From Patescibacteria group bacterium (lineage in GTDB: Bacteria > Patescibacteriota > Minisyncoccia > Moranbacterales > UBA2206), in assembly GCA_022711335.1 (NCBI GenBank), contig JAKLFF010000001.1, positions 405,754-469,753 of the forward strand: a DNA stretch of 64,000 nucleotides. The letters are read 5' to 3'. Position numbers and translations under genes: made by a program. The notes beneath the pieces were generated by a model. That model had not been told where the DNA came from. It worked only from the letters and a program-made list of their open reading frames with translations, and did no database searches. Numbering within the stretch: position 1 is the first letter of the stretch; each line of letters begins with the position of its first letter. Below, piece by piece: positions 1-64,000 of this stretch.

Positions 1-367
1 AAATGTGATGGATGTATTGATTAACCTTATCACTAAAATAATCGCTCTTTATTCCTTCTCTCCTGTCTGAGGAGAGATGTCCCGAAGGGACAGAGAGGTG
101 GGAGCCAATATTCGGTTTAACTAATAAATGACCAGTCATTTTGAGATGTATGTATAGCGTTTTTCCGCCAGAAAGATCAACAAAAATATTTTTTCCGATT
201 CTCCTAGCTCCCAGAATCTTCAGGTTTTTGATTTCTTTTTTTAACTCTTTAATAGATTTTCCCTTAATCGCTTTTCCCCAATCACTCCAAAAATCAGTGA
301 TCGCGTCACCTTTGATTTTTTTGTTCAGATCATCGATTATGGTTTGGACTTCAGGTAGTTCCGGCAT
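1..367 (-). CDS. Formamidopyrimidine/endonuclease VIII-family DNA glycosylase (Fpg/Nei), N-terminal part only; gene runs off the window start
   Basis: Reverse-strand translation from the ATG at 367 gives MPELPEVQTIIDDL...GKNIFVDLSGGKTLYIHLKMTGHLL. The N-terminal PELPEV catalytic-proline motif and the H2TH-family fold pattern are classic Fpg/Nei. There is no stop before position 1. It contains an in-frame palindromic insert (~55-108). Confidence 0.6.
   Translation of the reverse strand, partial: MPELPEVQTIIDDLNKKIKGDAITDFWSDWGKAIKGKSIKELKKEIKNLKILGARRIGKNIFVDLSGGKTLYIHLKMTGHLLVKPNIGSHLSVPSGHLSSDRREGIKSDYFSDKVNQYIHHI
55..108. repeat. Intragenic palindromic element copy inside fpg
   Basis: TCTCCTGTCTGAGGAGAGATGTCCCGAAGGGACAGAGAGGTGGG has the same core as 27661-27712. 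It is translated in frame within fpg as ...GSHLSVPSGHLSSDRRE.... Confidence 0.55.
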
Positions 368-370
368 TTT

Positions 371-703
371 TTAAATTTCCAATAGTTTAATTCCTCTTTT
401 TATTGCAACAAAAGCATATCCCCAAAGCAATGGCAGCCATATAGGCATTATTCCAAAAAGTGTGTTTCTGTTAAAAACCTCCACTCCTGTACTGAGAAAT
501 ATAGCTTCACAAATAATCATTATAAATAATCCAAAAAGTATTATTATATATTCTCTTTTTTCATATTTTATCCAAAAGGAAATGGTTATTATAAGACAAT
601 ATATAAGTGCTAACCAATAATCATTCCCAACAACAGGAATTAATCCAATCATAATCAAAATCGGAATTGAATTTAGAAAAATTTTGAAAATATTATTTTT
701 CAT
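371..703 (-). CDS. Hypothetical small polytopic membrane protein (about 4 TM)
   Basis: 110-aa ORF, strongly hydrophobic and helix-like throughout, with its stop abutting the fpg start. No recognisable motif. Confidence 0.4.
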   Translation of the reverse strand: MKNNIFKIFLNSIPILIMIGLIPVVGNDYWLALIYCLIITISFWIKYEKREYIIILFGLFIMIICEAIFLSTGVEVFNRNTLFGIMPIWLPLLWGYAFVAIKRGIKLLEI

Positions 704-710
704 CTTGTTA

Positions 711-1721
711 TTATAAAAGATTAGTAATCAGCGCGATCATTAGATCTTTGTCTTTTGGATTACTTTGGGCAACGAGAAGTGCCAAAGCCACAAGAGCATT
801 GTCATTGATTTTCTTCTCGCCTTTTTTATTGAGAAGATAATTATTTTGAGAAAGATAAGCGATAAACAAAAATGACCCAATGCGCTTGTTGCCATCGACA
901 AATGGATGATCTTTGATGAAGAAATATAAAAGATGAGCCGCCTTTTCGGAAACAGTCGGATAAAGAAACTTGCCACCGAATGATTGATTGAGGTTTCCTA
1001 AAATTCCTTCAAGGCTTTGGCCACGTTCCTGGCCAAAAATTTCCGTGGCTTCTTTTTGCTTTGTCAGTTTGTTTTTGAGCTCAAAAATTTCTCTCTGGAC
1101 CTTTTCATAATCCAAGATACTTTTCTCTTTCGTTTCTTTCTTGATAGCCAGTTTTTCCTGATCAAATTTATTGAGCAGCACCCAGGAATTGGCATATTCC
1201 GTAATCACATGCAAAAGCCCGTTCGCTTCGCCTTGACTGAGCAGCTTACTTTGTCTGGTATATTGAAATAGCCGGATAACTTTTTCCAATTCCTGCAATT
1301 TTATATCTCTTTGCCTTAATCTTTTTTCATTAACTGTATAACCCTTGATTAAGTGATTTTTTAAAGTCTTTGTGGCCCAAATGCGGAATTGAGCAGCTCT
1401 CCCAGAATTTACTCGATAACCTACTGACAAAATAGCATCTAGATTATAGAAGCTTGTTTTATAAGTTTTTCCATCACTGGCAGTATGTTCCAAAATGGAA
1501 CATACTGAATTTTCCTTCAATTCACCCTCTTTGAATATATTTTTGAGGTGTTTAGTTATAGCTGGCCTTTGAGTTCCAAATAATTCTGCTATTTGCGCCT
1601 GTGTCAGCCAAACAGTCTCATCCTGAAGATTAACTTCAAGCTTTGTTTGGCCATCTTTGGCTTTATAGATTACAATTTCACCTCTATTTTTTGGTTCTTT
1701 TTTATCTTTTTCTTTTTTCAT
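711..1721 (-). CDS. Fic/DOC-family protein with N-terminal RhuM-like domain
   Basis: C-terminal HPFVDGNKRIG matches the Fic motif HPFx[DE]GNGR. The N-terminal region (KDGQTKLEVNL...TVWLTQAQIAELFG...RVNSGRAAQFRIWATKTL) resembles the RhuM virulence-protein family. The likely start is the second Met (MKKEKDKK) at 1721; the ORF track start is 1757. Confidence 0.65.
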   Translation of the reverse strand: MKKEKDKKEPKNRGEIVIYKAKDGQTKLEVNLQDETVWLTQAQIAELFGTQRPAITKHLKNIFKEGELKENSVCSILEHTASDGKTYKTSFYNLDAILSVGYRVNSGRAAQFRIWATKTLKNHLIKGYTVNEKRLRQRDIKLQELEKVIRLFQYTRQSKLLSQGEANGLLHVITEYANSWVLLNKFDQEKLAIKKETKEKSILDYEKVQREIFELKNKLTKQKEATEIFGQERGQSLEGILGNLNQSFGGKFLYPTVSEKAAHLLYFFIKDHPFVDGNKRIGSFLFIAYLSQNNYLLNKKGEKKINDNALVALALLVAQSNPKDKDLMIALITNLL

Positions 1722-1796
1722 AGGTATTGTTAGCTGATTATAGTGATATAATATCACTATAAATCATCCTTGTCAATCTCCCTGCTTATCAAATTC

Positions 1797-2564
1797 CTAT
1801 TTCTTAGCCAATTTCCAGAGAGTTTCGAAAAATTGCTTATACGAACCAGCTAAAACTGGATTATATATGATGAAACTGGTCACAGGCTCTCCGAACATAT
1901 TAAAACCAATAGCGTTTGCCCAGACATTGGTGTTTACCATTCCAGTAAAAAGTCCGGGAAGTATTTTATATTCAAATAATTGCCTGTTTTTTACATTATT
2001 TGCCAGATATTCAAGTTGATCTTGACTTCCTATGTAACGGACTTTGATTTTTTTTCTTATTCTTAGCTTCTCATATTGTTTGATTTCTTCTCCCATGTTC
2101 TTAAAAAATTCATCGCCAGATCCACCAATAATCAGCAGCTCGCTTTCTTCTTCAGCTTTCTCTAGAAGTTCGAATTCATGAGTAATATATGATTCTTTCC
2201 CCTGAAAAACTTCGTATTCCTGCTCCTGCGGCAAAACCATTAACCGATTTAGTTTTTCCGCTACACCTTGAGCAATCCTTTTTTGATGTTCGGCCAATCT
2301 TTCCAAGACACGCGGATTTTTTGCACTGAATTTTTTTCTTCCGTGCTTTATTACATGTCCAACAAGATTTTTTTGTTCAAGACTATCAAGCGCATTATAC
2401 ACAAACTGCCCGTGAAGACCGGTTTTTTTGACTATTTTCGAACTTCCGACCTCTCCCAGCCGGAGAAGTGCCATATATACTCCTACTTCCTTCTCACCAA
2501 GTCCCAACAATTTTAGATCATCTATAATTCCATCATTTTCATTTTTATCAACTATTTTTGACAT
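1797..2564 (-). CDS. TrmB-family transcriptional regulator
   Basis: N-terminal winged-HTH pattern (GLGEKEVGVYMALLRLGEVGSSKIVKKTGLHGQFVYNALDSLEQKNLV) followed by a C-terminal TrmB-like effector domain. It is a paralog of the ORF at 33610. Confidence 0.55.
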   Translation of the reverse strand: MSKIVDKNENDGIIDDLKLLGLGEKEVGVYMALLRLGEVGSSKIVKKTGLHGQFVYNALDSLEQKNLVGHVIKHGRKKFSAKNPRVLERLAEHQKRIAQGVAEKLNRLMVLPQEQEYEVFQGKESYITHEFELLEKAEEESELLIIGGSGDEFFKNMGEEIKQYEKLRIRKKIKVRYIGSQDQLEYLANNVKNRQLFEYKILPGLFTGMVNTNVWANAIGFNMFGEPVTSFIIYNPVLAGSYKQFFETLWKLAKK

Positions 2565-2625
2565 TAATTATATATTTGTCCTTTTTATAGATATATTTTA
2601 TCATACATTTTATCATCAATCAATA

Positions 2626-2654
2626 TTGACATTTAATAAATTTTGATGTATAAT
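2626..2654 (+). promoter_or_regulatory. Sigma-70-like promoter (TTGACA - 17 nt - TATAAT) upstream of ORF 2723
   Basis: TTGACA at 2626-2631, a 17-nt spacer, and TATAAT at 2649-2654. A GGAG RBS precedes the ATG at 2723. Confidence 0.45.
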
Positions 2655-2722
2655 AGAACGTTACAATGAGAAATGGCAGAGGAATGGCAAATAACAAGTA
2701 GTTCTTTGAAAAGGAGCAAAGT

Positions 2723-3208
2723 ATGAGAGTTTCAATTGAAGTGGAGAAAGAAGTAAGAACAAACGGAGTTGTCATAGTGTGGTGTAATAATGGTTTATAT
2801 TTTGACGAGGGATATGAAGATTGGGAGGAAGGTCTGTTTGCCAACGTTAGTCATGCAGAGAAATTTATAAAAGATGTACTGGCAACTAAAGCTGGGACGG
2901 ATTATACTTTTACAATTCGTCCATATATCAGGAAAGGAACAATGGATGAATTGTATGAGGTTCTGTATAACAAGAGAACGAAAACAGTTCAGCTCTTCGA
3001 TATCGGTCGCCAACCTATCTGGATTGGTGGTGATAACAAGCTCAATATGAGTCTCGAAGTCTTGCATGTTTTGCTTTGCTTTCTCAAAACATTTGGTCAT
3101 AACTTCCAGCCACTCTGGGATGTAGATTCAAGGGAGTGCTGGGTTCATACGCGGGTATACGAGGATGGAAGGGAGAAGTATATAAACAATCGATATTATG
3201 ATTTATAA
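2723..3208 (+). CDS. Hypothetical protein
   Basis: 161-aa ORF with a good RBS (AAAAGGAGCAAAGTATG) and its own promoter, followed by a terminator hairpin. No recognisable domain. Confidence 0.5.
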   Translation: MRVSIEVEKEVRTNGVVIVWCNNGLYFDEGYEDWEEGLFANVSHAEKFIKDVLATKAGTDYTFTIRPYIRKGTMDELYEVLYNKRTKTVQLFDIGRQPIWIGGDNKLNMSLEVLHVLLCFLKTFGHNFQPLWDVDSRECWVHTRVYEDGREKYINNRYYDL

Positions 3209-3241
3209 CAAATGATCCGTGTAGTTTGCTAAAAGAGTTTT

Positions 3242-3272
3242 TCCCCGACGACAGCGTTCGTCGGGGTTTTTA
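3242..3272 (+). terminator. Rho-independent terminator
   Basis: CCCCGACGACAGCG/TTCGTCGGGG hairpin followed by TTTTTATTT. Confidence 0.5.
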
Positions 3273-3278
3273 TTTCCA

Positions 3279-3316
3279 CAAAAAAGACGCGAGTATTTCG
3301 CGTCTCTACATTTTTT
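3279..3316 (-). terminator. Rho-independent terminator downstream of polA (possibly bidirectional)
   Basis: AGACGCGAGTATTTCGCGTCT hairpin, flanked by an A-run on the + strand (a U-run for the minus transcript) and TTTTTT on the other side. Confidence 0.45.
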
Positions 3317-3346
3317 GTTCCATGTTTTATGTTATATGCTATATGA

Positions 3347-6052
3347 CTAAATTTCTCCCCAATTATCCCCAATCTTCACGTCGACGAGTAGCGGAACTTT
3401 GAGCTTATAAACTGATTCCATAATTTCCTTAACTTTCTTTGCTACTTCTTCGGCAATTTCTTCCTTTACTTCAAGTATTATTTCGTCGTGAACCTGTAAT
3501 ATCATTCGTATATTCGTATTGGATTCGTAGTTCGTAGAGACTTCTATCATCGCCAGTTTCACAATGTCGGCTGCCAGACCCTGGATCGGCATATTAATTG
3601 CCATTCGCTCGGCGGCGTTTTGAACTTGGAAGTTAGGAGAATTTATTTCGTGGATATAGCGCCGGCGGCCGACTTCCGTTTCCACATATTCATGCTCCCT
3701 GGCAAATGCTTTCGTGTTTTTGATATAACTGGCCACTCCCTGAAACTTTTCCATATATTCATCGATGAATTTTTTGGCTTCTTCGCGATCGATTCCAGCG
3801 GACTGGGAAAATCCGAAGACACTCATGCCATAAATTATCCCGAAATTAAGAGCTTTCGCTTTTCTCCTCATAGCTTCCGTGACTTGGGACAAGGTAACCT
3901 TGTTTATTTCTGCCGCTGTTGCCCGATGGATATCTTCCCCTTTCCAAAAAAGATCAATGAGTTTTTTGTCTTCACTGACGTGAGCAACCACTCGAAGATC
4001 AATTTGAGAATAGTCAGCACTGACGAGTTTCCAGCCTTTTTCCGCTTCAAATGCTACACGAAGAAGTTGGCCCAAGTCTGTCCGAATAGGAATATTTTGG
4101 AGATTGGGTTCAGAAGAGCTTAGTCTCCCCGTGGCTGTAACAGCTTGATTATAGGTCGTGTGAATTCTTTGATCTTTATCAACAAGAAGCGGCAGCGCAT
4201 CAAGGTAGGTGGTTTTTAGTTTGAAAACTTCCCGGTATTCTTCTATTTTTTCAATAATTTTATGTTCCTGCTTGATTTTCTGCAGTTCCGTGGAAGCCGT
4301 GGAATAGTCGGTTTTCCCTTTTTTGATATCCACCGTGGGAATTTTCAGCTTTTCAAATAATATCGGTGCCAATTGCTTTGGAGAATTGATATTAAATTTT
4401 TCTCCTGCTAATTTGTAGATGCTTTTTTCCAAGTTTTCAATCCTTTTTCCAATTTTAGCTGAAATGCCTTTGAAAATAATCGTATTTAATTTTACTCCGA
4501 ATATTTCCATTTCAGAGAGAATCCTGATGAGCGGTGTTTCAATATTTTCAAAAACGTATTTCAAATTATTCTTTTTGTCCTGCGTTTCGCATATTTTTTC
4601 CATTTTTTCTTCCAATATATTTTTCAACTTGAAGATATAGCCGGCACTCTGGCAATATTTTTCCGCCATAACTTTCGGGGATTCTATTTCCAGCCCCAGC
4701 TGCCCTTTTTTTTCCAGAGTTTCTATTTCTTCACCTAGATTCTCTAAAACCAGCTTTTCCATTTCTATTTTGGCACCGGGATTAAGAACATAAGCCGCCA
4801 GCATTATATCAAATAATTTCCCCTCGATATTTATTCCATAGCGTTCCATTATTTCTATGTCCTTTTTCAAATCAAAACCGATTTTCATGATTTTTTTGTT
4901 CTGAAATATTCTTTTGATGGCTGCTTTATTTTTTTCACTATACTCAATATAATTCGCCCGGCCAGTCTTCCAACTGAAAGCCACGCCCCAAAGCTCCCGT
5001 TCTAAAATTTTCTCCCCGCTGGTTTTAAGTTGAATGGATATTTCTTCCTGTTTTTCAAGATTTTTAAAAAATTCATCTATATTTTTATCATCTACATATT
5101 CATACTTAAAGTCTCTTACCCCTTTTGTATTTTTATTCGTAGATTCGAATTTTATTCGTAGATTCGAATCGGTCATGGGTATTCTTTTTACCAGGCTATA
5201 GAAATTTAGGTCATTAAATAATCTCACTAATTTTTCCCGGTCAAATTCATGCGTCCTGGCTTTTTCAAGATCAATTTCCACCGGAACATTAGTTCGAATA
5301 GTGGCCAGTTTTTTGCTTTGAATGGCAATGCTTCGATCACGTTCCAGTTTGTCTTTCACCGCCCCTTTTACTTCATCCAGATTGGCATATACATTTTCCA
5401 AAGTTTCATATTTTTTAAGAAGTTCGATGGCGGTTTTTTCCCCAATACCTTTTACACCGGGGATATTGTCCGACGCATCTCCGCGAAGACCTTTAAAATC
5501 AATAAGTTGTTCCGGGGTAAGTGCATAGCGTTCTTTTATTTTTTCACTGTCATATAAAACAGCATCAGAAAGACCCCGACGCATAGTATAAACTTTAGTT
5601 TTCCCATTAACGAGCTGCAACGTATCTAAATCTCCGGTTACAATTATATTTTCGATTCCGCCAGCCGGCGGATTTTCTTCGACATATTTCACAACTGTTC
5701 CAATCACATCGTCCGCTTCAAACCCTTGCTTTTCCAAAATGGGAATATTCATTGCCCGCACCACCTCTTTGACGCGTCCAATCTGCGCATATAGTTCATC
5801 CGGAGCTTTCACTCTCGTTGCTTTGTATTCTTTGTATTCCTCATGCCGAAAAGTCGGTCCGGCCAGGTCGAAGGTAGCAATGATATAGTCCGGCTGGAAT
5901 TTGGCAATCACCGAAAGAATGGTCGAAGCAAACCCATAAACCGCATTGACCAGCTCACCGCTTTTTGTTGAAAGCGGCGGCAGGGCATGATAAGAACGAT
6001 GAATAATAGCATTGCCATCAATAAGAATCAATTTTGGAGATGATTTATTCAT
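3347..6052 (-). CDS. polA: DNA polymerase I
   Basis: 901 aa. The N-terminal 5'-3' exonuclease pattern (LILIDGNAIIHRSYHALPPL, ...GIGEKTA) is followed by the family-A polymerase motifs (RRKAKALNFGIIYG, QVHDEIILEV). Confidence 0.9.
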   Translation of the reverse strand: MNKSSPKLILIDGNAIIHRSYHALPPLSTKSGELVNAVYGFASTILSVIAKFQPDYIIATFDLAGPTFRHEEYKEYKATRVKAPDELYAQIGRVKEVVRAMNIPILEKQGFEADDVIGTVVKYVEENPPAGGIENIIVTGDLDTLQLVNGKTKVYTMRRGLSDAVLYDSEKIKERYALTPEQLIDFKGLRGDASDNIPGVKGIGEKTAIELLKKYETLENVYANLDEVKGAVKDKLERDRSIAIQSKKLATIRTNVPVEIDLEKARTHEFDREKLVRLFNDLNFYSLVKRIPMTDSNLRIKFESTNKNTKGVRDFKYEYVDDKNIDEFFKNLEKQEEISIQLKTSGEKILERELWGVAFSWKTGRANYIEYSEKNKAAIKRIFQNKKIMKIGFDLKKDIEIMERYGINIEGKLFDIMLAAYVLNPGAKIEMEKLVLENLGEEIETLEKKGQLGLEIESPKVMAEKYCQSAGYIFKLKNILEEKMEKICETQDKKNNLKYVFENIETPLIRILSEMEIFGVKLNTIIFKGISAKIGKRIENLEKSIYKLAGEKFNINSPKQLAPILFEKLKIPTVDIKKGKTDYSTASTELQKIKQEHKIIEKIEEYREVFKLKTTYLDALPLLVDKDQRIHTTYNQAVTATGRLSSSEPNLQNIPIRTDLGQLLRVAFEAEKGWKLVSADYSQIDLRVVAHVSEDKKLIDLFWKGEDIHRATAAEINKVTLSQVTEAMRRKAKALNFGIIYGMSVFGFSQSAGIDREEAKKFIDEYMEKFQGVASYIKNTKAFAREHEYVETEVGRRRYIHEINSPNFQVQNAAERMAINMPIQGLAADIVKLAMIEVSTNYESNTNIRMILQVHDEIILEVKEEIAEEVAKKVKEIMESVYKLKVPLLVDVKIGDNWGEI

Positions 6053-6087
6053 ATCCTAAGTATAATTTGAGATTTAACTTAAGGCAA

Positions 6088-6122
6088 CAAAAAAAGAGTT
6101 GTCTTAAAACAGCTCTTTTTTG
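6088..6122 (-). terminator. Possible intrinsic terminator after the cyclophilin gene
   Basis: Imperfect hairpin AGAGTTGTCTTAAAACAGCTCT flanked by A/T runs. Weak. Confidence 0.3.
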
Positions 6123-6143
6123 AAAAATTAGACCTAAAAAATA

Positions 6144-6896
6144 TTATTTTTCTAAAAGCTCCACACTGCTTATTATTACATTTTCAACCGGCCGGTCATT
6201 AGCCCCAGTCTGAACATTTTCAATCTTGAGCGCCGTGTCCATGCCGGAAACTACATGGCCAAAAACGGTGTAGCTGGGAGGAAGCGGATAGCTGGGGCTA
6301 GCCGTCACAATAAAAAACTGGCTGCCATTGGTGTTGGGCCCGGAATTGGCCATAGCGAGCGTTCCTTGGGCGTATTTTTCCGTTCCTTTGAGCTCATCGG
6401 CAAACTTATATCCCGGTCCGCCAGTTCCCCACATATTTATTTTACTTTCATCTTTTGAAAGAGGATCGCCGCCCTGAATCATAAAACTTTTAATTACCCG
6501 GTGAAATTTGGTTCCGTCATAAAACTTTTCATTTGCAAGTTTTAGAAAATTATTGACTGTGTTTGGCGCGTTTTTCGCGTCAAATTTTATCTTAATGTCG
6601 CCAAGGTTGGTTTTGAGCGTTGCTTCCATATATTTTTTAGATAAATTATTATTTTCATCATTTTCCCCTTTCACATTTCCCTCATTAAGAGCGTTTTGCA
6701 ATCTTTCGTTTTCCTTATTTACCGCGTTATTTGTATCTTCATGCGCTTTTTTGTTGATATCGACCATCTCAGGCACATAATTGGCTGCATCTTCGATCGG
6801 CTGTTCTGCGGCTTTTTTTACATCAGATCCCACGCAACCGGACAAAAGAGCGGCCAAAAAAATTATGCTGATGGATAATAATATTTTTTTATTCAT
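6144..6896 (-). CDS. Cyclophilin-type peptidyl-prolyl cis-trans isomerase, lipoprotein
   Basis: Lipobox LLSGC at the N-terminus, then a low-complexity linker. The cyclophilin core is FHRVIKSFMIQGGDP...GTLAMANSGPNTNGSQFFIV. Confidence 0.8.
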   Translation of the reverse strand: MNKKILLSISIIFLAALLSGCVGSDVKKAAEQPIEDAANYVPEMVDINKKAHEDTNNAVNKENERLQNALNEGNVKGENDENNNLSKKYMEATLKTNLGDIKIKFDAKNAPNTVNNFLKLANEKFYDGTKFHRVIKSFMIQGGDPLSKDESKINMWGTGGPGYKFADELKGTEKYAQGTLAMANSGPNTNGSQFFIVTASPSYPLPPSYTVFGHVVSGMDTALKIENVQTGANDRPVENVIISSVELLEK

Positions 6897-7224
6897 TTCT
6901 TTTGTTTTTATTAATTAGATAAACAATTAAAAAAATAATCAGATAAATTAAAATAAAAATAAAGATCCAGCCATTGCGTTCCAGGCGGCAGCCGATTATG
7001 CTTTTTTTGTCCCGGCACCAGCTAAAAAACCGGTTTTGCAGAAACGGGAAAACCACCCAAGCCGGAACAATAAAATATTTGTCGAAAATATAAAGAGCAA
7101 CGTTGATAATGCTGCCGATTTGCAATGTTACCTTCAAATTATTATTTAATTTTATTTTCATAATTATTTTGCCATCCTGAATATGCTTACCTCGCCGGCA
7201 GGCATGGAAAGTTTGGAATGGCAA
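6889..7224 (-). CDS. Hypothetical small membrane protein (probable start at 7161)
   Basis: ORF with a C-terminal hydrophobic helix. An internal Met at 7161 (MKIKLNNN) is a more plausible start. No motif. Confidence 0.3.
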   Translation of the reverse strand: MPFQTFHACRRGKHIQDGKIIMKIKLNNNLKVTLQIGSIINVALYIFDKYFIVPAWVVFPFLQNRFFSWCRDKKSIIGCRLERNGWIFIFILIYLIIFLIVYLINKNKRNE

Positions 7225-7698
7225 TTATTTAATGCTTATTTTTCTTTCCTTTTCGCCGATCCATTCGAATTTAATCCAAAGCGCGTCAGCCGGAATAATT
7301 TTTTTAATCCTATCCGCCCACTCAATAATTATAACATTTTTTTTATTCCCCGTAATTTCCTGCCAGCCAAGACTTAAAATGTCTTTAGAATTAACTCTGT
7401 ATGCATCGATGTGATAAATATTCTGGAACATGGAGCATGGGACATGGAGCATGCCTTTGTTTTTTGTTTTTTGTTTTTTGTTATGTGCTTTATGATATTG
7501 CTTCATCACTACAAATGTTGGGCTGGTATACGGCCCTTTAATCCTTAGCCCCTTTAAAAACCCTTGCGTAAAGGTAGTTTTCCCGCATCCTAAATCGCCT
7601 TCCAGGGCTATAATTTTCCCGTCTTTCAATTCCTTAGCTAGAATTTCGCCTAGTTTTTGGGTTTCTTTAGAATTTTTAGTGATAAATGTTTCTTGCAT
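7225..7698 (-). CDS. tsaE: tRNA threonylcarbamoyladenosine biosynthesis protein TsaE (YjeE ATPase family) carrying an in-frame repeat insertion
   Basis: P-loop LEGDLGCGKTTFTQG is typical of TsaE, and the C-terminal ...YHIDAYRV pattern is present. About 24 extra residues (KAHNKKQKTKNKGMLHVPCSMFQN) are encoded by a dispersed CATG-rich repeat at 7425-7500. Confidence 0.7.
   Translation of the reverse strand: MQETFITKNSKETQKLGEILAKELKDGKIIALEGDLGCGKTTFTQGFLKGLRIKGPYTSPTFVVMKQYHKAHNKKQKTKNKGMLHVPCSMFQNIYHIDAYRVNSKDILSLGWQEITGNKKNVIIIEWADRIKKIIPADALWIKFEWIGEKERKISIK
7425..7500. repeat. CATG-rich dispersed palindromic repeat copy (inside tsaE, in frame)
   Basis: CTGGAACATGGAGCATGGGACATGGAGCATGCC followed by (TTGTTTT)n and TTGTTATGTGCTTTATG. 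Related copies occur at 18336-18420, 19136-19226 and partly at 3318-3346. Confidence 0.6.
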
Positions 7699-7780
7699 AT
7701 TTTAATGTTAACTTGGATTTTTAATTAAGTCGAGACTCACCCTGTTGAGTAATTTTTGAGTGATTTACATTAAGTGTGCA

Positions 7781-7840
7781 TGGAGGGTTTACCCTGTGGA
7801 ATTCCGCCGTAGGCGGACGGCTACGCCGTATTCCACAGGG
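7781..7840. repeat. Near-perfect palindrome (potential stem-loop), intergenic
   Basis: TACCCTGTGGAATTCCGCCGTAGGCGGACGGCTACGCCGTATTCCACAGGGTA has 13-bp arms (CCCTGTGGAAT/ATTCCACAGGG) and a GC-rich loop that contains a second small hairpin. Confidence 0.5.
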
Positions 7841-7923
7841 TAAATTTGACACAAAAATCAATCCTTGCTATTTTACACAACTAACTTGCCGGTCCGAAGC
7901 TAAAAAATAACTCGGTCATTCTT

Positions 7924-9051
7924 ATGTCTCTCACTCCCCAAGAACAATTCAAGAAATTTCTGGAAAGTTCCAAAGATATCCTTATTCTTATTCCGGAAAA
8001 TCCTTCTGCTGACGCAGTTGGATCCGCTTGGGCACTCTATTTCTTCCTCCAAAACAAAAAATTAGTTCCGACAATTGCTTTTTCCAACAATTTATCCCAA
8101 AAATACAGTTTTTTGCCAAAACCTGAACGAATTCTTTCTGAAATTTCCGGCGCACGCGATTTTGTTTTGTCTTTCGATATCAGCCGAAATAAAATCACAG
8201 GTCTCCGAAGCGAAGAAAAGGACGGAAAATTCGTCATCTATCTAACTCCGGAAAAAGGCACTATTGATCCGAGGGATTTTTCGTTTATCTTGGCCAAATT
8301 CAAATATGATCTCATAATCGCGCTCGACAGTCCGGATTTGGAAAAGCTTGGAAAAATATACACGGAAAATACTGATTTGTTTTTTGAAGTTCCTATTGTG
8401 AATATAGATCATCGAAGCGATAACGATAATTTCGGGCAAATTAATCTCGTTGATGTGACTGCCTCATCCTGCTCGGAAATTCTCTCAGGAGCGTTTGAAA
8501 GCATTGATCCGCTTTCAATAGACAAGCTTGTGGCCACATGCCTTCTTTCCGGCATTATCGGCGCTACCGACAGCTTTCAGAAAAAAAATACTACTCCCAG
8601 ATCTTTTTCCACTGCCGCTATCCTTATGGATAAAGGCGCCGACCAGCAGGAAATTGTCCGCTGGCTTTATAAAACTCATCCTTTGCATATCTTGAAGCTC
8701 TGGGGCCGTGCCATGGCCAAGCTTAATTGGGATCCGGATTCCAAATTGGTCTGGTCGGAAATCAGCCTTGAAGATTTCATTCAAAGCCGGGCTAATCCCG
8801 CCGACCTGACTTTGATTTTGGAAAAACTGCAAGAAAGCTATTCGGATGGAAAAATTTTTATGGCCATACATAATGACACGCCGGCATCTTCCACGGCCTG
8901 TATAAAGACGGCTGATATTGAAATTGCCAAGAAAATTTATTTAGCTTTTGGCGGAGAAATAAGACGAGGAATTTTGGAAATAAAATTTGAAAAATCCAAC
9001 CTGACTGGAGTTGGAAAAGCCGTAGCAGAAAAAATAAAAAATATTGTTTGA
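7924..9051 (+). CDS. DHH/DHHA1-family phosphoesterase (NrnA-like)
   Basis: 375 aa. The N-terminal DHH-like region (ILILIPENPSADAVGSAWAL; IDHRSDND) and a C-terminal DHHA1-like region resemble the NrnA/RecJ-like family; the motif is DHR rather than canonical DHH. Confidence 0.5.
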   Translation: MSLTPQEQFKKFLESSKDILILIPENPSADAVGSAWALYFFLQNKKLVPTIAFSNNLSQKYSFLPKPERILSEISGARDFVLSFDISRNKITGLRSEEKDGKFVIYLTPEKGTIDPRDFSFILAKFKYDLIIALDSPDLEKLGKIYTENTDLFFEVPIVNIDHRSDNDNFGQINLVDVTASSCSEILSGAFESIDPLSIDKLVATCLLSGIIGATDSFQKKNTTPRSFSTAAILMDKGADQQEIVRWLYKTHPLHILKLWGRAMAKLNWDPDSKLVWSEISLEDFIQSRANPADLTLILEKLQESYSDGKIFMAIHNDTPASSTACIKTADIEIAKKIYLAFGGEIRRGILEIKFEKSNLTGVGKAVAEKIKNIV

Positions 9052-9142
9052 ATATTGAATTTAGTATTTGTGGAATTTAGAATAAAAATGCTACTAATAT
9101 ATTCCACATTCAAGATTCCCATTCAAAATTTGAAATTCTCAA

Positions 9143-9170
9143 GACCCTTCGGTCTTTTTTATTTTTTTAT
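9143..9170 (+). terminator. Rho-independent terminator after the DHH gene
   Basis: AGACCCTTCGGTCT hairpin followed by TTTTTTATTTTTTT. Confidence 0.5.
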
Positions 9171-9190
9171 CTTTATGCTAAACTTATCAT

Positions 9191-12100
9191 ATGATAAAGA
9201 TAGTGAAAAAAATATCGTCCGAAGAAAAATCCGAAAAAGAAATACAGACTCAAAAAATTCTTTCCAAAATGCGCCGGGAATCTGAAGAAGAGCAAGCCTC
9301 TGTTTTTGCCGCGTCTCTTAATCTTCCTTACATAGACACCAATCTTGTTCCAATTGCAACTGACGCCATAAAAACTCTGACGGAAGAAGAATCTAAAAAA
9401 TATAATCTGGCCATTATCCAAAAAATGGCCCGGATTGTGACAGCTGTTTCTACCGATCCATTTGAAAATAAAACCCAGGATTTTATCAAAAAACTTACCC
9501 GAGAAAATGGCTGGCAGATAAAAGTTTTTGTAGTTTCCCGCACCAATCTTGAACGCATTTGGGAAAAATACAAAAAAATCGTCTTTGTCGATTATCTTGA
9601 TCAGATGGCAGTAAACTTGTCGGGGGAAGAACTGGAAAATTTTGAAGAAGAACTTAAGGAGCTCATTACCCTGAAACAGAGGATATCAGAGCTTTCCACA
9701 ACCCAAATAATTGATATTATCATGGCCGGAGGCCATAAGCTTGGCGCCTCCGATATCCACCTTGAGCCTCAAGAAAAAGAAGTTAGGCTTCGATACAGAA
9801 TCGACGGAGTTCTCCAAGATATCGCCTTTTTCCCGCTTAATGTTTTCAAATCCATAACTTCAAGAATAAAAATGATGGGCGGCATGAAGATTAATGTCCG
9901 AGACATCGCCCAAGATGGAACTTTTAAAATTAAAATTAAGTCCAAAAAAGACGAAAAGAAAATTGATACCCGGGTTTCGATTATTCCTGGAAATTTCGGA
10001 GAGTCTATTGTAATCCGGCTTCTTAATCCTGAATCCGTAAATGTTAAATTGGAAACTCTGGGGCTTCGGGGTCTGGCTTATGAACAAATCCAAAAACAAA
10101 TAATAGCTCCCAATGGAATGATCTTAAATACCGGTCCGACCGGCAGCGGAAAAACGACTACGCTTTATGCCATCATCAACAAACTTAATGAGCCGGACAA
10201 AAAAATAGTCACTATTGAAGATCCGATTGAATACGAACTTCCCGGAATTTCCCAATCCCAAGTTGAAAAATCAAGAGGCTATACGTTTGCTTCCGGACTT
10301 CGCGCCATTGTCCGGCAAGATCCAGACATAATTCTAGTCGGAGAAATCCGCGACGACGAAACAGCTGATATTGCCATAAATTCAGCGCTTACCGGACATC
10401 TGGTGCTTTCATCGCTTCACACCAACAATGCTATCGGATCTATCCCAAGGCTTATTGAGCTTGGGACCAAACCTTCCCTCATCTCGCCGTCAATCAACGC
10501 AATCATCGGACAAAGGCTGGTGCGGAAGCTTTGCGATTGCAAAGAGGCTTATGAACCAGCCAAGGAATCCATTGAATCTCTAAAAAAAATCCTTTCAATT
10601 ATCTCTCCCAAATCTAAAATTGATGTTCCCAAAAATATTTTCAAACTTTATCGGGCCAAGGGATGCCCGAAATGCAATAGCCTGGGATATAAGGGACGCA
10701 TTGGAATATTCGAAGTTCTCACTATTAATCCGGAAATAGAAAAATTAGTCATGGATTTGGCATCAGAAACAGAGCTTACCTTAGCCGCGCTAGAATCAGG
10801 CATGATCACCATGCTCCAGGATGGAATCCTAAAAGCCTTGGAAGGGATAACTTCGATTGACGAAGTGAAAAGAGTAACCGGCGAAGGAGAATTTTTAGAA
10901 GATATTTATGAAAAACTGATGGCTGCAACATTGGGGAGATCAATTCTTATCGATTCCAAAAGTTATAAGTCCGCCAAAGATAATATTGGAAATTTTAAAA
11001 AATTTCAGAAAATTATTTCTAAAGCCAAAACCACTGAAATTGCAAAAATACTTTTTGCCGCCGCTTCTATTTTGGGTGTGGGAGATATTCACATTGAGCC
11101 CCAGGCAAAATCCGTGAAAATAAGATTTCGGATTGACGGGATCCTTCAAGATGTAGCATCTATTTCACTTACTGAATACCCAGCTTTTTTAGGAGAAATA
11201 AAATTGCTTTCCGGAGTGAAAACAGAAGTGCGCCAGGGAGTAGTTGACAGCCGCTTTACTATAAAATTTGACGAAGATATTAAAGATGCTCGTGAACCAG
11301 CCACTGATGTACGTGTTTCCATAATATTAGGCGGTTATGGAGAAACTGTAGTACTTCGTCTATTGTTTAAAACCAATCTCGAATACGATTTAAAAAAATT
11401 AGGCATCCGGCAGCAAAATCTGGACAAAATAATGGAAGAAATATCAAAGCCTAATGGCGTAATCCTCAATACCGGGCCAACTGGAAGCGGAAAAACTACG
11501 ACACTTTATAGTATTTTGAAGCATCTCAATAAGCCGGAGGCAAAAATAATCACCGTGGAAGACCCGATTGAATATCAAATGGAAGGAATTTTGCAAACGC
11601 CCGTCAATGACAAAGAAGGTTATACTTTTGCAACAGCTCTTCGCCAGCTTCTTCGCCAGAATCCAGATGTAATGATGATCGGAGAAATTCGAGATGATGA
11701 GACCGCTAAAATTGCCATGCAAGCCGCACTCACCGGACACTTAGTTTTTTCCACGCTTCATACGAACAGTGCTGCCGGAGCCGTAGCAAGACTGGCTAAT
11801 ATGGGAATATCGCCCCAGGATATCGCTATGGCCTGCGATGCTTTTATCGCCCAGCGCCTTATTCGAAGACTTTGCGATTGCAAAAAGAAAGTTAAACCGA
11901 CTGTCGAAGAAAAAGCTACAATTGAAAAAGTTTTGAAAACCATTTCCCAAAAATCCGGAGTGACTGTTCCAAAAATCGGAGATATTTACAAACCGGGAGG
12001 ATGCAAAAAATGCAATCACATCGGATACAAAGGCCGCATGACTGTAAGTGAAGTGTTTAAAATAACAAAAAACATTCAAGAGCTCGTCACTCGCGGAGCT

Positions 12101-12226
12101 ATCACTTCTGAACTTCAAGATAAAGCCGTAACTGATGGAATGCTGACTATGACACAAGACGGGATTTTACGGGTTTTGGAAGGAGAAACAACGCTGGAAG
12201 AAGTGGAGAGGGTGACGGATTTATAG
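9191..12226 (+). CDS. Tandem-fused double GspE/PilB-type secretion ATPase (type II secretion / type IV pilus assembly ATPase family)
   Basis: 1011 aa with two complete ATPase units. Each unit has a Walker A (GPTGSGKTTTLYAII and GPTGSGKTTTLYSIL), an Asp/His box (DPDIILVGEIRDDETA...LSSLHTN and NPDVMMIGEIRDDETA...FSTLHTN), and a tetracysteine motif (CDCK...GCPKCN and CDCK...GCKKCN). Confidence 0.8.
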   Translation: MIKIVKKISSEEKSEKEIQTQKILSKMRRESEEEQASVFAASLNLPYIDTNLVPIATDAIKTLTEEESKKYNLAIIQKMARIVTAVSTDPFENKTQDFIKKLTRENGWQIKVFVVSRTNLERIWEKYKKIVFVDYLDQMAVNLSGEELENFEEELKELITLKQRISELSTTQIIDIIMAGGHKLGASDIHLEPQEKEVRLRYRIDGVLQDIAFFPLNVFKSITSRIKMMGGMKINVRDIAQDGTFKIKIKSKKDEKKIDTRVSIIPGNFGESIVIRLLNPESVNVKLETLGLRGLAYEQIQKQIIAPNGMILNTGPTGSGKTTTLYAIINKLNEPDKKIVTIEDPIEYELPGISQSQVEKSRGYTFASGLRAIVRQDPDIILVGEIRDDETADIAINSALTGHLVLSSLHTNNAIGSIPRLIELGTKPSLISPSINAIIGQRLVRKLCDCKEAYEPAKESIESLKKILSIISPKSKIDVPKNIFKLYRAKGCPKCNSLGYKGRIGIFEVLTINPEIEKLVMDLASETELTLAALESGMITMLQDGILKALEGITSIDEVKRVTGEGEFLEDIYEKLMAATLGRSILIDSKSYKSAKDNIGNFKKFQKIISKAKTTEIAKILFAAASILGVGDIHIEPQAKSVKIRFRIDGILQDVASISLTEYPAFLGEIKLLSGVKTEVRQGVVDSRFTIKFDEDIKDAREPATDVRVSIILGGYGETVVLRLLFKTNLEYDLKKLGIRQQNLDKIMEEISKPNGVILNTGPTGSGKTTTLYSILKHLNKPEAKIITVEDPIEYQMEGILQTPVNDKEGYTFATALRQLLRQNPDVMMIGEIRDDETAKIAMQAALTGHLVFSTLHTNSAAGAVARLANMGISPQDIAMACDAFIAQRLIRRLCDCKKKVKPTVEEKATIEKVLKTISQKSGVTVPKIGDIYKPGGCKKCNHIGYKGRMTVSEVFKITKNIQELVTRGAITSELQDKAVTDGMLTMTQDGILRVLEGETTLEEVERVTDL

Positions 12227-12350
12227 TTGAATTTAGAATTGTGAATTTAGTATTTTGAATGGGAATATAGAATTTTGAATACTAGTGAATTCTAAATTCT
12301 TTATCCTTAACTCCCATTCTAAATTCTAAATACTAAATTCAAAATTCCAT
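12227..12350. repeat. AATTCTAAAT-family intergenic inverted-repeat element
   Basis: GAATTTAGAATT / GAATTTAGTATTT / GAATGGGAAT units are followed by their inverse complements (ATTCTAAATTC, CCCATTCTAAATTCTAAATACTAAATTC). The same motif family recurs at 9058-9090, 27270-27440, 35310-35345, 39695-39720 and 40210-40340, always just downstream of genes. Confidence 0.55.
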
Positions 12351-12782
12351 TAATAAAAGGCAGGTTCCTTTCTGTTTCTGTTTTGTTAACTATTAAAGGT
12401 AATCAGTGGTTCTGACAATAATCTGCAGGCAAGATCCCAAAGCAAGGCCCCGGGGGAAGAAACAGTGTCGAGGAACGGCACAGCCGAAACCAAACCGCCC
12501 ATGTCTGGACAAAAAAGTTTCCTAATTGAAGACAAAAGATAGAAGCCTCCAATTGCCTACAGTTTACTGCTAATCATCTAAAAAACGCGCAAATGCGATG
12601 TTTTTGATGACTTTAGAGCGTAGCATAACTTCCTTTTTTTGTCAAACGGGTATATAATAACACTAGGATTAATTTACAATGATCAATTATCAATTTACAT
12701 TGAATTAACAATTGATTAATTTTCAAAATTGAGTCATTGAAAATTGATTGAAAATTGTAAATTGAAAATTGAAAATTTACTG

Positions 12783-13802
12783 ATGATTGTTAATGCAAGC
12801 GAACAAAGCGAAGATATAAGTTTAGACATTACACTAAGACCTCAATCTTTCAATGAGTATGTCGGCCAGGAAAAGGTCAAAAAAAATCTGGACATTCTGA
12901 TCCGCGCCGCCAAAAAAAGAGAGGAACCGATTGAGCATGTTTTGCTTTACGGCCCGGCGGGACTTGGCAAAACGACTCTGGCCAATATCATTGCCAAAGA
13001 AATGGGGGTGAATATCAAGACTACTTCCGGTCCGGCAATTGAAAGAGTGGGAGATTTTGGATCGATTCTCACCAATCTGTCCGACGGCGATATACTTTTC
13101 ATTGATGAAATCCATCGGCTCAACAAATCCATTGAAGAAATTCTTTATCCGGCCATGGAAGACTATAAGCTGGATATTATCATCGGAAAAGGCCCTTCGG
13201 CCCGAACCATTCAGCTCGATCTTCCCAAATTCACTTTAATCGGCGCTACTACAAAGTTGGGATCGATTTCCAATCCCCTGCGAAACCGCTTTGGTGCCAT
13301 TCATCGGCTGGATTTTTATGAAAACAGCGAGATTGAAAAAATAATTGAGCGTTCATCTAAAATTTTGGAAGTGCCAATGGAAAAATCGGGTTTGTGCAAA
13401 ATTGCCAGCTGCGCGCGGCGCACTCCAAGAGTGGCTAACAGGCTACTTAAGCGCGTCCGCGATTTTTCCCAAATCAATAATCATAAGTCTATTGACAGCG
13501 CCATTGCCGAGGAAGCCCTTGAACTCATCGACGTTGATCATATCGGACTTGAACCGGCTGATCGGCAAATTTTGAAAACTATCATTGAAAAATTCGGAGG
13601 CGGACCGGTAGGGCTTGGAACAATCGCCGCCGCTACGCAAGAAGAAATAAAAACCATTGAGGATGTTTATGAGCCATATCTTATCCAGATCGGATTTTTG
13701 GCCAGAACTCCGCGCGGAAGGATGGCTACCCAAAGTGCCTACGATCATTTGGGGATTTTGCCTTCTCAAAATCAAAATACCACAGCATCTTTAGATATAT
13801 AA
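12783..13802 (+). CDS. ruvB: Holliday junction branch migration ATPase RuvB
   Basis: [13 protein letters not shown], Walker [15 protein letters not shown], Walker [10 protein letters not shown], and the sensor/arginine finger region ...[21 protein letters not shown]. The track ORF starts at 12744; the ATG at 12783 is more plausible. Confidence 0.85.
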
Positions 13803-13881
13803 GCCAAGCCCGAACCTGAATTTGCAATTTTGGCGAGGGAGTAAATATTTTCACCCTGTTGAATAATCCCGCTAAGCGGAA

Positions 13882-14139
13882 TTGCGCCAAAGGCGTATTC
13901 AACAAAACAAGCCTATTATGATTATTTTAATTTGGTCTCTTTATTTAATAATTATATTCATATTTCTGGCTATTTCCGCGTTTATTATCTACCATCTCAA
14001 AAAATATTCTCAAAATTCCCCCCTCAACAAAATGTTTCTTCCTTTTTTCGCGATAATTTCAGCGCTTCTCCTGTTTTCTAATCTTCTCCTGTTTTCTTCA
14101 ATAAATTGGAGCGGCATACTCGCTAAAATTTCAATCTAA
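13882..14139 (+). CDS. Hypothetical small membrane protein
   Basis: 85-aa ORF with two hydrophobic helices. Co-directional with and immediately upstream of the PH-domain membrane protein. Confidence 0.3.
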   Translation: MRQRRIQQNKPIMIILIWSLYLIIIFIFLAISAFIIYHLKKYSQNSPLNKMFLPFFAIISALLLFSNLLLFSSINWSGILAKISI

Positions 14140-14148
14140 ACTTTCATT

Positions 14149-14739
14149 ATGAGAAATTATAAAAACTTCCACTTTGAGGGGCAAAAATCAGACGAACAAA
14201 TTCTTATCGTTCTTCATCGCTTTTGGTTTGATATCTTAAGCCAATTCTTTGTCATTTTCGCGATGCTCTTCATTCTCATCGGAAGCTTTATCTGGCTGCC
14301 TTTGTTTTTTCCGGAACTCCAAAATGAATCGGCTCGAAAATTTTTTCTTTTTTTGGAAAATACATTTTTCATGCTGCTTTGGATTATTTCTTTCCTAGTT
14401 TGGATTGATTATTATTTCGACGTCTGGATTGTTACTGATCGGCGCATAGTAAATATTGAACAAAAAGGGCTCTTTTCTAGAACTATAAGCGAACTGGAAC
14501 TTGAAAAAGTCCAGGATATCACGACTAATGTGCATGGAGTAATTCCCACCTTTCTAAATTATGGCGATCTCCAGGTGCAAACAGCCGCCGAACAGGAAAA
14601 ATTCCTTTTTCACAACATCCCGGATCCCTATTCAGTCAAGGATCTTATTATGAATCTTCAAAAAAAGCAGGAAAGAAAAGAGAAGCATATCTTTTCTGAA
14701 ATGATTGCCAAAAAAGTCCATCACGAAGATTCAATTTAG
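14149..14739 (+). CDS. Membrane protein with bacterial PH (bPH_2/YdbS-like) domain
   Basis: Two N-terminal TM helices, then VWIVTDRRIVNIEQKGLFSRTISELELEKVQDITTNVHGVIPTFLNYGDLQVQTA, the typical bPH_2 fold pattern. Confidence 0.45.
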   Translation: MRNYKNFHFEGQKSDEQILIVLHRFWFDILSQFFVIFAMLFILIGSFIWLPLFFPELQNESARKFFLFLENTFFMLLWIISFLVWIDYYFDVWIVTDRRIVNIEQKGLFSRTISELELEKVQDITTNVHGVIPTFLNYGDLQVQTAAEQEKFLFHNIPDPYSVKDLIMNLQKKQERKEKHIFSEMIAKKVHHEDSI

Positions 14740-14864
14740 TTGTCGTTTTGAACTTGTCTGCCTGTCCGATAGGCGGGTTTCGAAATCTCTTAGCCAGTTA
14801 AATTAGATACTGAAACCTTCCATAAGCGGGCGAGTAAGTTCAGGATGACAAATTAAGTAAGGAG

Positions 14865-16760
14865 GTGAAAAATAAAATAAAAATAATTATACGTTTTTTT
14901 ATATTCGCACCGCTTTTGTGTATAGCGATTTTTATTTTCCCTAAAAAATGCCTATCTGAATCTTCGTTAAAACTTGGCCAGATACAATATAGCGGAGGAG
15001 CTGGAAAAACAGACGAGGATTTTATTAAAATACTCAATCCTACTGATGATAAAATTAATCTTAAGGGACATCGCCTGGTTAAAAGATCCACAGCATCAGC
15101 ACATGATACAACTATAAAAGCCTGGACAGAGGATGACTTTATTCCTCCAGAAGGATTTTATCTGTGGGCAAACAGCAAAAATGGATTCGCCGCAAGCATT
15201 AACGCAGGCGCCAGTACCACAGAAACAATTGCGGAAGGAAACGGCATCGCCTTAAGATTTGGAAAAGAAGATGAAGGAATCATTATTGACAGTATCAATT
15301 GGCAAGAAGAAAAAGAGCCGTCAGAAGAAAACCCTTCTCAAACAGAAGCAAAGAATTACCTGGAAAAAGTCAGATTCAATGAGATATTGCCTTCACCGAT
15401 CAGCGGCGAGAAAGAATTCGTGGAAATTATCAATTTGACTGAAGAAAGCATTGATTTTTCCAAATGGTATGTCAAAGATGAAAAAAATAACAAAAAATCA
15501 CTTTCTGGCGGAATTATAAAAAATAATTTTTATTACAAGCTTGATGCTTTTTCCTTGAACTCGGAAGGAGACTCTGTTTTTCTGTACGATGAAAATGATA
15601 ATCTAGTGGACAGCTTAAGCTATATCCGTTCAAAATCAAGCTATTCATATTCCTTCGATAAATCATCCTGGCGCTGGACAAAATATCCGACACCTGGAGA
15701 AGAAAATCGTTTTGAAAAAATTCTTGATGGAAAAATAAAAATGGACAGCGAAATATACGCCAATGTTTATGCTGATTTTGAAGCAAAAACCGGAAAAGAA
15801 ACCCAGAAATTCAAATGGAATTTTGGCGACAGCCGCGGAAGCACTCTCAAAAAAACCCGCCACAAATATGAAAAAGCCGGAACATATAATGCCTCCCTTA
15901 AAATATCCGGCGATGGAGAAGAAAGTATCCTATATTTTACAGTCAAAGTTGAAAATTACTCGGCTCCAAAAGTCAGGATTATAAAAATCGCCCCCAATCC
16001 GAAAGGCAAGGATTCAAAAGAATATATTGTTATTGAAAATAAATCCAAAAATAAAATCGATCTTGAAGGCTGGAGCATTGCCACCGGCTGGAAAGGTCTG
16101 GTTAACCATCCGATCAGAGACGATTTTATAATCAAGCCCGGAAAATCTAAAAAGCTTACCAAAAAAATATGCGCTTTCACGCTCAATAATTCCCAAAACA
16201 AGATTGAGTTGCGCTATCCAGATGGAAATGTGGCCCAAAAAATAAAATATAATCGAAAAAAAGACAAGATTGAAGATGATGAAATTTTTGAAATAACAGA
16301 AAAAAACTGGACGTGGAATAAACCGCAAAATAGCACGGGAGAAACATTGGCTGACGCAAAAAATGCTTCAACAAGTTCTTCCACCCTTGTCCCGCCAGAA
16401 GGCAAAGCACCAGAAGAAGACCCGGGGAACGCCGACCCAGAAAAAGAAAACGCTGCAAATCAGGAAGAAAATGTGCTAAATACTGATATTCAAATAGACA
16501 ACTTGGAATTCGAATCCAATCTCGGAAAATTTTCCGAAAACCCGAGCTTTACTGCCAAAAAGAAAAACCGCATCCAATTGGTAAGCTACGCCACGCAGAT
16601 TAATATGCCCGATTTTGTTCCAAAACCAACCGGCCAAATTGCCGGCGCTTACACGGAAAAAATTGTTTTTTTCGAAAAAAAACACTGGCTCCTCAAGACA
16701 ATCAGTCAAACATGGACTGGGCTTAATTCTGGAATAAACCAGCTTCTAAACAAACTTTAG
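14865..16760 (+). CDS. Secreted lamin-tail-domain (LTD) repeat protein with a PKD-like domain
   Basis: Signal peptide, then three LTD-like units (LKLGQIQYSGG...DDKINLKGHRLV; VRFNEILPSP...EFVEIINLTEESIDFSKWYV; VRIIKIAPNPKGKDSKEYIVIENKSKNKIDLEGWSI). A PKD-like segment (KFKWNFGDSRGS...YEKAGTYNASLKISGD) is also present. The track starts at a GTG at 14865, with AAGGAGG immediately upstream. Confidence 0.6.
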   Translation: MKNKIKIIIRFFIFAPLLCIAIFIFPKKCLSESSLKLGQIQYSGGAGKTDEDFIKILNPTDDKINLKGHRLVKRSTASAHDTTIKAWTEDDFIPPEGFYLWANSKNGFAASINAGASTTETIAEGNGIALRFGKEDEGIIIDSINWQEEKEPSEENPSQTEAKNYLEKVRFNEILPSPISGEKEFVEIINLTEESIDFSKWYVKDEKNNKKSLSGGIIKNNFYYKLDAFSLNSEGDSVFLYDENDNLVDSLSYIRSKSSYSYSFDKSSWRWTKYPTPGEENRFEKILDGKIKMDSEIYANVYADFEAKTGKETQKFKWNFGDSRGSTLKKTRHKYEKAGTYNASLKISGDGEESILYFTVKVENYSAPKVRIIKIAPNPKGKDSKEYIVIENKSKNKIDLEGWSIATGWKGLVNHPIRDDFIIKPGKSKKLTKKICAFTLNNSQNKIELRYPDGNVAQKIKYNRKKDKIEDDEIFEITEKNWTWNKPQNSTGETLADAKNASTSSSTLVPPEGKAPEEDPGNADPEKENAANQEENVLNTDIQIDNLEFESNLGKFSENPSFTAKKKNRIQLVSYATQINMPDFVPKPTGQIAGAYTEKIVFFEKKHWLLKTISQTWTGLNSGINQLLNKL

Positions 16761-16764
16761 GCAA

Positions 16765-16806
16765 AACATTCCGGAGAACCCGGAATGTTTCAGCTGTCTT
16801 TTTTAT
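16765..16806. terminator. Bidirectional intrinsic terminator between convergent genes
   Basis: AACATTCCGGAGAACCCGGAATGTT hairpin followed by a T-run on + and an A-run upstream. Confidence 0.55.
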
Positions 16807-16816
16807 TTTTCTTTTT

Positions 16817-18160
16817 TTAATACAGATATCCCCACATCTGAAGCTTATCTGACTCATGAAGCCACTTTTCCCCGATATCTGTCCGGTAATACATATTTTG
16901 CAAGATAATATTGTTCACTCTGAAATAGGCCTGCTTTCGGGCGCCTTCAACAGTTATGCCTGACCCCGTCACAACGAGAACATATCCCGAGTCTCCAGCC
17001 ACTGAAAATGAGCCGTTGGTTTTTTTGACATCCCCCAGATGAATCCCGTCCAGGCTCGGCTTTTTGAAAAGAATGGAAAGATCTTTATGCAGCGCAGTCT
17101 CCGAAGGATCTTCAAAAGGAAATGGAGGAACAACGACGACAACTCCCACTTGAAATCCTTTTTTCACCTTAAGATCAACTTTTTTCTTATTGGCTATATC
17201 GAAAAGAAATTCCCCCCAGCTGCTTAAAACTCCTTCCGACTGGATGCTGATGGTCGGGTAGCCAAAACGGGAAGTAAATTCCAAAGGATAAACTCCCCTG
17301 GCATTGGCAATGCAATTTATATCAATATACCCGACATAGCCCGACTCAGCCAGCGCATCTTTCATCTTGAAAAGGGTGTCATTAAATATTTTATTGGGCG
17401 GAGACCAGTACATCAAAGTCCCCATTTCCCCGGTATAGGGGCCGATGTCTCCCGGAAACAGCTTTTTGTGCTCAAAATTGATATTAACAGGATAGACAAA
17501 GTCTTCTCCGTTGAAAAAAGCTCCAGCTGCCACTTCTACGCCTACGGCCATTTTTTGAAGCTGAAATTTTTTTATCTTTTTCGCCCAGGCTTTTTTATTT
17601 TGTTCCAAAATTTCAATCAGATCTTTTCCGTCGTCTTCATGAGCCATAAAAAGTACTTTCTGATCGGACATAAGAAATCCGGAAGGCTTGAAAACATACC
17701 GGCCGGGATTATTTCTAACAAATTCTATCGCTTCATCAAAACTTTCAAAATCCCAATGCGGAAGAACAGAAAGGCCGAATTTTTTCATTTCATTTTGCCC
17801 AAACTCCCGATCTTCTTCTAATTTGTCAGTGTATTTGCTTCCGCCGACAACCGGTTTCCCCTTGGCTCTAAGCTCATCAGCTTCTTTGCCATAGCCGATA
17901 TCATCAAATACGATAATATCCGCCCAATCAACAAATTCTTTCCAATTTTTTACCTTTTCCAAAAGTCCGTCGTAAACATCCTGATCTTGCTCCCTCTCAA
18001 AAGATACTTTTACCTCATGGCCTTCTTTTTTAATCTGCCAGGCTAGATCGCCATTCAAACTTTCCGGGGAAACAAACAGGAATTTCTTCGGACTTTCGGT
18101 CGGCTTCATTTTATTTCCGTTTGACATAATTTTTTTTGAAACTGAATAAATTTTAAACAA
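16817..18160 (-). CDS. ATP-grasp enzyme, phosphoribosylamine-glycine ligase (PurD)-like
   Basis: ATP-grasp pattern with ...GPYTGEMGT... and CIANARGVYPLEFTSRFGYP, resembling the PurD ET..RFGDPE region. The start may be an internal Met (MSNGNK at 18127). Confidence 0.5.
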   Translation of the reverse strand: MFKIYSVSKKIMSNGNKMKPTESPKKFLFVSPESLNGDLAWQIKKEGHEVKVSFEREQDQDVYDGLLEKVKNWKEFVDWADIIVFDDIGYGKEADELRAKGKPVVGGSKYTDKLEEDREFGQNEMKKFGLSVLPHWDFESFDEAIEFVRNNPGRYVFKPSGFLMSDQKVLFMAHEDDGKDLIEILEQNKKAWAKKIKKFQLQKMAVGVEVAAGAFFNGEDFVYPVNINFEHKKLFPGDIGPYTGEMGTLMYWSPPNKIFNDTLFKMKDALAESGYVGYIDINCIANARGVYPLEFTSRFGYPTISIQSEGVLSSWGEFLFDIANKKKVDLKVKKGFQVGVVVVVPPFPFEDPSETALHKDLSILFKKPSLDGIHLGDVKKTNGSFSVAGDSGYVLVVTGSGITVEGARKQAYFRVNNIILQNMYYRTDIGEKWLHESDKLQMWGYLY

Positions 18161-18335
18161 AACAAAAATATCAATTTCTTCTTAAAAGATATCCAAGAAT
18201 GTTTTTTAAAATTAAAAAGTTTTTTATTTCTTTTTCATAATAATGCAAAAAAAAATATTGTCAATGTTTTTTTAATATTTTTAATCGAAAAGTTTTTTCT
18301 TGAAAATAAATTATTAAAATGCTACTGTTGTCATA

Positions 18336-18420
18336 TAACGTATGACATGAAACATATAGCAAAATGCCGGAAAATAATTTTTTTTGTTATGTGCTATATG
18401 TTTCATGTTCCATAATTTTA
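18336..18420. repeat. CATG-rich dispersed palindromic repeat copy (5' of yebC)
   Basis: 16-bp inverted arms CATGAAACATATAGCA / TGCTATATGTTTCATG around a spacer that contains TTTTTTTTGTTATGTGCTATATG. Confidence 0.55.
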
Positions 18421-19133
18421 TGTCAGGCCACTCGCACTTCGCCGGAATAAAACACAAAAAAGGGATAAATGATGCCAAGCGCGCTAAGATTTTTACAAAA
18501 TTCGCAAAACCTATCGCCATCGCAGCGCAAGAAGGCGGAGGAAATCCCGATACCAATTTCAAATTGAGAATGGCGATTGATAAAGCGCGCCAGTTTAATA
18601 TGCCCAAAGAAAATATCGAAAGAGCCATCAAGCGCGGCACAGGAGAACTGAAAGGAGAAACGCTTCAAGAAATTGTTTATGAGGCCAAGGGGCCGGGAAA
18701 TGTTTTAATGCTTATTAGCGCGACAACTGATAATCGCAACCGCACTGTTTCAGAAATTAAAAGCATTCTTGCCAAGCTGGGAGGAAAAATGGGCGAAGCC
18801 GGATCAAGTATGTGGAATTTCGAACAAGCAGGAATCATTTTAGCCGATCCCGAAACACAAGCTCTGGATGAATTGGAACTTATGGCTATCGACTCCGGCG
18901 CCAAAGATATAAAAACAGAAGAAAATATTGTATCTGTTTTTACCGAAATGAGAGATCTTCAAAAAGTGAAAAATAAACTGGAAGAAAAGAAAGTCAAAGT
19001 TTTGGAGGCCAGCCTTGTTTTTATCCCTAAAAGCACCATCAAGCTGGATGAGAATGCCAAAGCTAGCTATGAAAAACTTCTGGAAGCGCTTGATGATCAA
19101 GATGATGTAAATGAAATTTATGACAACCTTTAA
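18420..19133 (+). CDS. yebC: YebC/PmpR-family probable transcriptional regulatory protein
   Basis: MSGHSHFAGIKHKKGINDAKRAKIFTKFAKPIAIAAQEGGGNPDTNFKLRMAIDKARQFNMPKENIERAIKRG is a textbook YebC N-terminus. The start was moved to the ATG at 18420. Confidence 0.8.
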   Translation: MSGHSHFAGIKHKKGINDAKRAKIFTKFAKPIAIAAQEGGGNPDTNFKLRMAIDKARQFNMPKENIERAIKRGTGELKGETLQEIVYEAKGPGNVLMLISATTDNRNRTVSEIKSILAKLGGKMGEAGSSMWNFEQAGIILADPETQALDELELMAIDSGAKDIKTEENIVSVFTEMRDLQKVKNKLEEKKVKVLEASLVFIPKSTIKLDENAKASYEKLLEALDDQDDVNEIYDNL

Positions 19134-19135
19134 CC

Positions 19136-19226
19136 ATAGAACATGAAACATGAAGCATGTAACAAAAATGAATACGGATTTATCCAAAAATGGTTTGTCC
19201 CATGCTCCATGTTCTATGTTACGTGT
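19136..19226. repeat. CATG-rich dispersed palindromic repeat copy (yebC-ruvC spacer, overlapping the ruvC start)
   Basis: CATAGAACATGAAACATGAAGCATG ... CCCATGCTCCATGTTCTATG with inverted arms CATAGAACATG/CATGTTCTATG. Confidence 0.55.
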
Positions 19227-19716
19227 TTTAGGAATTGACCCCGGGACGGCTACCACCGGCTGGGCTATAATAGAAACAAGCAAAAGCCGGGGCATCAAAC
19301 CTCTTAGTTATGGCGTCATCAGCACGAAAAAAACCGGCTCTGAAGAAGAAAGGCTTTTTGAAATATCCAGAGATCTTCAAAAAATCATAGAAAAATACAA
19401 GCCTGATGAAGCTGCAATTGAAAAGATATTCTTTTTCAAAAATCAAAAAACCATTATTCAAGTTTCCCAGTCGAGAGGCGCCGTTCTCTTGACGCTTAGA
19501 CAAAAAAGTATTAGAATATCGAGTTATACTCCGCTTCAAATCAAGCAGGCGCTCACAGGATATGGAAAGGCAGAAAAAAAACAAATGCAAGAAATGACCA
19601 AAAGCATTTTGAGCTTAAAATCCATTCCCAAACCAGACGATGCTGCTGATGCCATTGCCGCAGCGATTTGCCATATAAACAGCCGCATTTATAATAATTT
19701 AAATTCACCCCGTTGA
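19216..19716 (+). CDS. ruvC: Crossover junction endodeoxyribonuclease RuvC
   Basis: MLRVLGIDPGTATTGWAIIE... and ...DAADAIAAAICH give the characteristic RuvC N- and C-terminal catalytic-Asp regions. Confidence 0.8.
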   Translation: MLRVLGIDPGTATTGWAIIETSKSRGIKPLSYGVISTKKTGSEEERLFEISRDLQKIIEKYKPDEAAIEKIFFFKNQKTIIQVSQSRGAVLLTLRQKSIRISSYTPLQIKQALTGYGKAEKKQMQEMTKSILSLKSIPKPDDAADAIAAAICHINSRIYNNLNSPR

Positions 19717-19771
19717 ATTCTGCCTAAAAATAATTGCGCCTGGCAGAAACTTTGACGGAATAAAAAATATT

Positions 19772-20431
19772 ATGGAAATACATTTAAGTCCGATAGTTGG
19801 CTTTTTTGCCGGACAGGGAGTGCCTTTGGAAACCATTCTTCTTCTCCTTATGCTTCCAATTATCGCCACATTTATCGCTTTCCTCCGCCAAGTCGTCGGG
19901 ATCAAGGCCTTTGGAATCTATACTCCTCTCATAGTCACTTTTTCCTTCCTAGCTACCAACGGAGTGAAGTATGGAGCAACAATTTTTCTTTCCGTTGTTA
20001 TTATCGGAATGCTCATGAGATTTGCACTCAAGCCTTTCAGGCTTCTTTATCTTCCGCGCGTCGCCATAATGCTCACCGTCGTCACTATTGTGATTTTGGG
20101 CATTTTGGTTTTAGGAGGAAATGCAAGAAGAACCGGTTTAGCTCACGTTTCAATTTTTCCAATTTTAATAATGATCACCATTGTTGAAAAATTCGTCGCT
20201 GTCCAAATTGAAAAAGGAGACAAGATGGCCATCCGGCTGGCGTTAGAAACTTTGGTTATTTCCATTTTAGGATATTACTTGGCCAGTTCAAAAATTCTTT
20301 TGGAATTTATTGCCAGCTATCCATGGACAATTCTTTTTACTATTCCAATAAATATTCTTCTCGGCAAGTGGACCGGTCTTCGCCTCACAGAATATTTCCG
20401 GTTTAAAGAAGTAATTAAGAAAATGCCTTAA
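19772..20431 (+). CDS. Polytopic (about 7-TM) membrane protein, partner of the RimK-like ligase/aspartic-protease system
   Basis: 219 aa, about 6-7 predicted helices, with its stop 3 nt before the RimK-like gene. It resembles the 7-TM module that is fused to an inactive transglutaminase domain in the three-gene system described for these ligases; the synteny argument is inference. Confidence 0.4.
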   Translation: MEIHLSPIVGFFAGQGVPLETILLLLMLPIIATFIAFLRQVVGIKAFGIYTPLIVTFSFLATNGVKYGATIFLSVVIIGMLMRFALKPFRLLYLPRVAIMLTVVTIVILGILVLGGNARRTGLAHVSIFPILIMITIVEKFVAVQIEKGDKMAIRLALETLVISILGYYLASSKILLEFIASYPWTILFTIPINILLGKWTGLRLTEYFRFKEVIKKMP

Positions 20432-20433
20432 TT

Positions 20434-21876
20434 ATGTTTGGATTTATAAAAAAAAGCCGGAAAATTTTAGGGATGGATGCAAGAAATCTTATCTACATCC
20501 GCCCTTTTAACTTGAAATCAGCCAAAAAAATTGCTGATGATAAGCTTCTTTGTAAAAAAATCCTCAAAAAAAACGGCATTTCTGTCCCTAAGCTTATCGC
20601 GAAAATAAAAACCTATGAAGAGCTGGAGAATTTTGACTGGTCCACTCTTCCAGACAGCTTTGCGTTGAAACCGAATCGCGGCCTTGGCGGAGAAGGGATT
20701 ATTGTCGTTTATGGAAAAAAGAAGCCTGCCCGCAATGCTTTGCTCGGCAATGCAGACGAAAATACGCCTGCCTGCTGGATAAAAGCCGACGGAAGCCTTA
20801 TCTCAATAGAAGACTTAAAAGCTCACATCCGAAATATTCTGGATGGTTCCTTTTCTCTTTCCAATACTCCCGACACGGCTTTTTTTGAGGAAAGAATCCG
20901 GCTTTTGAAATTATTTAAACCCTATTCATATAAAGGAATCCCGGATATTCGTATCATTGTTTTTAATAAAGTCCCGGTTATGGCCATGCTACGCCTGCCA
21001 ACCGAGGCATCTAAAGGAAAGGCTAATCTCCAACAAGGCGCTATTGGCGTGGGAATAGACCTTGCCACCGGAACCACAACGACAGCCGTCCTAGGAAAAA
21101 ATAAACTTATTGAATATGTTCCAGGCACGAGAATGTTGCTTTCGGGAATAAAAATCCCCTATTGGAATGATATTTTAAATTTGGCCGTAAAGACACAAGA
21201 AATTTCGGGACTGGGATATTTAGGCGTTGATGTAGCCATCGACAAGGAGGATGGCCCGATTATTTTGGAACTCAATGCCCGTCCGGGCCTTTCCATTCAA
21301 ATTGCCAACCTTGCCGGACTCAAAGAACGGCTGGAAAGAGTTTCGGAGCTCAAAATAAAAACCGCCAAAAAAGGCATCCGGGTCGGAATGGATCTCTTTG
21401 GAGGAGAAATTGAGGAAGAATTGGAAGAAATTTCCGGAAAAAAAGTAATAGGCACCGTGGAAAAGGTAAAATTAATTGGAAAAGACGAAAGAGAAATAGA
21501 GTCAGAAGCCCGAATTGATACAGGCGCGTATTCCAGCTCAATTGATGCAGAATTAGCCAAGGAGCTTGGCTTTCAAAAAACACTTGAAGAATTTTCAAAA
21601 ATTGATTTGGCCGCATATGAAATATCACACGAAAAAGAAAATGAAATAAAAAAGGTTTTTATGGAAAAATACAAAAAAATTATACCTGAGATCGAAGATG
21701 TCGCCGTGGTGATCTCCTCAAGCGGCTCCTCAATTAGGCCAACAATAAAAATTAATTTTATTTTAGACAAAATAACTATCGCGTCTAAGGTTAACGTCAT
21801 TGACAGAGGAAATCTAAAATACCCCATATTGATTGGCCGAAGCGATCTTAAGAAATTTCTAATTGAAATAAAATAA
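20434..21876 (+). CDS. RimK-type ATP-grasp ligase (alpha-L-glutamate-ligase-like) fused to a C-terminal retropepsin-like ('ATP-dependent zinc protease' family) domain
   Basis: ATP-grasp core (KPNRGLGGEGIIVV..., DIRIIVFNKV..., NLQQGAIGV..., ILELNARPGL). The C-terminal ~130 aa contain ARIDTGAYSS (a D-T/S-G-A aspartic-protease signature) and ...YPILIGRSDL. Confidence 0.6.
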   Translation: MFGFIKKSRKILGMDARNLIYIRPFNLKSAKKIADDKLLCKKILKKNGISVPKLIAKIKTYEELENFDWSTLPDSFALKPNRGLGGEGIIVVYGKKKPARNALLGNADENTPACWIKADGSLISIEDLKAHIRNILDGSFSLSNTPDTAFFEERIRLLKLFKPYSYKGIPDIRIIVFNKVPVMAMLRLPTEASKGKANLQQGAIGVGIDLATGTTTTAVLGKNKLIEYVPGTRMLLSGIKIPYWNDILNLAVKTQEISGLGYLGVDVAIDKEDGPIILELNARPGLSIQIANLAGLKERLERVSELKIKTAKKGIRVGMDLFGGEIEEELEEISGKKVIGTVEKVKLIGKDEREIESEARIDTGAYSSSIDAELAKELGFQKTLEEFSKIDLAAYEISHEKENEIKKVFMEKYKKIIPEIEDVAVVISSSGSSIRPTIKINFILDKITIASKVNVIDRGNLKYPILIGRSDLKKFLIEIK

Positions 21877-22799
21877 TGAAAGAACTGCTAGTGTTAATCC
21901 TTTATGACAAAAGCAATAAAAATGCAGAGGATTTTCCTTCCGCCTATAAAGATCTGTATGCATATTTAAAAAATAAGAATGTTATTCTCTGTAGAGCCAA
22001 AATAGCTTCTTTCGATAAAAAAACTGGTTTTTTTAAGAAGGCGCAATTTTATAACAAAAACTGGTTTTTTAGAAAAAATGTGCGTCCGGATTTGGTTTAT
22101 GACAAATCCCCTTTTATTACTGACAAAAATTTGATGGTTCTCAGAAAATTAATAGCTAGGTGCTATCCTTTTTGTAACTCCCTGAATCTGAGCAAGCTGC
22201 TAAGCGATAAATGGCTAACCTACAAAGCTTTCTCTGATTTTTCTCCAAAAGCAGTTCTTGTTACTAGTAAGAGTGACTTGGGAAAAATAAAGCAATTATC
22301 TTCCCAAAAAATAATCCTTAAGCCGCTTGGAGGTTCTGGCGGCAAAGGAATAAAAATATTTGAAAAGAGCGCTATGAAGCCGGTTCTTTATCCATTCCTG
22401 GCGCAAGAACTGATTGAAGTGAAAAAAGGGATTAAGGGCTTTGCATCGGGAGCACATGACTTGCGCATAATGATCAGGAATGAAAAGATTTTTTATTCTT
22501 TTCTCAGAATACCGCAAAAAAACAAGTTGCTTTCCAATCTTTCCCAGGGAGGGACAGTACGAGTTGTTCCCATAGACAAACTTCCTAAACTAGTTTTTCC
22601 ATTCATTAAAAAAATTCAAAGCAAACTGAAAAAATACAAGATAAAACTATATTCCATTGATATAATAATCGACGACAACAAAAAGCCATGGATTATTGAA
22701 ATGAATTCACGCCCGGGAATTACTCTCGAAAAAGAAGAATTGCCATATCGCGAATATTTTTATAATAATTTGATAATTTTTTTCAAAAAAGCCCTATGA
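21876..22799 (+). CDS. RimK-type ATP-grasp ligase paralog
   Basis: ILKPLGGSGGKGIKIF, DLRIMIRNEKIFYSFLRIPQKNKLLSNLSQGGTV, IIEMNSRPGI. Start/stop coupled with its neighbours. Confidence 0.55.
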   Translation: MKELLVLILYDKSNKNAEDFPSAYKDLYAYLKNKNVILCRAKIASFDKKTGFFKKAQFYNKNWFFRKNVRPDLVYDKSPFITDKNLMVLRKLIARCYPFCNSLNLSKLLSDKWLTYKAFSDFSPKAVLVTSKSDLGKIKQLSSQKIILKPLGGSGGKGIKIFEKSAMKPVLYPFLAQELIEVKKGIKGFASGAHDLRIMIRNEKIFYSFLRIPQKNKLLSNLSQGGTVRVVPIDKLPKLVFPFIKKIQSKLKKYKIKLYSIDIIIDDNKKPWIIEMNSRPGITLEKEELPYREYFYNNLIIFFKKAL

Positions 22800-23764
22800 A
22801 AAAAGTCATGATTCTTTTTGGAAAAGACAGCTGGAAAAAAAGCAAGCCTTTTTCTAATAAAAAATATATGTATTCTTATGAGTATTTCTACGCTTTGTGC
22901 AAAAAAGAAGGAATACAAATACTCAGAGCTTCTTATGAATGGTATGATTACAAAAATAAATTTTTCAAATATGCCTGGGTATTTGAAAAAAGCAGCAGCA
23001 TATGGAAAAGAGCTTATGACATCAGGCCAGATTTAATTTATGATAAAACAAAATCAACACCGGAAGCCTATTTAAAAAGCTCCTTGATACGCGCCAACTA
23101 TGCTTTTTTCAATGACATTGAATTTTCTAAAATAATAGACAATAAGCTGGCGGTCGGGCTCTTCTTTTCGGATTGGTCTAAAAAAAGCCTGCTAATTGAA
23201 GATTTGAAGCATTTATCTGTTGCTCTTAATAAAATTTCCAATAAACAAAAAATGGTTTTGAAGCCGGCGAATCTCAGCGGCGGAGAAAATGTATTCATAG
23301 GGCAAAAAGCTGAGTTGATAGAGAGAGTCGGCGCGGCCAAAATAAACCTTACTGATTGGATACTCCAGGATTTCATCGACTCATCTGATGGAATACCTGG
23401 GATAATGAGGGGCATTCATGATCTAAGATTAGTGATCATTGATACTGCTATAGTTTATTCCTATTATCGAACGCCAGCAAAAGGAAGCCTGCTGGCCAAT
23501 TTAGCCCAGGGAGGATCCATGGAAATTGTGCCTCTAAAAAAGCTCCCCAAAAGCATTCTTCCTATCGTAAAAAAGGCCAATCAACTTTTTTCCGGATTTG
23601 AGCATAAGATATATACTATTGACCTGATGTTTGACAAAGACAAGCAGCCTTGGATAGTGGAGCTTAATTCAATGCCTGGAATGTATTTTGCTCCAGGACA
23701 GGAAAAAACCAGAGACTTTTTTTATAAAAAGTTGGCATCTGTTTTTAAAAATATTTTGAACTGA
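22796..23764 (+). CDS. RimK-type ATP-grasp ligase paralog
   Basis: VLKPANLSGGENVFIG, DLRLVIIDTAIVYSYYRTPAKGSLLANLAQGGSM, IVELNSMPGM. Overlaps the previous gene by 4 nt. Confidence 0.55.
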   Translation: MKKVMILFGKDSWKKSKPFSNKKYMYSYEYFYALCKKEGIQILRASYEWYDYKNKFFKYAWVFEKSSSIWKRAYDIRPDLIYDKTKSTPEAYLKSSLIRANYAFFNDIEFSKIIDNKLAVGLFFSDWSKKSLLIEDLKHLSVALNKISNKQKMVLKPANLSGGENVFIGQKAELIERVGAAKINLTDWILQDFIDSSDGIPGIMRGIHDLRLVIIDTAIVYSYYRTPAKGSLLANLAQGGSMEIVPLKKLPKSILPIVKKANQLFSGFEHKIYTIDLMFDKDKQPWIVELNSMPGMYFAPGQEKTRDFFYKKLASVFKNILN

Positions 23765-23770
23765 TTTTTT

Positions 23771-24631
23771 ATGCGAATCTGCGTAATTACAGACTACGAA
23801 AAATCCTATTCCTCAGTTAAATTACTTCGCGAAGCGGCTGGTTTTGGCGTTAAAATATTCTTTTTCAGATGGAAAGATATTGTTTTTGACGGGACAAATT
23901 TGGGTTTTGCATCAAATAAAAAAGTGGCCTTGGATAGTTTTGACGCTGTAATATTGCGCAGCTCCATCACTTCTTTGACGCCAAGCAGCCTGGTTGTAAA
24001 TTATTGCAAACACAAAAATATACGCCTTTTGAATGAAAACTTCTATCTTCGCCACCAATCGATAAATAAATTGACCCAACAATTTATTTTCCAGGCAAAG
24101 AAAGTCCCGTGCTTAAAAACCATTTATGGAGAGAATCTGTCCTTTTCCCAGCTTAAAACTAAGCTTGGATCGCCCTTCGTGGCAAAACTTGCCAAGGGAA
24201 GCCTGGGAAAACAGGTATTTAAAATTGACTCGCAAGGCGCTTTTTCCCATTTTCTTCGCCAGCGAAAAAAAGACAAGCAGCTTTATTTATTTCAAAAATT
24301 CTATAAGATATCCGGCGATTATCGCGCCTTCATTATTGGAAAAAATGTCTATGGCTCTTTAAAAAGAACGGCCCCCAAAGGAGAATGGCGGACAAATGTT
24401 CGCAGTTCAAAACATGAGAAAGTAGAAAATAAGCAGGTTCTTGAACTAGGAAAGCTTCTGATTAAGCGTATTGGGATTGAATTCGCCGGCCTTGACATTC
24501 TCATTGATTCTTCAGGGAAACCACGTATCATCGAGCTAAACACTATGGCTTGCTTCAGGGTCTTTGACCGGATTAATCCGGAAATAAATATTGCAAAAAA
24601 AATAATCCGGTTGCTAAAAAATACCAAATAA
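23771..24631 (+). CDS. RimK-type ATP-grasp ligase paralog
   Basis: VAKLAKGSLGKQVFKI, DYRAFIIGKNVYGSLKRTAPKGEWRTNVRSS, IIELNTMACF. Confidence 0.55.
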   Translation: MRICVITDYEKSYSSVKLLREAAGFGVKIFFFRWKDIVFDGTNLGFASNKKVALDSFDAVILRSSITSLTPSSLVVNYCKHKNIRLLNENFYLRHQSINKLTQQFIFQAKKVPCLKTIYGENLSFSQLKTKLGSPFVAKLAKGSLGKQVFKIDSQGAFSHFLRQRKKDKQLYLFQKFYKISGDYRAFIIGKNVYGSLKRTAPKGEWRTNVRSSKHEKVENKQVLELGKLLIKRIGIEFAGLDILIDSSGKPRIIELNTMACFRVFDRINPEINIAKKIIRLLKNTK

Positions 24632-24728
24632 AAGCATCCTTTCAAAAACAAAACGTCATTTGACTGCGTTGATGATTAATAAAATCTATATTAAAATAGC
24701 TATATCCTAAACTTTAGTTGTATTATTT

Positions 24729-27269
24729 ATGCGCATTTTTTCACCCAAAAACAATTTAGGTTGTCACAAAAAATTAAATTTTAATTTTAACTGGAAAAAA
24801 ATCTGGAAAATTATTGGTGTTTTGTCCGGAGCTGGATTTTTATTTGTCATTGGAATTTTTGCCTGGTTTGCCAAAGATCTTCCCAGCTCCGACAATATCA
24901 GCAGCCGCGTCGTTGTTGAATCGACCAAAATCTATGACCGCACGGGAGAACATATCCTTTATGAAGTCCACGGCGAAGAGAAAAGAACCCAGATTCCCTA
25001 TTCTGAAATGCCCGAAGCTATTCGTTATGCCACCATTGCTCTTGAAGATCAGGATTTTTATAACCATCACGGCATAAAGTTAAGCGCTATTTTACGCGCT
25101 GTTTTGAAAGATTTCATTGACATGGAAAAAACCCAGGGGGGGTCAACTATTACCCAGCAGCTGATTAAAAAAACCATGCTCACGGACGAAAAGACGCTAT
25201 CGCGAAAAATTAAAGAAGTTATTTTATCACTGGAGCTGGAACAAAAATTTTCCAAAGACGAAATCATGCACATGTATCTTAATACTATCCCTTATGGCTC
25301 CAACGCTTACGGCATTGAAGCAGCCGCCCAGACTTTTTTCGGAAAACACGCCAAAGAACTGGCGCTCGACGAATCAGCACTTATCGCTTCTCTTCCCCAG
25401 GCTCCAACCTATTTTTCCCCTTATGGATCCCACGTCGAAGATTTAAAATACCGCCAGGAAAACGCTCTTCGAAAAATGAAGGATCTTGGATATATCAGCG
25501 AGAAACAATATGAAGAAGCCAAATCATCCGATATTTTCGCTAAATTGAATCCCTATCGGGAAAAAATGGACGCCCCCCATTTCGTTATGTATGTAAAGGA
25601 ATATCTGGAAAAAAATTACGGCCAACAAGCAGTGGAACAGGGCGGCCTAAAAGTTTATACCACGCTTGATTGGAACAAGCAGCAATTGGGAGAAAGAGTG
25701 GTAAGAGAAGGAGCAGAAAAAAACAAAAAATATAAAGCGGAAAACGCATCGCTTGTCGCAATGGATCCAAAAACCGGACAAATTTTAACAATGGTCGGAT
25801 CGCGCGATTATTTTGACACGACTATTGACGGACAAGTTAACGTAGCCATTCGGGACCGCCAGCCAGGATCATCTTTCAAACCTTATGTATATCTTACCGC
25901 CTTTAAAAAAGGCTATACGCCAGAAACTCAGATTTGGGACGTGGATATTAATTTTTCAACCGACAGCGGAAAAGACTATAATCCCAAAAATTACGACGGC
26001 AAGAACCGGGGGCCGCTTCAAATGAAAGACGCATTGGCAATGTCGCTTAATGTCCCGGCCGTAGAAACGCTTTATCTCGCCGGAGTAAAAGATTCCGTTG
26101 CCCAAGCCAGAGAAATGGGCATAACCACCCTCACCCAGCCTGACCGCTATGGCTTGTCCCTGGTTCTCGGCGGAGGGGAAGTGAAGCTGCTTGAGCACAC
26201 CAATGCTTTTTCCACTTTTGCTACCGGAGGAATTCGCCATAAAAAAACCGCTATAATGAAAATTCTGGATTCATCCGGGCAAGTTCTCGAAGAATATAAG
26301 CCTGATGCAGGAGAAAGAGCGGTGGATGAAAAATATGTGGCCATGATTGATTATGTTATGTCCACTAATAGCTTGCGCGCCCCAGTTTTTGGAGAAAACA
26401 ATCCATTGAAATTCGATAACCGGCCAGTTGCCGCCAAAACCGGAACAACCAACGAATGGCGCGACGGTTGGACAATGGGCTACACTCCGTCGCTTGCCGT
26501 CGGCGTTTGGGCGGGAAATAATGATAATTCCACCATGGCCCAAGGCGCAGACGGAGTTTATGTAGCCGCGCCGATTTTCCGCGCTTTCATGGACGAAGCT
26601 CTTAAAAATTATCCTGTTGAGCAATTTCCCAAATACGAAAAAGAGGAGACAGGAAAAGATGTTCTGGACGGAAAAATTACAACCAAAGAAAAACTCGACG
26701 TCTGTGAAATTCCCGACGAAGATGATAAATATTGCCTAGCTAACGATGCTTGCCCGAAAGACGATTGGGAAGAAAAGAAGTTTTCTCAAGCCCATTCTAT
26801 CCTCTATTATGTCGACAAAGATAATCCTCGCGGCGACAAACCAAGCAGTCCTGAAAAGGATCCGCAATTTGCCAATTGGGAAAAAGCGGTAAAAAGCTGG
26901 ATCAAAGGCAATAAAGACTATTCAGACAGAGAAACCCCGACAGAAGAATGCAATCCGGAGGATTTCGGCAGAGACAAAAGCGACCTGGATATCAAGACAA
27001 CGGTTTCCACTCCTGGTGACGGAGATACTATTACCTCCTCGCCCTTCACTATTAGCGCTAAGGCTGTTTCCGGATATGACATCACAAAAATGAAAATAAC
27101 AGTTGATGGAAATGAAGTCTCTTCCCAAGACGATGAGAGCAGTATCAGTTTCTCTTATTCTGTTCCAGATGATAAAAAAACATCTACCCTCAACATCAAA
27201 GTTACAGCGACCGATGAAAAAGACCGTTCTGACTCAGACAAGCTAAGCGTGAAAATAAATATACCATAA
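24729..27269 (+). CDS. Class A penicillin-binding protein (bifunctional glycosyltransferase/transpeptidase, PBP1A-like)
   Basis: N-terminal TM, then GT51 motifs (EDQDFYNHHGI, GGSTITQQL) and transpeptidase motifs (SSFKP, SLN, KTGTT). The C-terminal ~200 aa are an acidic/Ig-like extension. Confidence 0.85.
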   Translation: MRIFSPKNNLGCHKKLNFNFNWKKIWKIIGVLSGAGFLFVIGIFAWFAKDLPSSDNISSRVVVESTKIYDRTGEHILYEVHGEEKRTQIPYSEMPEAIRYATIALEDQDFYNHHGIKLSAILRAVLKDFIDMEKTQGGSTITQQLIKKTMLTDEKTLSRKIKEVILSLELEQKFSKDEIMHMYLNTIPYGSNAYGIEAAAQTFFGKHAKELALDESALIASLPQAPTYFSPYGSHVEDLKYRQENALRKMKDLGYISEKQYEEAKSSDIFAKLNPYREKMDAPHFVMYVKEYLEKNYGQQAVEQGGLKVYTTLDWNKQQLGERVVREGAEKNKKYKAENASLVAMDPKTGQILTMVGSRDYFDTTIDGQVNVAIRDRQPGSSFKPYVYLTAFKKGYTPETQIWDVDINFSTDSGKDYNPKNYDGKNRGPLQMKDALAMSLNVPAVETLYLAGVKDSVAQAREMGITTLTQPDRYGLSLVLGGGEVKLLEHTNAFSTFATGGIRHKKTAIMKILDSSGQVLEEYKPDAGERAVDEKYVAMIDYVMSTNSLRAPVFGENNPLKFDNRPVAAKTGTTNEWRDGWTMGYTPSLAVGVWAGNNDNSTMAQGADGVYVAAPIFRAFMDEALKNYPVEQFPKYEKEETGKDVLDGKITTKEKLDVCEIPDEDDKYCLANDACPKDDWEEKKFSQAHSILYYVDKDNPRGDKPSSPEKDPQFANWEKAVKSWIKGNKDYSDRETPTEECNPEDFGRDKSDLDIKTTVSTPGDGDTITSSPFTISAKAVSGYDITKMKITVDGNEVSSQDDESSISFSYSVPDDKKTSTLNIKVTATDEKDRSDSDKLSVKINIP

Positions 27270-27448
27270 GGCTTTAAATCCAAAATTCTAATATCCCTGC
27301 CTACCGGCAGGCAGGTAAATTCTAAATAATTTCAAAATCATAATATTAAAATTCTAAATAATTCCATTTATTGTTTGGTAAATTTGAATTTTGGCAGTTG
27401 TGATTTATCTAGAATTTGATGCTTGAGATTTAGAATTTTTAACTATTT

Positions 27449-28276
27449 ATGACACTCTTCCAAGCCATCATCCTCGGCCTTGTCCAGGGTCTCGGAGAAT
27501 TTCTGCCCATCTCTTCCTCCGGACATCTGGTTATTCTCCCATGGCTTTTTGATTTTTCTGATCCCGGACTTTCTTTCGATATCGCGCTTCATCTTGGAAC
27601 ACTTATTGCCATCGTTCTATATTTTTGGAAAGATTTTGTAAATATTATTTCTGCTTCATTATCCTCCTCTCCCTTAGGGAGAGGATGTCCCAAAGGGACA
27701 GGAGAGGGAAAAAACTACAGCTATTCAAAGAATCTGCTTTGGCTCCTCATCCTCGCCACCATCCCTGGCGCGATTTTTGGACTGCTTTTCGAAAAACAAG
27801 CGGAAACAATTTTTAGAAACCCTCTGCTTATTGCTGGGACATTGTCTATTGCTGGCTTGGTTTTATATCTAGCCGACAAATATGCCCTGCACAAAAAAGA
27901 TATCAATGGTATAACAAAAAAAGACGCCGTTATTATTGGCATCTCGCAAGCTTTCTCTATTATTCCGGGAATTTCAAGAGCTGGGGCAACAATAACTTCC
28001 GGCTTATTTTTGGGTCTAAGCAGAACTGCCGCTGCCCGATTTTCTTTCTTGCTTTCCGCTCCGATTATCTTCGGCGCCACGATCATTAAGCTTCCTGATT
28101 TTTTAAAAAGCAGCGTTGGACTTTATGAAATCATTGCCATCATCACCGCCGCCGTCTCTGGCTATGTCGCTATCGCATGGCTTTTGAATTTTGTAGAAAA
28201 AGTCAGTTATAAAGTTTTTTTCTGGTATAGATTATTATTAGCCGTTATAATTGTTATAATTTGGTTTATAAAATAA
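27449..28276 (+). CDS. uppP: Undecaprenyl-diphosphatase UppP (BacA) with an in-frame palindromic insert
   Basis: MTLFQAIILGLVQGLGEFLPISSSGHL and ...SRAGATITSGLFLGL are both strong UppP signatures. The loop between helices carries extra residues SPLGRGCPKGTGEGK, encoded by the palindromic element at 27661-27712. Confidence 0.8.
   Translation: MTLFQAIILGLVQGLGEFLPISSSGHLVILPWLFDFSDPGLSFDIALHLGTLIAIVLYFWKDFVNIISASLSSSPLGRGCPKGTGEGKNYSYSKNLLWLLILATIPGAIFGLLFEKQAETIFRNPLLIAGTLSIAGLVLYLADKYALHKKDINGITKKDAVIIGISQAFSIIPGISRAGATITSGLFLGLSRTAAARFSFLLSAPIIFGATIIKLPDFLKSSVGLYEIIAIITAAVSGYVAIAWLLNFVEKVSYKVFFWYRLLLAVIIVIIWFIK
27661..27712. repeat. Intragenic palindromic element (family also present in fpg at ~55-108)
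   Basis: CCTCTCCCTTAGGGAGAGG + ATGTCCCAAAGGGACAG + GAGAGGG forms two consecutive hairpins. The core GAGAG[GA]ATGTCCC[GA]AAGGGACAG[AG]AGAGG is shared with 61-105. Confidence 0.6.
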
Positions 28277-28277
28277 T

Positions 28278-28721
28278 ATGGAAGTTTATAATGAAGAAAA
28301 GGCGATTGAAGAACATGCAAAAATCCAATCCCCTTCGGAAGAAACTCCGGAAAGAAGCGAAAAGAAAAGGGCTTTGGAATTTGGCAGAGAAAAGTTAGGC
28401 AAAATTTGTTATTCAATCAGTTCTTATAAAGAAATCGAAGAAAATCTCATTGGGCGATATGGCTTGGATCAAATTCAGGCAAAATGCCGTCATTTAGACG
28501 AAATTATTAAAAAATATCCGGATGAATTTATTGAAAACGGCCTTGAATTGCAAGATGCTATTGGAAATTTCGAAGGAGGGCTGGGCATGCTCGCCCGCAT
28601 ATCCAGCAATATCAAGAATGAAGCGATATTATCAAAGCCTTTGGAAAATATTGTCACAAAATTTGATAATTATCTTGATTCGCAAATCAAAAAAAGCCTA
28701 GGAAAACAGACCCTTCACTAA
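28278..28721 (+). CDS. Hypothetical protein
   Basis: 147-aa hydrophilic ORF, start-coupled to the uppP stop. No motif. Confidence 0.4.
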   Translation: MEVYNEEKAIEEHAKIQSPSEETPERSEKKRALEFGREKLGKICYSISSYKEIEENLIGRYGLDQIQAKCRHLDEIIKKYPDEFIENGLELQDAIGNFEGGLGMLARISSNIKNEAILSKPLENIVTKFDNYLDSQIKKSLGKQTLH

Positions 28722-28737
28722 TTTTTCAAATGTTCAA

Positions 28738-28764
28738 AAAACAGCCTTGCGGTTGTTTTTTTAT
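28738..28764. terminator. Intrinsic terminator between convergent genes
   Basis: AAACAGCCTTGCGGTTGTTT hairpin (one G·U pair) followed by TTTTTTT. Confidence 0.45.
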
Positions 28765-29042
28765 TTTAATTTTATCTCCTTGACCGCCCCTTCGCCCAAT
28801 TCCTCATTCATTTTCCGAATTATTTTCTGCCGGTTTATCCACAGTTCCGACGCAAATGTTGGGCTTTCGCTTTTCACGAAAACAGTCCTGTTCTTGAAAA
28901 AATCCGCTCTCAATTTTTCCGCGCCGTAATTGCCGTATTCTTCCTTAATCACGCGCGAAAAAACATAAAAAACATCCTTGTCGGAAAAAGAATGCACAAC
29001 GGCCTTTTTATGTTTTTCTAAAAGGTTTTTTAGGGATTTCAT
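28761..29042 (-). CDS. DUF721/DciA-like small protein
   Basis: 93 aa. ...KNRTVFVKSESPTFASELWINRQKIIRKMNEELGEGAVKEIKLK matches the DUF721 pattern (V.V.S..WA.EL...L...IN..LG...V..I). Confidence 0.45.
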   Translation of the reverse strand: MKSLKNLLEKHKKAVVHSFSDKDVFYVFSRVIKEEYGNYGAEKLRADFFKNRTVFVKSESPTFASELWINRQKIIRKMNEELGEGAVKEIKLK

Positions 29043-30676
29043 ATTTTTTCCAAAACATAATATAAATTTTCATCCCCCTCGCCGGTTTTCAGTGGCAATT
29101 TTTCAATCTTTTTAATCTTAAACCCGGTCAGTTTCGCCAATTCTTCAATGTCTTCATGAGAATAGGCATATCTTGTCGCAAAATGCTGCCCGTCGGGAGA
29201 ATCATAAATGCTTCCGTACCGAAAATTCCGAATGCCCCGCTTTTTCATTTCACTAGCATATTCTTCCACCATTTTTTTGTACCCACCTTTTTCTCGATTG
29301 GGAATGTCAAAAATAAACTGTCCGCCCGATGCCAAAATCCGGTTGGCTTCACGGAATAATTGAACCTGATCAATGATGGAATAATCATGCAAAATATTTC
29401 TTCCCAGAGAATAAACTGTATTCATACTTTCATTTTGAATCGCATTATTGTGCCAGTCGCCCTGAAAAACTTTTGCAACATGACCAGTTTTTTCAATGGC
29501 TTCTTTAGTTTTCTCCACGTGCCTCTGGGTGAAATCATATCCAGATATATCGTATCCGTCTTTAGCTAGTTCAGTTATCAGTCTTCCCGCTCCGCAGCCC
29601 ATTTCCAACGCTTTTTCATCCTTTCTGATCAAAGATTCCAAAAGCTCTACTTCTTTTTCATTCATTCTTTCATTGACTTTATATTCTTCGAATTTTATAT
29701 TTTCCTCGTAAAATTTTTGCAGATTTGAAATGGCGATTTTGTCATGGTTGGGAGTAATTAATGATCTGGCGTAAGCATATTCCTCATTCATATCGGAACT
29801 ACCCTCAATACGCTCGTTAATTTTTTTGCGAACAATCTCTGCGCCATATGCTTCCGTCAAAACAAACATGATCACTTTCGCTTTTTCTATTGGTCCGAAT
29901 CTCAGATAATCGAATAAAGCTACGTCAAAATCAGGAGAAATTTCTTTTCGGCCTTTAAGGCATTCGGCTATTTCTCTAGCATGGTATCTGGAATAAAAAT
30001 CACGATCAATATAATTAAGAAGATAAAAGTCAGTCTTCCAATCGCCAATTTTCTCTTTGTGTTTTTTGAAATTCTTGAGTATCTCTGACGTTGTTCTGCC
30101 AAATATTTCGTGATAATCCATCATTTCTAGAATGGCATCGCGTTCCAAATTTTCCGGTTCTTTTTCTCCTCTTTCTTCCAAATCATCTTGATCTGGCTGA
30201 TGGATGCTCCGACAATATTCCAATCTTTGTCTTTCTTCTTCAGTATAATCATCGGGTTCGTAGTCGGAAAGATTGGCCCACATGGCTCTGTCCAGCCATT
30301 CTTTTCTTCTTTCCTTGTATAATTTTATAAGGTATTCTCCGAAAAATTCTGCCGCTCTTTTTGGATTATTTTCAAACATTTGGGAAATAAGCACCGCCTT
30401 GAAGTCTCCAAATTCATCAACGTCATTATCATAAAGATAATCAGTGTTGTATTTTTCCGGGAAATTATTTGAAATGAAAATTTCCCCGACCATTCGCCAA
30501 CCTGCTTGGCTTTTCAATATTTCATCCGCGTTTTTACCGCGCAATTCTTCAGGCAATCCGTCCTTTAATGTATCAAAAAATTCCTGTACGTCTTTCTCAT
30601 TAAAAATAACTTTCTCCTCTGGCAGAACGATTTCTTCTTTTTCAGAATTACCCTGAACCGGTATTTTTTCAAACAT
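29039..30676 (-). CDS. Class I SAM-dependent methyltransferase domain protein with a large N-terminal region of unknown function
   Basis: C-terminal motif I LEMGCGAGRLITELAKDGYDISGYDFTQ and a post-I region ...ILASGGQFIFDIPN. The N-terminal ~330 aa show no match. Confidence 0.55.
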   Translation of the reverse strand: MFEKIPVQGNSEKEEIVLPEEKVIFNEKDVQEFFDTLKDGLPEELRGKNADEILKSQAGWRMVGEIFISNNFPEKYNTDYLYDNDVDEFGDFKAVLISQMFENNPKRAAEFFGEYLIKLYKERRKEWLDRAMWANLSDYEPDDYTEEERQRLEYCRSIHQPDQDDLEERGEKEPENLERDAILEMMDYHEIFGRTTSEILKNFKKHKEKIGDWKTDFYLLNYIDRDFYSRYHAREIAECLKGRKEISPDFDVALFDYLRFGPIEKAKVIMFVLTEAYGAEIVRKKINERIEGSSDMNEEYAYARSLITPNHDKIAISNLQKFYEENIKFEEYKVNERMNEKEVELLESLIRKDEKALEMGCGAGRLITELAKDGYDISGYDFTQRHVEKTKEAIEKTGHVAKVFQGDWHNNAIQNESMNTVYSLGRNILHDYSIIDQVQLFREANRILASGGQFIFDIPNREKGGYKKMVEEYASEMKKRGIRNFRYGSIYDSPDGQHFATRYAYSHEDIEELAKLTGFKIKKIEKLPLKTGEGDENLYYVLEKI

Positions 30677-30724
30677 ATTTTTTGTGCTTAAGCAATTCTA
30701 TTCTATCAAATCCAGGGAAAAGAA

Positions 30725-30815
30725 AAAAGGCGAGCGGGTCGTGGCGTGGTAGCCTATCCCGGATGCTCGCCCTTAGCGGTTTCGGTTTTTTTAGGGAGAC
30801 CGAAAACTCCCGCCG
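30725..30815. repeat. Structured ~85-bp element, copy 1 (direct repeat of 31737-31827)
   Basis: GGCGAGCGGGTCGTGGCGTGGTAGCCTATCCCGGATGCTCGCC (stem GGCGAGC/GCTCGCC) + TTAGCGGTTTCGGTTTTTTTAGGGAGACCGAAAACTCCC (second stem GGGAG/CTCCC). Nearly identical to the copy 1 kb away. Confidence 0.6.
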
Positions 30816-30841
30816 GCTATTCAGGGGATGCCGGTCACTCC

Positions 30842-31093
30842 TCAAAAAATTTGTTTTTTTCGGCCGGTCCACCAGCCGACTTCCTCCTCCCGCACCTTCA
30901 AGATGCAGGAGATCTCGAAGTAGTCCTTGGGCTCTCCAAAGCCCTCAGACTCTTCGACTGTGTCTAAAAACAACTGTTCCTCGCCGGTGGCGAGGAACTT
31001 CTTCTCTAATTCCCTGACCACGTCGCCGTGGCCAGAGTCGAACAACAGGCCGTGTCGCAGCCCGTTGTCCTTGATTTCAAATTTCTTTCCCAT
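30842..31093 (-). CDS. Hypothetical small protein (GC-rich islet)
   Basis: 83 aa from the ATG at 31093, with a strong RBS (AGAAAGGAGAAAAATATG). The codon usage is visibly GC-richer than in flanking genes. Confidence 0.4.
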   Translation of the reverse strand: MGKKFEIKDNGLRHGLLFDSGHGDVVRELEKKFLATGEEQLFLDTVEESEGFGEPKDYFEISCILKVREEEVGWWTGRKKQIF

Positions 31094-31251
31094 ATTTTTC
31101 TCCTTTCTATGGGAAATTAACTTCACTTCTGAACCCGCAAAGCCAATCTTTACGGGTTCGGAATGAAGGGCAAAACTTTTGTCGTGGTAGACTCAAGTCT
31201 TGCCATTCAAGTGGTTCCCTTTTTATATACCGCTGGGACAGCGGTCGGAAA

Positions 31252-31590
31252 TCAGAGTTTTTCAAAAATCACTCTGATTTCCTTAATCCGGAACCATCCT
31301 GCGTGGCGAAAGCCAAGCAGTTTGGTTCCGTCGACCGGGTCCATGACCCGGTCATTCTTGCAAAAGAGCACGGGCTTGTCAGGCCCGGCTATCTGCAAAA
31401 ACTGCTGCTGCAGCGGAAGTGGGGCCACGATGGCCACCACGTCCGCCGCAGCGATCTCCTCGGCCAATTCATGCGCCGAAGAGATCGTCCGATTGACCTG
31501 GTGAACTTCCACCAGGCCAAAAATTCTTTTCAAGTCGGCCGATTGCTCGGCCGACATCTCATGCCTGGAAAACCACAAGACTTTCGTCAT
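31252..31590 (-). CDS. Hypothetical small protein (GC-rich islet)
   Basis: 112 aa from the ATG at 31590 (RBS AGGAAAGGAGAATCTCATG): MTKVLWFSRHEMSAEQSADLKRIFG.... No motif recognised. Confidence 0.4.
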   Translation of the reverse strand: MTKVLWFSRHEMSAEQSADLKRIFGLVEVHQVNRTISSAHELAEEIAAADVVAIVAPLPLQQQFLQIAGPDKPVLFCKNDRVMDPVDGTKLLGFRHAGWFRIKEIRVIFEKL

Positions 31591-31736
31591 GAGATTCTCC
31601 TTTCCTGCTGAACATTTCCCTTGCGCCGTTTCGCTCCCAACCACATCCTGATCAGCATTCAGGACTGGGCCAAGCGCAAAGAAAATTTTTTCACTTCCGA
31701 TTCTGCGAAGACAATCCTCACAGACTCGGAATGAAA

Positions 31737-31827
31737 GGCGAGCGGGTTGTGGCGTGGTAGCCTATCCCGGGTGCTCGCCTATTTTAGGTTTCGGTTTTTT
31801 TAGGGAGACCGAAAACTCCCTTGAGAG
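31737..31827. repeat. Structured ~85-bp element, copy 2
   Basis: GGCGAGCGGGTTGTGGCGTGGTAGCCTATCCCGGGTGCTCGCC + TATTTTAGGTTTCGGTTTTTTTAGGGAGACCGAAAACTCCC. A truncated third partial copy (CGGAATGAAGGGC) is at ~31140-31165. Confidence 0.6.
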
Positions 31828-32067
31828 CTACCACATCCGGTTGTCACACCGGGGGCAGCCCTCGTTCTTGACGTAGACATACTCGTCTACGCCAAATTCC
31901 TGCCCGCACCGCGGGCAGGAGAAAAAATTTTCATAGACTGCCAGATGGCAGTCTATGCATTCCCTCGCCTTCCCGGCGAGGGAAAAAATCTGGTGTGGAC
32001 AATCGTCCACACCAGATAAAATTCCTTCACTGCTGCAAATTTCGCAGCAGACGAATTTCTTTGCCAT
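31828..32067 (-). CDS. Zinc-ribbon (multi-CxxC) small protein
   Basis: 79 aa from the ATG at 32067 (perfect RBS GAAAGGAGGAACGCC-ATG): MAKKFVCCEICSSEG...CPHQ...CIDCH...CPRCGQEF...CPRCDNRMW, with four CxxC pairs. GC-rich. Confidence 0.5.
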   Translation of the reverse strand: MAKKFVCCEICSSEGILSGVDDCPHQIFSLAGKARECIDCHLAVYENFFSCPRCGQEFGVDEYVYVKNEGCPRCDNRMW

Positions 32068-32326
32068 GGCGTTCCTCCTTTCATGGCAAATGTTAACCTT
32101 TCCCCAGCCAGTGTAACTCCCGACCAGTCCGACACAACGTCGGACCCGGGCCATAGCTGGTTTGTCCAGCACCAACTACTCCTCACTAACAAAAGTTTGT
32201 TTAATAAAGAAAAGTTGGTGCTGGATTTATTCGCATGTGCCCATTCGTTAGGGCTATTCGCATACTTCAACCGAGAGAAAATAAAAGCTAATTGAAATAT
32301 GTAATAATTTATGCTAAGCTATTGCT

Positions 32327-32632
32327 ATGAGTACGGAGCAAATAGAACAAAAACTTATAGAAGCCATTGAAAAAGATCCTCATAAAAAGGACATGAAAAA
32401 AGTGTCTCTTTTCGGTTCTTATATCTATGGCCAACCCCGTGAAGATTCTGACGTGGATGTTTTAGTGGAATTTGAACCTAATTCTAGTATTAGTCTTTTT
32501 GACTTGGTTCATATCCGCCGAAATTTTTCTGAATTTATCGGGAAAAAAGTTGATCTTCTGACACCCTCCGCTCTTAGCAAGTATTTCCGCGATGAAGTAC
32601 TAGCCAAAGCTAAAACCATTTATGAAAAATGA
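32327..32632 (+). CDS. Nucleotidyltransferase (MNT/MntA-type) antitoxin
   Basis: ...VSLFGSYIYGQPREDSDVDVLVEF has the GS...D.D pol-beta NTase signature. Its stop overlaps the start of the HEPN gene. Confidence 0.7.
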   Translation: MSTEQIEQKLIEAIEKDPHKKDMKKVSLFGSYIYGQPREDSDVDVLVEFEPNSSISLFDLVHIRRNFSEFIGKKVDLLTPSALSKYFRDEVLAKAKTIYEK

Positions 32633-32954
32633 TCTCGTTTTTATAGGACATATTCAGGACTCTATCAATAACATCAATGAGTTTATTGGAAACTCTGATT
32701 TTGAAAGTTTTTCTAAAAATAAACTAGTGCTTAGCGGCGTAGTTCACGAATTTGAAATTATTGGCGAAGCCTCCAATAAAATCAGCCGTGAATTTTGCGA
32801 TTCTCACCCGGAAATACCCTGGAGAGACATGATTGATATGCGAAATGTGCTTATTCATGAATATTTTGGTATTATTCCTGAATCCGTCTGGGAAGCTTAT
32901 AAAAAAGACCTCCCCAAGCTTAAAACGGCCATAGACCAAATACTCATTTCTTAA
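32622..32954 (+). CDS. HEPN-domain (DUF86/HepT-type) toxin
   Basis: ...DMIDMRNVLIHEYFGI carries the R-x(4-6)-H HEPN motif. Translationally coupled to the MNT gene. Confidence 0.7.
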   Translation: MKNDLVFIGHIQDSINNINEFIGNSDFESFSKNKLVLSGVVHEFEIIGEASNKISREFCDSHPEIPWRDMIDMRNVLIHEYFGIIPESVWEAYKKDLPKLKTAIDQILIS

Positions 32955-33609
32955 CTTCCATTTTTTCTCGGTTGAATAATATTCAATTTTCAAAGATCCG
33001 TTTTGCGGATTTTTTGATTCCACAAAAATGCCAGTGAGTGTTCATCCATTAAAGAGAAGAGAGATTTTCTTTAGCTAATGAATAAATAATACTCACTGAC
33101 ATTTTTTGACTCTCTTCTCTAGACTTTTAGAAAGCCTGCTCCTGATTCCTACCTCACCCTGCCCTCTCCTTATAAAGGAGAGTGGGATTTGATAAGAACC
33201 AAGGACCACTTTCTATCCCGACGATGGCTCGTTGGGAGAGAAATAAGCTTATTGCCATTCATCCAGCTATCTTTTTTTGGAACGCATGTATGCGTTCCCT
33301 ACAATCTCTCTTCCCTTTGGATGAATTTAGTATGCTGCTTATTTCCAGTGCCATTTTATGATCCTTACCGCCCTTTCAGGCGATTTGGATACATATTATG
33401 TATATTTAATGTTCTTGGTTACGTGTCTCTCTCCTCTTTGGGCGATATTTCATCGTAACGGGCCATTATATCAGATATTACACTAAATGTCAATTTAAAT
33501 AGACTTATACTATTTTTATCCTATCGTAAATAAGCCATTTATACCTTTAATTTGACAAATTATGGCTTATTTGCTATACTATAAATGTTGACTTATTTTT
33601 TCGACATAT

Positions 33610-34374
33610 ATGAATCTATCTGACCAACTTACTCAATTTGGCCTTAATGATAAGCAAGCCATTGTATATCTGGCTCTTTTGGAGCTAGGCGCTAGTTCTG
33701 CTATTAATCTAGCTAAAAAGACCGGTATTTTGCGCACTACTGTCTATGACGTGCTTATCGAACTGGAAAAAAAAGGGCTTTTAAGCCAGACCAAAAAAGG
33801 CAAAAAAAGGCTTTTTCTGGCTGAAGAACCGGAAAATCTGGAAAATATTTTGGAAGAAAAGAGGGAAAAGCTGGCCAGTCTTATGCCGGCACTCAAAGGG
33901 CTTCTCAATACTTCCGGAACCAAGCCGGTAATCCGCTATTACGAAGGCTTGGAAGGCATCAAAGAAGTTTACCGAGATACCTTGAAATATAAAGGCGAAC
34001 TGGTGGCATTTGTAACGGAAAATATCATAAATAAACTGGGTCAGGATTTTGCTGACGAATATAAAGCAAAAAGAGTTAAATCACAAATTACGGTGCGCGT
34101 CATCGGGCCGGATACCGAAGAAATTATTGAGTATAAAAAAACAGACCAAAAAGATCTGAAAGAAACGCGGCTGGTTTCCAAAGAAAAGTTTCCCTTTTCC
34201 ATTGAAATGAATATTTACGGCAACAAAATCGCTTTTATGAGTTTTTCTGAATCTTTAGGGCTTATTGTAGAAAGCAATGAAATCGCTAAAAATATGAAAT
34301 TTATGTTTGAATTGGCCTGGAAGGGTGCCGGAAAAGAAATTGAAATTAAAAAAGAAGATGAATATTGGAGCTAG
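33610..34374 (+). CDS. TrmB-family transcriptional regulator
   Basis: FGLNDKQAIVYLALLELGASSAINLAKKTGILRTTVYDVLIELEKKGLL wHTH + C-terminal TrmB effector-like domain. Confidence 0.55.
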   Translation: MNLSDQLTQFGLNDKQAIVYLALLELGASSAINLAKKTGILRTTVYDVLIELEKKGLLSQTKKGKKRLFLAEEPENLENILEEKREKLASLMPALKGLLNTSGTKPVIRYYEGLEGIKEVYRDTLKYKGELVAFVTENIINKLGQDFADEYKAKRVKSQITVRVIGPDTEEIIEYKKTDQKDLKETRLVSKEKFPFSIEMNIYGNKIAFMSFSESLGLIVESNEIAKNMKFMFELAWKGAGKEIEIKKEDEYWS

Positions 34375-35309
34375 GATTTTGCTTTGAGATAATTAAAAAC
34401 GCTCCTCACAGCAATGGCACCTTCGGCGGCCGCGGTAATGACTTGGCGGAATTTGTTTGATCCGTCGGTTATGTCTCCGGCCGCAAAGATGCCAGGAACC
34501 GAAGTGGAGCCGTCTGATTTTATTTTTATATACCCGTCTTTGTCGCTTTTAATATCCAAGTCATCCGCATAATTTATATATGGATCCGATCCGGCTTCAA
34601 TAAAGAGTCCGCTTATTTCAAGCAAACTGCTATTTTTATGTGGATTATCCAGTTCAACCCTTTCCAGTTTTTCCTGGCCGGATATTTTCACTACGTTGGT
34701 GTTATAAATAACTTCTATTTTCTCATTCTTCTTGATTGAATCAGCCCAAAAAGGCTCGCAGCGAAGCTCGCTTTTACGATAAATTATATAAACTTTCTTA
34801 CAGATATCAGCCAGATATAATGCCGCGCCTGCCGCGCTGTTGGATCCGCCAATCACTCCAACAGTCTTGTTTTTATAGAAAAAACCGTCGCAAGTGGCGC
34901 AATAGGAAACGCCTTTTCCCGCAAATTCTTTTTCTCCTAAAATGTCCAGCTTTCTCCTCTTCATGCCAGTGGCTAGTAACACAGTTTTAGTTTTTAAGGC
35001 TTCGTTATTTTCTAGTTCTGCAATAAATCTCCCTTCCTCTTCTTTTTTTATATTTTTAACCAAGCCTGGGATTATTTCTGCGCCGTACTTTTTAGCATGT
35101 TCTCCTAGTTTTTTTCCAAGCTCGGCTCCAGTCAGGTTTTCAATGCCTGGATAATTGTCGATTAGATGAGCTTCGGAGATCTGTCCGCCCAAAATCTGCC
35201 CGATAATAGCATGTTTTATCCCGTAGCGGGAAGCATAAATAGAAGCAGAAAGCCCCGCCGGACCAGAACCTATTATAATTAAATCATAAGATTTATCCAT
35301 AGCTTTCAT
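34371..35309 (-). CDS. trxB: Thioredoxin-disulfide reductase
   Basis: FAD site DLIIIGSGPAGLSASIYASR, redox-active CATCDG, NAD(P) site VGVIGGSNSAAGAALYL, and C-terminal IFAAGDITDG. Confidence 0.85.
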   Translation of the reverse strand: MKAMDKSYDLIIIGSGPAGLSASIYASRYGIKHAIIGQILGGQISEAHLIDNYPGIENLTGAELGKKLGEHAKKYGAEIIPGLVKNIKKEEEGRFIAELENNEALKTKTVLLATGMKRRKLDILGEKEFAGKGVSYCATCDGFFYKNKTVGVIGGSNSAAGAALYLADICKKVYIIYRKSELRCEPFWADSIKKNEKIEVIYNTNVVKISGQEKLERVELDNPHKNSSLLEISGLFIEAGSDPYINYADDLDIKSDKDGYIKIKSDGSTSVPGIFAAGDITDGSNKFRQVITAAAEGAIAVRSVFNYLKAKS

Positions 35310-35338
35310 TCAAAATTCCCAATTCTAAATTCAAAATT

Positions 35339-36496
35339 CTAATTTTTAATTGGCATCACGATATAGGTAAAATCATGTAAAACTTCGCCGGTTTGTTCAT
35401 TTATTTCCTTTAAAGCGATTGGCGTTGATTCACTGTTCATAAGAAAAGCCACTTTGGAAGTTGAGATGCTATTAATTCCATCTAAAAGATATTTTGAATT
35501 TAAAATTACTTCTTGAGATGGTCCAGAAACGTCAAATTTGAGCTCTGTTGAGTTTTCTCCAGTTTCCGCACTGCTAGCGCCTATAAAAATTTTCTTTACT
35601 CCAGAGTCAATTTTAATCGAAATCTCTCCTGATTTTCCCGAAGCAAAAATATTAGCCATTTTTACCGCGTTTTGAAACACGCTTTTTTCCAAAACTACCC
35701 TGGTTTTATAATCTTTTGGCATTATATGCTTATATTCAGGATATTTTCCATTAATCAACCTTGAAACAATTTTAGTCTCTTCTATTTCAAAAAAAATTTG
35801 CCCGGATTCAATCGTTATTTTCACATCACATTCTTCATTATTAGAAATAATTCTCATTACTTCATTTAATGTTCCAAATGGAATAATAATACTGTCTTTT
35901 TTGTTTATATAAGCCTCAAACACCTCTTTATTTATATTTTCCTTGTTTATACTAATTCTACTTTCAGAAAGACGAAAACTATCAGTTGAAGCAAAAAATA
36001 TCTCTTTTTGGCTTAAAATAAGGTTTATTCCAGTAAGCTCTTGTCTGGCTTCATTTTGAGCCACAGACACCATTTCCTTAGATAAGATATTTTTTAGATC
36101 AATACTATTAATATTTAATAGATATTCACTGCTTTTTTTAGGAATTAATGGAAAATCATCAGCTGATACCCCTTTTATAATTGCCTTAAAAGAGCCACTT
36201 TTTATTTTTATTCCCTGTTCAACACTTTCTATTAAAACATTATCTCCTTGAGGAAGATTATTAGAAAAACTACTAATTATTTTCGCTGGAATAGTTATTT
36301 TACCTTCTTTTTCCACTTTAACTCCCACTTTTACCTGAGCTCCCATTTCTAAATTTGTCGCGGAAAACACTAAAAACCCTTTTTTTGCTTCAAATAAAAT
36401 ATTATTTAGTATAGGCAAGGTGTTTTGCTTAGAAACAATCCTTTCTGTGTTGTATATCGCTTTTTTAAAGTTATCTTGAGTACAAATTAATTTCAT
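35339..36496 (-). CDS. dnaN: DNA polymerase III beta subunit (sliding clamp)
   Basis: 385 aa; MKLICTQDNFKKAIYNTERIVSKQNTLPILNNILFEA, three-domain length, positioned immediately downstream of dnaA. Confidence 0.85.
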   Translation of the reverse strand: MKLICTQDNFKKAIYNTERIVSKQNTLPILNNILFEAKKGFLVFSATNLEMGAQVKVGVKVEKEGKITIPAKIISSFSNNLPQGDNVLIESVEQGIKIKSGSFKAIIKGVSADDFPLIPKKSSEYLLNINSIDLKNILSKEMVSVAQNEARQELTGINLILSQKEIFFASTDSFRLSESRISINKENINKEVFEAYINKKDSIIIPFGTLNEVMRIISNNEECDVKITIESGQIFFEIEETKIVSRLINGKYPEYKHIMPKDYKTRVVLEKSVFQNAVKMANIFASGKSGEISIKIDSGVKKIFIGASSAETGENSTELKFDVSGPSQEVILNSKYLLDGINSISTSKVAFLMNSESTPIALKEINEQTGEVLHDFTYIVMPIKN

Positions 36497-36785
36497 AATA
36501 ATTTATATATAAAATTATTTAAAGTTATTACTATTTATTATATAAGCTTATTTTTGTGGATAAGTTTAGTTTTTAGCTTAAATAAAGCAAATAAAATGTT
36601 AATATATATTGGATAAGTTTTATTTTTATATACCCAGAGAGTGATGATAAGATATTAATTTAATTAAATAAAAAAGTAAACCACAAGCCGGAAACAGACG
36701 GAAAAATTATTTTGGACAAATTTTACACAGAGTTATTCTAGTGGTTTTACACAAATTATCCACCAAAGCAACCTGGAATCAGTAA
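36497..36785. promoter_or_regulatory. Putative oriC segment with DnaA boxes (dnaN-dnaA spacer)
   Basis: Perfect DnaA box TGTGGATAA at 36555-36563, TTATCCACC at 36755-36763 (1 mismatch), and ATTGGATAA at 36608-36616 (2 mismatches). The surrounding region is extremely AT-rich (a possible DUE). A further CGTGGATAA lies upstream of dnaA at ~38230. Confidence 0.5.
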
Positions 36786-38153
36786 TTAATTTATAGAATA
36801 GAGCTGTTCTCTGAGATAGTTTATTTCCTCGGCTATTTTTTCTTCCCTTTCTATTAATTCAGCTATTTTTTCGTAAGCGTGAAGGGCGGTAGTATGGTCG
36901 CGGCCTCCCATTCGATCCCCGATATTGGGAAAAGAATATTGAAGCTCGCTTCTCATGAGATACATTGCGATTTGTCTTGGTTTTACGACTTCCTGCTTCC
37001 TGTTTTTAGCTATTAAATCAGTTTCAGTTATATCATAAAAAGCAGACACTGTTTTTATGACGTGTTTATGGGTTACTCCCTTTTTTTTGCCACTGGAAAT
37101 AATTTCCGACAACATTTTTTTTACATAATTGAGATCAATTTTATTTTTAGAAAGCTGGGCGGAAACAAAAACCCTATTAAAAGCCCCTTCTAGTTCGCGG
37201 ATGTTGTTTTTTATGTTTTCGGCAATAAATTCTAGGGCATCGTCGTTAATTTCCATTTCCTGGTCAAGAGCTTTTTTTCTTAATATGGCCACTCTTGTTT
37301 CAAAATCTGGGCGGATAATATCAGCTATCATGCCGCCTTCAAAGCGCGATTTAAGCCTTTCTTCCAATATTTGTATGGCCTTGGGTGCTCTGTCGCTAGA
37401 AAGAACTATTTGCTTGTTTAATTGGTATAAATGGTTGAAAATATGAAAAAATTCTTCCTGCGTTTTTTCCTTTCCTGATATAAATTGGATATCGTCAATG
37501 ATCAATAAGTCGATTTTTTGGTAATAATCCTTAAAATCCCTTATCTTTCCTGTTTTTATGGAATCAATAAGCTCACTTGTGAATCTTTCTGAAGTTATAT
37601 ACTTTATCTTATGTTCAGGATTGTTTTTTAGTATTTCGTTGCCAATCGATTGGATTAAATGGGTTTTTCCCAGGCCTACGCCTCCATAGATAAAAAGAGG
37701 GTTATAAACGCTCCCCAGGTTTTGAGAAACAGCAAAACAAGCCGCTTTTGCAAGTTCATTGCTGCCTCCTACTACAAAATTATCAAAAGTATATTTGTGG
37801 TTCAAATTGCTTTCCTGATTTATAGGAGCCCTTTTTTCCCGAAAAAAAGCGTTATTTGAAGGAACTACGGCATCAACCATAGAGATCTTTTTTTCTGTCG
37901 ATTCTTGGTTAGCGGCGATGATGCAGGAAACCGTTTTTATGTCTTCCTGGATATTTCTCAATGCTCGCAGGATATAGAGGTTGTATTTGTTTTCAAGCCA
38001 TTCCTTGGCAAATCCATTGGGAACACTTATGATTACTTGACCATTTTTATTGGAAAAAATTGACGTATTTTTGAACCAGGTTATAAAGTTGGCCTTGGAA
38101 ATAGAAAGCTCAATTTCCGAAAGGACAGCTTGCCAAAGCTCTGTATTAGTCAT
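36786..38153 (-). CDS. dnaA: Chromosomal replication initiator protein DnaA
   Basis: Walker A GGVGLGKTHLIQSIGNEI, LLIIDDIQFISGKEKTQEEFFHIFN, sensor region VLSSDRAPK, and the C-terminal DNA-binding helix region (...KPRQIAMYLMR...). The start was set at the Met (MTNTELW) at 38153 rather than the track's upstream Met at 38330. Confidence 0.9.
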   Translation of the reverse strand: MTNTELWQAVLSEIELSISKANFITWFKNTSIFSNKNGQVIISVPNGFAKEWLENKYNLYILRALRNIQEDIKTVSCIIAANQESTEKKISMVDAVVPSNNAFFREKRAPINQESNLNHKYTFDNFVVGGSNELAKAACFAVSQNLGSVYNPLFIYGGVGLGKTHLIQSIGNEILKNNPEHKIKYITSERFTSELIDSIKTGKIRDFKDYYQKIDLLIIDDIQFISGKEKTQEEFFHIFNHLYQLNKQIVLSSDRAPKAIQILEERLKSRFEGGMIADIIRPDFETRVAILRKKALDQEMEINDDALEFIAENIKNNIRELEGAFNRVFVSAQLSKNKIDLNYVKKMLSEIISSGKKKGVTHKHVIKTVSAFYDITETDLIAKNRKQEVVKPRQIAMYLMRSELQYSFPNIGDRMGGRDHTTALHAYEKIAELIEREEKIAEEINYLREQLYSIN

Positions 38154-38425
38154 AAATATTTCATAAACTAGAAAACTCGCTAGCCTAAGTATACCATACC
38201 CGAAATATAAAAGAATAGAGAAACGTGGATAAACTTGTTGATAATCTGTGATAACTGACGCAAAGCAGGCAACTCCCCCGATTAATAAATAGCATATTGG
38301 TAATTTTTGCATTAGTAAAGCCTGACGCATTTATGATTGGCAAGTTTTTCATTGACTTTGGCCCTAAAAACTGATAAACTTTTAATTGAATTGACGGATG
38401 TATTAATAATTTATCTAACAATATT

Positions 38426-38560
38426 ATGAGCCAAACGTATAAGCCTAAAAGCTTGAAAAGAAAGAAAAAACACGGATTTAGAAAAAGAAAAATGACCAAA
38501 TGCGGAAAAAAAGTTGTCAAAAGAAGGCGGCAAAAGGGCCGAAAAAGGTTAACTGTTTAG
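38426..38560 (+). CDS. rpmH: 50S ribosomal protein L34
   Basis: 44 aa: [44 protein letters not shown]. Not in the ORF track because it is under 60 aa. Confidence 0.85.
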
Positions 38561-38562
38561 CT

Positions 38563-38910
38563 ATGCTACCGCAAAAAAATCGCCTGACTGAAAGAAAAGA
38601 CTTTGAAAAAGTGTACAAATACGGCAATTTTTTTTGTTTTGAAAATATTTCCCTAAAATATGCAAAAAACGGCCTGGATGAATCCAGAATTGGATTTTCA
38701 GTAGGAGCAAAATATTTTTCGAAAGCGACAGAAAGAAACAGGATAAAAAGACAGCTCAGAGGATTTTTTAAGGATAATCTGAAAAAAATAAAGAAAGGGA
38801 TGGATATTGTAGTTATTGTTAAAAAAGACAAAAATAGCGCGGAAAAGCCAGAAAAAAAGCGGGAAAAAATGGAAAAAATTTTGCAAAAAGCTAACTTGAT
38901 AATCGATTAA
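38563..38910 (+). CDS. rnpA: Ribonuclease P protein component
   Basis: Follows rpmH. MLPQKNRLTERKDFEKVYKYGNFF...GFSVGAKYFSKATERNRIKRQLR carries the RNR-motif region. The start was set at 38563. Confidence 0.7.
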   Translation: MLPQKNRLTERKDFEKVYKYGNFFCFENISLKYAKNGLDESRIGFSVGAKYFSKATERNRIKRQLRGFFKDNLKKIKKGMDIVVIVKKDKNSAEKPEKKREKMEKILQKANLIID

Positions 38911-38927
38911 AATTAAAAAAATAAATT

Positions 38928-39692
38928 ATGGTTTTTTTATTTAACGAATTTGTTTATAGGCCTATATATAATTTGCTTGTTTTTGTATATGATATAATCC
39001 CTCTTCACGATTTTGGAATTGCTATTGTTATAATTACCCTGATTATAAAATTTATTCTTATTCCTTTGAGCCGGAAGCAAATAGAATCTCAGAAAAAAAT
39101 GCAAGATCTCCAGCCAAAAATAAAGGAAATACAGGAAAAATATAAAAAAGACAAAGAAAAACAAAGTCGAGCGCTCATGGAGTTTTATAAAACCAACAAA
39201 GTCAACCCTTTTTCCGGTTGTTTGCCTGTCGTTTTCCAGCTAGTTTTTTTAATAGCTATTTACAGAGTTTTGTTCAATATATCCCAAGGGGGTCTAGTAG
39301 TTGAACAAAACATTCTTTATTCTTTTGTAAAAAATCCAGGCCAAATAAACCAATATTTTTTGGGTATTGTGGATTTGTCAAAAGCGCTCGATTTCCGTAG
39401 CCTTACGCTTGAGAGCTTGCCGCATATTCTTCTGGTTGTCCTAGCCGCGTTTGCTCAATATTATCAGACAAAAATGCTGATGAAGAGCCAGCCCGCGGTG
39501 GTCAAAAAAGCGGATAATCAGGATTTTTCCCAAATTATGACCCAGCAGATGCTTTATCTCGGACCTCTCCTTACATTGTTTATTGGTATAAAGTTTCCGG
39601 CAGGGCTGGCGCTTTATTGGCTTGTTTCAACGGTTTTTGCCATAATCCAGCAGAAAGAGCTTCTGCTTAAAAAAGAAAAAGCGGAAAAATAA
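38928..39692 (+). CDS. yidC: Membrane protein insertase YidC (short Oxa1-type)
   Basis: 254 aa; TM helices with ...NPFSGCLPVVFQLVFLIAIY... and the conserved order rnpA-yidC-jag. Confidence 0.8.
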   Translation: MVFLFNEFVYRPIYNLLVFVYDIIPLHDFGIAIVIITLIIKFILIPLSRKQIESQKKMQDLQPKIKEIQEKYKKDKEKQSRALMEFYKTNKVNPFSGCLPVVFQLVFLIAIYRVLFNISQGGLVVEQNILYSFVKNPGQINQYFLGIVDLSKALDFRSLTLESLPHILLVVLAAFAQYYQTKMLMKSQPAVVKKADNQDFSQIMTQQMLYLGPLLTLFIGIKFPAGLALYWLVSTVFAIIQQKELLLKKEKAEK

Positions 39693-39721
39693 TTCAAAGA
39701 TAATATTTAAATTCTAAATAC

Positions 39722-40210
39722 ATGGAAAAGAATAATGAAGATCTTGAAATGGAAAAAAAAATAAAAAGAATTATTGAAGAGATGATTTCAAAAATGGGGT
39801 TCAAAGGAAGCGTGGAAATAATAAAGAAGGAAGAAGGTGAAAAAAAATCATATGTTTGCAATGTAAAAACACAAGAATCCAATTTCTTAATCGGACAATA
39901 TGGAATCAATTTGCAGTCGCTGCAGCACATCGCTCGGATGCTGGTCAGAAAAGAAATTTCGGAGAGAATTAATTTTATTATTGACATTAATTCTTATCGG
40001 ATGGATAAAAATGATTCAATTGTAAAATTGGCTAAAAATTTGGCTGAGGAAGCTCTTCAGGAAAAGAAAGCCGTAGTATTGCGTCCTATGGGCCCCTATG
40101 AACGCAGAATTGTCCATCTTGAACTGGCCAAAGACGATAGGATTAAAACAGAAAGCATAGGAGAGGGTGAAGACAGAAGAGTTGTAATCAAGCCAATAGA
40201 CCTTATTTAA
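39722..40210 (+). CDS. Jag/KhpB-like RNA-binding protein (KH + R3H domains)
   Basis: C-terminal R3H: VLRPMGPYERRIVHLELAKDDRIKTESIGEGEDRRVVIKP. The KH-like middle region is present. Confidence 0.7.
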   Translation: MEKNNEDLEMEKKIKRIIEEMISKMGFKGSVEIIKKEEGEKKSYVCNVKTQESNFLIGQYGINLQSLQHIARMLVRKEISERINFIIDINSYRMDKNDSIVKLAKNLAEEALQEKKAVVLRPMGPYERRIVHLELAKDDRIKTESIGEGEDRRVVIKPIDLI

Positions 40211-40340
40211 AAGAATTTAGAATTGGGAATTTCGAATTTAGAATGGGAATATGGAGCTTAGATCTTGAAGGAAATTAAAACCCAGTTTATTTTTAGTAGT
40301 TTTATTCTAAATTCTAAATACTAAATTCAAAATTCTATTT
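40210..40340. repeat. AATTCTAAAT-family intergenic inverted-repeat element
   Basis: AAGAATTTAGAATTGGGAATTTCGAATTTAGAATGGGAATATGGAG ... TTTTATTCTAAATTCTAAATACTAAATTCAAAATTC. Confidence 0.5.
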
Positions 40341-40342
40341 TT

Positions 40343-41785
40343 ATGGTTATAGCTCGTAAAATTGCTTACAATGTTCTTGTTAGTTCTATATCAAAAATAT
40401 TAGCCACAGTTTTAGCGTTGGTCTCTATTGGGCTGATAACAAGATATCTTGGCAAAGATGGATTTGGCAATTATTCTACGGTAATTGCCTTTTTTGCTTT
40501 TTTTACGGCGCTTTCTGATTTGGGGCTGTCATCAATTTCTACCCGGGAGATTTCAAGAAATGGGGCGGATGAAGAAAAAATAATGGGAAATGTTTTCACG
40601 CTGCGCGTTGCAACAGCCCTTCTGGTTGTAATTGTTTCTCCGGCAATAATTTTTTTCTTTCCTTATGACCCAGAGGTAAAAAGGGGTATTTTGGTCGCAG
40701 CTCTGGCTTTTTTCTTCTCCTCTTCTTATCAAATCTTAAACGGAGTATTTCAAAAGAATCTAGCGATAGATAAAATAGCCTTTTCAGAGCTTATCGGGAA
40801 ACTGATCCAGGTTTCTGGAGTATTTTTAGCGATAAAATTCGGGCTGGGGTTTGACTGGATTATTGCATCACTGCTGGCTTATATGATCGCCAGCTTCTTG
40901 ATGATATTTTTTTGGTCGAAAAAATACATTAAAATCAGGCTGAGGTTTAATATAGGCTATTGGAAGGAATTTCTTAAAGAATCCTATCCGATAGGCGCAG
41001 TCACGATAATCACATTCATTTATTTCAAAATAGACACGATAATGCTTTCTTTGATGCGAACGAGCGCTGATGTGGGCATATATAATGCCGCTTATAAAAT
41101 TATCGAGAATATTACTTTTTTTCCAGGCATGATAATGGGGCTTATTTTTCCAATAATGTCCCATAGCATTTTTTCAGATAGGGAGAAATTTCAGGATATT
41201 TCCAATAAAACATTCAAGGTTTTTTTAATCTTTGTCTTGCCTTTGGTTGTAGGAACCGTTTTTCTTTCTGATGGGATAATAAACCTTATCGGTGGGGCGG
41301 GTTTTTTCGAATCAGCTAATGTTCTTAGGATTTTGGTTTTTTCTCTGGCTTTTATTTTCTTTGGCAATTTCTTTAATGCTATTTTGATATCCGGAAATCA
41401 GCAGAAAAAACTTATGTATATACTAGCATTGGCGGCGGTTATCAATGTTTCTCTGAATTATATATTGATTTCAAAATTTTCTTATTTTGGAGCTGCTTGG
41501 GTGGCAGTCGCCACGGAATTTTTCGTAGCTTCCGGGACATTTCTTTTGGTTTTTAAAAAAATAAAATATATGCCAAAAGCGGAAAAATTTTTAGGCATAG
41601 CTGGCGCTGCCTTTTTCATGGGGCTCGTGCTCTATCTTTCTGAAAGCGCGGGCTTTTTTGCGAGAGGTTTCATGTCAGTGGCAACTTATATGCTGTTTCT
41701 TTGGGTTTTTAAGGCTGTAAAAACAGAAGAAATTACGAGCATTATCAGCAAACGGGGAATAAAAGAATATGAAGAAATATCCTAA
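40343..41785 (+). CDS. Polysaccharide biosynthesis/export flippase (Wzx-like, MOP superfamily)
   Basis: 480 aa with about 12-14 TM helices. The N-terminal pattern ...NVLVSSISKILATVLALVSIGLITRYLG... is typical of PST-family transporters. Confidence 0.6.
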   Translation: MVIARKIAYNVLVSSISKILATVLALVSIGLITRYLGKDGFGNYSTVIAFFAFFTALSDLGLSSISTREISRNGADEEKIMGNVFTLRVATALLVVIVSPAIIFFFPYDPEVKRGILVAALAFFFSSSYQILNGVFQKNLAIDKIAFSELIGKLIQVSGVFLAIKFGLGFDWIIASLLAYMIASFLMIFFWSKKYIKIRLRFNIGYWKEFLKESYPIGAVTIITFIYFKIDTIMLSLMRTSADVGIYNAAYKIIENITFFPGMIMGLIFPIMSHSIFSDREKFQDISNKTFKVFLIFVLPLVVGTVFLSDGIINLIGGAGFFESANVLRILVFSLAFIFFGNFFNAILISGNQQKKLMYILALAAVINVSLNYILISKFSYFGAAWVAVATEFFVASGTFLLVFKKIKYMPKAEKFLGIAGAAFFMGLVLYLSESAGFFARGFMSVATYMLFLWVFKAVKTEEITSIISKRGIKEYEEIS

Positions 41786-42632
41786 AGTTTTTATCGTCAT
41801 TCTTAACTATAATAGGAAGGATTTTTTAAAAAAATGCCTGGATAGCGTTTATAAAACCACCTATCCTAATTTTGAGGTTGTTTTGGTGGATAATAATTCT
41901 AAAGACGGTTCTTTAGAAATGGCTATGACCGGATATTCCCGGTTTATTTTTATTAAAAACGAAGAGAATCTAGGATATGCCGCCGGAAATAACAAAGGCA
42001 TAAGATACGCGCTGGAAAGGATGGCAGACTATGTGCTTTTGCTCAATAACGATGTCAATGTCAAAGAAAATTTCTTGGATTGCCTTATCGAAGAAGCTGA
42101 AAAAAATTCTCTGACAGGAATTTTAAGCCCGTTGATTTTTGACGGATATTCGGGAAAAGTCTGGTTTTCCGGAGGAAAAATAGACTGGCTTAGGATGAAA
42201 ACTGTCCATGAAACTGAAATCAAAACAGCGGATAATTTCGAAACAGATTTTATTTCCGGCTGCGCGATGCTTGTAAAAAAAGAGGTTTTTAGAAAAATCG
42301 GACTTTTAGATGAAGACTTTTTTCTTTATTGGGAAGATGCTGATTTTAGTTTTCGAGCTAAAAAAGCTGGATTTAAGCTGGGAGTGGCCATGTCGAGCTG
42401 GATAGACCATTATGAAAGAAAAAAAAACGGATCCAACATGAAGACATACTGGCTGGTGCTTTCCGGACTCATTTTTTTCAAAAAAAACGCACGATCTTTT
42501 ATGAAATATTGGATTTTAATATATACTTGTCTCCGCAGATTAAAAAATTTGGCTGATATTGCGTTTGGGACGAATAAACAAGCCAAATTTGTCCAAAAAG
42601 CTTATGGAGATTTCAGCCGCTCAAAAATATAA
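41769..42632 (+). CDS. Family 2 glycosyltransferase
   Basis: VFIVILNYNRKDFLKKCLDSV...VVLVDNNSKDGS...LLLNNDV (DxD-type region) is the GT-A fold pattern. Confidence 0.7.
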   Translation: MKKYPKVFIVILNYNRKDFLKKCLDSVYKTTYPNFEVVLVDNNSKDGSLEMAMTGYSRFIFIKNEENLGYAAGNNKGIRYALERMADYVLLLNNDVNVKENFLDCLIEEAEKNSLTGILSPLIFDGYSGKVWFSGGKIDWLRMKTVHETEIKTADNFETDFISGCAMLVKKEVFRKIGLLDEDFFLYWEDADFSFRAKKAGFKLGVAMSSWIDHYERKKNGSNMKTYWLVLSGLIFFKKNARSFMKYWILIYTCLRRLKNLADIAFGTNKQAKFVQKAYGDFSRSKI

Positions 42633-43410
42633 AGTTTCAATTGTAATTGTCAATTTTCAAAGCAAGAAATATCTGGCATCAAATTTGCTGTCGATTAGAA
42701 ACAAGATTAGCTCTGAATTAATAAGTGAAATAATAATTGTCAATAACGACAGAAAAGAAAATCTGGAAGAAATAGAAGCTGAATTTCCAAAAATAAAATT
42801 AATTGAATGCGAAAAAAATATCGGTTTTGGAGCGGCTAATAATTTGGCCGCAAAAAAGGCGCTGGGGCGCTATTTATTTTTTTTAAACCCGGATTGTGAA
42901 ATAATAAATTGCGATATTAAAAAAATTATTTTTGAGATGGAAAAAGATGCGAAAATAGGCATTATAGGGGGACAACTTCTTAAAAAAAACGGAGAAACTC
43001 AGCAATGGAGCGCGGGAATCGAAACAAGCCTTTTAAATTTGATTAAAAATAACTTAGGTTTTTCCAGAAGCCGGAAAATTTGGAAAAGTGAAAAAAAAAT
43101 TACAACCGATTGGGTATCTGGAACGGCTATGATTATCGAGAAAAATTTATTTCAAAAAATCGGCGGTTTTGATGAAAAATTCTTTATGTATTTTGAAGAT
43201 ATGGATTTATGCGGAAGAATAAGAAAAATCGGCCGAAAGATTGTTTATTTTCCCCAGCTTAAAGCGAGACATTTAGAAGGCGGAAGCTATGAAAGGCGAG
43301 AGGTTAAAAAAAAGGATTATTACGATTCACAAGAATATTTTTTTAAAAAAAACCGACCAAAAATTGAGTTTTGGATTATAAAATCAATCAGGAATTTTTT
43401 GTATGTTTAA
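42604..43410 (+). CDS. Family 2 glycosyltransferase
   Basis: VSIVIVNFQSKKYL...IIVNNDRKEN...FLNPDCEI.... The start is probably the ATG at 42604 (track ORF 42559). Confidence 0.65.
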   Translation: MEISAAQKYKVSIVIVNFQSKKYLASNLLSIRNKISSELISEIIIVNNDRKENLEEIEAEFPKIKLIECEKNIGFGAANNLAAKKALGRYLFFLNPDCEIINCDIKKIIFEMEKDAKIGIIGGQLLKKNGETQQWSAGIETSLLNLIKNNLGFSRSRKIWKSEKKITTDWVSGTAMIIEKNLFQKIGGFDEKFFMYFEDMDLCGRIRKIGRKIVYFPQLKARHLEGGSYERREVKKKDYYDSQEYFFKKNRPKIEFWIIKSIRNFLYV

Positions 43411-44647
43411 TTTTATCCTGCTTTTCTTAATCTACCTGCCTTTTCAGCTGGCGCTTAATCCAACCGAGGGTATCGATCTGGCTTCAATCAGGGTTATTAT
43501 CCTCCTCCTTTTTCTGCTATGGCTGGCTAAGGGACTCAAAAATAAAAAGGTGCTCATAAAGAACAATTCGAGCACAGTTTTAATTATTTTTTTTCTAGCT
43601 TTTAATTTAATTTCAATCGCTGTTTCGGGAAATTTAGACTGGTCAGTAAGGAAGCTCCTGTTTCTTTTTTCAATTTTTCCCGTTTATTTTGTGTTTTCTG
43701 ATATCATTTCCGATAAAAATAAGATGGAAAAAGCGGCAAAGGTTTTAGTCTGGAGCGGGAGCGCCGCCGCTTTTTTGGGAATCATCCAGTTTTTGTTACA
43801 ATTTTTGATAGGTCTTGAAAAAACTTATAAAATTTGGGCGAATTTCATCATCTGGCCTTTTTTGGGAAACAATTTCAGCGAAGCGGTTCTTAAAAATTCC
43901 AGCTGGCTTGTGAATATTTCAGGAAAAACGATTCTTAGGGCAACTTCTACTTTCCCAGATCCCCATATGCTTGCTTTTTTTCTAGGAATCTTGATTCCCT
44001 TGTCGCTGGGATTATTTCTAAAATCAAAAAAACCGCTATACCTGTTTTTTTTCACAGTTTTATTTGTTGGCGATGTCCTAACTTTTTCTAGAGGCGGATA
44101 TATTGGGCTTTTAGCGGGAGCTCTGGCAATGTTTTTTTCACTTTGGAAAAAATTCGGCCTAAAATATAAAATAACTTTATTTTTAGCAGCAGGGATGATA
44201 GCTGGCGTTCTGCTTATCCCCGGTCCGATTTCAACCAGATTTATTTCTAGTTTGCATCTGAATGAAGGTTCAAATGCCGGAAGAATTGAGATGTGGCAAA
44301 GAGCCGGAGAAATTATTTTAGACAAGCCGCTTTTTGGAACGGGGATTGGCAATTATCCCCTTGAAATCAAACCTGACGCCAGTTATCGCGATCCTATTTA
44401 TGCGCATAATACCTATTTGGATGTTGCTGTGGAAACAGGAATAGCCAATGCCATTATTTGGATAACGCTTCTGGCGGGCTCCGCTTTTATTTTTATAAAA
44501 AAAGCGAAAAAAGAGCCTTTCTTTTTTTGGCTGGCGATAAGTCTGGTTATTTTTTTTGCTCATTCTTTGGTTGAAACGGCTATTTATTCACCGGTTGTAC
44601 TGATATTGCTTTTGGTAATAATAAGTTTTACAAATGTTGAAGAGTAA
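43403..44647 (+). CDS. O-antigen ligase/polymerase-family membrane protein (Wzy_C-like)
   Basis: 414 aa polytopic with a large loop and ...FSRGGYIGLLAGALAMFF..., typical of the O-antigen ligase family. Confidence 0.5.
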   Translation: MFNFILLFLIYLPFQLALNPTEGIDLASIRVIILLLFLLWLAKGLKNKKVLIKNNSSTVLIIFFLAFNLISIAVSGNLDWSVRKLLFLFSIFPVYFVFSDIISDKNKMEKAAKVLVWSGSAAAFLGIIQFLLQFLIGLEKTYKIWANFIIWPFLGNNFSEAVLKNSSWLVNISGKTILRATSTFPDPHMLAFFLGILIPLSLGLFLKSKKPLYLFFFTVLFVGDVLTFSRGGYIGLLAGALAMFFSLWKKFGLKYKITLFLAAGMIAGVLLIPGPISTRFISSLHLNEGSNAGRIEMWQRAGEIILDKPLFGTGIGNYPLEIKPDASYRDPIYAHNTYLDVAVETGIANAIIWITLLAGSAFIFIKKAKKEPFFFWLAISLVIFFAHSLVETAIYSPVVLILLLVIISFTNVEE

Positions 44648-44696
44648 AATGTCCGCCAAAGGCGGATCCGCCTTTGGCGGAAAGAAAATATTTAAC

Positions 44697-45863
44697 ATGG
44701 AAAATCTAATTTATTTGGCAGTTATCTTTTTGCCGGCATATCTCGTCCGGTTTAAAATATTTGGTATCCCGACTAATATTCTAGAAATGCTGATTTTGAT
44801 AATTTTTATTAGATGGATTATTGGTTGTGGTAGAGACGCATTGCAATGCGTCTCTACGATAGGCTATAAAAAATATATTATACCGATATTTTTTATTTTT
44901 CTAGGGCTTGCCATTTCAACATTAGCTAACGGGGGGTATGCGGCAGGCCTTGGCATAATCAAAAGCTGGTTCTTTTTTCCAATGCTATTTGTTTTTTTGG
45001 CAAGTCAGATTTTAGATAAAGAAAAAATAATAAATGTTTATAAATCCCTTTATTTATCCGCTTTTTTAGTTTCATTGATATCTTTGGGATATTTGTTTTC
45101 GGGGCATATTACATATGATGGAAGATTGCAGGGGTTTTTCAATTCGCCGAATTATTTGGCGATGTACCTTGCGCCGGCGCTGATAATGTTGGTGCAAGTT
45201 CAAAGTTTTCCATCGAAGGCGGATCAGCTTATGGCTGAAAAGCTAAAAGTTTTGATTTTATTATCCGGATCAATTATATTAATTACTTTTTATTTTACTT
45301 ACTCTTACGCTGCTTGGATTTCTGTGATTTTGAGCCTAATTATGGTTTCTATTATTAAAAACAAAGCGCTGGTTAAAAATAAAACAATAATCATTTTAGT
45401 TTTGTTAGCTGCGTCGTTATTTATAATCCAGCTAAATAGTGAAAAATTAATTAATCTTAAAAATTATAATCGATCTTCCTTGGAATCAAGGATAATAATC
45501 TGGAAATCAGCTGAAAAAATGTTGGAGAATAACTGGGTTTTTGGAATCGGACCGGGGAATTTTCAGGAAAAATATCTTGAGTATCAAAAATATTACCCGC
45601 CTTATCTCGAATGGGCGGTTCCCCACCCGCACAACTTATACCTGGCTTTTTGGCTCTACGGAGGAGTTTTAGGGATTTTGGGATTTATCTTTCTGCTTGG
45701 TTTTTGGCTTGAGGATATTATTAAAAAAAGCGACAGCATAGTTAAATTTATCGCTTTTAGCATAATGTTCTATATTTTGATCCACGGAGCGATTGATACG
45801 AATTATTTCAAAAATGATCTGGCGATAATTTTTTGGCTGAATTTTCTGATTTTTAAAATATAA
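44697..45863 (+). CDS. O-antigen ligase-family membrane protein (WaaL/Wzy-like)
   Basis: Polytopic. ...HPHNLYLAFWLYGGVLGILGFIFLLG... is the O-antigen ligase signature region. The start was set at 44697 because the upstream part of the track ORF contains a 28-bp perfect palindrome (44651-44678). Confidence 0.55.
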   Translation: MENLIYLAVIFLPAYLVRFKIFGIPTNILEMLILIIFIRWIIGCGRDALQCVSTIGYKKYIIPIFFIFLGLAISTLANGGYAAGLGIIKSWFFFPMLFVFLASQILDKEKIINVYKSLYLSAFLVSLISLGYLFSGHITYDGRLQGFFNSPNYLAMYLAPALIMLVQVQSFPSKADQLMAEKLKVLILLSGSIILITFYFTYSYAAWISVILSLIMVSIIKNKALVKNKTIIILVLLAASLFIIQLNSEKLINLKNYNRSSLESRIIIWKSAEKMLENNWVFGIGPGNFQEKYLEYQKYYPPYLEWAVPHPHNLYLAFWLYGGVLGILGFIFLLGFWLEDIIKKSDSIVKFIAFSIMFYILIHGAIDTNYFKNDLAIIFWLNFLIFKI

Positions 45864-45908
45864 AAAACGCTTTCCCAAGGTGCTTAATGAAGTTTTATTT
45901 ATAATATT

Positions 45909-47069
45909 CTACAAGCTTATTTGATATAGTTTCCCGTCAAGCTTGTTTATAAAAAATAGCAATCCTTCATCTGGGGACAGAAATAAATCAGATGCGTCGA
46001 ATTGCGCGTTTATTTTTTGGAGCTCGGAAAGTTCGATTATTCTTTCTGATTGCCGGGATGCCATATCCATTTTCCAGAAAGTATCGCTGGTTTTTATTTT
46101 TCCATTGTTGTAATCGTTGGGAAACATGGCGGATTCAGGAAGGTTTCCCGGTAGGGCATAATATAAAATTTTATTGTTTTTGGACCAGGTGCATTTCGAG
46201 ACAAATGTAGGAATGCCCAGGTTTGAATATTCTCCCCCATTGTAGTTCACAATGGCTAGCTGTATTTTCGATCCGCCTTTGGCGTCGCTGTGGCTTATAA
46301 GAATGTTATTTCCAGAATTGTCCCAGAGATAGTCAGCTCCAAATTTTTCCTTAAACAGGGATTTTTTTTGGCCGCCGACAGTCGGAATTGATTCTAGGCT
46401 GGTTTGGGACATATTATCAGGCTTGTTCCAAAAAGAAACGCTTCCACTTTGAGGAATTGGTGCGACAGAAGCGTTTAAATAGGCCAAGTCAGCCAGTTTT
46501 TTCCAATTGCTTCCGTCGGGATCTGAAATATTAAGCGTAGCCTTTTTTCTTTTGGGATCAATATAAACGTAGAAGATCTTGTCGCTTGACTGGTTCCAAA
46601 CAGCTTCGCGGATATTTTTGTCAAGGGAATATCCTTTTCCAGCCGAATAATTGTAAGAAGAAAATCGAGTGCTGCTATCAGATTGGAAAAATTTTGAAAT
46701 AACTTTAGTTTTATCTGGCGACCAAAGAATATTTTTTAAATCAATTAAATCATTGGCAGAAAGAGTTTTTTTGTTTGTTCCATCAAGATCAATTTCATAG
46801 GCATGGCCATCTTTTTGCGAATAATATTTAATAGACAGTCCGTTGGGGGAAAGAACTGGGGATAAAACAGCTTCATCGGAAATGGCAGAAATTTTAGCGG
46901 TATCTTTTTCCGGTTGAGTGGCAGAAACGGGCTGTGCGGGATTTTCTTTTTTAACGGTCGGGGCGACTTCTTTGGGTTTATAAAAAGACAAGCGATAAAT
47001 GCCCAAAAAAAGGATAGAAACGATGAAAATAATAAGAGACGCAAAAAAAAGTTTTTTAAGAAGAGACAC
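45909..47069 (-). CDS. Membrane-anchored WD40-like beta-propeller (PD40/TolB-like repeat) protein; last gene of the T4SS-like operon
   Basis: N-terminal TM anchor, a Pro/Ala-rich linker, then repeated ...DG..I.Y......IW..D..G.N...L... blocks (e.g. KDGHAYEIDLDGTNKKTL; DKIFYVYIDPKRKKATLNISDPDGSNWKKL). Confidence 0.45.
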   Translation of the reverse strand: MSLLKKLFFASLIIFIVSILFLGIYRLSFYKPKEVAPTVKKENPAQPVSATQPEKDTAKISAISDEAVLSPVLSPNGLSIKYYSQKDGHAYEIDLDGTNKKTLSANDLIDLKNILWSPDKTKVISKFFQSDSSTRFSSYNYSAGKGYSLDKNIREAVWNQSSDKIFYVYIDPKRKKATLNISDPDGSNWKKLADLAYLNASVAPIPQSGSVSFWNKPDNMSQTSLESIPTVGGQKKSLFKEKFGADYLWDNSGNNILISHSDAKGGSKIQLAIVNYNGGEYSNLGIPTFVSKCTWSKNNKILYYALPGNLPESAMFPNDYNNGKIKTSDTFWKMDMASRQSERIIELSELQKINAQFDASDLFLSPDEGLLFFINKLDGKLYQISL

Positions 47070-47072
47070 TTT

Positions 47073-48407
47073 TTAGTTATTAAATCTTATATGAAGAATG
47101 CCGTTGGGCTCATTATAACCGTCGCAATTTTTTCTGAGTCGAGAGTTTGCGCTATCTGTACAAAGTTGAGCTACATTTAGCTGGCTGCTGTTATTATAGA
47201 CGCATTGTGCTTGGGTTGAGCTTGCTTCTACATCAAAAGTCAGTCCGTTATGAGATGAATGTCCAGTTTCATTTGCTCCTGTGATGGTGTTTATACCGCA
47301 AGTGTTTTTAACTGCAATAATCTCATTAATAGCATTATTTTCCATTCCATCAAGACTGGTGCATCTGGAATTATTGCGATCTGAACAATTTCCGGAACTT
47401 TTAATAGAAAAACCGGCATCAGTGAGAATTTTTCTTAGTGCTGCATCAGTTCCCGTACCCGTTGAAGTTGTTATAGCTCCTCCGCTGGTGGTTCCGCTTC
47501 CGGTCAGTGCTGAACTGGCTGTGTCGCAAGTGAACGTGTGCCAGCTGGATTTTCCAATTCCAAGCTGCGGATCGGCATTGGCCACCCAGGTTATCGTAAC
47601 ATCCACAATCAGCCAGGCGGCGAGAGTAATGGCAAATCCGACCAGGCTGGCCGTGAGAAAATCCTTAGCTTGAGTAATCATTTTCTCGCTTCCAGTGGAA
47701 ACCGTGTACATTATTCCGGAAATGAAGATAGCTACAATAGCTACGGTTACCAGGATATTTTTCCCCCATTCAATAAGATTCCAGATACCGATGATAAGAT
47801 GGCAAAGGGTGCAGGGGTCAGATTCTCCCCCGCAAGGGACAATGCCGGAAGAACTTGAAGAAGACGAAGTTTGGCTATATGTAATTTTCAATACGCTGCA
47901 GCATATTTTTCCGCTATCGCAATTCGAATCATATTCAGATACATGCATAGAATAACTGCCGCTGCAGCTGCTGCCACTCTGACACTCTCCCTGATCATAC
48001 AGAGTATCGTTATCTGGCACGCAAGTTGTTGAAGAGCTGCTGCTGGTTTTTGTTTCGGTGCAGCAAACTCCATCACTGCCTATTTTTGATACGCAATCAA
48101 GAGAATAATCAAGTTGTTTGCTGCAATTGCTTTTCTTTGCACAAATTGCTTCTCCAATATTTTTTTTTATTTCATTACTGTTGCATTGAAGAACACAACA
48201 ATATTCATCAGAACTACAGCCATATTTTCCTCCGGCAGTATCCAGGGGAATTTCTGCAGAAACAGCGCAGTTTTTATTTACAGAACAAGTCCCACCATAA
48301 ATATCTTCGCATTCAGAAGCAAAAGCAATTTGAAAAGAAAGAAAACTTCCAACAAATAACATTAAAAAGAAAATAAATATATTTATTTTTGATGTTTTTT
48401 TATGCAT
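47073..48407 (-). CDS. VirB2/TrbC-type (CPR 'T4SS pilin'-like) protein with N-terminal Cys-rich domain and C-terminal putative LAS/M15-like peptidase domain
   Basis: Signal peptide, then a Cys-rich region (ECEDIYGGTCS...CCVLQCNS...). The pilin core is PCGGESDPCTLCHLIIGIWNLIEWGKNILVTVAIVAIFISGIMYTVSTGSEKMITQAKDFLTASLVGFAITLAAWLIVD, two TM helices with a conserved Cys pair. The C-terminus has ...TGHSSHNGLTFDV, resembling the S-x-H-x-x-G-x-A-x-D zinc site of the VanY/M15 LAS peptidases. Confidence 0.55.
   Translation of the reverse strand: MHKKTSKINIFIFFLMLFVGSFLSFQIAFASECEDIYGGTCSVNKNCAVSAEIPLDTAGGKYGCSSDEYCCVLQCNSNEIKKNIGEAICAKKSNCSKQLDYSLDCVSKIGSDGVCCTETKTSSSSSTTCVPDNDTLYDQGECQSGSSCSGSYSMHVSEYDSNCDSGKICCSVLKITYSQTSSSSSSSGIVPCGGESDPCTLCHLIIGIWNLIEWGKNILVTVAIVAIFISGIMYTVSTGSEKMITQAKDFLTASLVGFAITLAAWLIVDVTITWVANADPQLGIGKSSWHTFTCDTASSALTGSGTTSGGAITTSTGTGTDAALRKILTDAGFSIKSSGNCSDRNNSRCTSLDGMENNAINEIIAVKNTCGINTITGANETGHSSHNGLTFDVEASSTQAQCVYNNSSQLNVAQLCTDSANSRLRKNCDGYNEPNGILHIRFNN
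47509..47856. repeat. ~350-bp near-identical duplicated segment (pilin core), copy A
   Basis: ~90% identical by eye to 50485-50830, e.g. GCTGAACTGGCTGTGTCGCAAGTGAACGTGTGCCAGCTGGATTTTCC... in both. Confidence 0.6.
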
Positions 48408-48464
48408 TTCTGGATTTATACTAGCATATTTTTTGACAAAAAAACAGGATTTTGAATGATGTCG

Positions 48465-49178
48465 CTATTTATGTCTTTTTTTCCAAAAAAAATAAATTGC
48501 TAAAATACCCAAAGTGAACGCAGCTGCTAATAAATATAAAAGGTGGTTTGCTTGGTTTTTGGTTTCAGATCTCGGGTTGCTTTCAACAATATTAAATTTA
48601 GAAAGAGTATTTTTTAGACTGCAATCGGATGGACAATTTTCCTGATTTTCCCCCTGGTCGCACTCGTTATTTTCATTGCAAGTTGCGACGGAAGATAGAT
48701 CAATGGAAAAAACTTTATTGCCCTTTTCATCATAAATATCCGCGAATTTTCCATTGGGGAAATAAGGAATATTTATGAGAAGGTTGCCTTTTGAAACTTC
48801 TTCACAGCCTCCTTTTATTTCCCCGGTCTTTTCATTGAATTCATCGCTACAAATAATTGTCTTGAGACTGCCCACAGGGAAATATCCCAAATTCTTTCCC
48901 TGAAAAGAAACAACTCTTCCATCAGGTTCTTCCTGATATATGCTGTTGCTGTAGACATACTCTCCGTTGGCTATTCGCAGCCCAATAGTTTTGAACTTGG
49001 AGTCGGTTTTCTGAATTGAAGCTGCGACAAACTTCGAAGTTGACAGTTGATCGGCAGCGGAATTTTTTCCCAAAATGGCAAAGAAGCAGGAAAAAATAAC
49101 AAAAAGAACCAAATTTATTTTTTTTATGTTTTTCATTTTTTCCTCCAACCTCTTTTCAAATTGATATTTTTTAAACAA
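48465..49178 (-). CDS. Hypothetical secreted protein with C-terminal TM anchor
   Basis: Signal peptide, a Cys-containing ectodomain (CNENNECDQGENQENCPSDCS), and a C-terminal hydrophobic helix + KKRHK. Confidence 0.4.
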   Translation of the reverse strand: MFKKYQFEKRLEEKMKNIKKINLVLFVIFSCFFAILGKNSAADQLSTSKFVAASIQKTDSKFKTIGLRIANGEYVYSNSIYQEEPDGRVVSFQGKNLGYFPVGSLKTIICSDEFNEKTGEIKGGCEEVSKGNLLINIPYFPNGKFADIYDEKGNKVFSIDLSSVATCNENNECDQGENQENCPSDCSLKNTLSKFNIVESNPRSETKNQANHLLYLLAAAFTLGILAIYFFWKKRHK

Positions 49179-49238
49179 ATCAACTTGCGAGGATAATACG
49201 AATTAATGAAAAAAGTCAAGTGAATTATGCAAAACTTT

Positions 49239-50963
49239 CTATTCATCAAGACTTTTAAGTTGGACATGCTGATTGGGATAACTCGAAATTGTTTTTTTGA
49301 TTATATATTCCTGCAGCGCGGAAAATGCCGAAGCTGTCAAATGGTTATTCATTAAACTGTTTTCTGACGATCTATAGCTGTCCTGTGTCAAACAGCCGGA
49401 ATGGCAGCCAGTTTCTATTGTTTTCCACTTGGTACATTCTTTGTTTGTTGTGCAGTTATAATTATGTTCTAGTTTGGCATCGTTAAATTTTTTATATGGG
49501 CTGTATTCATCTGATAGAAACGCAAAATTATGGCCAATCTGTTCATGGGCTAAAACATTAGGACTTATATTTCCGATGCAATAATAAGCATTATTTCCCA
49601 TATCGCCGTAAGCAGTTTTGCCACTGCCATTTTGGATCCATCCGTAACTAACATATTCCTTTTTTGATTCCACATCCGGGCAAATATTTGTTTGTGTTGT
49701 TGTAAACACTTTGTCTGATCGGTATACGCCGAAATTATCCGATAAATTATTAGCATTGGCTCCGCTGGATGCAAAAGAGACTTTCGTTTTGAAAGTGTCC
49801 GTTTGATCCGTATTATTTTCGTCCCACATTTCAACAGAATCTGAACAAGGCTGGCTTGATAAACCTATAAAATGTGTATTTATTCTAGCCAGAATTAGAA
49901 TAAACTTGGCGTCCTTGTTTCCATAAATAAACTGGCATCCGTCTGCATCGTCGCTGATAGATAGCGACTTTGATACGACAGCTGTTTCGGAGCTGCTTAT
50001 GACTATCCCAAAATCATAATCTCCCGCCAAAAGAGCGGTGCTGGTGTTATATTTTTCCGATTCATAGGGAAAAGTTATGGTGTAAGTTTTTGTGCTGGCT
50101 TTGGCGTCTTCGGAAATTATTTTGAAGTTCTGGCTGGTTGCATAGAATTTTTTGGAAACATTTCCTTCGGCTATGCCTATTCCTATGGCAAACTTTGTCG
50201 GATTTTTTACATTAGTGCAAACGCTTACTGAAAGGCTGCCTTTTTCCTTAATATCTTTTAGCGAGGCTGAAGATGGATTTAGTCCGCTTATAAAATAGCT
50301 GTTTTCTCCATCAGTTATTTCGGCGGCTTGTGCCTTATTTATACTGATAACTTCAGGCGCCAAACTTCGGTTATTCATAGTAAATTCAGGAGGGGTGGAT
50401 ATGACCTGAGTTTCTCCTGAAGGTACGGCGCAGGTTGGCGGCGCGGTGCTTTCAATTCCGGTACTGCTGCTCCCGCCTGATGCCGAACTGGCTGTATCGC
50501 AAGTGAACGTGTGCCAGCTGGATTTTCCGATTCCAAGCTGCGGATCGGCATTGGCCACCCATGTTATCGTAACATCCACAATCAGCCAGGCGGCGAGAGT
50601 AATCGCAAAACCAACGAGGCTAGCCGTAAGAAAAGCTTTAGCTTGAGTAATAAGCTTCTCATTTCCTGTAGAAATCGTATACATTATCCCGGAAATGAAG
50701 ATGGCGACAATGGCTACGGTTACCAGGATATTTTTCCCCCATTCAATAAGATTCCAGATGCCGACGATAAGATGGCAAAGGGTGCAGGGATCAGATTCTC
50801 CTCCGCAGGGAACAATGCCTGTGTGTGTAGATTCTGTGGTAGGATTTGTGACAGTAATCATTGGTCTGTTTCCGCTCATGTCAATCGGGTCGGAAGCAAA
50901 AACAGCATTACCGGAAAACAATGCGAATGCAAAAAAAAATACAAAAAAGAAGAATTTTTTCAT
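49239..50963 (-). CDS. VirB2/TrbC-type pilin-like protein fused to a C-terminal HExxH zinc-metalloprotease-like domain
   Basis: Signal peptide, then the pilin core PCGGESDPCTLCHLIVGIWNLIEWGKNILVTVAIVAIFISGIMYTISTGNEKLITQAKAFLTASLVGFAITLAAWLIVD. A ~400-aa extracellular domain ends in ...VLAHEQIGHNFAFLSDEY (HExxH). Confidence 0.55.
   Translation of the reverse strand: MKKFFFFVFFFAFALFSGNAVFASDPIDMSGNRPMITVTNPTTESTHTGIVPCGGESDPCTLCHLIVGIWNLIEWGKNILVTVAIVAIFISGIMYTISTGNEKLITQAKAFLTASLVGFAITLAAWLIVDVTITWVANADPQLGIGKSSWHTFTCDTASSASGGSSSTGIESTAPPTCAVPSGETQVISTPPEFTMNNRSLAPEVISINKAQAAEITDGENSYFISGLNPSSASLKDIKEKGSLSVSVCTNVKNPTKFAIGIGIAEGNVSKKFYATSQNFKIISEDAKASTKTYTITFPYESEKYNTSTALLAGDYDFGIVISSSETAVVSKSLSISDDADGCQFIYGNKDAKFILILARINTHFIGLSSQPCSDSVEMWDENNTDQTDTFKTKVSFASSGANANNLSDNFGVYRSDKVFTTTQTNICPDVESKKEYVSYGWIQNGSGKTAYGDMGNNAYYCIGNISPNVLAHEQIGHNFAFLSDEYSPYKKFNDAKLEHNYNCTTNKECTKWKTIETGCHSGCLTQDSYRSSENSLMNNHLTASAFSALQEYIIKKTISSYPNQHVQLKSLDE
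50485..50830. repeat. ~350-bp near-identical duplicated segment (pilin core), copy B
   Basis: Matches 47509-47856. Confidence 0.6.
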
Positions 50964-51013
50964 GGATATATAAATAATTTTATAAGTAAATCTAAAAATT
51001 CTACAAATTTAAA

Positions 51014-52126
51014 CTAAGTGGGACAGTTTTTATATACATTATAGTTAGCTATTATTCCATCGCAATAGTTTCCTCCGCAAGCGTTTCTATCTGTACAAGA
51101 TCCACAGTAGAGCTTAGCAGCCTTTCTAATTCCAGCTTCGCTATAATCGCCGCCGCTATCAAGACGGATTTTATTTGCTGCACATTTAAGTGCGTCTTGC
51201 CGATTAAATTTGCTTCCTGAGCACCCATATCTCTTGTCATACCATGTTCCGTCTGTGAATTGCATTGCTCCTCCAGCCCCATAAAGATTATTTTTATTAC
51301 AAGCGCTTGGATTAGACATAGCAGGAGAACATTCTCTTAGCATAAAAGAAGCTAAGAGGGCAGTAGGAACTCCGCCACCGGCATTATTGAGCTCGTTTTT
51401 CAGAGAATCATTCAGATCACTGCATGTTCCAGTTGCACGTACGGCTGTCCCGCTTCCGCATCCTGCAATACATTCTGATGTCCAGCTTTGATTTCCTCCG
51501 GCATCCCGACACCATTTTTCACACTCGGCCTGATTTTGAGAAGAACTTGCACCTGACATGCTAATTGTTTTTATCTTCACCAGTTCCGGATTAATGACAT
51601 AAAGAATAAGATAAGCAGAGAGGGCCATAAGCACTCCGATTATGGCGTCGGTAATAATTCCCTTGGCTTTTTCCATTGAAGCGTTGTTTCCGGCGCTGGT
51701 GATGTACATAAAACCGCCGATCATAATCATAAGTAGCGCAGAAAGGCCGATAGTCCAAATGCCGAAATTATAAACTGCCAGAACATAGGTCGAAAAATCT
51801 CCGGTAGCGTCAAATCCCGGTATTTTTTCCATGGGAGTATAATCAAAAGATGCTGAATCTGAACTGCCGGTGCCAGTCTTAGGTTGGCTAGCGCTGGGAT
51901 TGGTTTTTGAGGCATCCGTTGATCCTGAAGGGTCATTTTTTGTAGTATAGTTTGAAACACCGCTGCTTGAGGAATCATTTTCTGGAGTATAATTTGAATC
52001 GCCTCCAAAATCTTCCGCAAAGGCCTGATTTGAATAGCTGAATAAAAAACAAAGAGACAAAACGAACAGGGCGAAAACAAAGATTGAAAATAACAAAACC
52101 GGATATTTTTTTATTTTAGTATTCAT
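51014..52126 (-). CDS. VirB2/TrbC-type pilin-like protein fused to a C-terminal lytic-transglycosylase-like (VirB1-like) Cys-rich domain
   Basis: Signal peptide and a Ser/Thr-rich linker, then the pilin core YVLAVYNFGIWTIGLSALLMIMIGGFMYITSAGNNASMEKAKGIITDAIIGVLMALSAYLILYVINP. The C-terminal domain has LRECSPAMSN...LYGAGGAMQFTDGTWYDKRYG, an E-x-S...G-x-MQ-x...Y pattern of family-1 SLT lytic transglycosylases, and many Cys. Confidence 0.55.
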   Translation of the reverse strand: MNTKIKKYPVLLFSIFVFALFVLSLCFLFSYSNQAFAEDFGGDSNYTPENDSSSSGVSNYTTKNDPSGSTDASKTNPSASQPKTGTGSSDSASFDYTPMEKIPGFDATGDFSTYVLAVYNFGIWTIGLSALLMIMIGGFMYITSAGNNASMEKAKGIITDAIIGVLMALSAYLILYVINPELVKIKTISMSGASSSQNQAECEKWCRDAGGNQSWTSECIAGCGSGTAVRATGTCSDLNDSLKNELNNAGGGVPTALLASFMLRECSPAMSNPSACNKNNLYGAGGAMQFTDGTWYDKRYGCSGSKFNRQDALKCAANKIRLDSGGDYSEAGIRKAAKLYCGSCTDRNACGGNYCDGIIANYNVYKNCPT

Positions 52127-54794
52127 TTTTATTTAAATTAGGAAAAAACGACAGAAGCACTTTGGAAAAAACGAGCATAAAAAAAGCTGTCAGAACCATT
52201 CGGATGAGGAGAATAATATATTCCGGAGCAGCCGAATACATAGAAGCCATAATTTTTTTTGGCGTATTTTTACCGGCGCTCTGAATATCAGATATTGACC
52301 CGACAAAACTGATTTGGACATTTGTTCCGATTTTCTTTTCATAAAATTCATTTATAGGCACGCCCCAATATTTAGAAAGAGCTCTTTTGGTGTTTTTGTC
52401 TTGAGTGTAAACTAGGCCTACGCCAACGCTATATGACTCACTGATTGCTTTTTCAGAAAGCGTTATTGTTCCGTCGCTGGATATTGAATATCCATAGCTG
52501 GAAGCGTTGTTTGTGTTGATTTCATATCCGTCAACATACCAGGAATAATCGCTGGCTGCCGGAGAAATTCCATAAAATTCAGCTTTTAACTTTATAGGTG
52601 TCTCAGAAAGAGCCGAAAAATTTGTCTGGCTATAATCCGGCCAATACTTTCCGTCAAGATCGATATAATATCCTAAAAGATTGGCATTGCAGACGGAAGT
52701 GTCGCCTGAAATTATTTTAACTTCCGGATCAGCCACTTCGAATGTCCTTACGAGATTTATTTTTTCTCCTTTGCTGTTTGTTGCAGAAACTTCTACGGTA
52801 TAACGGTGCCCGTTTTCTTCCAGGATCGGCAGATAAGCAGTTGATCCAACTTCCGAACTTCCAATGGGAACCAGAGCCTTTCCGTCGGCCGTCCAAATAA
52901 AATCAGTGAAATCCGACTTATTTATAGAAAGAGCTACTAGTTCATTCTTGGAGACATAACAAATGGCGTCTATTTCTCCATTGGTAACGCATAACTCTTT
53001 ACTTTTCGGGCTTAGCGATAGGTCAGAAGAAACGCTTGTTCCATAGGCCTTTATTCGTTGAGTTATATTTGAAACAGGAATAATAATTTCAGCGTAGCCT
53101 TTTCTTAGCGTGGAAGACGCTGAAATTCCTTCAGAAAGAGTAAGTTTTACGCGCAGATATTTTTTAAGATTGGGAATGTTGAGCCTTAATTTGAGAGAAT
53201 TAAGATTAAGTCCGGACAGTTGGATATTTTCAGGGAGGCGCGACTTTACGATTCTATCCCACGAATCAGGGTTGGGAGCATCGCTTTCAAATAATTCCCA
53301 GGTGTATTTGAGATAATCTTCACTTTGGGCGTTGGTTATGGACGATTGGACAGAAAGTTCGTCACCATCTTTATTATCAGGATCGTTCATGGGAAATTCA
53401 GGAGTATAGGAGAGTGATATATCCATTTTTTCCTTAGCGCCTCCTCCTTCAGAGGGATCAAAAAAATTTCCATAAAGGCAGCTATTTATGTCAGAAGCCT
53501 TTTTTATTTCAGAAAGAGAAACTCCCTGCTCATCCAAATTGACAATATCATCGAATCCGGTACAAGTTATCCCGTTGTATTGGCCAAGATAATTGGGCCC
53601 ATTAGGACAAGTGGTTGTTTGAGCATAGGCGGCGCCGGCAGTTTCTTCATAGTTTCCGTCACAATTGCTGTCTTCAATATCTGTTTTATGGGTTGTCGTT
53701 CTTATGGTTGCGATGTTTGCTACTTGAGATATCATTGTTTTTTCTGTGGTAGTGGTTGTTTGCACCGTGGCCGAACTTCCATCCGGACAGGTGCTTCCTG
53801 TCCCGACACTTACAGATTTAGATGTGCTGGTATCGGGATAGTCTTCAATATCCGTATCTCCCAAACTGCACTTGTTGTTTACTAGAGCCCACATTATTTT
53901 AAATGAAGAATCTGATTCTTGGGTCGGCTCAATGGAAATTCCTTCAATAACAACTCCAATTTCATCTCCTTCCTGATAATTCCAGGAAAAAGTATTCATT
54001 CCTAAGCCGACAACATTAGCCTCGTCGCCATTGCCTGTGTCTGCCGTATCAGGATCTTTAGGATCAGTGCGAAAAAATTCTTCTTCTCCCGAGCCGTATG
54101 AATCATCTCCAGCCTCAAAATCATGGCCTGGAGCCTCGGCAAAAAGATGTTTATTGCAGGAAATTTCATATTCATCCCCAGTGTCAACGTCGTGAATAAA
54201 ACAATGATCGCCAGTTTTTGTTCCTTTTTCTTTTTGATCATCGCCTCCCCAGATAGCCTTATATTCTTTTCCTCCGCCAGAATTATAATTTGCTTCAGCC
54301 CATTCAAAGCCATCTCCGGCAAGAATTCTTGCTGCTTTCACTTTATAGTCATTTATGTCGATTTCTCCATTTCCATCAAAGTCGCATTTTTCTTTTTGTG
54401 TTCCGGATGGAGAAGTATTTTTCTCATCTGGGCATTCGTCTGGTTTCAAATACCAGGTGAAATAAAGATTTTCAGCGGTATTTAGAAAATAGGTCGGAGT
54501 GGCGACTGCGCTGACTTTTTTTCCGGAAACGGGATTTTCAGGATTTAGGGAGATTTCAACCTGGGGCTGCTGTTTTTTTCTTCGGGAGACATTAGCGGTT
54601 TGAATTGTGTATCTAAGTTCGCTTTGATCGACTCCCATTTTGTCAAAAGCCTGATCCATAGCGGTTCCGACAACGTCTCCGGCTATGCCGCTTAAATCAA
54701 ACCAGTCTGCCTGTGCTCGGGGAGCCAAAAAAAAGGCAAAACAATCAGCGATGGCAAATGCAATCAATAATAATTTTTTAATTCTATTGTTCAT
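52116..54794 (-). CDS. Large secreted surface protein with C-terminal membrane anchor (T4SS-operon component, function unknown)
   Basis: 892 aa: signal peptide, a long hydrophilic Thr/Ser/Asp-rich ectodomain, and a DFDGNGEIDINDY calcium-binding-like loop. The C-terminal hydrophobic helix is YIILLIRMVLTAFFMLVFSKVLLSFF. Confidence 0.5.
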   Translation of the reverse strand: MNNRIKKLLLIAFAIADCFAFFLAPRAQADWFDLSGIAGDVVGTAMDQAFDKMGVDQSELRYTIQTANVSRRKKQQPQVEISLNPENPVSGKKVSAVATPTYFLNTAENLYFTWYLKPDECPDEKNTSPSGTQKEKCDFDGNGEIDINDYKVKAARILAGDGFEWAEANYNSGGGKEYKAIWGGDDQKEKGTKTGDHCFIHDVDTGDEYEISCNKHLFAEAPGHDFEAGDDSYGSGEEEFFRTDPKDPDTADTGNGDEANVVGLGMNTFSWNYQEGDEIGVVIEGISIEPTQESDSSFKIMWALVNNKCSLGDTDIEDYPDTSTSKSVSVGTGSTCPDGSSATVQTTTTTEKTMISQVANIATIRTTTHKTDIEDSNCDGNYEETAGAAYAQTTTCPNGPNYLGQYNGITCTGFDDIVNLDEQGVSLSEIKKASDINSCLYGNFFDPSEGGGAKEKMDISLSYTPEFPMNDPDNKDGDELSVQSSITNAQSEDYLKYTWELFESDAPNPDSWDRIVKSRLPENIQLSGLNLNSLKLRLNIPNLKKYLRVKLTLSEGISASSTLRKGYAEIIIPVSNITQRIKAYGTSVSSDLSLSPKSKELCVTNGEIDAICYVSKNELVALSINKSDFTDFIWTADGKALVPIGSSEVGSTAYLPILEENGHRYTVEVSATNSKGEKINLVRTFEVADPEVKIISGDTSVCNANLLGYYIDLDGKYWPDYSQTNFSALSETPIKLKAEFYGISPAASDYSWYVDGYEINTNNASSYGYSISSDGTITLSEKAISESYSVGVGLVYTQDKNTKRALSKYWGVPINEFYEKKIGTNVQISFVGSISDIQSAGKNTPKKIMASMYSAAPEYIILLIRMVLTAFFMLVFSKVLLSFFPNLNKNEY

Positions 54795-55465
54795 CTGTTT
54801 ATGCCGTATATTATATAACTGTTTACAATTATTATAAACAGCAGGCCCGAAAGATAAGGAAAAATAAACGATTTACTTTTGTAGGCCAAAAAGCCATTGG
54901 TAACCGAGAGAGCAATCGGCGCGGAAAATTGCCAGAAAAAACCGTTGCTTAAGGAGGAAAACAGGATAAATACTGCTGCCTGAATCAGAATTGACCAATG
55001 TCCGAATTTTTTGGAGAGCGCGGACAACATGAATCCTCGATAGAAAAATTCCTGGGAAAACAGCAATATATTCATAAGAAGCAGCTCATAAAGGACAAAA
55101 AATGAAAACTGGCCTATCGTATTGCTTGGCAAAGCGTATCTTTTTTGCAGCGAGGTGTAGCTGAACAGAAAATAATAAAAAATAATCAGGCTTATGAATA
55201 AAATAGCTCCGAACAGCATGCCCGTCTTCTTGTCTTTTATGTTCAATCCAAAATCCGAAAGATTTTTTTTGAGAACTATTTTTATATAGAGTGTTGGAAG
55301 TACAACTAGAAAAAAAATATTTCTAATGATGAGCTGAATAAGGCTGCCATTGTCAACCGGGAAAATGACAGACAAAATAAGGCAGGAAAAAAGCAAAAAC
55401 AAATCTATTAGCAATTCTCTATTTTCGCAGCATTTCTTGTTAAGGGGTATTGTAAAAAACGCCAT
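54791..55465 (-). CDS. CPBP (CAAX-protease/Abi)-like polytopic membrane protein, possibly degenerate
   Basis: Polytopic. SQEFFYRGF resembles CPBP motif 1 (EExxxR) with Q for E, followed by KFGHW.... The other motifs are not clearly conserved. Confidence 0.35.
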   Translation of the reverse strand: MAFFTIPLNKKCCENRELLIDLFLLFSCLILSVIFPVDNGSLIQLIIRNIFFLVVLPTLYIKIVLKKNLSDFGLNIKDKKTGMLFGAILFISLIIFYYFLFSYTSLQKRYALPSNTIGQFSFFVLYELLLMNILLFSQEFFYRGFMLSALSKKFGHWSILIQAAVFILFSSLSNGFFWQFSAPIALSVTNGFLAYKSKSFIFPYLSGLLFIIIVNSYIIYGINR

Positions 55466-55517
55466 TGTTTAATTTATTTAGAATGTTACCAGACAAATGA
55501 AGGAATGCCGCCTTGAT

Positions 55518-56000
55518 TCATGCCGGGAGAAATTCCCCTCCGCCCATCTTCTCCAATATTTTTGCATCATTTTCAATCTTTCTTTTGGATCGCATGTATG
55601 CATACACAACGCACGCAGTGCTAAGCGGGAGTATGCTGATGAAAGGAAAAAAATCTATCAATAAGCAAATATAATAAACAGCCCTTATTCTCCAGCTTCC
55701 TTTTCCCCATAGAAAAAGAAACAAAAGTGGCCTGAAAAACAGAGAAACGATCCATCCGGCAATCGGTATCATATCCATGCAATCGCAGGAGATCGCAACC
55801 GCAAGAACAATGAGCCAGGGCGCTTTTTTGTGATTTTCAGCATCTTTTCTTAGTTCTCCGGCAAGCCTTATGGCTTCAATTGGAGCCATAAAAGCCGGTC
55901 TTTTTAGCGTTCGAGACAGTGATCGGTAAGATTTTTCATAGGAATTATTCCTGGCCTTTTCCAGATTATTTTTATATTGATGTTTTTGGTATATATCCAT
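55518..56000 (-). CDS. Hypothetical membrane protein immediately downstream of virB4
   Basis: 160 aa: a charged N-terminal region followed by 2-3 TM helices. Confidence 0.35.
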   Translation of the reverse strand: MDIYQKHQYKNNLEKARNNSYEKSYRSLSRTLKRPAFMAPIEAIRLAGELRKDAENHKKAPWLIVLAVAISCDCMDMIPIAGWIVSLFFRPLLFLFLWGKGSWRIRAVYYICLLIDFFPFISILPLSTACVVYAYMRSKRKIENDAKILEKMGGGEFLPA

Positions 56001-56005
56001 TGATT

Positions 56006-57823
56006 TTATTCATTTTCCAATTCTTTTTTGGCTTCCTCAATTTCCAAAAGCTGCGCCGGATCGGTGGTGATTATCTGGTCTTCTGAATAGGAAGCAATGA
56101 TTTTTATCGCGACATGCCTGGTTCCGGCAAAAAATATGCCCTCTCCCACATTGGATTCCAAAAGCAAGAATTTTTCCTGATCAGTAAGATAAAAAGTTTC
56201 GCTGATAACATCAATTCCAGCAGGAGATTGTTTGAGAAGCAGTTGAATGGATGAGTTGGTAACAATGGCTTTCCCGTACCTTGAAGCTAAAAAGTCATTG
56301 ACATCCTGGGTAATAGTTGTAAACCCTGTATAATATTTCCGGCATCTTTTGGCGATTCCGAACATAAAAGAAGCCGCATCTTCATATTTCATCATAACCC
56401 AGGCTTCATCAACAAGAACCAGCCTTTTTTTGAGATTGCTTCTCATTTCATTCCAGATAAACTGAAGCACGGTGTACATGGCCACTGGGCGGAGGTCTTC
56501 TTCCATGTCCCGGATGTTAAAAACAAACATCTGATTGTCAACTTTTACATTGGTTGTATGGTTTAAAAATCCGGAAAAAATTCCTTCCGTATATTTTTCC
56601 AGCCTTATCGCCAGCAATTCCCCGCCTTCCATATTGCGAAGAACCTGGTAAAGATCTGACATGGTTGGAAAAGATTCTTTTGAAAGCGCGTTAAAATTGG
56701 TTTGAGCCGTAATATCCCGAACTTCATAGGTTTCGCGCACAGCTCGGTCCAGAATAGAATCTTCTTCAGGTGTGATATTTCCAAGCATAATATGAAGAAG
56801 TCCGAGGATGTTGGCAATATTATTTCTCAAAATATCCTCCGGATCTTCGTCCTCTTTTATGTGTGGAAGATCAAACGGATTGATATGGTTTTCAGAACTT
56901 AAGGATATTTTTACAAACGTTCCTCCGACAGTTTCGCAAAGATGCTTGTATTCATTTTCTGGATCAATGACAATTATTTCTGTTTCCAACATCATTGAGC
57001 GGAGAATTTCCAGTTTTACCGCATAGCTTTTTCCAGCGCCAGATTTGGCAAAGACCACCATATTGGCATTTTCCATCTGAAAGCGGTCAAAGATGACCAG
57101 GCTGTTGTTGTGGCGGTTGATTCCGTAAAGAATTCCGTTGTTATCCGAAAGATTTGAGGAAACAAAAGGAAAGGTTGTGGAAAGCGGAGCGCTGTTCATG
57201 CTGGTTCCTGTATCCAGTTCATCATTAGCCAGGGGAAGCGACGAGTTGAATCCTTGTTCAGATTTGAAAACGGCCGGCTTGACGTAGACTAATTGCGCTT
57301 CAAGGATAGATTCAATGTTTTTGGCTGCCTCGCTGACTTCTTTTTCTGTTTCTCCATAAACAGTTATATATAGGCCGAAGCGGAAGAATTTTTCGGTTCC
57401 CTGCTGAAGCTTGTCACGCAATTCCTCAATGTCCTGAATAGCAGTTTCGAGGGCTGGATCGCGAATGAGGCCCTTTTCTTGCTCCATATGCGCTCTTGAT
57501 TGAACTTGAGTGGCGCTTTTTTTGAGGGTTTTCAAAACATCATAAGTTTCGATGGGATGGACAAACATGGAAATATCAATCGGCATGTCGATGTTTATAA
57601 TCGGAGAAAACCAATTGCTTTGGAGATAGCGGGGATAAGCAATGACAAAAATAGTCTGAGCCAGAGTTTCTCCGACGCGAATGCTTCTGGGATTTATCTT
57701 TATGGCGGCTGGGGCAATCAAATCATTGAGGCGCGCCACTCCCTCCTGGTAATATTTCTCCGATTCCAAAATTTCGTCTTTTCTTGTTTCGATGCCGCTT
57801 GTTTTTTTGAATGGGTTAAGCAT
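56006..57823 (-). CDS. Type IV secretion VirB4/TraC-family ATPase
   Basis: Walker A VVFAKSGAGKS, Walker B RLVLVDEAWVMM, and a C-terminal ...ITQDVNDF...LLLKQ region. The N-terminal region (IKINPRSIRVGETLAQTIFVIAYPRYLQSNWFSPIINIDMPIDISMFVHPI) is characteristic of VirB4. Confidence 0.85.
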   Translation of the reverse strand: MLNPFKKTSGIETRKDEILESEKYYQEGVARLNDLIAPAAIKINPRSIRVGETLAQTIFVIAYPRYLQSNWFSPIINIDMPIDISMFVHPIETYDVLKTLKKSATQVQSRAHMEQEKGLIRDPALETAIQDIEELRDKLQQGTEKFFRFGLYITVYGETEKEVSEAAKNIESILEAQLVYVKPAVFKSEQGFNSSLPLANDELDTGTSMNSAPLSTTFPFVSSNLSDNNGILYGINRHNNSLVIFDRFQMENANMVVFAKSGAGKSYAVKLEILRSMMLETEIIVIDPENEYKHLCETVGGTFVKISLSSENHINPFDLPHIKEDEDPEDILRNNIANILGLLHIMLGNITPEEDSILDRAVRETYEVRDITAQTNFNALSKESFPTMSDLYQVLRNMEGGELLAIRLEKYTEGIFSGFLNHTTNVKVDNQMFVFNIRDMEEDLRPVAMYTVLQFIWNEMRSNLKKRLVLVDEAWVMMKYEDAASFMFGIAKRCRKYYTGFTTITQDVNDFLASRYGKAIVTNSSIQLLLKQSPAGIDVISETFYLTDQEKFLLLESNVGEGIFFAGTRHVAIKIIASYSEDQIITTDPAQLLEIEEAKKELENE

Positions 57824-57919
57824 TGATATGCTGTTATCCTTTGTTCAGATCCAAGTCTGAACTAAGGATCTATAATGTATTATTTGTAGTTTTGTTTGTA
57901 TAATATAATTCCAGCTAAT

Positions 57920-57992
57920 TTTTTGCAGATCCCTGCCTGCCGACAGGCAGGCTTCGCGTTGATTTCGCGATCAACGTTCAGGATGGCGCCGT
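57920..57992. repeat. Two adjacent hairpins in the spacer between the two VirB4-related ORFs
   Basis: CCCTGCCTGCCGACAGGCAGG (the same hairpin family as 27291-27312 downstream of PBP1A) followed by CGCGTTGATTTCGCGATCAACG. Confidence 0.5.
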
Positions 57993-58002
57993 TTTAAGAG
58001 TG

Positions 58003-58689
58003 TTAATTTAGTTCCAATTTGCCGCTGTCAGCAAGGCCGACTGAATTATAAACGCTGGGATTGTATGAATTGAACAATAACTCAATTATTTCCTGGGTTT
58101 TGAGCGGAACGATCCGAACCCCGATTCCAGAAAGAGCGGCAGTTACATGGTCTACTCTTTGAAAAAGCTGGCTTTTGTAAGTTTCAAAATTTTCTCTTTT
58201 TTCCAGGATATTTTTTCTGGGATTAATCAGGCTTCCGATGTTCGAAAAAAATCCTTTTTCTTGATTTTCAATCGGAGAAAAGGGAATGATAATATAGAAA
58301 TTTTTGTCCATTATATTGGATGAGGATGTCAACTGGCTGATGAAATTTTTATATTCGGAAATTTGAAACCTCAAAAGCTCATTGGGCTGCTGCTTTTCAT
58401 GCTGGGAAAGAAAATCCAGATAGTTTTCCATATTCAATTTTCGCGAACTTATGAGAATTTGAAGGGGAAAATCTATGGAATTGAGAAAATTTTGGTATTG
58501 GCTGACAATTGCTTCCTGCTCGTCGGTAGATTTTAGCTCAAAATTGATTGCAGAGACAGCCAAAACTGCCCGAAGCGCTCCGTTTTTTAGAACAATAACG
58601 TCTTCCCTGATCTCTGCGACATCCAGATATTTTTGGGTAGCGGCAGTGGAAGTTTCAGCCGTTATTTTTTTTGAGTGTAATATTTCCAT
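58003..58689 (-). CDS. VirB4 N-terminal-domain-like protein (probable detached first part of VirB4)
   Basis: Hydrophilic 228 aa. VAEIREDVIVLKNGALRAVLAVSAINFELKSTDEQEAIVSQYQNFLNSIDFPLQILISSRK matches the conserved start of the CagE/TrbE/VirB4 N-terminal domain (...l.dGs...v..v.g..f.l.s.eeq......f..fLn.l....qi...s.r). 228 + 605 aa is about the length of a full-size VirB4. Assigned from memory of family patterns. Confidence 0.4.
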   Translation of the reverse strand: MEILHSKKITAETSTAATQKYLDVAEIREDVIVLKNGALRAVLAVSAINFELKSTDEQEAIVSQYQNFLNSIDFPLQILISSRKLNMENYLDFLSQHEKQQPNELLRFQISEYKNFISQLTSSSNIMDKNFYIIIPFSPIENQEKGFFSNIGSLINPRKNILEKRENFETYKSQLFQRVDHVTAALSGIGVRIVPLKTQEIIELLFNSYNPSVYNSVGLADSGKLELN

Positions 58690-58693
58690 AAAT

Positions 58694-59086
58694 CTATTTT
58701 AAATCCAGTATTTTTGAAATTTCTTCTATTTTTTGGCTGTTTAATTCTTTTTTCTTTAGCGGTCTAGGCTTATTTTTGGCTGTTTTTCTGACTGGCACGT
58801 CATTTTCTGCAGCCCTTTTCCATATATACATACGAGGGCGGAAAATAAAAGAAATTGACGATCCGATAAAAGTAATCAGAGAGACGTTGTAAGGACGATA
58901 AAAAGCTAAGGCTCCGAAAATAATTCCTACGATTACGCAAGAAATGACAAAGGCGGACGTATCGAGCAGATTAAAAAGAACAAGAAGGACTACTCCTCCG
59001 AGCGCCAGCCAGCCCAGCTGCTTGGCAGTGAGCGGACCTACGATCTTGTCTTCGATGTCTATAAATTGTGGAACATTGAACAGCAT
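58694..59086 (-). CDS. PrgI-family (VirB3-like) small membrane protein
   Basis: 130 aa: FIDIEDKIVGPLTAKQLGWLALGGVVLLVLFNLL + a second TM, matching the PrgI/VirB3-like pattern (a charged motif, then 2 TM). It sits directly upstream of the VirB4-related ORFs. Confidence 0.55.
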   Translation of the reverse strand: MLFNVPQFIDIEDKIVGPLTAKQLGWLALGGVVLLVLFNLLDTSAFVISCVIVGIIFGALAFYRPYNVSLITFIGSSISFIFRPRMYIWKRAAENDVPVRKTAKNKPRPLKKKELNSQKIEEISKILDLK

Positions 59087-59188
59087 TTGTCATATAGCAT
59101 ATATCATACAACATATAACAAAAATTATAGTTGTTCTGATATGCGCTTTTTTAATTTTACCATACTTTAAATCCAAAGTCCCCTTTTT

Positions 59189-60790
59189 TTATTCCATTGT
59201 GGATGGAAAAATTCTGTACGGCTGAGCTTTGGGTTTTGGGGGAACTTCCGGCTGAATCGGTTCAATCGATTTTTGCTCTAATTTTTCTTTTTCCTGTTCA
59301 AACGGGAGCTTATGCGGAGAGGAAAACTGCATGCCTGATCCGGAAGCGCCTTCAGTTGGCGAATAATAGCCTCCAGCCAGCTTTTTTTGAGCCAGATGGT
59401 TGTTGGTCTGGAATAATTTTTTTTCTGTTTCATCCAGCGATTCCCGGAAGCTTCCAGTATTTGATCCTTTTATATTTTGGGAATAGCTGTGAGGTATGAA
59501 ATTATTTTCCGGCGAAAGCGACAGTTTTTCTTTTCGGATTGAATTAATATCTGTTTTAATCTGCTGTTTCTCCGCCAGTTCTTTCTGCGAATCAAAGGGA
59601 AATGCCTGGAATGATTTCTTCGTTTCGCTTGGCCTGTTTTCCATGGCCGGTTTATCGTATGGAGCAGAAGCAGGATTATTCGCTTCCCTTTCTTTCCGGC
59701 TTTGCTCGACTAGTTCCTTGATATTTAGAAGATTCTTTGGCTGTGGCACAGATGGAGCAATTGCCGGCTTCTCTCTTTTTTCTTCCTTCAAATTTACTAT
59801 GCGGGGAGCGTTAAATGTCGGCGGCGCTTCTTCTTCCCTTTTTTCTCCAAATCCGATGACTTTTTCAAAATCATCTCCCGGTTCCTTAGTTTTTGGCTGG
59901 TAGGCAGGTTTATTTTCCATAGGAAAGCCTTTTATTTCTCCAGAGCCTATTTGGGGATTGGGAATCGGAAATTTATCGGAAATTGCTTGAGCTTCTTGCT
60001 TTTTTTCCGGAGCATAAGCTGAAAACACAACTTGTTTCGTGTTAAGATCGACAGCCAGTGGCGTTTTTTCATCAAATGATTTTAAAATTTGCGACAATCT
60101 CTGCCGGTCTTCATATCCCAAATTTCTCGTATTTTCATTTTGAAAAAGATAGTTGCCTCTTTCAATGGAATCGTGGCTCTCATATCCGAGCCGGGCGGTA
60201 TAATCTGAAAGCCAATTTTTAATGGAGGGGCGGATGAGGTCATTGAAATTTTTTATCCTGATTTGCTGCGAGGTTATGGTCTGCTCACCAAGGCCGGGAT
60301 ATTTTTTCATTGCGTCGATAAGGCTCAGTTTTTCAGAAGCAGTTTGATGCTCTTGTGTTTTTTCCAAAGAGATATTTTGGCTGGATTTTTCTTCTTCCAA
60401 AATCCACGGCTCGATTTCCAAAACTTTTTTCCAGGCTTCATCTTCGGAAATAACCGGAGCGGATTTCATTTGCGACCACTTCTGAAGAAGCGCTTCGGAA
60501 TCTTTGAAATATTCAGGAAAGCGATTAAAAATCCGTTTGTTAATTTCATAAGCCAAGCCATAAATTTGAGGTTTTTCAAGATGCAAATTTTCCCAGATAA
60601 TATGCGGAAGATTCTCCAGTTTTATATCACCTACAAAAATCAAGCCAATGGGGCTGGAAATATTTTTAATAGATTCTTCGGGTATGCGAAAAGCAAAGCA
60701 AGATTTTTCAAGAGCTAATCTTGGTTCATTGGAAATGAAATATTCTTTTATATTTTCTGGAAGTTTTTCAACTTTCTCAATAAAATCCAT
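59189..60790 (-). CDS. Hypothetical hydrophilic protein of the T4SS-like operon
   Basis: 533 aa, no TM. The C-terminal half is low-complexity and P/E/K-rich. Function unknown. Confidence 0.4.
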   Translation of the reverse strand: MDFIEKVEKLPENIKEYFISNEPRLALEKSCFAFRIPEESIKNISSPIGLIFVGDIKLENLPHIIWENLHLEKPQIYGLAYEINKRIFNRFPEYFKDSEALLQKWSQMKSAPVISEDEAWKKVLEIEPWILEEEKSSQNISLEKTQEHQTASEKLSLIDAMKKYPGLGEQTITSQQIRIKNFNDLIRPSIKNWLSDYTARLGYESHDSIERGNYLFQNENTRNLGYEDRQRLSQILKSFDEKTPLAVDLNTKQVVFSAYAPEKKQEAQAISDKFPIPNPQIGSGEIKGFPMENKPAYQPKTKEPGDDFEKVIGFGEKREEEAPPTFNAPRIVNLKEEKREKPAIAPSVPQPKNLLNIKELVEQSRKEREANNPASAPYDKPAMENRPSETKKSFQAFPFDSQKELAEKQQIKTDINSIRKEKLSLSPENNFIPHSYSQNIKGSNTGSFRESLDETEKKLFQTNNHLAQKKLAGGYYSPTEGASGSGMQFSSPHKLPFEQEKEKLEQKSIEPIQPEVPPKPKAQPYRIFPSTME

Positions 60791-60791
60791 A

Positions 60792-63056
60792 TTAGGCTAA
60801 ATTATTCAAATACAAATCTTTTTTAATTACTTTCAATGTGCTTTGTCCATTAATTCCAAGAGGAGTGGTTGAAGCTTTAAAATAACTGATGATATCTCTT
60901 TTTGTTTGATTGCTACTAATATTTTGGACAATTTCTTTGATTTTTCCTGAATTTATATTTTCAGTGAAGGAATTTCTTTGTGATGTGGTTAGTGAACCAA
61001 AATCAAGTTCTTTTAGGGTATCTTTGTTTCCGGTTTTGAAAATATTTTCCGTAAAGCTATCATCGGCTATTTTGCCCCAAACAGCAGTGTATGCTTTTTG
61101 TATATTTTTATGGACCTCATCAGTGTTCAAATTGAATTTTCCACTGGTAGCAAGTTTGTCGAGAGAGTTTTCGATATTCTTTTTGTAAGCTTCTCCTTTT
61201 CCTTTGGCTTCCAAAAGAGTGTCCATGTTTATAGCTCGTTCACTAAAGGCTAATTCCAAAATATTTTCATTTGCAAACACATTGCTAGACCATTTTTTAG
61301 GATCGGACTGGTTGCTGTTTAGGTATGCTTTTATGGCTGATTCCCAATTCGCTGGATCTGATTTTAGGTGCGAGAAAGCTGTTTCTGGATCATAGGCCTT
61401 GAGTTTGTTGTTGATCTGATTGAATACTTGGCTATCTGTTCCAAATTCTTTGCGCATTTGTTCGTAAGCTATTTTGTCAACGCCTGAAGCGTAAAGCGCA
61501 TTTTTATTAGCCAATTCCTTAAGAGCGGCTGCTCTTACAAATTTGTCCTTGGAAGAAGCAAGTTGCCTTAGTTCGTCAGGAGTTTTGTTTTCCATATCAT
61601 TTCTTTTGGATTCATTTTCCACTTTTTGGGACAAATCTCTTTGATATCTAAGCCGGGCATCTTTTGAAGCTACTCCAAAAAGCCGATCTTGCTGGCTTCC
61701 GGCGAAAGTTCCTAAGCGATTCCTCCACCAGTCCTTTTGAGCTTCTTTTCGTCTGGTTCTATAAGATTCCCAGGCACCCATCGCGAATCCGGCCGGAGTG
61801 AGGGTTTTTCCGGCCCAGCCCATAAACTTCTGTCCCCTTCCCACCACCGCGCTGGCGCCGGCAATGCTCATAGTTTGGGCGGTGCCGATGCCGATCCAAA
61901 GAATCACTATAGGGATGGCGAAAAATGAAGCGGCAGCAATAAACCCAGGATCACTGGCACTTTGTCCTGTGATTGCATTCATCGAGCCTTTTGTATAGCT
62001 AATAGCCCCCATCATTCTGGTAGCAACAACGAGCATAAAAAGCATAATTGGACCAAAAAAAGCATATTTAAAGAGCATATCCCACCACTTGCTGGCATAT
62101 GAGGAAAGAAAAGGAACAATTGATCCGACAAAAGCAATGGAGGAAAAAATAACCAAAATAGTGAGTGCGACAAGTCGTATTATAAAGAGAATGGCAATGA
62201 TTAGAAGGGTAACTGCCAGAATAAAACTAAAAATTACGGCAGCAATAAGAAATGACAGATCGGCACCGATTTTTTGGGGCGGGTGAAGTATTAAATCCAA
62301 ATTAGAATTTTTAGCGATTTCCGCAAACCATGAACCAGCACTTTTATCAAAACCTAATGCTTTTGCAAAATAGTACATTATAATATTAGAAAAATCGATA
62401 ATGACTCTGGCAATTGGGAAACTGAAATTAACAAGAAGCGCCATGATAATCAGCGTTAGGAGAATTTTTTTGTAGTTGAATTTTTCAACCTGGAAAACTG
62501 TGCAAAAAGCAGAAAAAAGAAGAACTAAAATAAAAGAGATATTGAGAGTGTCTCGCACCATACCCCATATTTGATAAATTATAGGGTTGCTCATAACATC
62601 AGTAAAATTTTTTGCATCTAGAATCCAAATAAAAAGAGTTGAAGACACTTCCAACATTTTCTCTAAAAACAGAAGTACATAAAGCAATAGGCACTTTACA
62701 AAATTAATTAGAACGCTAAGACTTATAATATCTCCCATTCCCATTCCACAAACAGTGTCTCCCATCTGTTGTTGAACTATCTCGCCAGTTGTTTTTTTGA
62801 TTTCATCTGATCCATTATCGAATTTAAAATTAGCTGTTTGATTATTGGAATTACAGTATTGAGCACAAGCTTCTTTCGTGGGCTGATCAACTGGGGTTAA
62901 ATAGATAAAATTGCCTCGTTCCCAATCTTCTTTTGAAGCGCATTCACATGATTTAGCATGAACATGAGTAGAAAATCCAAAACCAGCCGCGAAGACAAAA
63001 ATGAAAATCGCAGCCAGAATAAGTTTTTGTTTTTTCTTTATATTTTGATTAAACAT
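60792..63056 (-). CDS. VirB6/TrbL-like polytopic inner-membrane protein with N-terminal Cys-containing ectodomain and long cytoplasmic C-terminal tail
   Basis: 754 aa: signal peptide + CxC...C...C domain, at least 6 TM helices in the middle (…ILAVTLLIIAILFIIRLVALTILVIFSSIAFVGSIVPFL…), and a ~300-aa hydrophilic tail. This architecture is typical of VirB6/TrbL channel subunits. Confidence 0.5.
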   Translation of the reverse strand: MFNQNIKKKQKLILAAIFIFVFAAGFGFSTHVHAKSCECASKEDWERGNFIYLTPVDQPTKEACAQYCNSNNQTANFKFDNGSDEIKKTTGEIVQQQMGDTVCGMGMGDIISLSVLINFVKCLLLYVLLFLEKMLEVSSTLFIWILDAKNFTDVMSNPIIYQIWGMVRDTLNISFILVLLFSAFCTVFQVEKFNYKKILLTLIIMALLVNFSFPIARVIIDFSNIIMYYFAKALGFDKSAGSWFAEIAKNSNLDLILHPPQKIGADLSFLIAAVIFSFILAVTLLIIAILFIIRLVALTILVIFSSIAFVGSIVPFLSSYASKWWDMLFKYAFFGPIMLFMLVVATRMMGAISYTKGSMNAITGQSASDPGFIAAASFFAIPIVILWIGIGTAQTMSIAGASAVVGRGQKFMGWAGKTLTPAGFAMGAWESYRTRRKEAQKDWWRNRLGTFAGSQQDRLFGVASKDARLRYQRDLSQKVENESKRNDMENKTPDELRQLASSKDKFVRAAALKELANKNALYASGVDKIAYEQMRKEFGTDSQVFNQINNKLKAYDPETAFSHLKSDPANWESAIKAYLNSNQSDPKKWSSNVFANENILELAFSERAINMDTLLEAKGKGEAYKKNIENSLDKLATSGKFNLNTDEVHKNIQKAYTAVWGKIADDSFTENIFKTGNKDTLKELDFGSLTTSQRNSFTENINSGKIKEIVQNISSNQTKRDIISYFKASTTPLGINGQSTLKVIKKDLYLNNLA

Positions 63057-64000
63057 TTAATATCTATATCTTCCCGACGAACTGCTGTTATATAGTGAAC
63101 TCGGACCATATTTGCTAAGATTGCCATTGACTTCATTTACAACTTTATCGGTCACTTGATTGACTTGCCGGTCAACTACGCTGGAAACGGCGCCGATCCC
63201 GGAAAGCATCGCTTTTGTGACAATATTGGAAACGACCGATGAAATTATTTCAGCCGGATGAGTGGCGGCGGCAATAATCTTGTTGCCCATGTCCTGGACA
63301 TTGGCCATGGTCTGGGCGGTGAGCGATCCGGGGGTGACAATAACTCCGTTTCTCATTGTTCCCTTGTATCCTTCATAAGCAACTGCTTGAGTGGAAGCTA
63401 TTTGTCTCTGATTTTGCAAATATTCCTGATATTTATTTTGGGCATGAATATCAAAAGCCCAAGGATTATTTATTCCGGACAAATAAAGATTCATTTTTTT
63501 GAAATTTCCGTCGCTAAACATATAAGCCGGGCTTTCTTCGTATGTTACTTTCGGATCAGTCCTTTCTGAAGTAGACTTTTTCCCGACATTTAGTAGTTCT
63601 TCATAATAATTTCCGGAAGAATAGGTTTCATCGTCAGATCCTAGCACCTTTCCGCCAAAAAAACCTTCATTATTTTTTGAATCAGACGCGCCGAGGACAT
63701 AGGAGCGGGGAACGGAAACATAGGAAGAATATGAACCTCGTCCCCGCGTCAGCTGGGACAGATAATCATTGACATATCTGTCGGCTTGGCGCTGGGGTTC
63801 GGTGATAAGGAAGCTTTCCCAATTGGTGATAAACATAGCGCCGGAACCAACAGTTCCGCCGATAAGCTTGCTGACTTGCTGGTCAAGCATCCTGGCGGCT
63901 TGCATCTTAAGAGTTCCCAAAATTATGCCATTGAGATTATAGTCTATTTTTTCCAAAGTTTGCTTGAATATCTGCCCTGGAATTTCGGTCCAGGCGAAAG
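63057..64000 (-). CDS. Hypothetical protein, 3' part only (gene continues beyond the window end)
   Basis: The open frame continues without a stop to position 64000. The track's Met at 63956 is a TTG. Hydrophilic, Ser/Tyr/Asn-rich. Stop-to-start overlap with the VirB6-like gene. Confidence 0.4.
   Translation of the reverse strand, partial: FAWTEIPGQIFKQTLEKIDYNLNGIILGTLKMQAARMLDQQVSKLIGGTVGSGAMFITNWESFLITEPQRQADRYVNDYLSQLTRGRGSYSSYVSVPRSYVLGASDSKNNEGFFGGKVLGSDDETYSSGNYYEELLNVGKKSTSERTDPKVTYEESPAYMFSDGNFKKMNLYLSGINNPWAFDIHAQNKYQEYLQNQRQIASTQAVAYEGYKGTMRNGVIVTPGSLTAQTMANVQDMGNKIIAAATHPAEIISSVVSNIVTKAMLSGIGAVSSVVDRQVNQVTDKVVNEVNGNLSKYGPSSLYNSSSSGRYRY

Follow-up and report, generated by a model that had tools for sequence, protein, structure and literature searches.

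A five-gene locus of an uncultured Moranbacteria genome as a possible patescibacterial version of the Rlo/Rim ATP-grasp systems

The closest described relatives of the locus reported here are the Rlo and Rim systems. The three-gene association of a 7TM protein, an ATP-grasp ligase and a PF05618 peptidase, to which the first-pass annotation had linked the locus, is indeed its relative; it has now been named rloABC, the retropepsin-like osmotic stress tolerance operon of Pseudomonas aeruginosa, and partly characterized genetically (Lormand et al. 2025, PMC12239564). Its ligase belongs to the TIGR02291/PF14397 family and its 7TM protein, RloB, to the PF14402 family. RloB is reported as 96% proteobacterial and has a periplasmic inactive-transglutaminase domain, and the RloA peptidase is separate and secreted. 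K46, D48, R114 and R137 are key residues of RloA, whose function is abolished by R114A or R137A (PMC12239564). Mutants without RloA proteases are rescued by deletion of rloB or rloC, implying that RloB and RloC produce something that has to be removed by the protease (PMC12239564). The RimABK systems combine a cytoplasmic retropepsin, RimB, and a RimK-like alpha-L-glutamate ligase. Besides cleaving polyGlu, RimB enhances the synthesis of poly-alpha-Glu by RimK; in Desulfotalea psychrophila a natural ligase-protease fusion, the RimBK hybrid, is found (PMC11957791).

Other amide-ligase systems are also relevant for comparison. Cyanophycin synthetase CphA1 is composed of an ATP-grasp G domain and a Mur-ligase-like M domain; there too, several amide ligases build a non-ribosomal polyamino acid. 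LysX and ArgX, the ligases of the LysW amino-group carrier protein, belong to the RimK family and ligate to the Glu at a protein's C-terminus. On tubulin tails, ATP-grasp ligases (TTL/TTLL) add Glu or other residues to the C-terminus and peptidases (MATCAP/CCP) remove them, MATCAP-type carboxypeptidases being erasers of C-terminal residues in eukaryotes.

We analysed a 64-kb window, i.e. the whole stretch of DNA presented, from an uncultured Moranbacteria genome. Positions 19772-24631 form a genuine operon of five ORFs, g1 to g5, all in the same direction and translationally coupled, with exactly the coordinates given by the first-pass annotation. The features are as follows.

19668-19695, + strand: top sigma-70-like promoter match (TTGCCA-16-TATAAT, 11/12), a consensus match alone
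19772-20431, + strand: g1, polytopic membrane protein, 219 aa
20434-21876, + strand: g2, ligase-retropepsin fusion, 480 aa
20482-21345, + strand: ligase domain of g2, residues 17-304 (PF14397 ATPgrasp_ST, 7.7e-70; TIGR02291)
21397-21444, + strand: interdomain linker of g2 (FGGEIEEELEEISGKK), nearly invariant in the clade, predicted disordered
21445-21864, + strand: retropepsin-like domain of g2, residues 338-477 (PF05618, 1.8e-10)
21517-21528, + strand: predicted catalytic DTGA of g2, within RIDTGAY
21736-21738, + strand: R435 of g2, equivalent of a polyGlu-binding Arg by alignment to RloA
21805-21807, + strand: R458 of g2, equivalent of a polyGlu-binding Arg by alignment to RloA
21876-22799, + strand: g3, ATP-grasp ligase of family c0, 'g3-type' subfamily, 307 aa
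22796-23764, + strand: g4, ATP-grasp ligase of family c0, 'g4-type' subfamily, 322 aa
23771-24631, + strand: g5, RimK-family ATP-grasp ligase of family c1, 286 aa

The start/stop coupling described earlier was found at the junctions: g1 and g2 are separated by 2 nt (TAATTATG), g2 and g3 overlap by 1 nt (TAATG), g3 and g4 overlap by 4 nt (ATGA), and 6 nt separate g4 from g5. No terminator-like site stands out within the operon (10 found versus 11.8 expected in a 10.5-kb scan). The candidate promoter sits in the 3' end of ruvC, just 5' of g1. The claim that no precursor ORF is present nearby also holds: no ORF of at least 20 aa is contained in the two intergenic gaps, which are reached only by the neighbouring genes and by two antisense ORFs mostly overlapping g1 and g5.

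The g1 protein matches PF14402 7TM_transglut (2.4e-31, profile search) and the NCBIfam RloB model (6e-24), the latter over profile positions 309-507 of 508 only. Based on these matches, it is homologous to the 7TM domain of RloB and devoid of the external inactive-transglutaminase domain. It has about seven hydrophobic segments, and its AF2 model (pLDDT 76) contains 11 DSSP helical segments of at least 4 residues. The top ones among its 1744 homologues are all 216-224 aa long. Among relatives, the 7TM partner variously has no external domain, a PKD domain or an inactive transglutaminase. Foldseek identified no solved structural analogue of g1 (best E = 2.3), and export, anchoring and sensing therefore cannot be told apart.

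The g2 protein is 100% identical to a Candidatus Moranbacteria MAG protein of the NCBI database. Its profile matches indicate a bifunctional enzyme, with an RloC-type ATP-grasp ligase followed by a C-terminal RloA/RimB-type retropepsin-like peptidase. TIGR02291 gives 293 bits for a cutoff of 314, and the nearest solved folds of the ligase domain are ArgX/LysX (3vpb, 1.5e-9) and RimK (about 1e-8). K79, D266, E279 and N281 of this domain are invariant in 50 homologues. The peptidase domain matches the RloA1-3 models (6e-9 to 3e-11; RloA3, 2.7e-11), and its RIDTGAY segment, previously proposed to be an aspartic-protease signature, aligns with the DTGA motif in crystal structures of RloA (9G59 and 9G58). 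The key RloA residues K46, D48, R114 and R137 map to R360, D362, R435 and R458 of g2, with the 23-residue spacing retained; D362, T363, G364, A365, R435 and R458 never vary in the 50 homologues, all of which have K/R at position 360. Thus, judging from its protease residues only, the peptidase looks glutamate-specific. No signal peptide or transmembrane segment was found in g2, and its protease must be cytoplasmic, fused to the C-terminus of a cytoplasmic ligase, unlike secreted RloA. In RimBK the protease is N-terminal to a true RimK, whereas in g2 it is C-terminal to a TIGR02291-type ligase, and the two fusions thus arose independently. The acidity of the g2 linker is not kept in distant fused homologues, which makes the linker probably a structural tether.

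The first-pass annotation had attributed a RimK-type identity and the motifs NL.QGG and E.N..PG to all four ligases. The motifs are exact in g3 and g4; g2 has NLQQGA and ELNARPG, and g5 has neither, harbouring RTNVRSSKH and ELNTMAC instead. The RimK label strictly applies to g5, which matches TIGR00768 rimK_fam over its whole length (7e-28) and whose family profile aligns with Escherichia coli RimK (5zct, 7e-50; positions 1-287 to chain residues 1-289). This protein belongs to a c1 sub-branch in which the RimK 'SLGG' loop is altered and lost, and it retains the K/D/E/N catalytic set. For g2, the label must be relaxed to RimK-related, TIGR02291 type. The g3 and g4 proteins, 35% identical to each other, gave weak matches to several ATP-grasp families (RimK, GshB, YheCD and TTL, the latter at 2e-6 and 7e-8, respectively). 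They belong to a lineage-specific, Patescibacteria-restricted family, c0, with kinship to RimK at the profile level, and to our knowledge they have no characterized relatives. In g3, K112, K149, D195, R197, R211, N221, D262, E275 and N277 are invariant. ATP/Mg residues are kept in g2 to g5, and by their residues the three accessory ligases are predicted to be catalytically intact. Housekeeping identities, an objection foreseen earlier, are rejected by the profile searches: the ligases are not GshB (at most 45 bits versus cutoffs of 272-408), Ddl (at most 19 bits) or MurD enzymes. LysX models score far under the cutoff (19-68 bits versus 276), and no LysW-like carrier or lysine/arginine pathway genes are found nearby.

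We fetched 80 species-level loci, 64 of which have both flanks. The fusion protein is present in all 80, with 53-72% identity, and g1 was detected upstream of it in 78. The pair is therefore conserved across Moraniibacteriota. Directly downstream and on the same strand, 63 of the 64 two-flank loci have one to three accessory ATP-grasp genes, the exception being locus L051. Thus, the extra ligase paralogs reported for this genome are real, yet they are the rule in Moraniibacteriota. They set the locus apart from RloABC, as does the patescibacterial host, and Rim systems have neither a 7TM partner nor a ligase cassette. The slot ranges from 160 to 6230 bp, and its contents may include separate genes resembling the G domain (1e-52 to 1e-60) and the M domain (7e-49) of CphA, as well as YdjC, GT4 or a MATCAP-type carboxypeptidase; one c0 subfamily accompanies GT4 in 9 of 11 loci, and cassette combinations recur. 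It is a rapidly re-assorting cassette that accompanies a conserved core throughout the phylum. All c0 members with an examined context (46 slot ORFs, L081 and L082/L083) are in the slot, and all strong c0 database matches bearing a source name are from Patescibacteria. In contrast with CphA1, each enzyme is a protein of its own, attached to the 7TM/retropepsin core, there is no N domain, and the window has no CphA-like gene. The resemblance to tubulin-modifying enzymes is one of logic, with TTL homology at the superfamily level; no tubulin-like target is known and MATCAP genes are absent from the window.

Naturally fused proteins, seen in a set of 150 representatives, link the membrane protein, the peptidases and an accessory ligase to a single process. 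They include a 7TM-ligase fusion (P0457), ligase-retropepsin proteins extended by YdjC or by a c1-like, RimK-like ATP-grasp domain (P0343), and ligase-retropepsin-MATCAP forms, with MATCAP in about 46 of the 150; these MATCAP fusions come from other Patescibacteria. This domain-fusion evidence backs the earlier suggestion of stepwise assembly or C-terminal tailing coupled to proteolytic processing.

We give a probability of roughly 0.5 to the locus being a patescibacterial (Candidatus Moranbacteria) version of the Rlo/Rim 'peptide-tail' systems, in which an acidic tail is extended, trimmed and diversified. The g2 ligase would activate a primer at its terminal carboxylate, the primer being free Glu, a peptide, or a protein or envelope-precursor carboxylate, and add L-Glu-like residues processively, in a RimK-like manner. 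The fused endopeptidase, probably dimerizing within the ligase oligomer, would cut Glu-rich stretches, thereby setting chain length and/or stimulating the ligase in the way that RimB stimulates RimK. The conserved polyGlu-binding residues, the operon coupling, the conservation of the slot, the natural fusions and the intact ATP/Mg residues are consistent with this proposal. Nevertheless, we know of no PF14397/TIGR02291-type enzyme with a demonstrated substrate or product, and the operon contains no gene for a candidate primer. Since the Pseudomonas protease is secreted and that of g2 cytoplasmic, the two systems may follow a different logic. Furthermore, g5 without the 'SLGG' loop and g3 and g4 without characterized relatives may not use RimK-like amino acids.

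The acceptor might instead be an envelope precursor, with the ligases adding amino acids to the peptidoglycan stem peptide, lipid II or another lipid-linked glycan carboxylate, the 7TM protein handling a lipid-linked intermediate and the peptidase editing the added peptide, to yield species-specific side chains or cross-bridges. This possibility, which we hold to be rather doubtful, is suggested by PBP1A being directly downstream in 64 of the 80 loci, followed in the window by an UppP-like gene. PBP1A also keeps its place beside the operon in locus L081, although another gene has taken the position of RuvC upstream. GT4, YdjC deacetylase and Mur-ligase-like genes in the slot also point to the envelope, and the glycosyltransferase and YdjC genes hint at a glycan-linked acceptor rather than a free peptide; variability at the species level is typical of envelope structures. 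In addition, P. aeruginosa rlo mutants show cell-shape and beta-lactam phenotypes, and the VxrAB cell-wall-damage regulon induces Vibrio cholerae rloABC (PMC12239564). However, the functionally unrelated YebC and RuvC are equally syntenic, which makes gene order weak evidence in this phylum, and Peregrinibacteria (L084/L085) and L086 keep the core without PBP1A adjacency. The Mur-like protein is a far closer match to the M domain of cyanophycin synthetase (7e-49) than to MurE (2e-22), and the polyGlu-binding residues are more in keeping with a homopolymer of Glu than with a stem peptide. It is likewise unlikely that the ligases tail the C-terminus of a specific cytoplasmic or membrane protein (RpsF-like, or the 7TM partner), as a bacterial 'writer/eraser' with the 7TM protein as an envelope-stress sensor regulating the ligase rather than an exporter. 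The full-length RimK homology of g5 and the c1 family, the ArgX/LysX and RimK folds nearest to the g2 ligase, which all act on protein C-termini, the cytoplasmic location of the protease, as for RimB, the fused MATCAP domains and the sensor-like variation of the 7TM external domain fit such a role. Nevertheless, no target is identifiable: RpsF would be a putative target at most here, and rpsF was found neither in the window nor in 86 loci. According to the genetics of P. aeruginosa, the product of RloB and RloC has to encounter periplasmic proteases, which favours export (PMC12239564), and fast turnover of the accessory ligases would be unusual if one conserved protein were targeted.

That g1 and g2 alone are the system, with g3 to g5 independent ligases (e.g. 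an S6-modifying RimK, or cofactor or metabolite ligases) in a permissive insertion site, is very unlikely. The slot does accept unrelated-looking genes over its wide size range, L051 is without accessory gene, and so are the Peregrinibacteria. However, the start/stop overlaps joining g2, g3 and g4, the near-constant same-strand ATP-grasp genes, the confinement of c0 to the slot among the contexts examined, the P0343 fusion and the recurring cassettes all speak against coincidence. Lastly, a graspetide/RiPP-type pathway that macrocyclizes or modifies a ribosomal precursor peptide seems highly improbable. PsnB is among the fold neighbours and c1-type ligases weakly match ATP-grasp RiPP maturases (g5 with TIGR04187, 2.4e-3), but at scores far under the cutoff (17 bits versus 350); neither the operon nor its immediate surroundings contain a precursor ORF, and the small ORFs of L081 lack conservation.

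The five-gene arrangement is thus an undescribed variant of the recently named Rlo/Rim systems. If it extends and trims an acidic tail, the 7TM protein would dock the machinery at the membrane and export, anchor or sense the product, and g3, g4 and g5 would add further, possibly different, residues, such that the product would differ between species.

The five genes of the operon are carried on the forward strand, and ORF calling returned exactly the coordinates that the first-pass annotation had proposed:

19772-20431, forward strand: g1, 7TM membrane protein, 219 aa
20434-21876, forward strand: g2, ligase-retropepsin fusion, 480 aa
21876-22799, forward strand: g3, accessory ATP-grasp ligase
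22796-23764, forward strand: g4, accessory ATP-grasp ligase
23771-24631, forward strand: g5, accessory ATP-grasp ligase

The g1/g2 and g4/g5 junctions have gaps of 2 and 6 nt, respectively, and the g2/g3 and g3/g4 junctions overlap by 1 nt (TAATG) and 4 nt (ATGA). The best promoter-like site, with 11 of 12 consensus matches, is found just upstream of g1 (19668-19695), and terminator-like sites are not in excess in the operon-region scan (10 found, 11.8 expected). The RuvC-g1 intergenic region also harbours an inverted repeat, TTCTGCC-(17 nt)-GGCAGAA, at ~19719-19749, downstream of the promoter-like site and ahead of the start of g1, with no T-run after it. Consistent with the earlier remark that no precursor-peptide ORF is evident nearby, the 55-nt and 97-nt intergenic gaps flanking the operon contain no ORF of at least 20 aa. 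Rfam and tRNA scans of the whole window gave no matches. Membership of a defence system was rejected, as none of the PADLOC anti-phage models matched g1 to g5 at E <= 1e-3.

The g1 protein is polytopic and matches PF14402 (7TM_transglut) at 2.4e-31. Its match to the NCBIfam model of RloB, from the retropepsin-like osmotic stress tolerance (Rlo) operon rloABC of Pseudomonas aeruginosa, covers profile positions 309-507 of 508 (6e-24), that is, the C-terminal 7TM portion only. The external inactive-transglutaminase domain is missing, and the 120 closest homologues listed are 215-240 aa long. A fold search of the PDB with the AlphaFold model of g1 (pLDDT 76, pTM 0.71) gave no significant neighbour (best E = 2.3), and the fold thus provides no mechanistic hint. 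PF14402 and PF14397, the ligase domain of g2, were reportedly defined in a 2009 amidoligase survey by Iyer and Aravind.

The g2 protein is 100% identical to an NCBI entry from a Candidatus Moranbacteria MAG, which assigns the window to a Patescibacterium. PF14397 covers residues 17-304 of g2 as a full domain (7.7e-70), and TIGR02291, ‘alpha-L-glutamate ligase-like’, matches residues 7-306 with 293 bits (1.9e-87), just below its 314-bit equivalog cutoff. In a structure search with the predicted model of g2 (pLDDT 78), the nearest solved folds of the ligase domain were ArgX/LysX and RimK (1.5e-9 to 1e-8). The C-terminal domain (residues 338-477) matches PF05618 (1.8e-10) and the RloA1-3 models (6e-9 to 3e-11; RloA3, 2.7e-11). 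The larger ATP-grasp domain dominates the Foldseek search with the full-length model, so that the top 50 matches do not include the retropepsin fold; its assignment comes from aligning the sequence to the RloA crystal structures 9G58 and 9G59 (Lormand et al. 2025, PMC12239564). These alignments place DTGA over DTGA, so that the DTG segment singled out in the first-pass annotation does align to a retropepsin-like fold. In RloA, polyglutamate coordination and catalysis are carried out by K46, D48, R114 and R137, and replacing either Arg by Ala (R114A, R137A) abolishes function (PMC12239564). The four residues correspond to R360, D362, R435 and R458 of g2 in the 9G59 alignment, with the two Arg residues 23 residues apart in both proteins. 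None of D362, T363, G364, A365, R435 and R458 varies across 50 g2 homologues, in which residue 360 is either Lys or Arg throughout.

No hydrophobic segment separates the cytoplasmic ATP-grasp domain of g2 from its peptidase domain. The linker between them, FGGEIEEELEEISGKK (residues 322-337; 21397-21444), hardly varies among 50 homologues of the Moranbacteria clade and is predicted to be disordered (pLDDT < 50). In distant fused homologues its acidity is lost and its hydrophobic periodicity is retained. We considered whether this Glu-rich segment might generally serve as a pseudo-substrate or autoprocessing site and rejected the idea, as it has at most three contiguous Glu residues, compared with the 5-6 required by RimB and the 8 required by RloA, and as the loss of acidity in distant homologues also contradicts it. 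The linker is probably a structural tether, with a docking role being possible.

The accessory ligases g3 and g4 share 35% identity and represent separate subfamilies of one family, c0. The c0 profile aligns with the catalytic half only of Pseudomonas RimK (4.6e-12), and then weakly with GshB and TTLL6. With the profile of c1, the RimK-like family of g5, the alignment is full-length (hhalign 99.4%, 1e-21), and a more distant one is obtained with the ligase domain of g2 (5.5e-13). Among 5.8 billion proteins, the c0 profile has 58 strong matches (E <= 4e-54), beyond which scores drop sharply to E ~4e-7 (YheC/YheD, GshB); all strong matches bearing a source name are from Moranbacteria or other Patescibacteria. 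The c1 profile spans the E. coli RimK structure along its entire length (7e-50), and g5 alone scores 97.7 bits against TIGR00768, the RimK-family alpha-L-glutamate ligase model with a cutoff of 143.4. In the small c1 sub-branch formed by g5 and two proteins of other genomes (L018:6360-7214 and L041:2571-3488), the conserved ‘N.SLGG’ loop is replaced by ‘N.R-[SG][SAT]KH’, and ‘PQF’ by ‘ACF/AQF’. The altered loop suggests a changed substrate.

The Lys, Asp, Glu and Asn residues for ATP-Mg are retained in all four ligases. The pattern ‘NL.QGG’ with ‘E.N..PG’, initially ascribed to all four, is exact in g3 and g4; g2 has NLQQGA and ELNARPG, and g5 has neither. The first-pass annotation had named identity with housekeeping Ddl, GshB or MurD-type enzymes as the finding that would overturn its reading. 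This alternative fails because no protein of the operon approaches the corresponding cutoffs: the best score is 45 bits with GshB models (cutoffs 272-408) and at most 19 bits with the Ddl model (cutoff 243), and no Mur-ligase domain is present in g1 to g5. A fifth ATP-grasp gene of the window, at 16817-18160 on the reverse strand, codes for a divergent PurD-like protein of 447 aa (4e-25 with PurD structures; 105 bits with NCBIfam purD, cutoff 288). It has no counterpart at the equivalent position in any of 86 related loci. The lineage is said usually to lack de novo purine synthesis, which makes this gene odd.

Using one genome per species, we collected 201 relatives of g2 and examined the best 80 of the 201 loci, almost all from Moraniibacteriota or Parcubacteria, with one from Falkowbacteria. 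The order YebC - RuvC - g1 - g2 is found in 68 of the 80, and in most others a contig end truncates the upstream genes. PBP1A is encoded downstream in 64. Between g2 and PBP1A lies a slot of 160-6230 bp, which contains at least one same-strand ATP-grasp gene in 63 of the 64 loci with both flanks (one in 20 loci, two in 31, three in 12). The families represented include c0, c1, three more RimK-like families and a biotin-carboxylase-like family. One of the extra RimK-like families (c9, L044:5975-7753) is fused to a ~300-aa unknown domain with no Pfam or NCBIfam match; the same domain also occurs as a separate gene (c11, L015:8116-9033) adjoining GT4 and a c0 ligase. Cyanophycin synthetase is matched by two further slot families in its G domain (1e-52 to 1e-60) and by another slot protein in its M domain (7e-49). 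The stand-alone CphA-like genes are those of families c13 (L034, L045 and L056), c2 (15 loci, e.g. L043 and L047) and c4 (9 loci, e.g. L018 and L050). Judging from these profile matches, the G-like and M-like genes of many Moraniibacteriota together resemble a split CphA-like enzyme appended to the 7TM/ligase-protease core. Other slot genes code for a MATCAP/QEGLA-type metallopeptidase (8.6e-31), a YdjC deacetylase and a GT4 glycosyltransferase.

The c0-c0-c1 layout of the window recurs in L003 and L030. Two more-distant c0 members are also located between a 7TM-plus-fusion pair and PBP1A; in one of these loci the upstream gene is different and the accessory ligases number four. Slot turnover is fast: in pairs of loci whose g2 proteins are at least 80% identical, the mean Jaccard index of slot content is only 0.42 and the content is identical in 15%. 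For instance, L017 and L025, with g2 proteins 89% identical, have the slots [c0, GT4, X] and [c0, c1, c10], respectively.

Several side observations were made on these loci and on the rest of the window. Many MAGs titled ‘uncultured Bdellovibrionales’ (L011, L015, L017, L023-L026 and others) have the Moranbacteria-type order YebC-RuvC-7TM-fusion-PBP1A with g2 identities of 60-67%, and these labels are probably wrong. Upstream of YebC, the window codes for a 631-aa surface-type protein with Lamin-tail and PKD domains (14865-16760), a homologue of which is found at this place in 38 of the 80 loci. A GC-rich stretch at 30700-32300 (0.466, compared with about 0.38) contains short ORFs only and is followed at 32327-32954 by two overlapping small genes that by eye resemble a nucleotidyltransferase/HEPN toxin-antitoxin pair; together they may be a foreign insertion.

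Searched exhaustively with phmmer, 1.84 billion representatives yielded 1998 matches, 425 of them at E <= 1e-30. The architectures of the top 150 are as follows:

Domain architectures among the top 150 representatives
Ligase alone: 52
Ligase and retropepsin, no further fused domain: about 45
Ligase (with or without partial retropepsin) and MATCAP: about 46, each about 790 aa
7TM and ligase: 3
Ligase, retropepsin and YdjC: 1
Ligase, retropepsin and c1-like ATP-grasp: 1

The ligase-MATCAP cluster P0340 includes a protein of Candidatus Peregrinibacteria. Across representatives, D[TS]GA is retained in only 41 of 67 retropepsin-domain proteins; the endopeptidase therefore seems, from this motif count, to degenerate in proteins with a fused MATCAP carboxypeptidase. 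In Candidatus Peregrinibacteria (L084:3957-7890 and L085:4256-8189), the system consists of two genes coding for a 7TM protein with an N-terminal PKD domain and a 798-aa ligase-MATCAP fusion, with no PBP1A nearby, and in L086 it is situated between RuvC and RuvAB. From the fusions and these layouts, the core is a 7TM protein and a ligase with one or more peptidases, to which the accessory ligases and peptidases are functionally attached.

The ligase, 7TM and peptidase families of RloABC are all three found in the window locus. Nevertheless, two defining features of rloABC are missing: the stand-alone secreted protease, which has an N-terminal signal peptide whereas the window peptidase is residues 338-477 of g2, and the transglutaminase domain that RloB carries and g1 does not. 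The rloABC operon contributes to hypo-osmotic tolerance, cell shape and beta-lactam tolerance; RloA needs no fewer than 8 consecutive Glu for cleavage, and protease-less mutants are rescued by loss of rloB or rloC (PMC12239564). In the RimB/RimK system, RimK makes poly-alpha-Glu and Glu tails, and RimB, besides stimulating RimK, cuts Glu runs no shorter than 5-6 residues (PMC11957791). Its protease is cytoplasmic, as in the window locus. However, the protease is N-terminal to RimK in RimBK hybrids, whereas g2 has the opposite order and a ligase of PF14397/TIGR02291 type. The gene of the RimK substrate, rpsF (S6 ending in Glu-Glu), is absent from the window and the 86 fetched loci. The literature searched holds no account of a Patescibacterial version, nor of MATCAP/DUF1704 with ATP-grasp ligases.

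Enzyme identities, intact active sites, operon coupling, core conservation, the variable cassette and the fusions are established, and they support and extend the original interpretation of the operon. The locus is genuine and conserved, and represents a previously undescribed variant of a type of system that is known but whose mechanism is unsolved. As a general model, the g2 ligase would extend a carboxylate-terminated primer with Glu-like residues, the fused retropepsin would trim the chain, g3, g4 and g5 would add further residues, and g1 would couple the process to the membrane. We give this model a probability of about 0.5.

Modification of an envelope precursor is a rival reading that we regard as rather improbable. 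PBP1A and UppP synteny, the GT4, YdjC and Mur-like genes of the cassette and the cell-wall phenotypes in Pseudomonas speak for it, but the synteny is lost elsewhere and the Mur-like protein is CphA-like in nature. As proof of a role in peptidoglycan, PBP1A adjacency is weakened by the equal synteny of the unrelated YebC and RuvC and by its loss in Peregrinibacteria and L086; it is lineage synteny. Tailing of protein C-termini, with the 7TM protein as a sensor, appears equally doubtful, and coincidental clustering of the genes is very unlikely. A RiPP pathway is the least credible reading, with a very small chance of being correct. Graspetide and other ATP-grasp RiPP systems have an adjacent precursor gene and a maturase of the MvdC/MvdD/PsnB type; here the flanking intergenic gaps contain no ORF of at least 20 aa, and the RiPP maturase model TIGR04187 gives 17 bits with the operon proteins (cutoff 350). 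Two small ORFs of L081 (64 and 33 aa) were rejected as precursors, being neither acidic tails nor conserved.

Antibiotic tolerance, biofilm formation and cell shape make the Rlo system clinically relevant in Pseudomonas. The Patescibacterial variant is a natural ‘minimal and fused’ Rlo, with ligase and protease in one chain and a 7TM protein devoid of external domain, and the natural fusions (7TM-ligase; ligase-retropepsin-MATCAP, -YdjC and -RimK-like) define which activities belong together. The chemistry is therefore directly testable with few recombinant proteins. These loci also link bacterial MATCAP homologues to ATP-grasp tail ligases. The rapid re-assortment of the ligase cassette suggests a peptide-based product that diversifies, in a phylum with an envelope biology that has hardly been explored. 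Tentatively, Patescibacteria might possess a modular, fast-evolving ATP-grasp ‘assembly line’, in which a constant, membrane-docked polyglutamate-type synthase/endopeptidase core would work with interchangeable writer ligases (RimK-like, c0 and cyanophycin-synthetase-like halves) and eraser peptidases (retropepsin, MATCAP-like). It would equip the cell envelope with acidic peptide polymers or tails that differ from species to species, and would be the non-ribosomal, prokaryotic equivalent of the tubulin-tail code. If so, the long-sought product of the Rlo system would be revealed, and this product could influence envelope charge, osmotic homeostasis or the attachment of these ultrasmall epibionts to their hosts.

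Follow-up and report, generated by a model that had tools for sequence, protein, structure and literature searches.

The gene uppP, encoding an undecaprenyl-diphosphatase of the BacA family, is located on the plus strand at positions 27449-28276 of the window (the whole 64-kb stretch of DNA that was analysed), and was present in the ORF list as an intact reading frame of 275 aa. A MAG of Candidatus Moranbacteria encodes a protein that carries PF02673 and matches UppP at 100% identity, Pfam BacA was found on the UppP orthologues, and residues 3-273 of UppP align to the E. coli UppP structures 5OON and 6CB2. The gene is host to an element of 49 nt (27660-27708, plus strand), which lies in frame within it and has a GC content of 0.57 (57% versus 38%). 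The element corresponds to residues about 71-87 of the protein (LSSSPLGRGCPKGTGEG), and its in-frame translation contains SSSPLGRGCPKGTGEG.

In the uppP copy the order of the parts, all on the plus strand, is 5' TATCC, block 1, loop 1, block 2, a hairpin in loop 2, and block 3. Block 1 (27665-27673) is the pyrimidine block TCCTCTCCC, loop 1 (27674-27676) is TTA, and block 2 (27677-27685) is the purine block GGGAGAGGA, of which block 1 is a perfect 9-bp complement; the first hairpin is accordingly TCCTCTCCC-TTA-GGGAGAGGA at 27665-27685. The second hairpin, TGTCCC-AAA-GGGACA (27686-27700), replaces the 3-nt loop of the canonical BoxC/TMECO repeat. A preliminary description of this locus had reported a palindromic element in frame in uppP and had called it a double hairpin. 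The sequences quoted there are present at 27665-27685 and 27686-27700 and both hairpins exist, but a third part had been overlooked: block 3, AGGAGAGGG (27700-27708), repeats block 2 in exact mirror order, with 9/9 purine-motif triads. The conserved blocks are without a stop codon in all six frames. The only flanking sequence that the copies described below have in common is a (T)ATCC prefix, present in most of them, including intergenic ones. A chance origin of the element is excluded because shuffles of the window are expected to contain 0.00 copies of the 29-nt pattern from the preliminary description and 0.05 copies of the TGTCCC-N3-GGGACA core.

Three copies were seen in the window, in uppP, in fpg and between genes, giving a density of ~1 per 21 kb, and two of the three are inside intact ORFs. 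The second host gene, fpg/mutM (1-367, minus strand), is represented by its N-terminal 122 codons, as the gene runs off the window start; its translation begins MPELPEVQT, and loci L087-L089 of the same species yielded full-length fpg, which encodes 300 aa and has Fapy_DNA_glyco, H2TH and zf-FPG domains. The copy in it, the second full one, is antisense to fpg (52-99, plus strand) and has 8/8 mirror triads. It consists of TCTCTCCT (57-64), GTCTG, AGGAGAGA (70-77), TGTCCCGAAGGGACA (78-92) and AGAGAGGT (92-99), with the 3' end after TGTCCCGAAGGGACA reading GAGAGGT, and is translated in Fpg, in the antisense orientation, as SHLSVPSGHLSSDRREG. A copy in fpg had been claimed previously and is real; the degenerate pattern of the preliminary description fits the uppP copy only, because the fpg copy has 1-nt indels. 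The third copy (33150-33188, minus strand) is intergenic and of the canonical type lacking the loop-2 hairpin. Its parts are CTCTCCTT / TAT / AAGGAGAG / GGCAGG / GTGAGGTA, with a loop 2 of 6 nt and 8/8 triads, and in a 97% identical strain this copy is absent and a different palindrome is found at the same intergenic site. Canonical copies with a short loop 2 in the same genomes also include one at 11206 of locus L083 (loop 2 of 2 nt). A palindrome of another kind, tagged with GTAG, is located at 44830-44857 of the window.

The mirror relationship of block 3 was not confined to the uppP copy. Over 16 distinct copies, with G.GC, A.AT and T.AT counted as valid triads, the score was 143/145 when block 3 was read as a mirror, versus 109/145 for the best direct-repeat reading. 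The three blocks covary, as in the sets ...CCTT/AAGG.../...GGTA, ...CCC/GGG.../...GGG and ...CCT/AGG.../...GGT. When 20000 positions of the window were drawn at random, 42 had a perfect mirror block within 60 nt, and the chance rate of a mirror block is 0.2-0.6% per site. The three-way covariation is comparative evidence for the triple-strand symmetry itself as the conserved feature; some other constraint could in principle be the cause of the mirror symmetry. In many copies block 3 carries T in place of A, and it is also found in copies without the loop-2 hairpin. We considered whether the trailing GAGAGG could be a target duplication produced by insertion of the second hairpin; this was ruled out by the mirror rule, by T opposite A and by the hairpin-less copies.

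The loops are more variable than the blocks. Loop 1 is 3-5 nt long. Both full copies of the window have a hairpin of 14 nt as loop 2, and in orthologues the length of this loop is 14-34 nt. The stem of the loop-2 hairpin varies between copies and is still palindromic, with a constant TGTC...GACA base; the stems found were TGTCCC, TGTCGCG, TGTCGGC, TGTCACTG and TGTCCGCC, and other copies have a TGGC... type or none. The UppP orthologues that bear the insert have kept blocks 1-3 with differing loop-2 hairpins, palindromic every time.

Alignment of UppP orthologues supported the proposal that the insert is lineage-specific. The element is carried by 16 of the 120 best relatives and is lacking from relatives at 73-79% identity, and in a loop-masked NJ tree of UppP the carriers are scattered among insert-free sequences. 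One orthologue, P0026, has the full element, and its sister P0034 has hairpin 1 only. Most orthologues of Fpg are also without the element. In related Patescibacteria the element was found in frame in uppP, fpg, comF, dus and trxB, the host families being verified with Pfam as BacA, Fpg, ComF-like PRTase, Dus and TrxB-like reductase. Further copies are present elsewhere in this genome, and genes other than uppP carry them as well. The in-gene copies are read in three sense frames and in the antisense orientation, and the encoded peptides differ with frame and orientation (SPLGRGCPKGTGEG, SLLNKERCPEGTER, GRDVPKGQ and LSVPSGHLSS). A host-protein survey with a concatenated six-frame query against a 5.8-billion-protein index gave no candidates.

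A search of 185,579 species genomes with a GAGAG-flanked hairpin pattern gave 16 matches, of which 15 also have the upstream pyrimidine block and loop, neither of which was specified in the pattern. The match in Syntrophobacteraceae (L005) has no block 1, and its palindrome is probably due to chance. The element is not restricted to CPR: the same hairpin-bearing variant is present in MAGs of at least four other lineages, among them Proteobacteria, Myxococcota and Melainabacteria. Inverted pairs of elements occur in loci of Thermomonas and Polyangiaceae, and were noted at L001, L012/L013 and L037. Outside E. coli the matches are in MAGs throughout, and assemblies made independently (JGI, ENA, NCBI and Logan) are consistent with one another. 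A metagenome scan with UppP as the single query returned mostly distant UppP loci, the close ones being L016-L022 only.

The place of the element in the protein had been raised for checking and was analysed with AlphaFold, which gave a pLDDT of <50 at residues 76-89 of UppP and coil at 72-95; in this model the element peptide sits in a disordered surface loop. The preliminary description counted 15 extra residues here, which is only an approximate figure: compared with the loop of orthologues that lack the insert, this one has 7-9 aa more, and the excess is only this large because the loops of those orthologues hold other, non-homologous repeat sequence. In Fpg, orthologues have 10-14 residues at the element site versus 24 here, and solved Fpg structures, which have ~25 residues fewer there, align on either side of the insert. 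Apart from the insert, both UppP and Fpg are intact. Comparison with orthologues suggests that the element was inserted into these coding sequences; none of the CDSs yielded an empty and a filled site that could be paired with clean boundaries. As to whether copies are always a multiple of three in length, the core measures 43-49 nt, which is not a multiple of three, and the CDS boundaries are blurred because insert-free orthologues have other repeats at the site.

We consider the element to be a copy of the BoxC/PIT/TMECO repeat family that carries a hairpin in loop 2 and behaves as selfish or unstable DNA, and we put the probability of this at roughly 0.75. The repeat family is known; the TGTC...GACA hairpin in loop 2 and the location inside genes set these copies apart from the family as described. 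A single DNA strand could fold back twice to give a hairpin and a purine-motif triple helix, with loop 2, normally 3 nt, bearing its own small hairpin (TGTC-stem-loop-stem-GACA); such folding may take place in vivo. The selfish or unstable character would account for an element that is multi-copy, differs between close strains and is both intergenic and intragenic. Within genes it would survive only where harmless, so that the in-gene copies that persist may be those that restore the frame and sit in unstructured loops, and its translation would yield a passenger peptide with a sequence set by frame and orientation. The insert would be neutral for the two enzymes.

A different account of how the copies spread would make the element a non-autonomous transposon of RPE-like or MITE-like type, with CCTCTC...GAGAGG as terminal inverted repeats, a transposase acting in trans, a target duplication, and only the in-frame insertions surviving. 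Copies in frame in several unrelated genes, the multi-copy state and strain variability would fit this, the outer CCTCTC/GAGAGG can be read as inverted repeats, and RPEs are the textbook case of such behaviour. However, neither flanking direct repeats (target-site duplications) nor a sharp 3' boundary were found in any of 17 copies, so that the combination of terminal inverted repeats and target-site duplication which marks a MITE is lacking. The 3' "inverted repeat" obeys the mirror rule (A.A/T.A/G.G) and not plain complementarity to block 1, and the T for A seen in block 3 of many copies breaks a terminal inverted repeat, not a triplex. The length, 49 nt, also differs from the about 100-150 bp of RPEs. 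Viral contigs and plasmids contained no copy of the element, and BoxC copies in E. coli have no association with mobile elements (PMC4666352). A transposon of this type is therefore improbable.

Slightly less probable again is an origin of the REP/REPIN type, in which the TGTC...GACA hairpin would be recognised as ssDNA by a RAYT/IS200-like tyrosine (HUH) transposase and the triplex-like blocks would be the landing site. The constant TGTC/GACA base with a variable upper stem resembles the arrangement in REPs tagged with GTAG/CGTC, inverted element pairs occur in the Thermomonas and Polyangiaceae loci, the same genome has the GTAG-tagged palindrome, and intragenic REPs are known. Against this, the tag of the element is neither GTAG nor CGTC, no free-standing TGTCCC-N3-GGGACA is present in the window, and other copies have the TGGC... 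hairpin or none.

The hairpins could alternatively have been conserved at an orthologous site through selection for function, not selfish persistence, for example as an mRNA or DNA structure of uppP that makes translation or replication pause between two transmembrane helices. [quoted passage not shown] Such a function is nevertheless quite unlikely, as the element is antisense in fpg, is read in three different frames in other genes and is also intergenic, and the majority of UppP orthologues are without it. ViennaRNA, whose model excludes triplexes, predicted only the two hairpins, with modest RNA fold z-scores of -1.8 to -2.4; Rfam searches, run on the whole window at gathering score and on the element region at E<=10, returned no meaningful match, and no tRNA was found near the element. 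The mirror block would have no role in an RNA fold, because purine-motif triplexes are not formed in RNA (Holder et al., PMC4666352). Finally, an ordinary host-evolved UppP loop or an assembly artefact with an incidental palindromic look is highly improbable: loop length does vary in all UppP proteins, E. coli included, but other genes, intergenic DNA and other phyla show an identical architecture of 43-49 nt, the copies outside uppP refute it, the same uppP insert is present in independent assemblies at 97-100% identity, and zero copies are expected in shuffles.

Knowledge of BoxC/PIT elements goes back to the 1990s; they are abundant, show striking conservation and were described as strictly intergenic. 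To our knowledge they have no accepted function, known enzyme or way of spreading, and we know of no transposase, terminal duplication or donor. A hairpin-bearing BoxC/PIT/TMECO variant offers a new handle on them, since the same motif is present in frame within genes that are essential, in a lineage with minimal genomes, whole hairpins are tolerated in its loops with the three-way block symmetry kept, unrelated lineages have it in one and the same loop of UppP, and its form is near-identical across phyla. A more far-reaching and rather doubtful proposal is that BoxC/PIT repeats are one pan-bacterial class of self-propagating structured ssDNA, with loops that serve as landing pads for small palindromes, and that horizontal transfer has carried the form with the loop-2 hairpin between five or more distant lineages, namely Patescibacteria, Melainabacteria, Gammaproteobacteria, Myxococcota and UBA10199. 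If this were true, nesting and turnover within coding loops of gene-dense CPR genomes would be a generator of protein-loop diversity, and the natural series of insertions, replacements and deletions would make the mobility mechanism readable. Independently of this proposal, peptides of the SPxGRG...GEG type are repeat-derived, as are the AT-rich repeat peptides that occupy loops of CPR proteins; neither should be taken for functional motifs, and both probably contribute to truncated gene calls, as seen for fpg.

Several known systems resemble the element in part. The very small dispersed repeats (SDR) of Nostoc/Anabaena, as reportedly described by Elhai and colleagues in 2008, are palindromic units of ~20-30 nt that enter other repeats and occasionally genes; their nesting would be analogous to that of the hairpins in loops 1 and 2, and the sequence family is different. 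Mitochondrial GC clusters, double-hairpin elements and repetitive hairpin-forming elements (Paquin et al. 2000 and yeast work, in Erpenbeck et al. 2009, PMC2800124), are, as treated in that source, short GC-rich single, double or triple hairpins in AT-rich compact genomes, found in intergenic DNA and in variable regions of protein and rRNA genes and kept in transcripts, with their mobility mechanism debated. They are organellar and unrelated in sequence, and are not known to have a mirror (triplex) block. REP/REPIN elements are palindromes of 20-40 bp with a fixed tetranucleotide (GTAG/CGTC) at the base of a variable stem (PMC3733652; Bertels and Rainey 2011, PMC3116915), often in inverted dimers and occasionally intragenic (Di Nocera et al. 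2013, PMC3733652), whereas the element has TGTC/GACA at its stem base and a hairpin that forms part of a three-block motif.

The preliminary description had assigned the element to the RPE type of selfish DNA. RPEs, according to the summary of Ogata et al. 2000 in PMC10969869, are about 100-150 bp long and form Rickettsia-specific families with a conserved encoded peptide. The likeness is one of behaviour: a repeated palindromic element is present in frame in housekeeping genes that are unrelated to one another, at sites which the protein fold tolerates, and is translated there. As the loop is not shared by all distant orthologues and further copies do exist, the RPE-like behaviour stands, with an element that is dispersed, in frame, lineage-specific and located in a disordered loop. 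The structural part of the assignment does not, since the element is 49 nt long, no terminal duplication was found, there is no sequence relation and no conserved peptide, several frames and both orientations are used, and the three-block motif includes a triplex-type mirror block.

The closest correspondence is with the BoxC, PIT (potential intrastrand triplex) or TMECO repeats of E. coli and other Proteobacteria (Holder et al. 2015, Nucleic Acids Res, PMC4666352), the subject of earlier work by Bachellier/Bergler and by Hoyne and Maher 2000, as cited in that paper. A defining property of the family is a stable purine-motif triplex formed by the isolated strand, as assessed by CD, NMR and footprint, and 23 copies are present in E. 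coli K-12, all intergenic (PMC4666352). The family is recognised by a stem of 6-15 nt with <=1 mismatch, a loop 1 of 3-6 nt and a loop 2 of 3 nt (TTA or CCG). The element differs in having a hairpin of 14-34 nt as loop 2 instead of 3 nt, and the published search would have missed this variant because only loops of 1-6 nt were allowed. It differs also in having copies in frame in genes and not only in intergenic DNA, and in a Patescibacteria/CPR host, with a density in the 64-kb window well above the ~1 per 200 kb of K-12. Both are GC-rich, with no known transposase. The family is dispersed and multi-copy, varies in copy number between close strains and commonly has inverted pairs; the three copies in 64 kb, the different palindrome in the 97% identical strain and the inverted pairs at L001, L012/L013 and L037 may reflect a similar habit here. 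The three-block mirror arrangement, in which a pyrimidine block is followed by a 3-6-nt loop, a complementary purine block and a mirror purine block, is common to both, and the block sequences are nearly the same (CCCTCTCCC / GGGAGAGGG / GGGTGAGGG). When tCCTCTCCC / GGGAGAGGa / aGGAGAGGG is set against the published TMECO pattern, CCCTCNCCC-N3-6-GGGNGAGGG-N3-GGGNGAGGG (PMC4666352), the outermost triad is the sole difference. Moreover, CCTCTCCC-TTA-GGGAGAGGA of uppP is identical at 20/20 positions to the E. coli BoxC/TMECO copy between gabP and gabT, the surroundings of which are a classic inverted TMECO pair.

The element within uppP (27449-28276, plus strand, a 275-codon ORF; a Candidatus Moranbacteria MAG encodes an identical protein) is a repeat of 49 nt at 27660-27708, with a G+C content of 57% against 38% for the window. 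Its first hairpin, TCCTCTCCC-TTA-GGGAGAGGA (27665-27685), is composed of block 1, loop 1 and block 2, and is followed by a second hairpin, TGTCCC-AAA-GGGACA (27686-27700), directly after which stands GGAGAGGG. In the frame of the gene the element is translated as ...SLSSSPLGRGCPKGTGEGK.... The preliminary description, which had reported an in-frame double hairpin here, was correct on the sequences and their frame; the matches expected in a shuffled window were 0.00 for its pattern and 0.05 for the hairpin core. The second copy that it had placed in fpg was likewise recovered at 57-99, antisense to the gene (minus strand, MPELPEVQT...), and is translated as SHLSVPSGHLSSDRREG. Both hairpins were found to exist, but a description in two parts is incomplete: a third block, AGGAGAGGG (27700-27708), is the exact mirror of block 2 (27677-27685), as AGAGAGGT is the mirror of AGGAGAGA in the fpg copy. 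Neither the conserved blocks nor the loop-2 hairpin contain a stop codon in any frame; stop codons in the element come from the variable first loop alone.

All pyrimidine-armed hairpins of the window and of every locus retrieved from other genomes (L-numbers) were examined for a block further downstream that satisfies the purine-motif triad rule, under which a G is faced by G and an A by either A or T; dozens of elements were recovered with scores from 8/8 to 12/12. Over 16 distinct copies the rule holds at 143 of 145 positions, while a direct-repeat reading of them reaches 109 of 145 at best. A perfect mirror block no more than 60 nt away is expected by chance at 0.2-0.6% of random window positions. 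Blocks 1, 2 and 3 covary across copies, as in TCTCTCCTT/AAGGAGAGA/AGAGAGGTA, TCTCTCCC/GGGAGAGA/AGAGAGGG, TCCTCTCCC/GGGAGAGGA/AGGAGAGGG, TCCTCCCCC/GGGGGAGGA/AGGTGGGGG and CTCCTCCCCTTT/AAAGGGGAGGAG/GAGGAGGGGTTA. These copies establish the architecture of the family and its three-way covariation.

A full-text literature search for GGGAGAGGG led to the BoxC/PIT/TMECO family (Holder et al. 2015, PMC4666352), whose pattern is 5'-CCCTCNCCC N3-6 GGGNGAGGG N3 GGGNGAGGG. Members form a purine-motif intrastrand triplex in vitro, number 3610 copies across 262 proteobacterial genomes, frequently occur as inverted pairs and are associated with locally unstable loci; they have no transposon, phage or plasmid link and no known function (PMC4666352). 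In blastn against complete E. coli genomes, the uppP element gave a 20/20 nt match to its first hairpin in the gabP-gabT interval, at a classic inverted TMECO pair in which the copy reads CCCTCTCCC-TTA-GGGAGAGGA-CCG-GGGTGAGGG. Together, the pattern match and the E. coli hairpin identify the window element, at the level of sequence, as a BoxC-type motif in which the hairpin T-GTCCC-AAA-GGGAC takes the place of the 3-nt second loop. The search of Holder et al. permitted loop lengths of 1-6 nt only (PMC4666352) and would therefore miss this hairpin-bearing form. Canonical copies with a short second loop were located at 33150-33188 of the window (minus strand, intergenic) and at 11206 of L083.

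GTDB, at one genome per species, was scanned with the fixed pattern GAGAG-N0-3-TGTCCC-N3-GGGACA-N0-3-GAGAG only. This gave 16 matches at 15 loci, and the upstream TCTCTCC block and loop, absent from the search pattern, were present in 15 of the 16. The hosts were Patescibacteria/Parcubacteria/Saccharibacteria MAGs, a Gastranaerophilales MAG, a Polyangiaceae MAG, Thermomonas and Pseudoxanthomonas MAGs, and a UBA10199 'Deltaproteobacteria' MAG with four copies. No match to the element was obtained in viral contigs and plasmids.

For each copy a spanning ORF was sought and its product verified by Pfam. Copies in frame were carried by genes for BacA/UppP, Fpg, a ComF-like phosphoribosyltransferase (L002), a dihydrouridine synthase (L004) and a thioredoxin-reductase-like flavoprotein (L018), and in-gene copies are read in all three sense frames and on the antisense strand. 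Three contigs of the same species carry a complete fpg (300 aa) that retains the zinc finger and all three domains. The remaining copies are intergenic, several of them immediately upstream of genes. At window 33610-34374, at L083 17881-18645 and in L014, three different genomes, a TrmB-family regulator gene has a triplex motif upstream of it, at varying orientation and distance; this placement may be a coincidence or a conserved intergenic niche.

The AlphaFold2 model of UppP (48 orthologues; mean pLDDT 86) falls below pLDDT 50 exactly at residues 76-89, in a coil (72-95) flanked by helices 60-71 and 96-121; the loop at the equivalent position of E. coli UppP (5OON) is shorter. We infer that the insert loop is cytoplasmic, because published topology puts the active site facing the periplasm. 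When Fpg is aligned with its Lactococcus counterpart (1TDZ), residues 1-80 and 119-299 are matched, and the 38 residues in between stand where 1TDZ has 13.

The claim that the uppP insert is lineage-specific was borne out by alignment of orthologues: the SPxGRG...GEG signature is present at the loop in 16 of the 120 best UppP relatives, and the relatives P0009, P0014 and P0017, at 73-79% identity, are without it. In a loop-masked neighbour-joining tree without support values, carriers are interspersed with non-carriers. Five carriers compared at the DNA level retain blocks 1-3, and their loop-2 hairpin is variable yet palindromic in all, the forms including TGTCGCG-TCTT-CGCGACA, TGTCCGCC...GGCGGACA, whose loop contains a further, AT-rich hairpin, and versions with a TCCGCC-AAT-GGCGGA core. 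The sister proteins P0026 and P0034 differ, at the protein level only, by exactly the hairpin and block 3, and in the UppP of L037 (43% identical) the same loop is filled by two canonical motifs, inverted, with the ORF intact. Other orthologues carry other CPR repeats in their UppP and Fpg loops instead (AT-rich FQISN/NTKY/KSQISN units, a CCTGCC...GGCAGG palindrome, a 7-nt tandem repeat), and a clean empty site was found in none of the UppP and Fpg orthologues compared. To judge from these comparisons, both loops are tolerant dumping grounds, in which the element resides in frame. The 'insert-free' UppP loop of L017 and L018 (L018, approximately 10200-10260) holds the 7-nt unit AATCGGA four times in tandem, translated as NRKSEIGNRK. 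Among the Fpg relatives P0126-P0149, many fpg calls in related genomes, some of them on contigs of 10-45 kb, end or change frame exactly at the variable loop that follows HLKMTGHLLVK, a pattern suggesting that the gene call, or the gene itself, is often disrupted by repeats at this position.

Close strains differ at such sites. In a strain 97% identical to the window (L016), a different palindrome stands in place of the 33150-33188 motif, and a neighbouring GTAG-type palindrome is swapped for one with a different stem. At a homologous intergenic site (window 33279-33298, L016 approximately 11650) the palindromes are unlike, GGAACGCA-TGTA-TGCGTTCC and GGACAGAT...ATCTGTCC, with CTAC after both; one hairpin was exchanged in place for another. 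The region 29759-32949, which has no counterpart in L016, looks like a strain-specific island: its G+C is higher (0.47), perfect GC-rich hairpins are numerous in it, a terminator-like repeat of 67 nt stands at both 30726 and 31734, the minus strand carries small zinc-ribbon ORFs, and nothing in Rfam matches it.

Further repeats were observed. AT-rich repeats of AAATTCTAAAT/AATACTAAAT-like units are intergenic at 12229-12353, 27270-27400, 35292-35353 and 40207-40339, and this unit type is translated in UppP/Fpg orthologue loops as FQISNKF, NTKYKILNTKY and KSQISN. The palindrome CCTGCCT...AGGCAGG represents a second GC-rich family. Its window copies (27296-27315, 57932-57952) are intergenic; elsewhere it is nested in triplex motifs (in loop 1 of L014, between the blocks of L018, and in L022), and P0072 and P0100 have it in their UppP loops, where it is translated as CLAGRQ. 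A third family, TCCGCC-N3-4-GGCGGA (5657-5672, 7803-7817, 44652-44681), has its 5657-5672 copy in frame within the 5'-nuclease domain of polA (3347-6052, minus strand; NPPAGG); its core is the loop-2 hairpin of the L084 UppP element and is also intergenic in UBA10199 (L007). The perfect palindrome GTAGAGACGC-ATTGCAAT-GCGTCTCTAC (44830-44857), which is REP-like and bears a GTAG tag, is in frame in ORF 44634-45863 (plus strand), which encodes an O-antigen-ligase-like membrane protein (GRDALQCVST). The cumulative GC skew of the whole window is lowest near 38 kb; dciA (28761-29042) adjoins uppP, and dnaN is close by in syntenic loci. The window or its vicinity may contain the replication origin.

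We propose that the element would work at the DNA level, through a strand able to fold into a hairpin and triplex, that it would spread or be exchanged, and that it would be translated along with its host gene as a neutral passenger. Palindromes nested in the element are confined to loop 1 or loop 2 (L007, L014, L018, L022, L083), and nesting in either keeps the three blocks in register, as would be expected if the fold were under selection or if single-stranded loops were targeted. Among the alternatives, the Rickettsia palindromic element (RPE) likened to this repeat in the preliminary description holds as an analogy of behaviour and fails as one of identity. An RPE or MITE with a transposase, a REP/RAYT-type hairpin and a functional pause site are all argued against by the mirror rule with T opposite A, the mixed frames and orientations, and the finding of no target duplications. 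An ordinary UppP loop is opposed by the same observations and, as are the other three, by the majority of orthologues being without the element.

The element itself belongs to the already known BoxC/PIT/TMECO kind. It differs from that family in that loop 2 of the uppP copy is a hairpin rather than 3 nt, and in that copies here also lie in frame within genes, whereas the 23 copies of E. coli K-12 are all intergenic (PMC4666352). New with respect to the searchable literature are the structured second loop, the near-identical element in distant phyla and the repeated in-frame occurrence in CPR housekeeping genes.

Follow-up and report, generated by a model that had tools for sequence, protein, structure and literature searches.

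What is the nature of the GC-rich islet that lies ~5 kb from dnaA on a Candidatus Moranbacteria (CPR) chromosome, in a slot flanked by the genes for a TrmB-family regulator and a methyltransferase, and why is its RNA folded almost from one end to the other? Within the 64-kb stretch of DNA that we analyzed (referred to here as the window), the 1-kb bin at positions 31001-32000 has a GC content of 0.518, which is the highest of the 64 bins (the remaining bins range from 0.298 to 0.471), and 400-nt segments across 30600-32199 have GC contents of 0.48-0.535 compared with 0.35-0.39 on both sides. The islet as a whole, which does not vary among 8 assemblies of the species, has a GC content of 0.52 against a background of ~0.38, and the original prediction of a GC-rich islet from the sequence alone is borne out by the GC plot. 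The compositional foreignness of the islet is supported by its contrast with neighboring genes at third codon positions, where GC3 is 0.64-0.71 for the islet genes and 0.29-0.40 for the neighbors.

Exchangeable cargo in a fixed chromosomal slot

The islet contains three small ORFs, every one of which is on the minus strand and is preceded by a strong Shine-Dalgarno sequence at the proper distance. ORF112 (31252..31590, minus strand) encodes a 112-amino-acid, Rossmann-like protein (AlphaFold pLDDT 96.8) with an invariant WFSRH motif. It has 119 homologues, and an alignment of 51 members revealed that ORF112 keeps the family invariants W6, F7, S8, R9, H10, Q16, and V55 together with the AIVAP motif. 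These invariants and a length of ~110 residues place it within the WFSRH family, which is unnamed and has no Pfam entry, and ORF112, in which all of the family invariants are kept, is certainly protein-coding. The family is mostly carried by phages (78 IMG/VR loci), and no match to ORF112 was found in GenBank phage records. The two other genes, which were identified by ORF calling, have few or no relatives, and searches for their homologues were essentially empty. ZnR79 (31828..32067, minus strand) would encode a 79-amino-acid orphan with four properly spaced CxxC pairs, for which Pfam returned sub-threshold zinc-ribbon matches alone, a search of 5.8 billion proteins returned zero homologues, and single-sequence AlphaFold returned a poor fold (pLDDT 52). 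ORF83 (30842..31093, minus strand) would encode an 83-amino-acid near-orphan whose sole homologue, in the distant CPR genome L001, is 58% identical and has an in-frame TAG.

Comparison with close relatives revealed that these genes are replaced as a block. The sister species L116 has flanks that are 84.5% and 92.6% identical to those of the islet, shows zero similarity to the window from 32099 to 29758, and lacks all three cargo proteins, and L118 likewise has unrelated genes at the same position. In both L116 and L118, other Cys-rich or secreted small proteins are encoded behind the same leader motif (see below). Since the flanks and leader match and the cargo genes of the sister species are unrelated, the islet represents cargo that can be exchanged at a fixed slot. 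The prediction that the cargo was horizontally acquired agrees with this replacement, with the GC3 contrast, and with the phage-borne ORF112 family. A one-off insertion, on the other hand, does not account for the slot, the promoter and leader, and the GC-rich structured character being common to three species, nor for the recurrence of ORF112-containing small-gene arrays beside TrmB in more distant CPR genomes. PADLOC and PHROGs assigned no function to the cargo, and the suggestion of a defense module found no backing in PADLOC, which gave no match for ZnR79, ORF112, ORF83, or the cargo of L116, L118, and L003 (six cargo proteins tested); on the flanking genes, it gave generic methyltransferase and HTH matches alone.

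The right-hand edge of the variable segment is located inside the methyltransferase gene (29039-30676, minus strand; Pfam methyltransferase domain at residues 343-521), where the L116 alignment resumes at 29758. The N-terminal ~300 codons of this gene (29758..30676, minus strand) belong to the variable segment and are AT-rich and unstructured (z ~0). The genes called within 6 kb of either side of the islet encode DnaA, DnaN, a Pyr_redox protein, TrmB, HepT, MNT, the methyltransferase, DciA, BacA, and a penicillin-binding protein, with no recombinase or integrase among them, and Rfam detected no tRNA gene in the 64-kb window. The islet repeats sit inside the variable segment rather than at both of its ends. 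The locus has the compositional deviation and the replacement in close relatives that are expected of a horizontal island, and it has no mobility genes within 6 kb, no flanking tRNA gene in the window, and no att repeats at its ends. The idea that the repeats are att-like sites of a self-mobile module is difficult to reconcile with the absence of a recombinase within 6 kb, the lack of an integron-type core, and an edge inside the methyltransferase gene.

Structured elements that delimit the cassettes

Two near-identical structured repeats had been predicted, and these are located at 30726-30811 and 31734-31820. They share a 43-nt core with 2 differences and an identical 34-nt block, with a variable stretch of 7-8 nt in between; each of these patterns occurs exactly twice in the 64 kb (0.00 expected), and the GGCGAG...CTCGCC frame is present within the 64 kb at these two repeats alone. 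Both predicted stems are real, but their order is reversed on the sense strand since the ORFs are on the minus strand, where the resulting 3' module reads as a small GGGAG hairpin, A7, a large GGCGAGC hairpin, and a U-tract (U6CU4 in the fold). In copy 1 (30712..30815, minus strand), which ends the hairpin-saturated block described below, an outer stem of 10 pairs precedes UUUUUUCUUUU. Copy 2 (31737..31827, minus strand) consists of a GGGAG...CUCCC hairpin, A7, a GGCGAGC...GCUCGCC hairpin with the same outer stem, and the weak U-tract UUUCAUU. Both modules have a GC-rich stem directly before a U-tract on the transcribed strand, as intrinsic terminators do, and a terminator consensus scan missed them because their loop is longer than 8 nt. 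Copy 1 may thus be read as an intrinsic terminator that ends the cargo, while copy 2, which closes the first cassette, is probably a leaky terminator.

The suggestion that the repeats are terminator cassettes gains from the finding that the GGCGAGC...GCUCGCC hairpin with its U-tract also closes unrelated cassettes of L116. Within the 64 kb the repeat does not behave as a common genome-wide terminator; among the genomes compared, the GGCGAG...CTCGCC hairpin is confined to the islets of the window and L116, and exact-pattern scans found zero copies of the repeat in metagenome or viral contigs. Operon-punctuating terminators and 3' stabilizer hairpins are familiar from the REP elements of E. coli and the RNase III sites of phage T7. 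Like intrinsic terminators and stabilizers of this kind, the islet modules combine a GC-rich hairpin with a U-tract, are duplicated in one operon, and plausibly allow internal read-through. They differ in that the large hairpin has a 29-nt structured loop, is preceded by a small hairpin and A7, is islet-specific rather than genome-wide, and is kept across species despite different cargo.

Additional hairpins mark the gene junctions and start sites on the minus strand. Two junction hairpins (family D2) precede ORF112 (31681..31739; 20 pairs, 4 of them compensatory, z -4.3) and ORF83 (31113..31171; z -4.85). The two copies are 73% identical, and in the copy before ORF112, two of the sense-strand pairs are conserved U-G pairs. 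What had been taken for a third partial copy of the repeat at ~31140-31165 is in fact part of this long D2 hairpin, and L116 has a D2-like hairpin after its first 3' module, as read from the sequence. A second family (D4) includes a hairpin at 32054..32091, whose loop contains a Shine-Dalgarno sequence and whose 3' arm contains the ZnR79 start codon, and a hairpin at 31080..31117, identified from the repeat and the fold, that displays the ORF83 Shine-Dalgarno sequence. These have 9 pairs, 2 of which are compensatory between the two copies; the Shine-Dalgarno sequence of ORF112 is not loop-displayed in the minimum-free-energy fold. The 11-bp inverted repeat predicted at 32171-32226 is real, and its full extent is a 61-nt hairpin of 27 pairs (32165..32225, minus strand) within 100 nt of sequence that only this species has; positions 32167-32266 have no counterpart in L116. 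The original prediction correctly listed the repeats and the three small ORFs, and it missed the D4 hairpins and the hairpin saturation.

One possibility is that the 3' modules and junction hairpins are recombination sites that fold as single strands, as in site-specific, integron-like cassettes, and that a recombinase encoded elsewhere inserts and excises the cassettes. The islet resembles integron attC cassettes, including integrase-less attC clusters, in being a one-orientation array of small, mostly unknown genes with structured unit ends and a nearby toxin-antitoxin pair, and the structured 3' element of each cassette is kept while the cargo varies between sister species. The distant CPR arrays are likewise spaced by structured repeats, which are genome-specific (6 copies in L001, and a 115-nt repeat in L018); the 'AAAAACTTCGC + hairpin' punctuation of these arrays is absent from the window. 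Unlike integrons, however, the islet has no IntI gene among the genes called within 6 kb of either side, and its modules lack the GTTRRRY core that accompanies the R''/L''/L'/R' boxes of attC sites, as neither strand reading (...GGTTTCGGTTTTTTTAGGGAG... and GGGAGTTTTCGG...) contains GTTRRRY or RYYYAAC. Moreover, the boundary of the exchanged segment inside the methyltransferase gene is as homologous recombination predicts, and a terminator is the simpler account of a large hairpin with a U-tract. We regard integron-like cassettes as an unlikely explanation for the islet.

The element preceding the first gene of each cassette is a 60-nt, three-helix RNA motif on the minus strand. Copy 1 (32100..32160; 78 bits with the covariance model) is 33 nt upstream of the ZnR79 start, and the diverged copy 2 (31617..31680; 25 bits, E 4.6e-4), in which the outer helix is fully compensated, is 27 nt upstream of the ORF112 start. 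The motif is present in three species (the window, L116, and L118) in addition to the second window copy. In these 4 sequences from 3 species, aligned to the covariance model, 11 of the 20 pairs are changed on both sides and 98.7% of cells are paired, a result reached by 0 of 500 shuffles. The motif was not found in the more distant CPR arrays, even when search filters were off. An Rfam search, which had been suggested for the repeats, was run on the whole 64-kb window and gave 0 matches at the gathering threshold; in permissive mode it gave nothing relevant, the best sub-threshold match being Chloroflexus-1 (30.5 bits compared with a threshold of 181.5). The covarying helices, invariant internal-loop nucleotides, and fixed place 27-73 nt upstream of start codons are features of riboswitches and protein-binding leader RNAs, and the motif may be the regulatory input of each cassette. 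It differs from those leaders in having no Rfam family, identifiable ligand, expression platform, or terminator, and in being represented by 4 copies in 3 species.

A promoter scan found no good promoter adjoining the cargo. The likely start of the transcription unit is a sigma-70-type promoter at 33465..33493 (minus strand; TTGACA-17-TATAAT with TG, a 12/12 consensus match), which may drive the islet, and a toxin-antitoxin pair in antisense orientation separates this candidate from the cargo. In L118, an equivalent promoter is located upstream of the leader and cargo with no toxin-antitoxin pair in between. The promoter is followed by a ~430-nt structured leader or non-coding RNA (33020..33460, minus strand) that ends in a long hairpin and U-run (33107->33024), has z -6 in windows 33000-33240, and has conserved blocks and compensatory stem changes relative to L116 and L118; it has no Rfam match. 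The MNT/HEPN pair (32327-32954, plus strand; Pfam NTP_transf_2/Polbeta and HepT-like) is enclosed by the 26-nt arms of an ancestral hairpin (32266-32291 and 32951-32976; 85% complementary), and the same arms in L118 enclose a short loop that lacks the toxin-antitoxin genes. This arrangement indicates that the MNT/HEPN pair is a neighbor that was inserted into the transcription unit, outside the cargo.

Hairpin saturation of the sense RNA

The 1.45-kb cargo, UTRs and coding sequences alike, folds into ~35 consecutive local hairpins, and a protein-coding transcript that is a chain of ~35 stable hairpins is very unusual for bacterial genes. The 1601-nt sense RNA has a free energy of -804.6 kcal/mol, and 89% of its pairs span <60 nt. 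Stems have 8-27 pairs and are near-perfect, loops are mostly 3-6 nt, and G·U pairs make up ~9% of the total. The stem arms code for protein; for example, the ZnR79 coding sequence is 8 near-perfect hairpins in a chain, and the 290-nt ZnR79 stretch has -161 kcal/mol (z -12.6). With dinucleotide-preserving shuffles as the control, z is -5 to -12 over the cargo and ~0 in the flanks, sliding z values of -5 to -12 are limited to 30840-32260, and 14 of the 17 strongest windows of the 64 kb fall in the islet. The limits of the hairpin block coincide with the leader-to-terminator span. Islet hairpins are not enriched for UNCG or GNRA tetraloops, and their stems have no favored codon-phase register. 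Template-switch mutation, as opposed to selection, also leaves near-perfect hairpins with minimal loops as its signature (PMC8794818; PMC6649704).

Might the structure be a by-product of composition, in an ordinary island from a GC-richer donor with ordinary terminators? The GC and GC3 contrast and the phage-borne ORF112 family fit such an island, but z values of -7 to -12 persist under shuffles that preserve dinucleotides or protein sequence and codon usage, and contradict it. Synonymous shuffles, which preserve protein sequence and codon usage, gave z values of -11.0 for ZnR79, -9 to -10.5 for ORF112, -7.2 for ORF83, and -6.6 to -8.6 for the unrelated cargo of L116 and L118, compared with +0.2 to -2.7 for flanking genes. 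In addition, ORF112 orthologues of similar GC content (0.44-0.54) have z values of -0.1 to -4, and ORF112 stands at the extreme end of the family distribution (n=81, median -1.8, minimum -7.0). We consider an ordinary island very improbable. Hairpin saturation does not characterize the ORF112 family in general, for which ~90 loci gave a flat mean profile and the median z is -1.8. The neighboring HEPN RNase as the cause of the saturation is weakened as an explanation by L118, which has structured cargo and no HEPN/MNT pair at the locus.

The recoding extends to the proteins. For the 21 bases in ORF112 stems that are unique to the window, the base found in orthologues would form a pair in only 14% of cases, and 15 of these bases alter the amino acid. 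Across three species, six unrelated genes are recoded, even to the point of changing amino acids, such that nearly every base is in a hairpin, and their orthologues and neighbors are not.

An alternative to selection on the RNA is mutational palindromization, in which template switching near the origin perfects palindromes without any RNA function and selection purges harmful conversions only. The process would be transcription- or replication-associated and would act on a heavily transcribed block, in parallel to the coding palindromes of Nematomorpha mitochondria. The template-switch mechanism has been documented (PMC8794818), its dependence on transcription has been shown (PMC3820800), and 'conversion, not function' has been argued for the Nematomorpha palindromes (PMC6649704). 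Palindromization would readily yield near-perfect stems with loops mostly of 3-6 nt, would affect unrelated cargo in three species alike, and accords with the tolerance of amino-acid-changing substitutions. A process that operates on DNA only, however, does not predict a difference between strands. In helices called blind to strand, single mismatches were of the G·U type in 10 cases and of the A·C type in 1 (p=0.012), an asymmetry that places the structure on the sense RNA, and the sense strand has the lower free energy and more G-U pairs in all three species. The adjacent methyltransferase and toxin-antitoxin genes are unaffected, Shine-Dalgarno sequences are placed in loops, and long perfect inverted repeats are absent, the longest stems having 13-27 pairs. 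Mutational palindromization is in our estimation rather unlikely.

The coding inverted repeats of Nematomorpha mitochondria are long (up to 284 bp), perfect, and scattered through the genome (2019, PMC6649704). As in the islet, they are inverted repeats in functional coding sequence with both arms coding and with degenerate codon positions used to keep pairing, and either function or a conversion mechanism may account for them in both cases. The islet hairpins differ in their size and in being confined to one transcript-delimited block of a bacterial chromosome, in tolerating G·U on the sense strand only (strand-specific wobble is not reported for Nematomorpha), and in recurring in unrelated same-slot cargo of sister species. 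The Nematomorpha pattern of long repeats in which identity is either perfect or absent is not found in the islet, given its share of G·U pairs and its strand-biased mismatches.

In AT-rich genomes, functional RNAs typically stand out as structured islands of high GC content, and it is possible that the block is a large non-coding or dual-function RNA (e.g., a decoy or sponge for an RNA-binding protein or nuclease) in which ZnR79 and ORF83 are incidental frames. Both ORFs are orphans or nearly so, the block is overlapped on each strand by long alternative frames, several in all, and a phage contig (L096) contains a similar chain of hairpins, 1 kb long and with several frames that overlap (z -27.6), for which no relatives were found. 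Against this reading stand the coding features that are present, which include an ORF112 that is certainly coding, strong and well-spaced Shine-Dalgarno sequences for all three ORFs, and the properly spaced CxxC pairs of ZnR79. Furthermore, the cargo sequence differs in sister species, and thus no specific fold is conserved. We judge a structured RNA with incidental frames to be quite unlikely.

Other GC-rich or highly folded sequences differ from the islet in identifiable ways. GC-rich palindromic selfish elements are known from AT-rich genomes and include the Rickettsia palindromic elements and yeast mitochondrial GC clusters (cited in PMC6649704). Like the islet, these are hairpin-formers that are sometimes located in coding regions, but they are inserted as repeated units, whereas the islet hairpins are each unique and the length of ORF112 is unchanged (112 residues compared with 110-112 for orthologues, i.e., within two residues). 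The MS2 and Q-beta genomes and type I toxin mRNAs (e.g., PMC6733600) resemble the islet RNA in being folded nearly throughout, with start sites in or displayed by hairpins and with structure controlling translation and stability. Whereas these examples are either RNA genomes or short individual toxin mRNAs in which one particular fold is conserved, the islet is a DNA-encoded three-gene operon with generic saturation regardless of gene identity.

A model for the islet and its implications

The explanation that we favor, and to which we give an even chance, is that the islet is the exchangeable, hairpin-saturated cargo of a conserved minus-strand transcription unit, with selection acting on the sense RNA and with terminator-type 3' modules. 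The cargo consists of two cassettes, one with ZnR79 and the other with ORF112 and ORF83, each of which starts with the 60-nt leader motif and ends with the ~90-nt 3' module. ZnR79 and ORF83, but not the third gene, also begin with a hairpin whose loop contains the Shine-Dalgarno sequence. In the 3' module, the large hairpin and its U-tract would serve as both an intrinsic terminator and a 3'-end protector, and termination would be leaky after the first cassette and strong at the end of the cargo. Recombination in the conserved flanks (leader motif, junction modules, and methyltransferase gene) would swap the cargo between related genomes, and selection on the sense RNA would impose hairpins through synonymous and even amino-acid-changing substitutions. 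The cassette anatomy, the between-species exchange, and the folding and the strand that carries it are established by the analysis. Hairpin 'armor' of this kind may result in a long-lived mRNA that resists single-strand-specific RNases and Rho and in which translation is throttled.

A bolder and more doubtful proposal, which we offer tentatively, is that the locus exemplifies an undescribed gene organization in which any cassette that enters a fixed slot is written as a hairpin chain behind a 60-nt leader gate, the chain functioning as a nuclease- and Rho-proof mRNA or as a decoy RNA. The same hairpin-chain principle may apply in phages, as the chain in L096 illustrates.

Protein-coding sequences are normally just weakly constrained by RNA structure, and CPR bacteria are not culturable alone. 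If the hairpins of the islet were selected, they would be a natural example of whole-operon mRNA 'armoring' and would provide a handle on what attacks or silences CPR transcripts, as well as on how much of a second, structural message the genetic code can accommodate. If they arose by mutation, the islet would provide the first case in bacteria that matches the coding palindromes of Nematomorpha, and one that is limited to a single transcription unit. The analysis has also yielded a new covarying leader RNA motif and a map of a hypervariable accessory-gene slot beside the replication origin that has genes in common with phages.

Cargo exchange in a fixed slot

The GC-rich islet between the TrmB-family regulator gene and the methyltransferase gene is made up of two cassettes, each comprising a leader motif (a 60-nt three-helix RNA element), one or more ORFs and a 3' hairpin with a U-tract. 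As predicted, its composition stands out: the 1-kb bin 31001-32000 has a GC content of 0.518, the highest among the 64 bins (the others lie between 0.298 and 0.471), and in 400-nt windows GC rises from ~0.38 to 0.48-0.535 over 30600-32199 and falls to 0.35 beyond. Since ZnR79 (31828-32067), ORF112 (31252-31590) and ORF83 (30842-31093) are all on the minus strand, the repeat elements need to be read as the reverse complement. The two near-identical elements of the original prediction were confirmed at 30726-30811 and 31734-31820; each is ~90 nt long, with a 43-nt core that differs at 2 positions and an identical 34-nt block, both present exactly twice in the 64 kb (0.00 expected). In sense order, this 3' module consists of a small GGGAG...CUCCC hairpin, A7, a large GGCGAGC...GCUCGCC hairpin and U residues, and the downstream sequence is UUUUUUCUUUU in copy 1 and UUUCAUU in copy 2. 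What had been taken for a third partial copy belongs to a distinct family, a long hairpin found once upstream of ORF112 and once upstream of ORF83, with 4 of its 20 pairs changed on both sides. Another hairpin family, whose loop presents the Shine-Dalgarno sequence and whose 3' arm includes the start codon, precedes ZnR79 and ORF83, and 2 of 9 pairs are compensatory between these copies. The inverted repeat noted at the far edge is present but is a fuller element, a 61-nt hairpin with 27 pairs (32165-32225). The 100-nt segment that holds this near-perfect hairpin (32167-32266) is missing from the sister species, and its ATCCAGC and AACCAGC borders suggest a small MITE-like palindromic insertion.

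Scanning with the methyltransferase protein brought up the corresponding locus of the sister species (L116), which has the gene order of the window: dnaN, a Pyr_redox-family oxidoreductase gene, TrmB, HEPN/MNT, islet, methyltransferase and DciA. L116 aligns with window positions 36000-32267 at 84.5% and 29758-27000 at 92.6%; it has no similarity to 32099-29758, and ZnR79, ORF112 and ORF83 are all unencoded there. The flanks thus align around unrelated cargo, which bears out the idea that the cargo is replaceable. Within the 545-aa methyltransferase, the N-terminal ~300 residues (29758-30676 part) are unalignable with L116, so the hypervariable segment reaches into this gene; the catalytic C-terminal part has 92.6% DNA identity. 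In their place L116 has genes for a CPHC...CPEC protein of 148 aa and a secreted protein of 105 aa; behind each comes a GGCGAG(C)...CUCGCC hairpin with a U-tract. Outside the two islets, no copy of this frame was found in the rest of the window or in 118 fetched loci. In a more distant relative (L118), the order is TrmB, promoter, leader, a 161-aa Cys-containing protein, terminator and methyltransferase, without HEPN/MNT. The cargo of L116 and L118, unrelated to that of the window, is likewise GC-rich and hairpin-saturated, with folding-energy z scores of -5 to -9 against dinucleotide shuffles. Synonymous-shuffle z is -8.3, -6.6 and -8.6 for their cargo genes and +0.2 to -2.7 for the flanking genes. 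Hence the slot is fixed and the islet within it is exchangeable cargo; sense-strand hairpin saturation is a property of the slot, whatever gene it holds.

Among eight assemblies of the window's own species, the islet is without any difference. SNP clusters at 29133-29459 and 33999-34209 separate same-species assemblies (L010; L011 and L014), and these clusters, in the methyltransferase and TrmB genes 1-2 kb from the invariant islet on either side, look like short recombination tracts.

Hairpin saturation and its origin

The RNA around ZnR79 (290 nt) has a folding energy of -161 kcal/mol (z = -12.6, dinucleotide shuffles), and in sliding 120-nt windows the sense-strand z stays between -5 and -12 without a break from ~32260 to 30840, with values near 0 in the methyltransferase, MNT and HEPN genes. 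The 1601-nt sense RNA (-804.6 kcal/mol) forms 36 local hairpins, with 89% of pairs spanning <60 nt, and after adjustment for GC, 14 of the 17 windows with the strongest structure in the 64 kb fall within the islet. Composition was ruled out as the cause: when codons were shuffled synonymously within each gene, which keeps protein and codon usage constant, the native coding sequences lay far below their shuffles (z = -11.0 for ZnR79, -9.0 to -10.5 for ORF112 and -7.2 for ORF83; neighbouring genes, -0.7 to -3.2). The window copy is the extreme of the ORF112 family, in which z has a median of -1.8 and reaches -7.0 at its lowest (81 distinct members); CPR orthologues at similar GC range from -0.1 to -4.0. 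The stems of the window copy contain 21 bases that are present in none of eight orthologues. With the orthologues' base in their place, only 14% of these positions could still pair with the current partner; the amino acid is altered at 15 of the 21.

What maintains these hairpins? The sense strand folds 15-20% more stably than the antisense strand in the window, L116 and L118, and G·U pairs number 46 vs 26, 44 vs 9 and 16 vs 7, respectively. A transition in a Watson-Crick pair should yield G·U- and A·C-type mismatches equally often. With helices defined strand-neutrally, from Watson-Crick seeds only, the isolated mismatches comprise 10 of G·U type on the sense strand, 1 of A·C type and 3 others (binomial p = 0.012), a bias that points to purifying selection on the sense RNA.

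A serious rival is that template-switch mutation produces the hairpins, for which nearly perfect stems and minimal loops, as in the islet, are a signature. Template switching is able both to form hairpins and to repair them (PMC8794818), and transcription stimulates it (PMC3820800). The closest known case is that of the Nematomorpha, whose mitochondria have coding palindromes for which the authors preferred a conversion mechanism over function (PMC6649704). The islet is not of that type, since it has short, strand-biased stems with wobble pairs. The sense-strand G·U bias is not what a process confined to DNA predicts. Selection at the RNA level also fits the limits of the saturated block, which coincide with the stretch from leader to terminator, and the loops in which compensatory change has kept the Shine-Dalgarno sequences for two of the genes. 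We therefore place selection acting on the sense RNA ahead of mutational palindromisation, and both could act together.

Leader motif, upstream RNA and neighbourhood

The leader motif lies directly upstream of the cargo in all three species, and a covariance model built from these copies detected a diverged second window copy (31680-31617; 25 bits, E 4.6e-4) directly upstream of ORF112. Across the four copies, in an alignment fitted to the model, pairing holds in 98.7% of cells and both sides have changed in 11 of the 20 pairs, a level reached by none of 500 shuffles; in slid controls, 29-48% are paired. Searches of more distant CPR arrays did not find the motif, and it has no match in Rfam. 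Farther upstream (33020-33493, minus strand), a perfect sigma-70 promoter (TTGACA-17-TATAAT with TG; 33493->33465) is followed by a structured RNA of ~430 nt that ends in a long hairpin and U-run. Promoter and RNA are kept in L116 (4130-4650) and L118 (5025-5480) with compensatory changes, and in L118 the RNA continues uninterrupted into the leader motif. With no Rfam family assigned, it is a candidate for a new non-coding RNA or a long regulatory leader.

Inverted repeats of 26 nt (32266-32291 and 32951-32976) bracket the MNT/HEPN toxin-antitoxin pair, which is encoded on the plus strand (32327-32954). In L118, these arms form a simple hairpin with a ~30-nt loop and no toxin-antitoxin genes; in both the window and L116, the pair sits between the arms, antisense to the surrounding transcription unit, and looks like an insertion into the hairpin loop. 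The dnaA-dnaN intergenic region (36200-36800), ~5 kb from the islet, has a GC content of ~0.23 with the cumulative GC skew minimum near 37 kb, and is probably the replication origin.

Relatives, known systems and a possible mechanism

ORF112 is a genuine protein, with 119 homologues and an invariant WFSRH motif, and an annotated protein in Candidatus Moranbacteria MAGs is 100% identical to it. Its AlphaFold model (pLDDT 96.8) has a small, Rossmann-like fold, and structural-neighbour comparison gave nothing informative. The family is mostly phage-borne (78 IMG/VR loci, 12 Clostridia-type genome loci and 4 CPR-like genomes), and in the Clostridia-type genomes is flanked by a Bro-N/ORF6C antirepressor on one side and SSB and an AAA_23 ATPase on the other. 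ORF83 has one homologue (L001 6023-6259, 58% identity) with an in-frame TAG, which suggests either a pseudogene or a recoded stop, and the search with ZnR79 found zero relatives. In the more distant CPR loci L001, L003, L018 and L111, ORF112 lies within small-gene arrays adjoining TrmB, which have some genes in common: ORF83, a ~200-aa family and a basic peptide of 43-54 aa. These arrays have their own repeated structured punctuation but little hairpin saturation. In L001 (3657-6677; 6 copies) and L018 (5738-5790 and 6682-6740; 3 copies), small genes are separated by AAAAACTTCGC, a motif that the window lacks, and after it a hairpin whose sequence varies and which sometimes sequesters the Shine-Dalgarno sequence. 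Large direct repeats occur immediately 3' of ORF112 homologues in L112 (1041-2525; a duplicated unit of ~800 nt, mostly non-coding) and L018 (5372-5486 and 7060-7174; 115 nt, 94% identity, bracketing two genes).

The original suggestions of a mobile or defence module found no backing. No integrase lies within 6 kb on either side and the modules have no attC core, so an integron was rejected; a known defence system was rejected because PADLOC gave no match to the cargo proteins, which also had no Pfam hit above threshold and no meaningful PHROGs match. Repeats and islet matched no Rfam family, and membership of one was likewise rejected. The islet resembles a punctuated accessory-gene operon in a recombination hot spot but adds whole-transcript hairpin recoding, of which no description in bacteria was found in the literature searched; that it represents a distinct, functional principle is a tentative idea that we consider rather unlikely. 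A 156-kb viral contig (L096, IMGVR_UViG_3300035670_000022) has ~35 near-perfect hairpins over ~1 kb (2780-3760; z -27.6; GC 0.58 vs 0.45 for the contig). This chain, for which no relatives were found, overlaps a 234-aa ORF with a synonymous-shuffle z of -15.3, and its antisense strand folds slightly better. It is situated 1.3 kb upstream of an ORF112 homologue and hints that hairpin chains may occur more widely than in this slot.

One possible mechanism is that the 3' modules act as transcription terminators and guard 3' ends, the weak internal copy allowing read-through, and that the hairpin chain slows ribosomes and shields the mRNA against single-strand-specific endonucleases, 3' exonucleases and Rho loading. 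The leader motif and upstream RNA may regulate the unit together with TrmB. Because the right breakpoint falls inside the methyltransferase gene, we propose that cargo may be exchanged between species through homologous recombination, with the leader, junction and methyltransferase sequences, which are conserved, as its sites.
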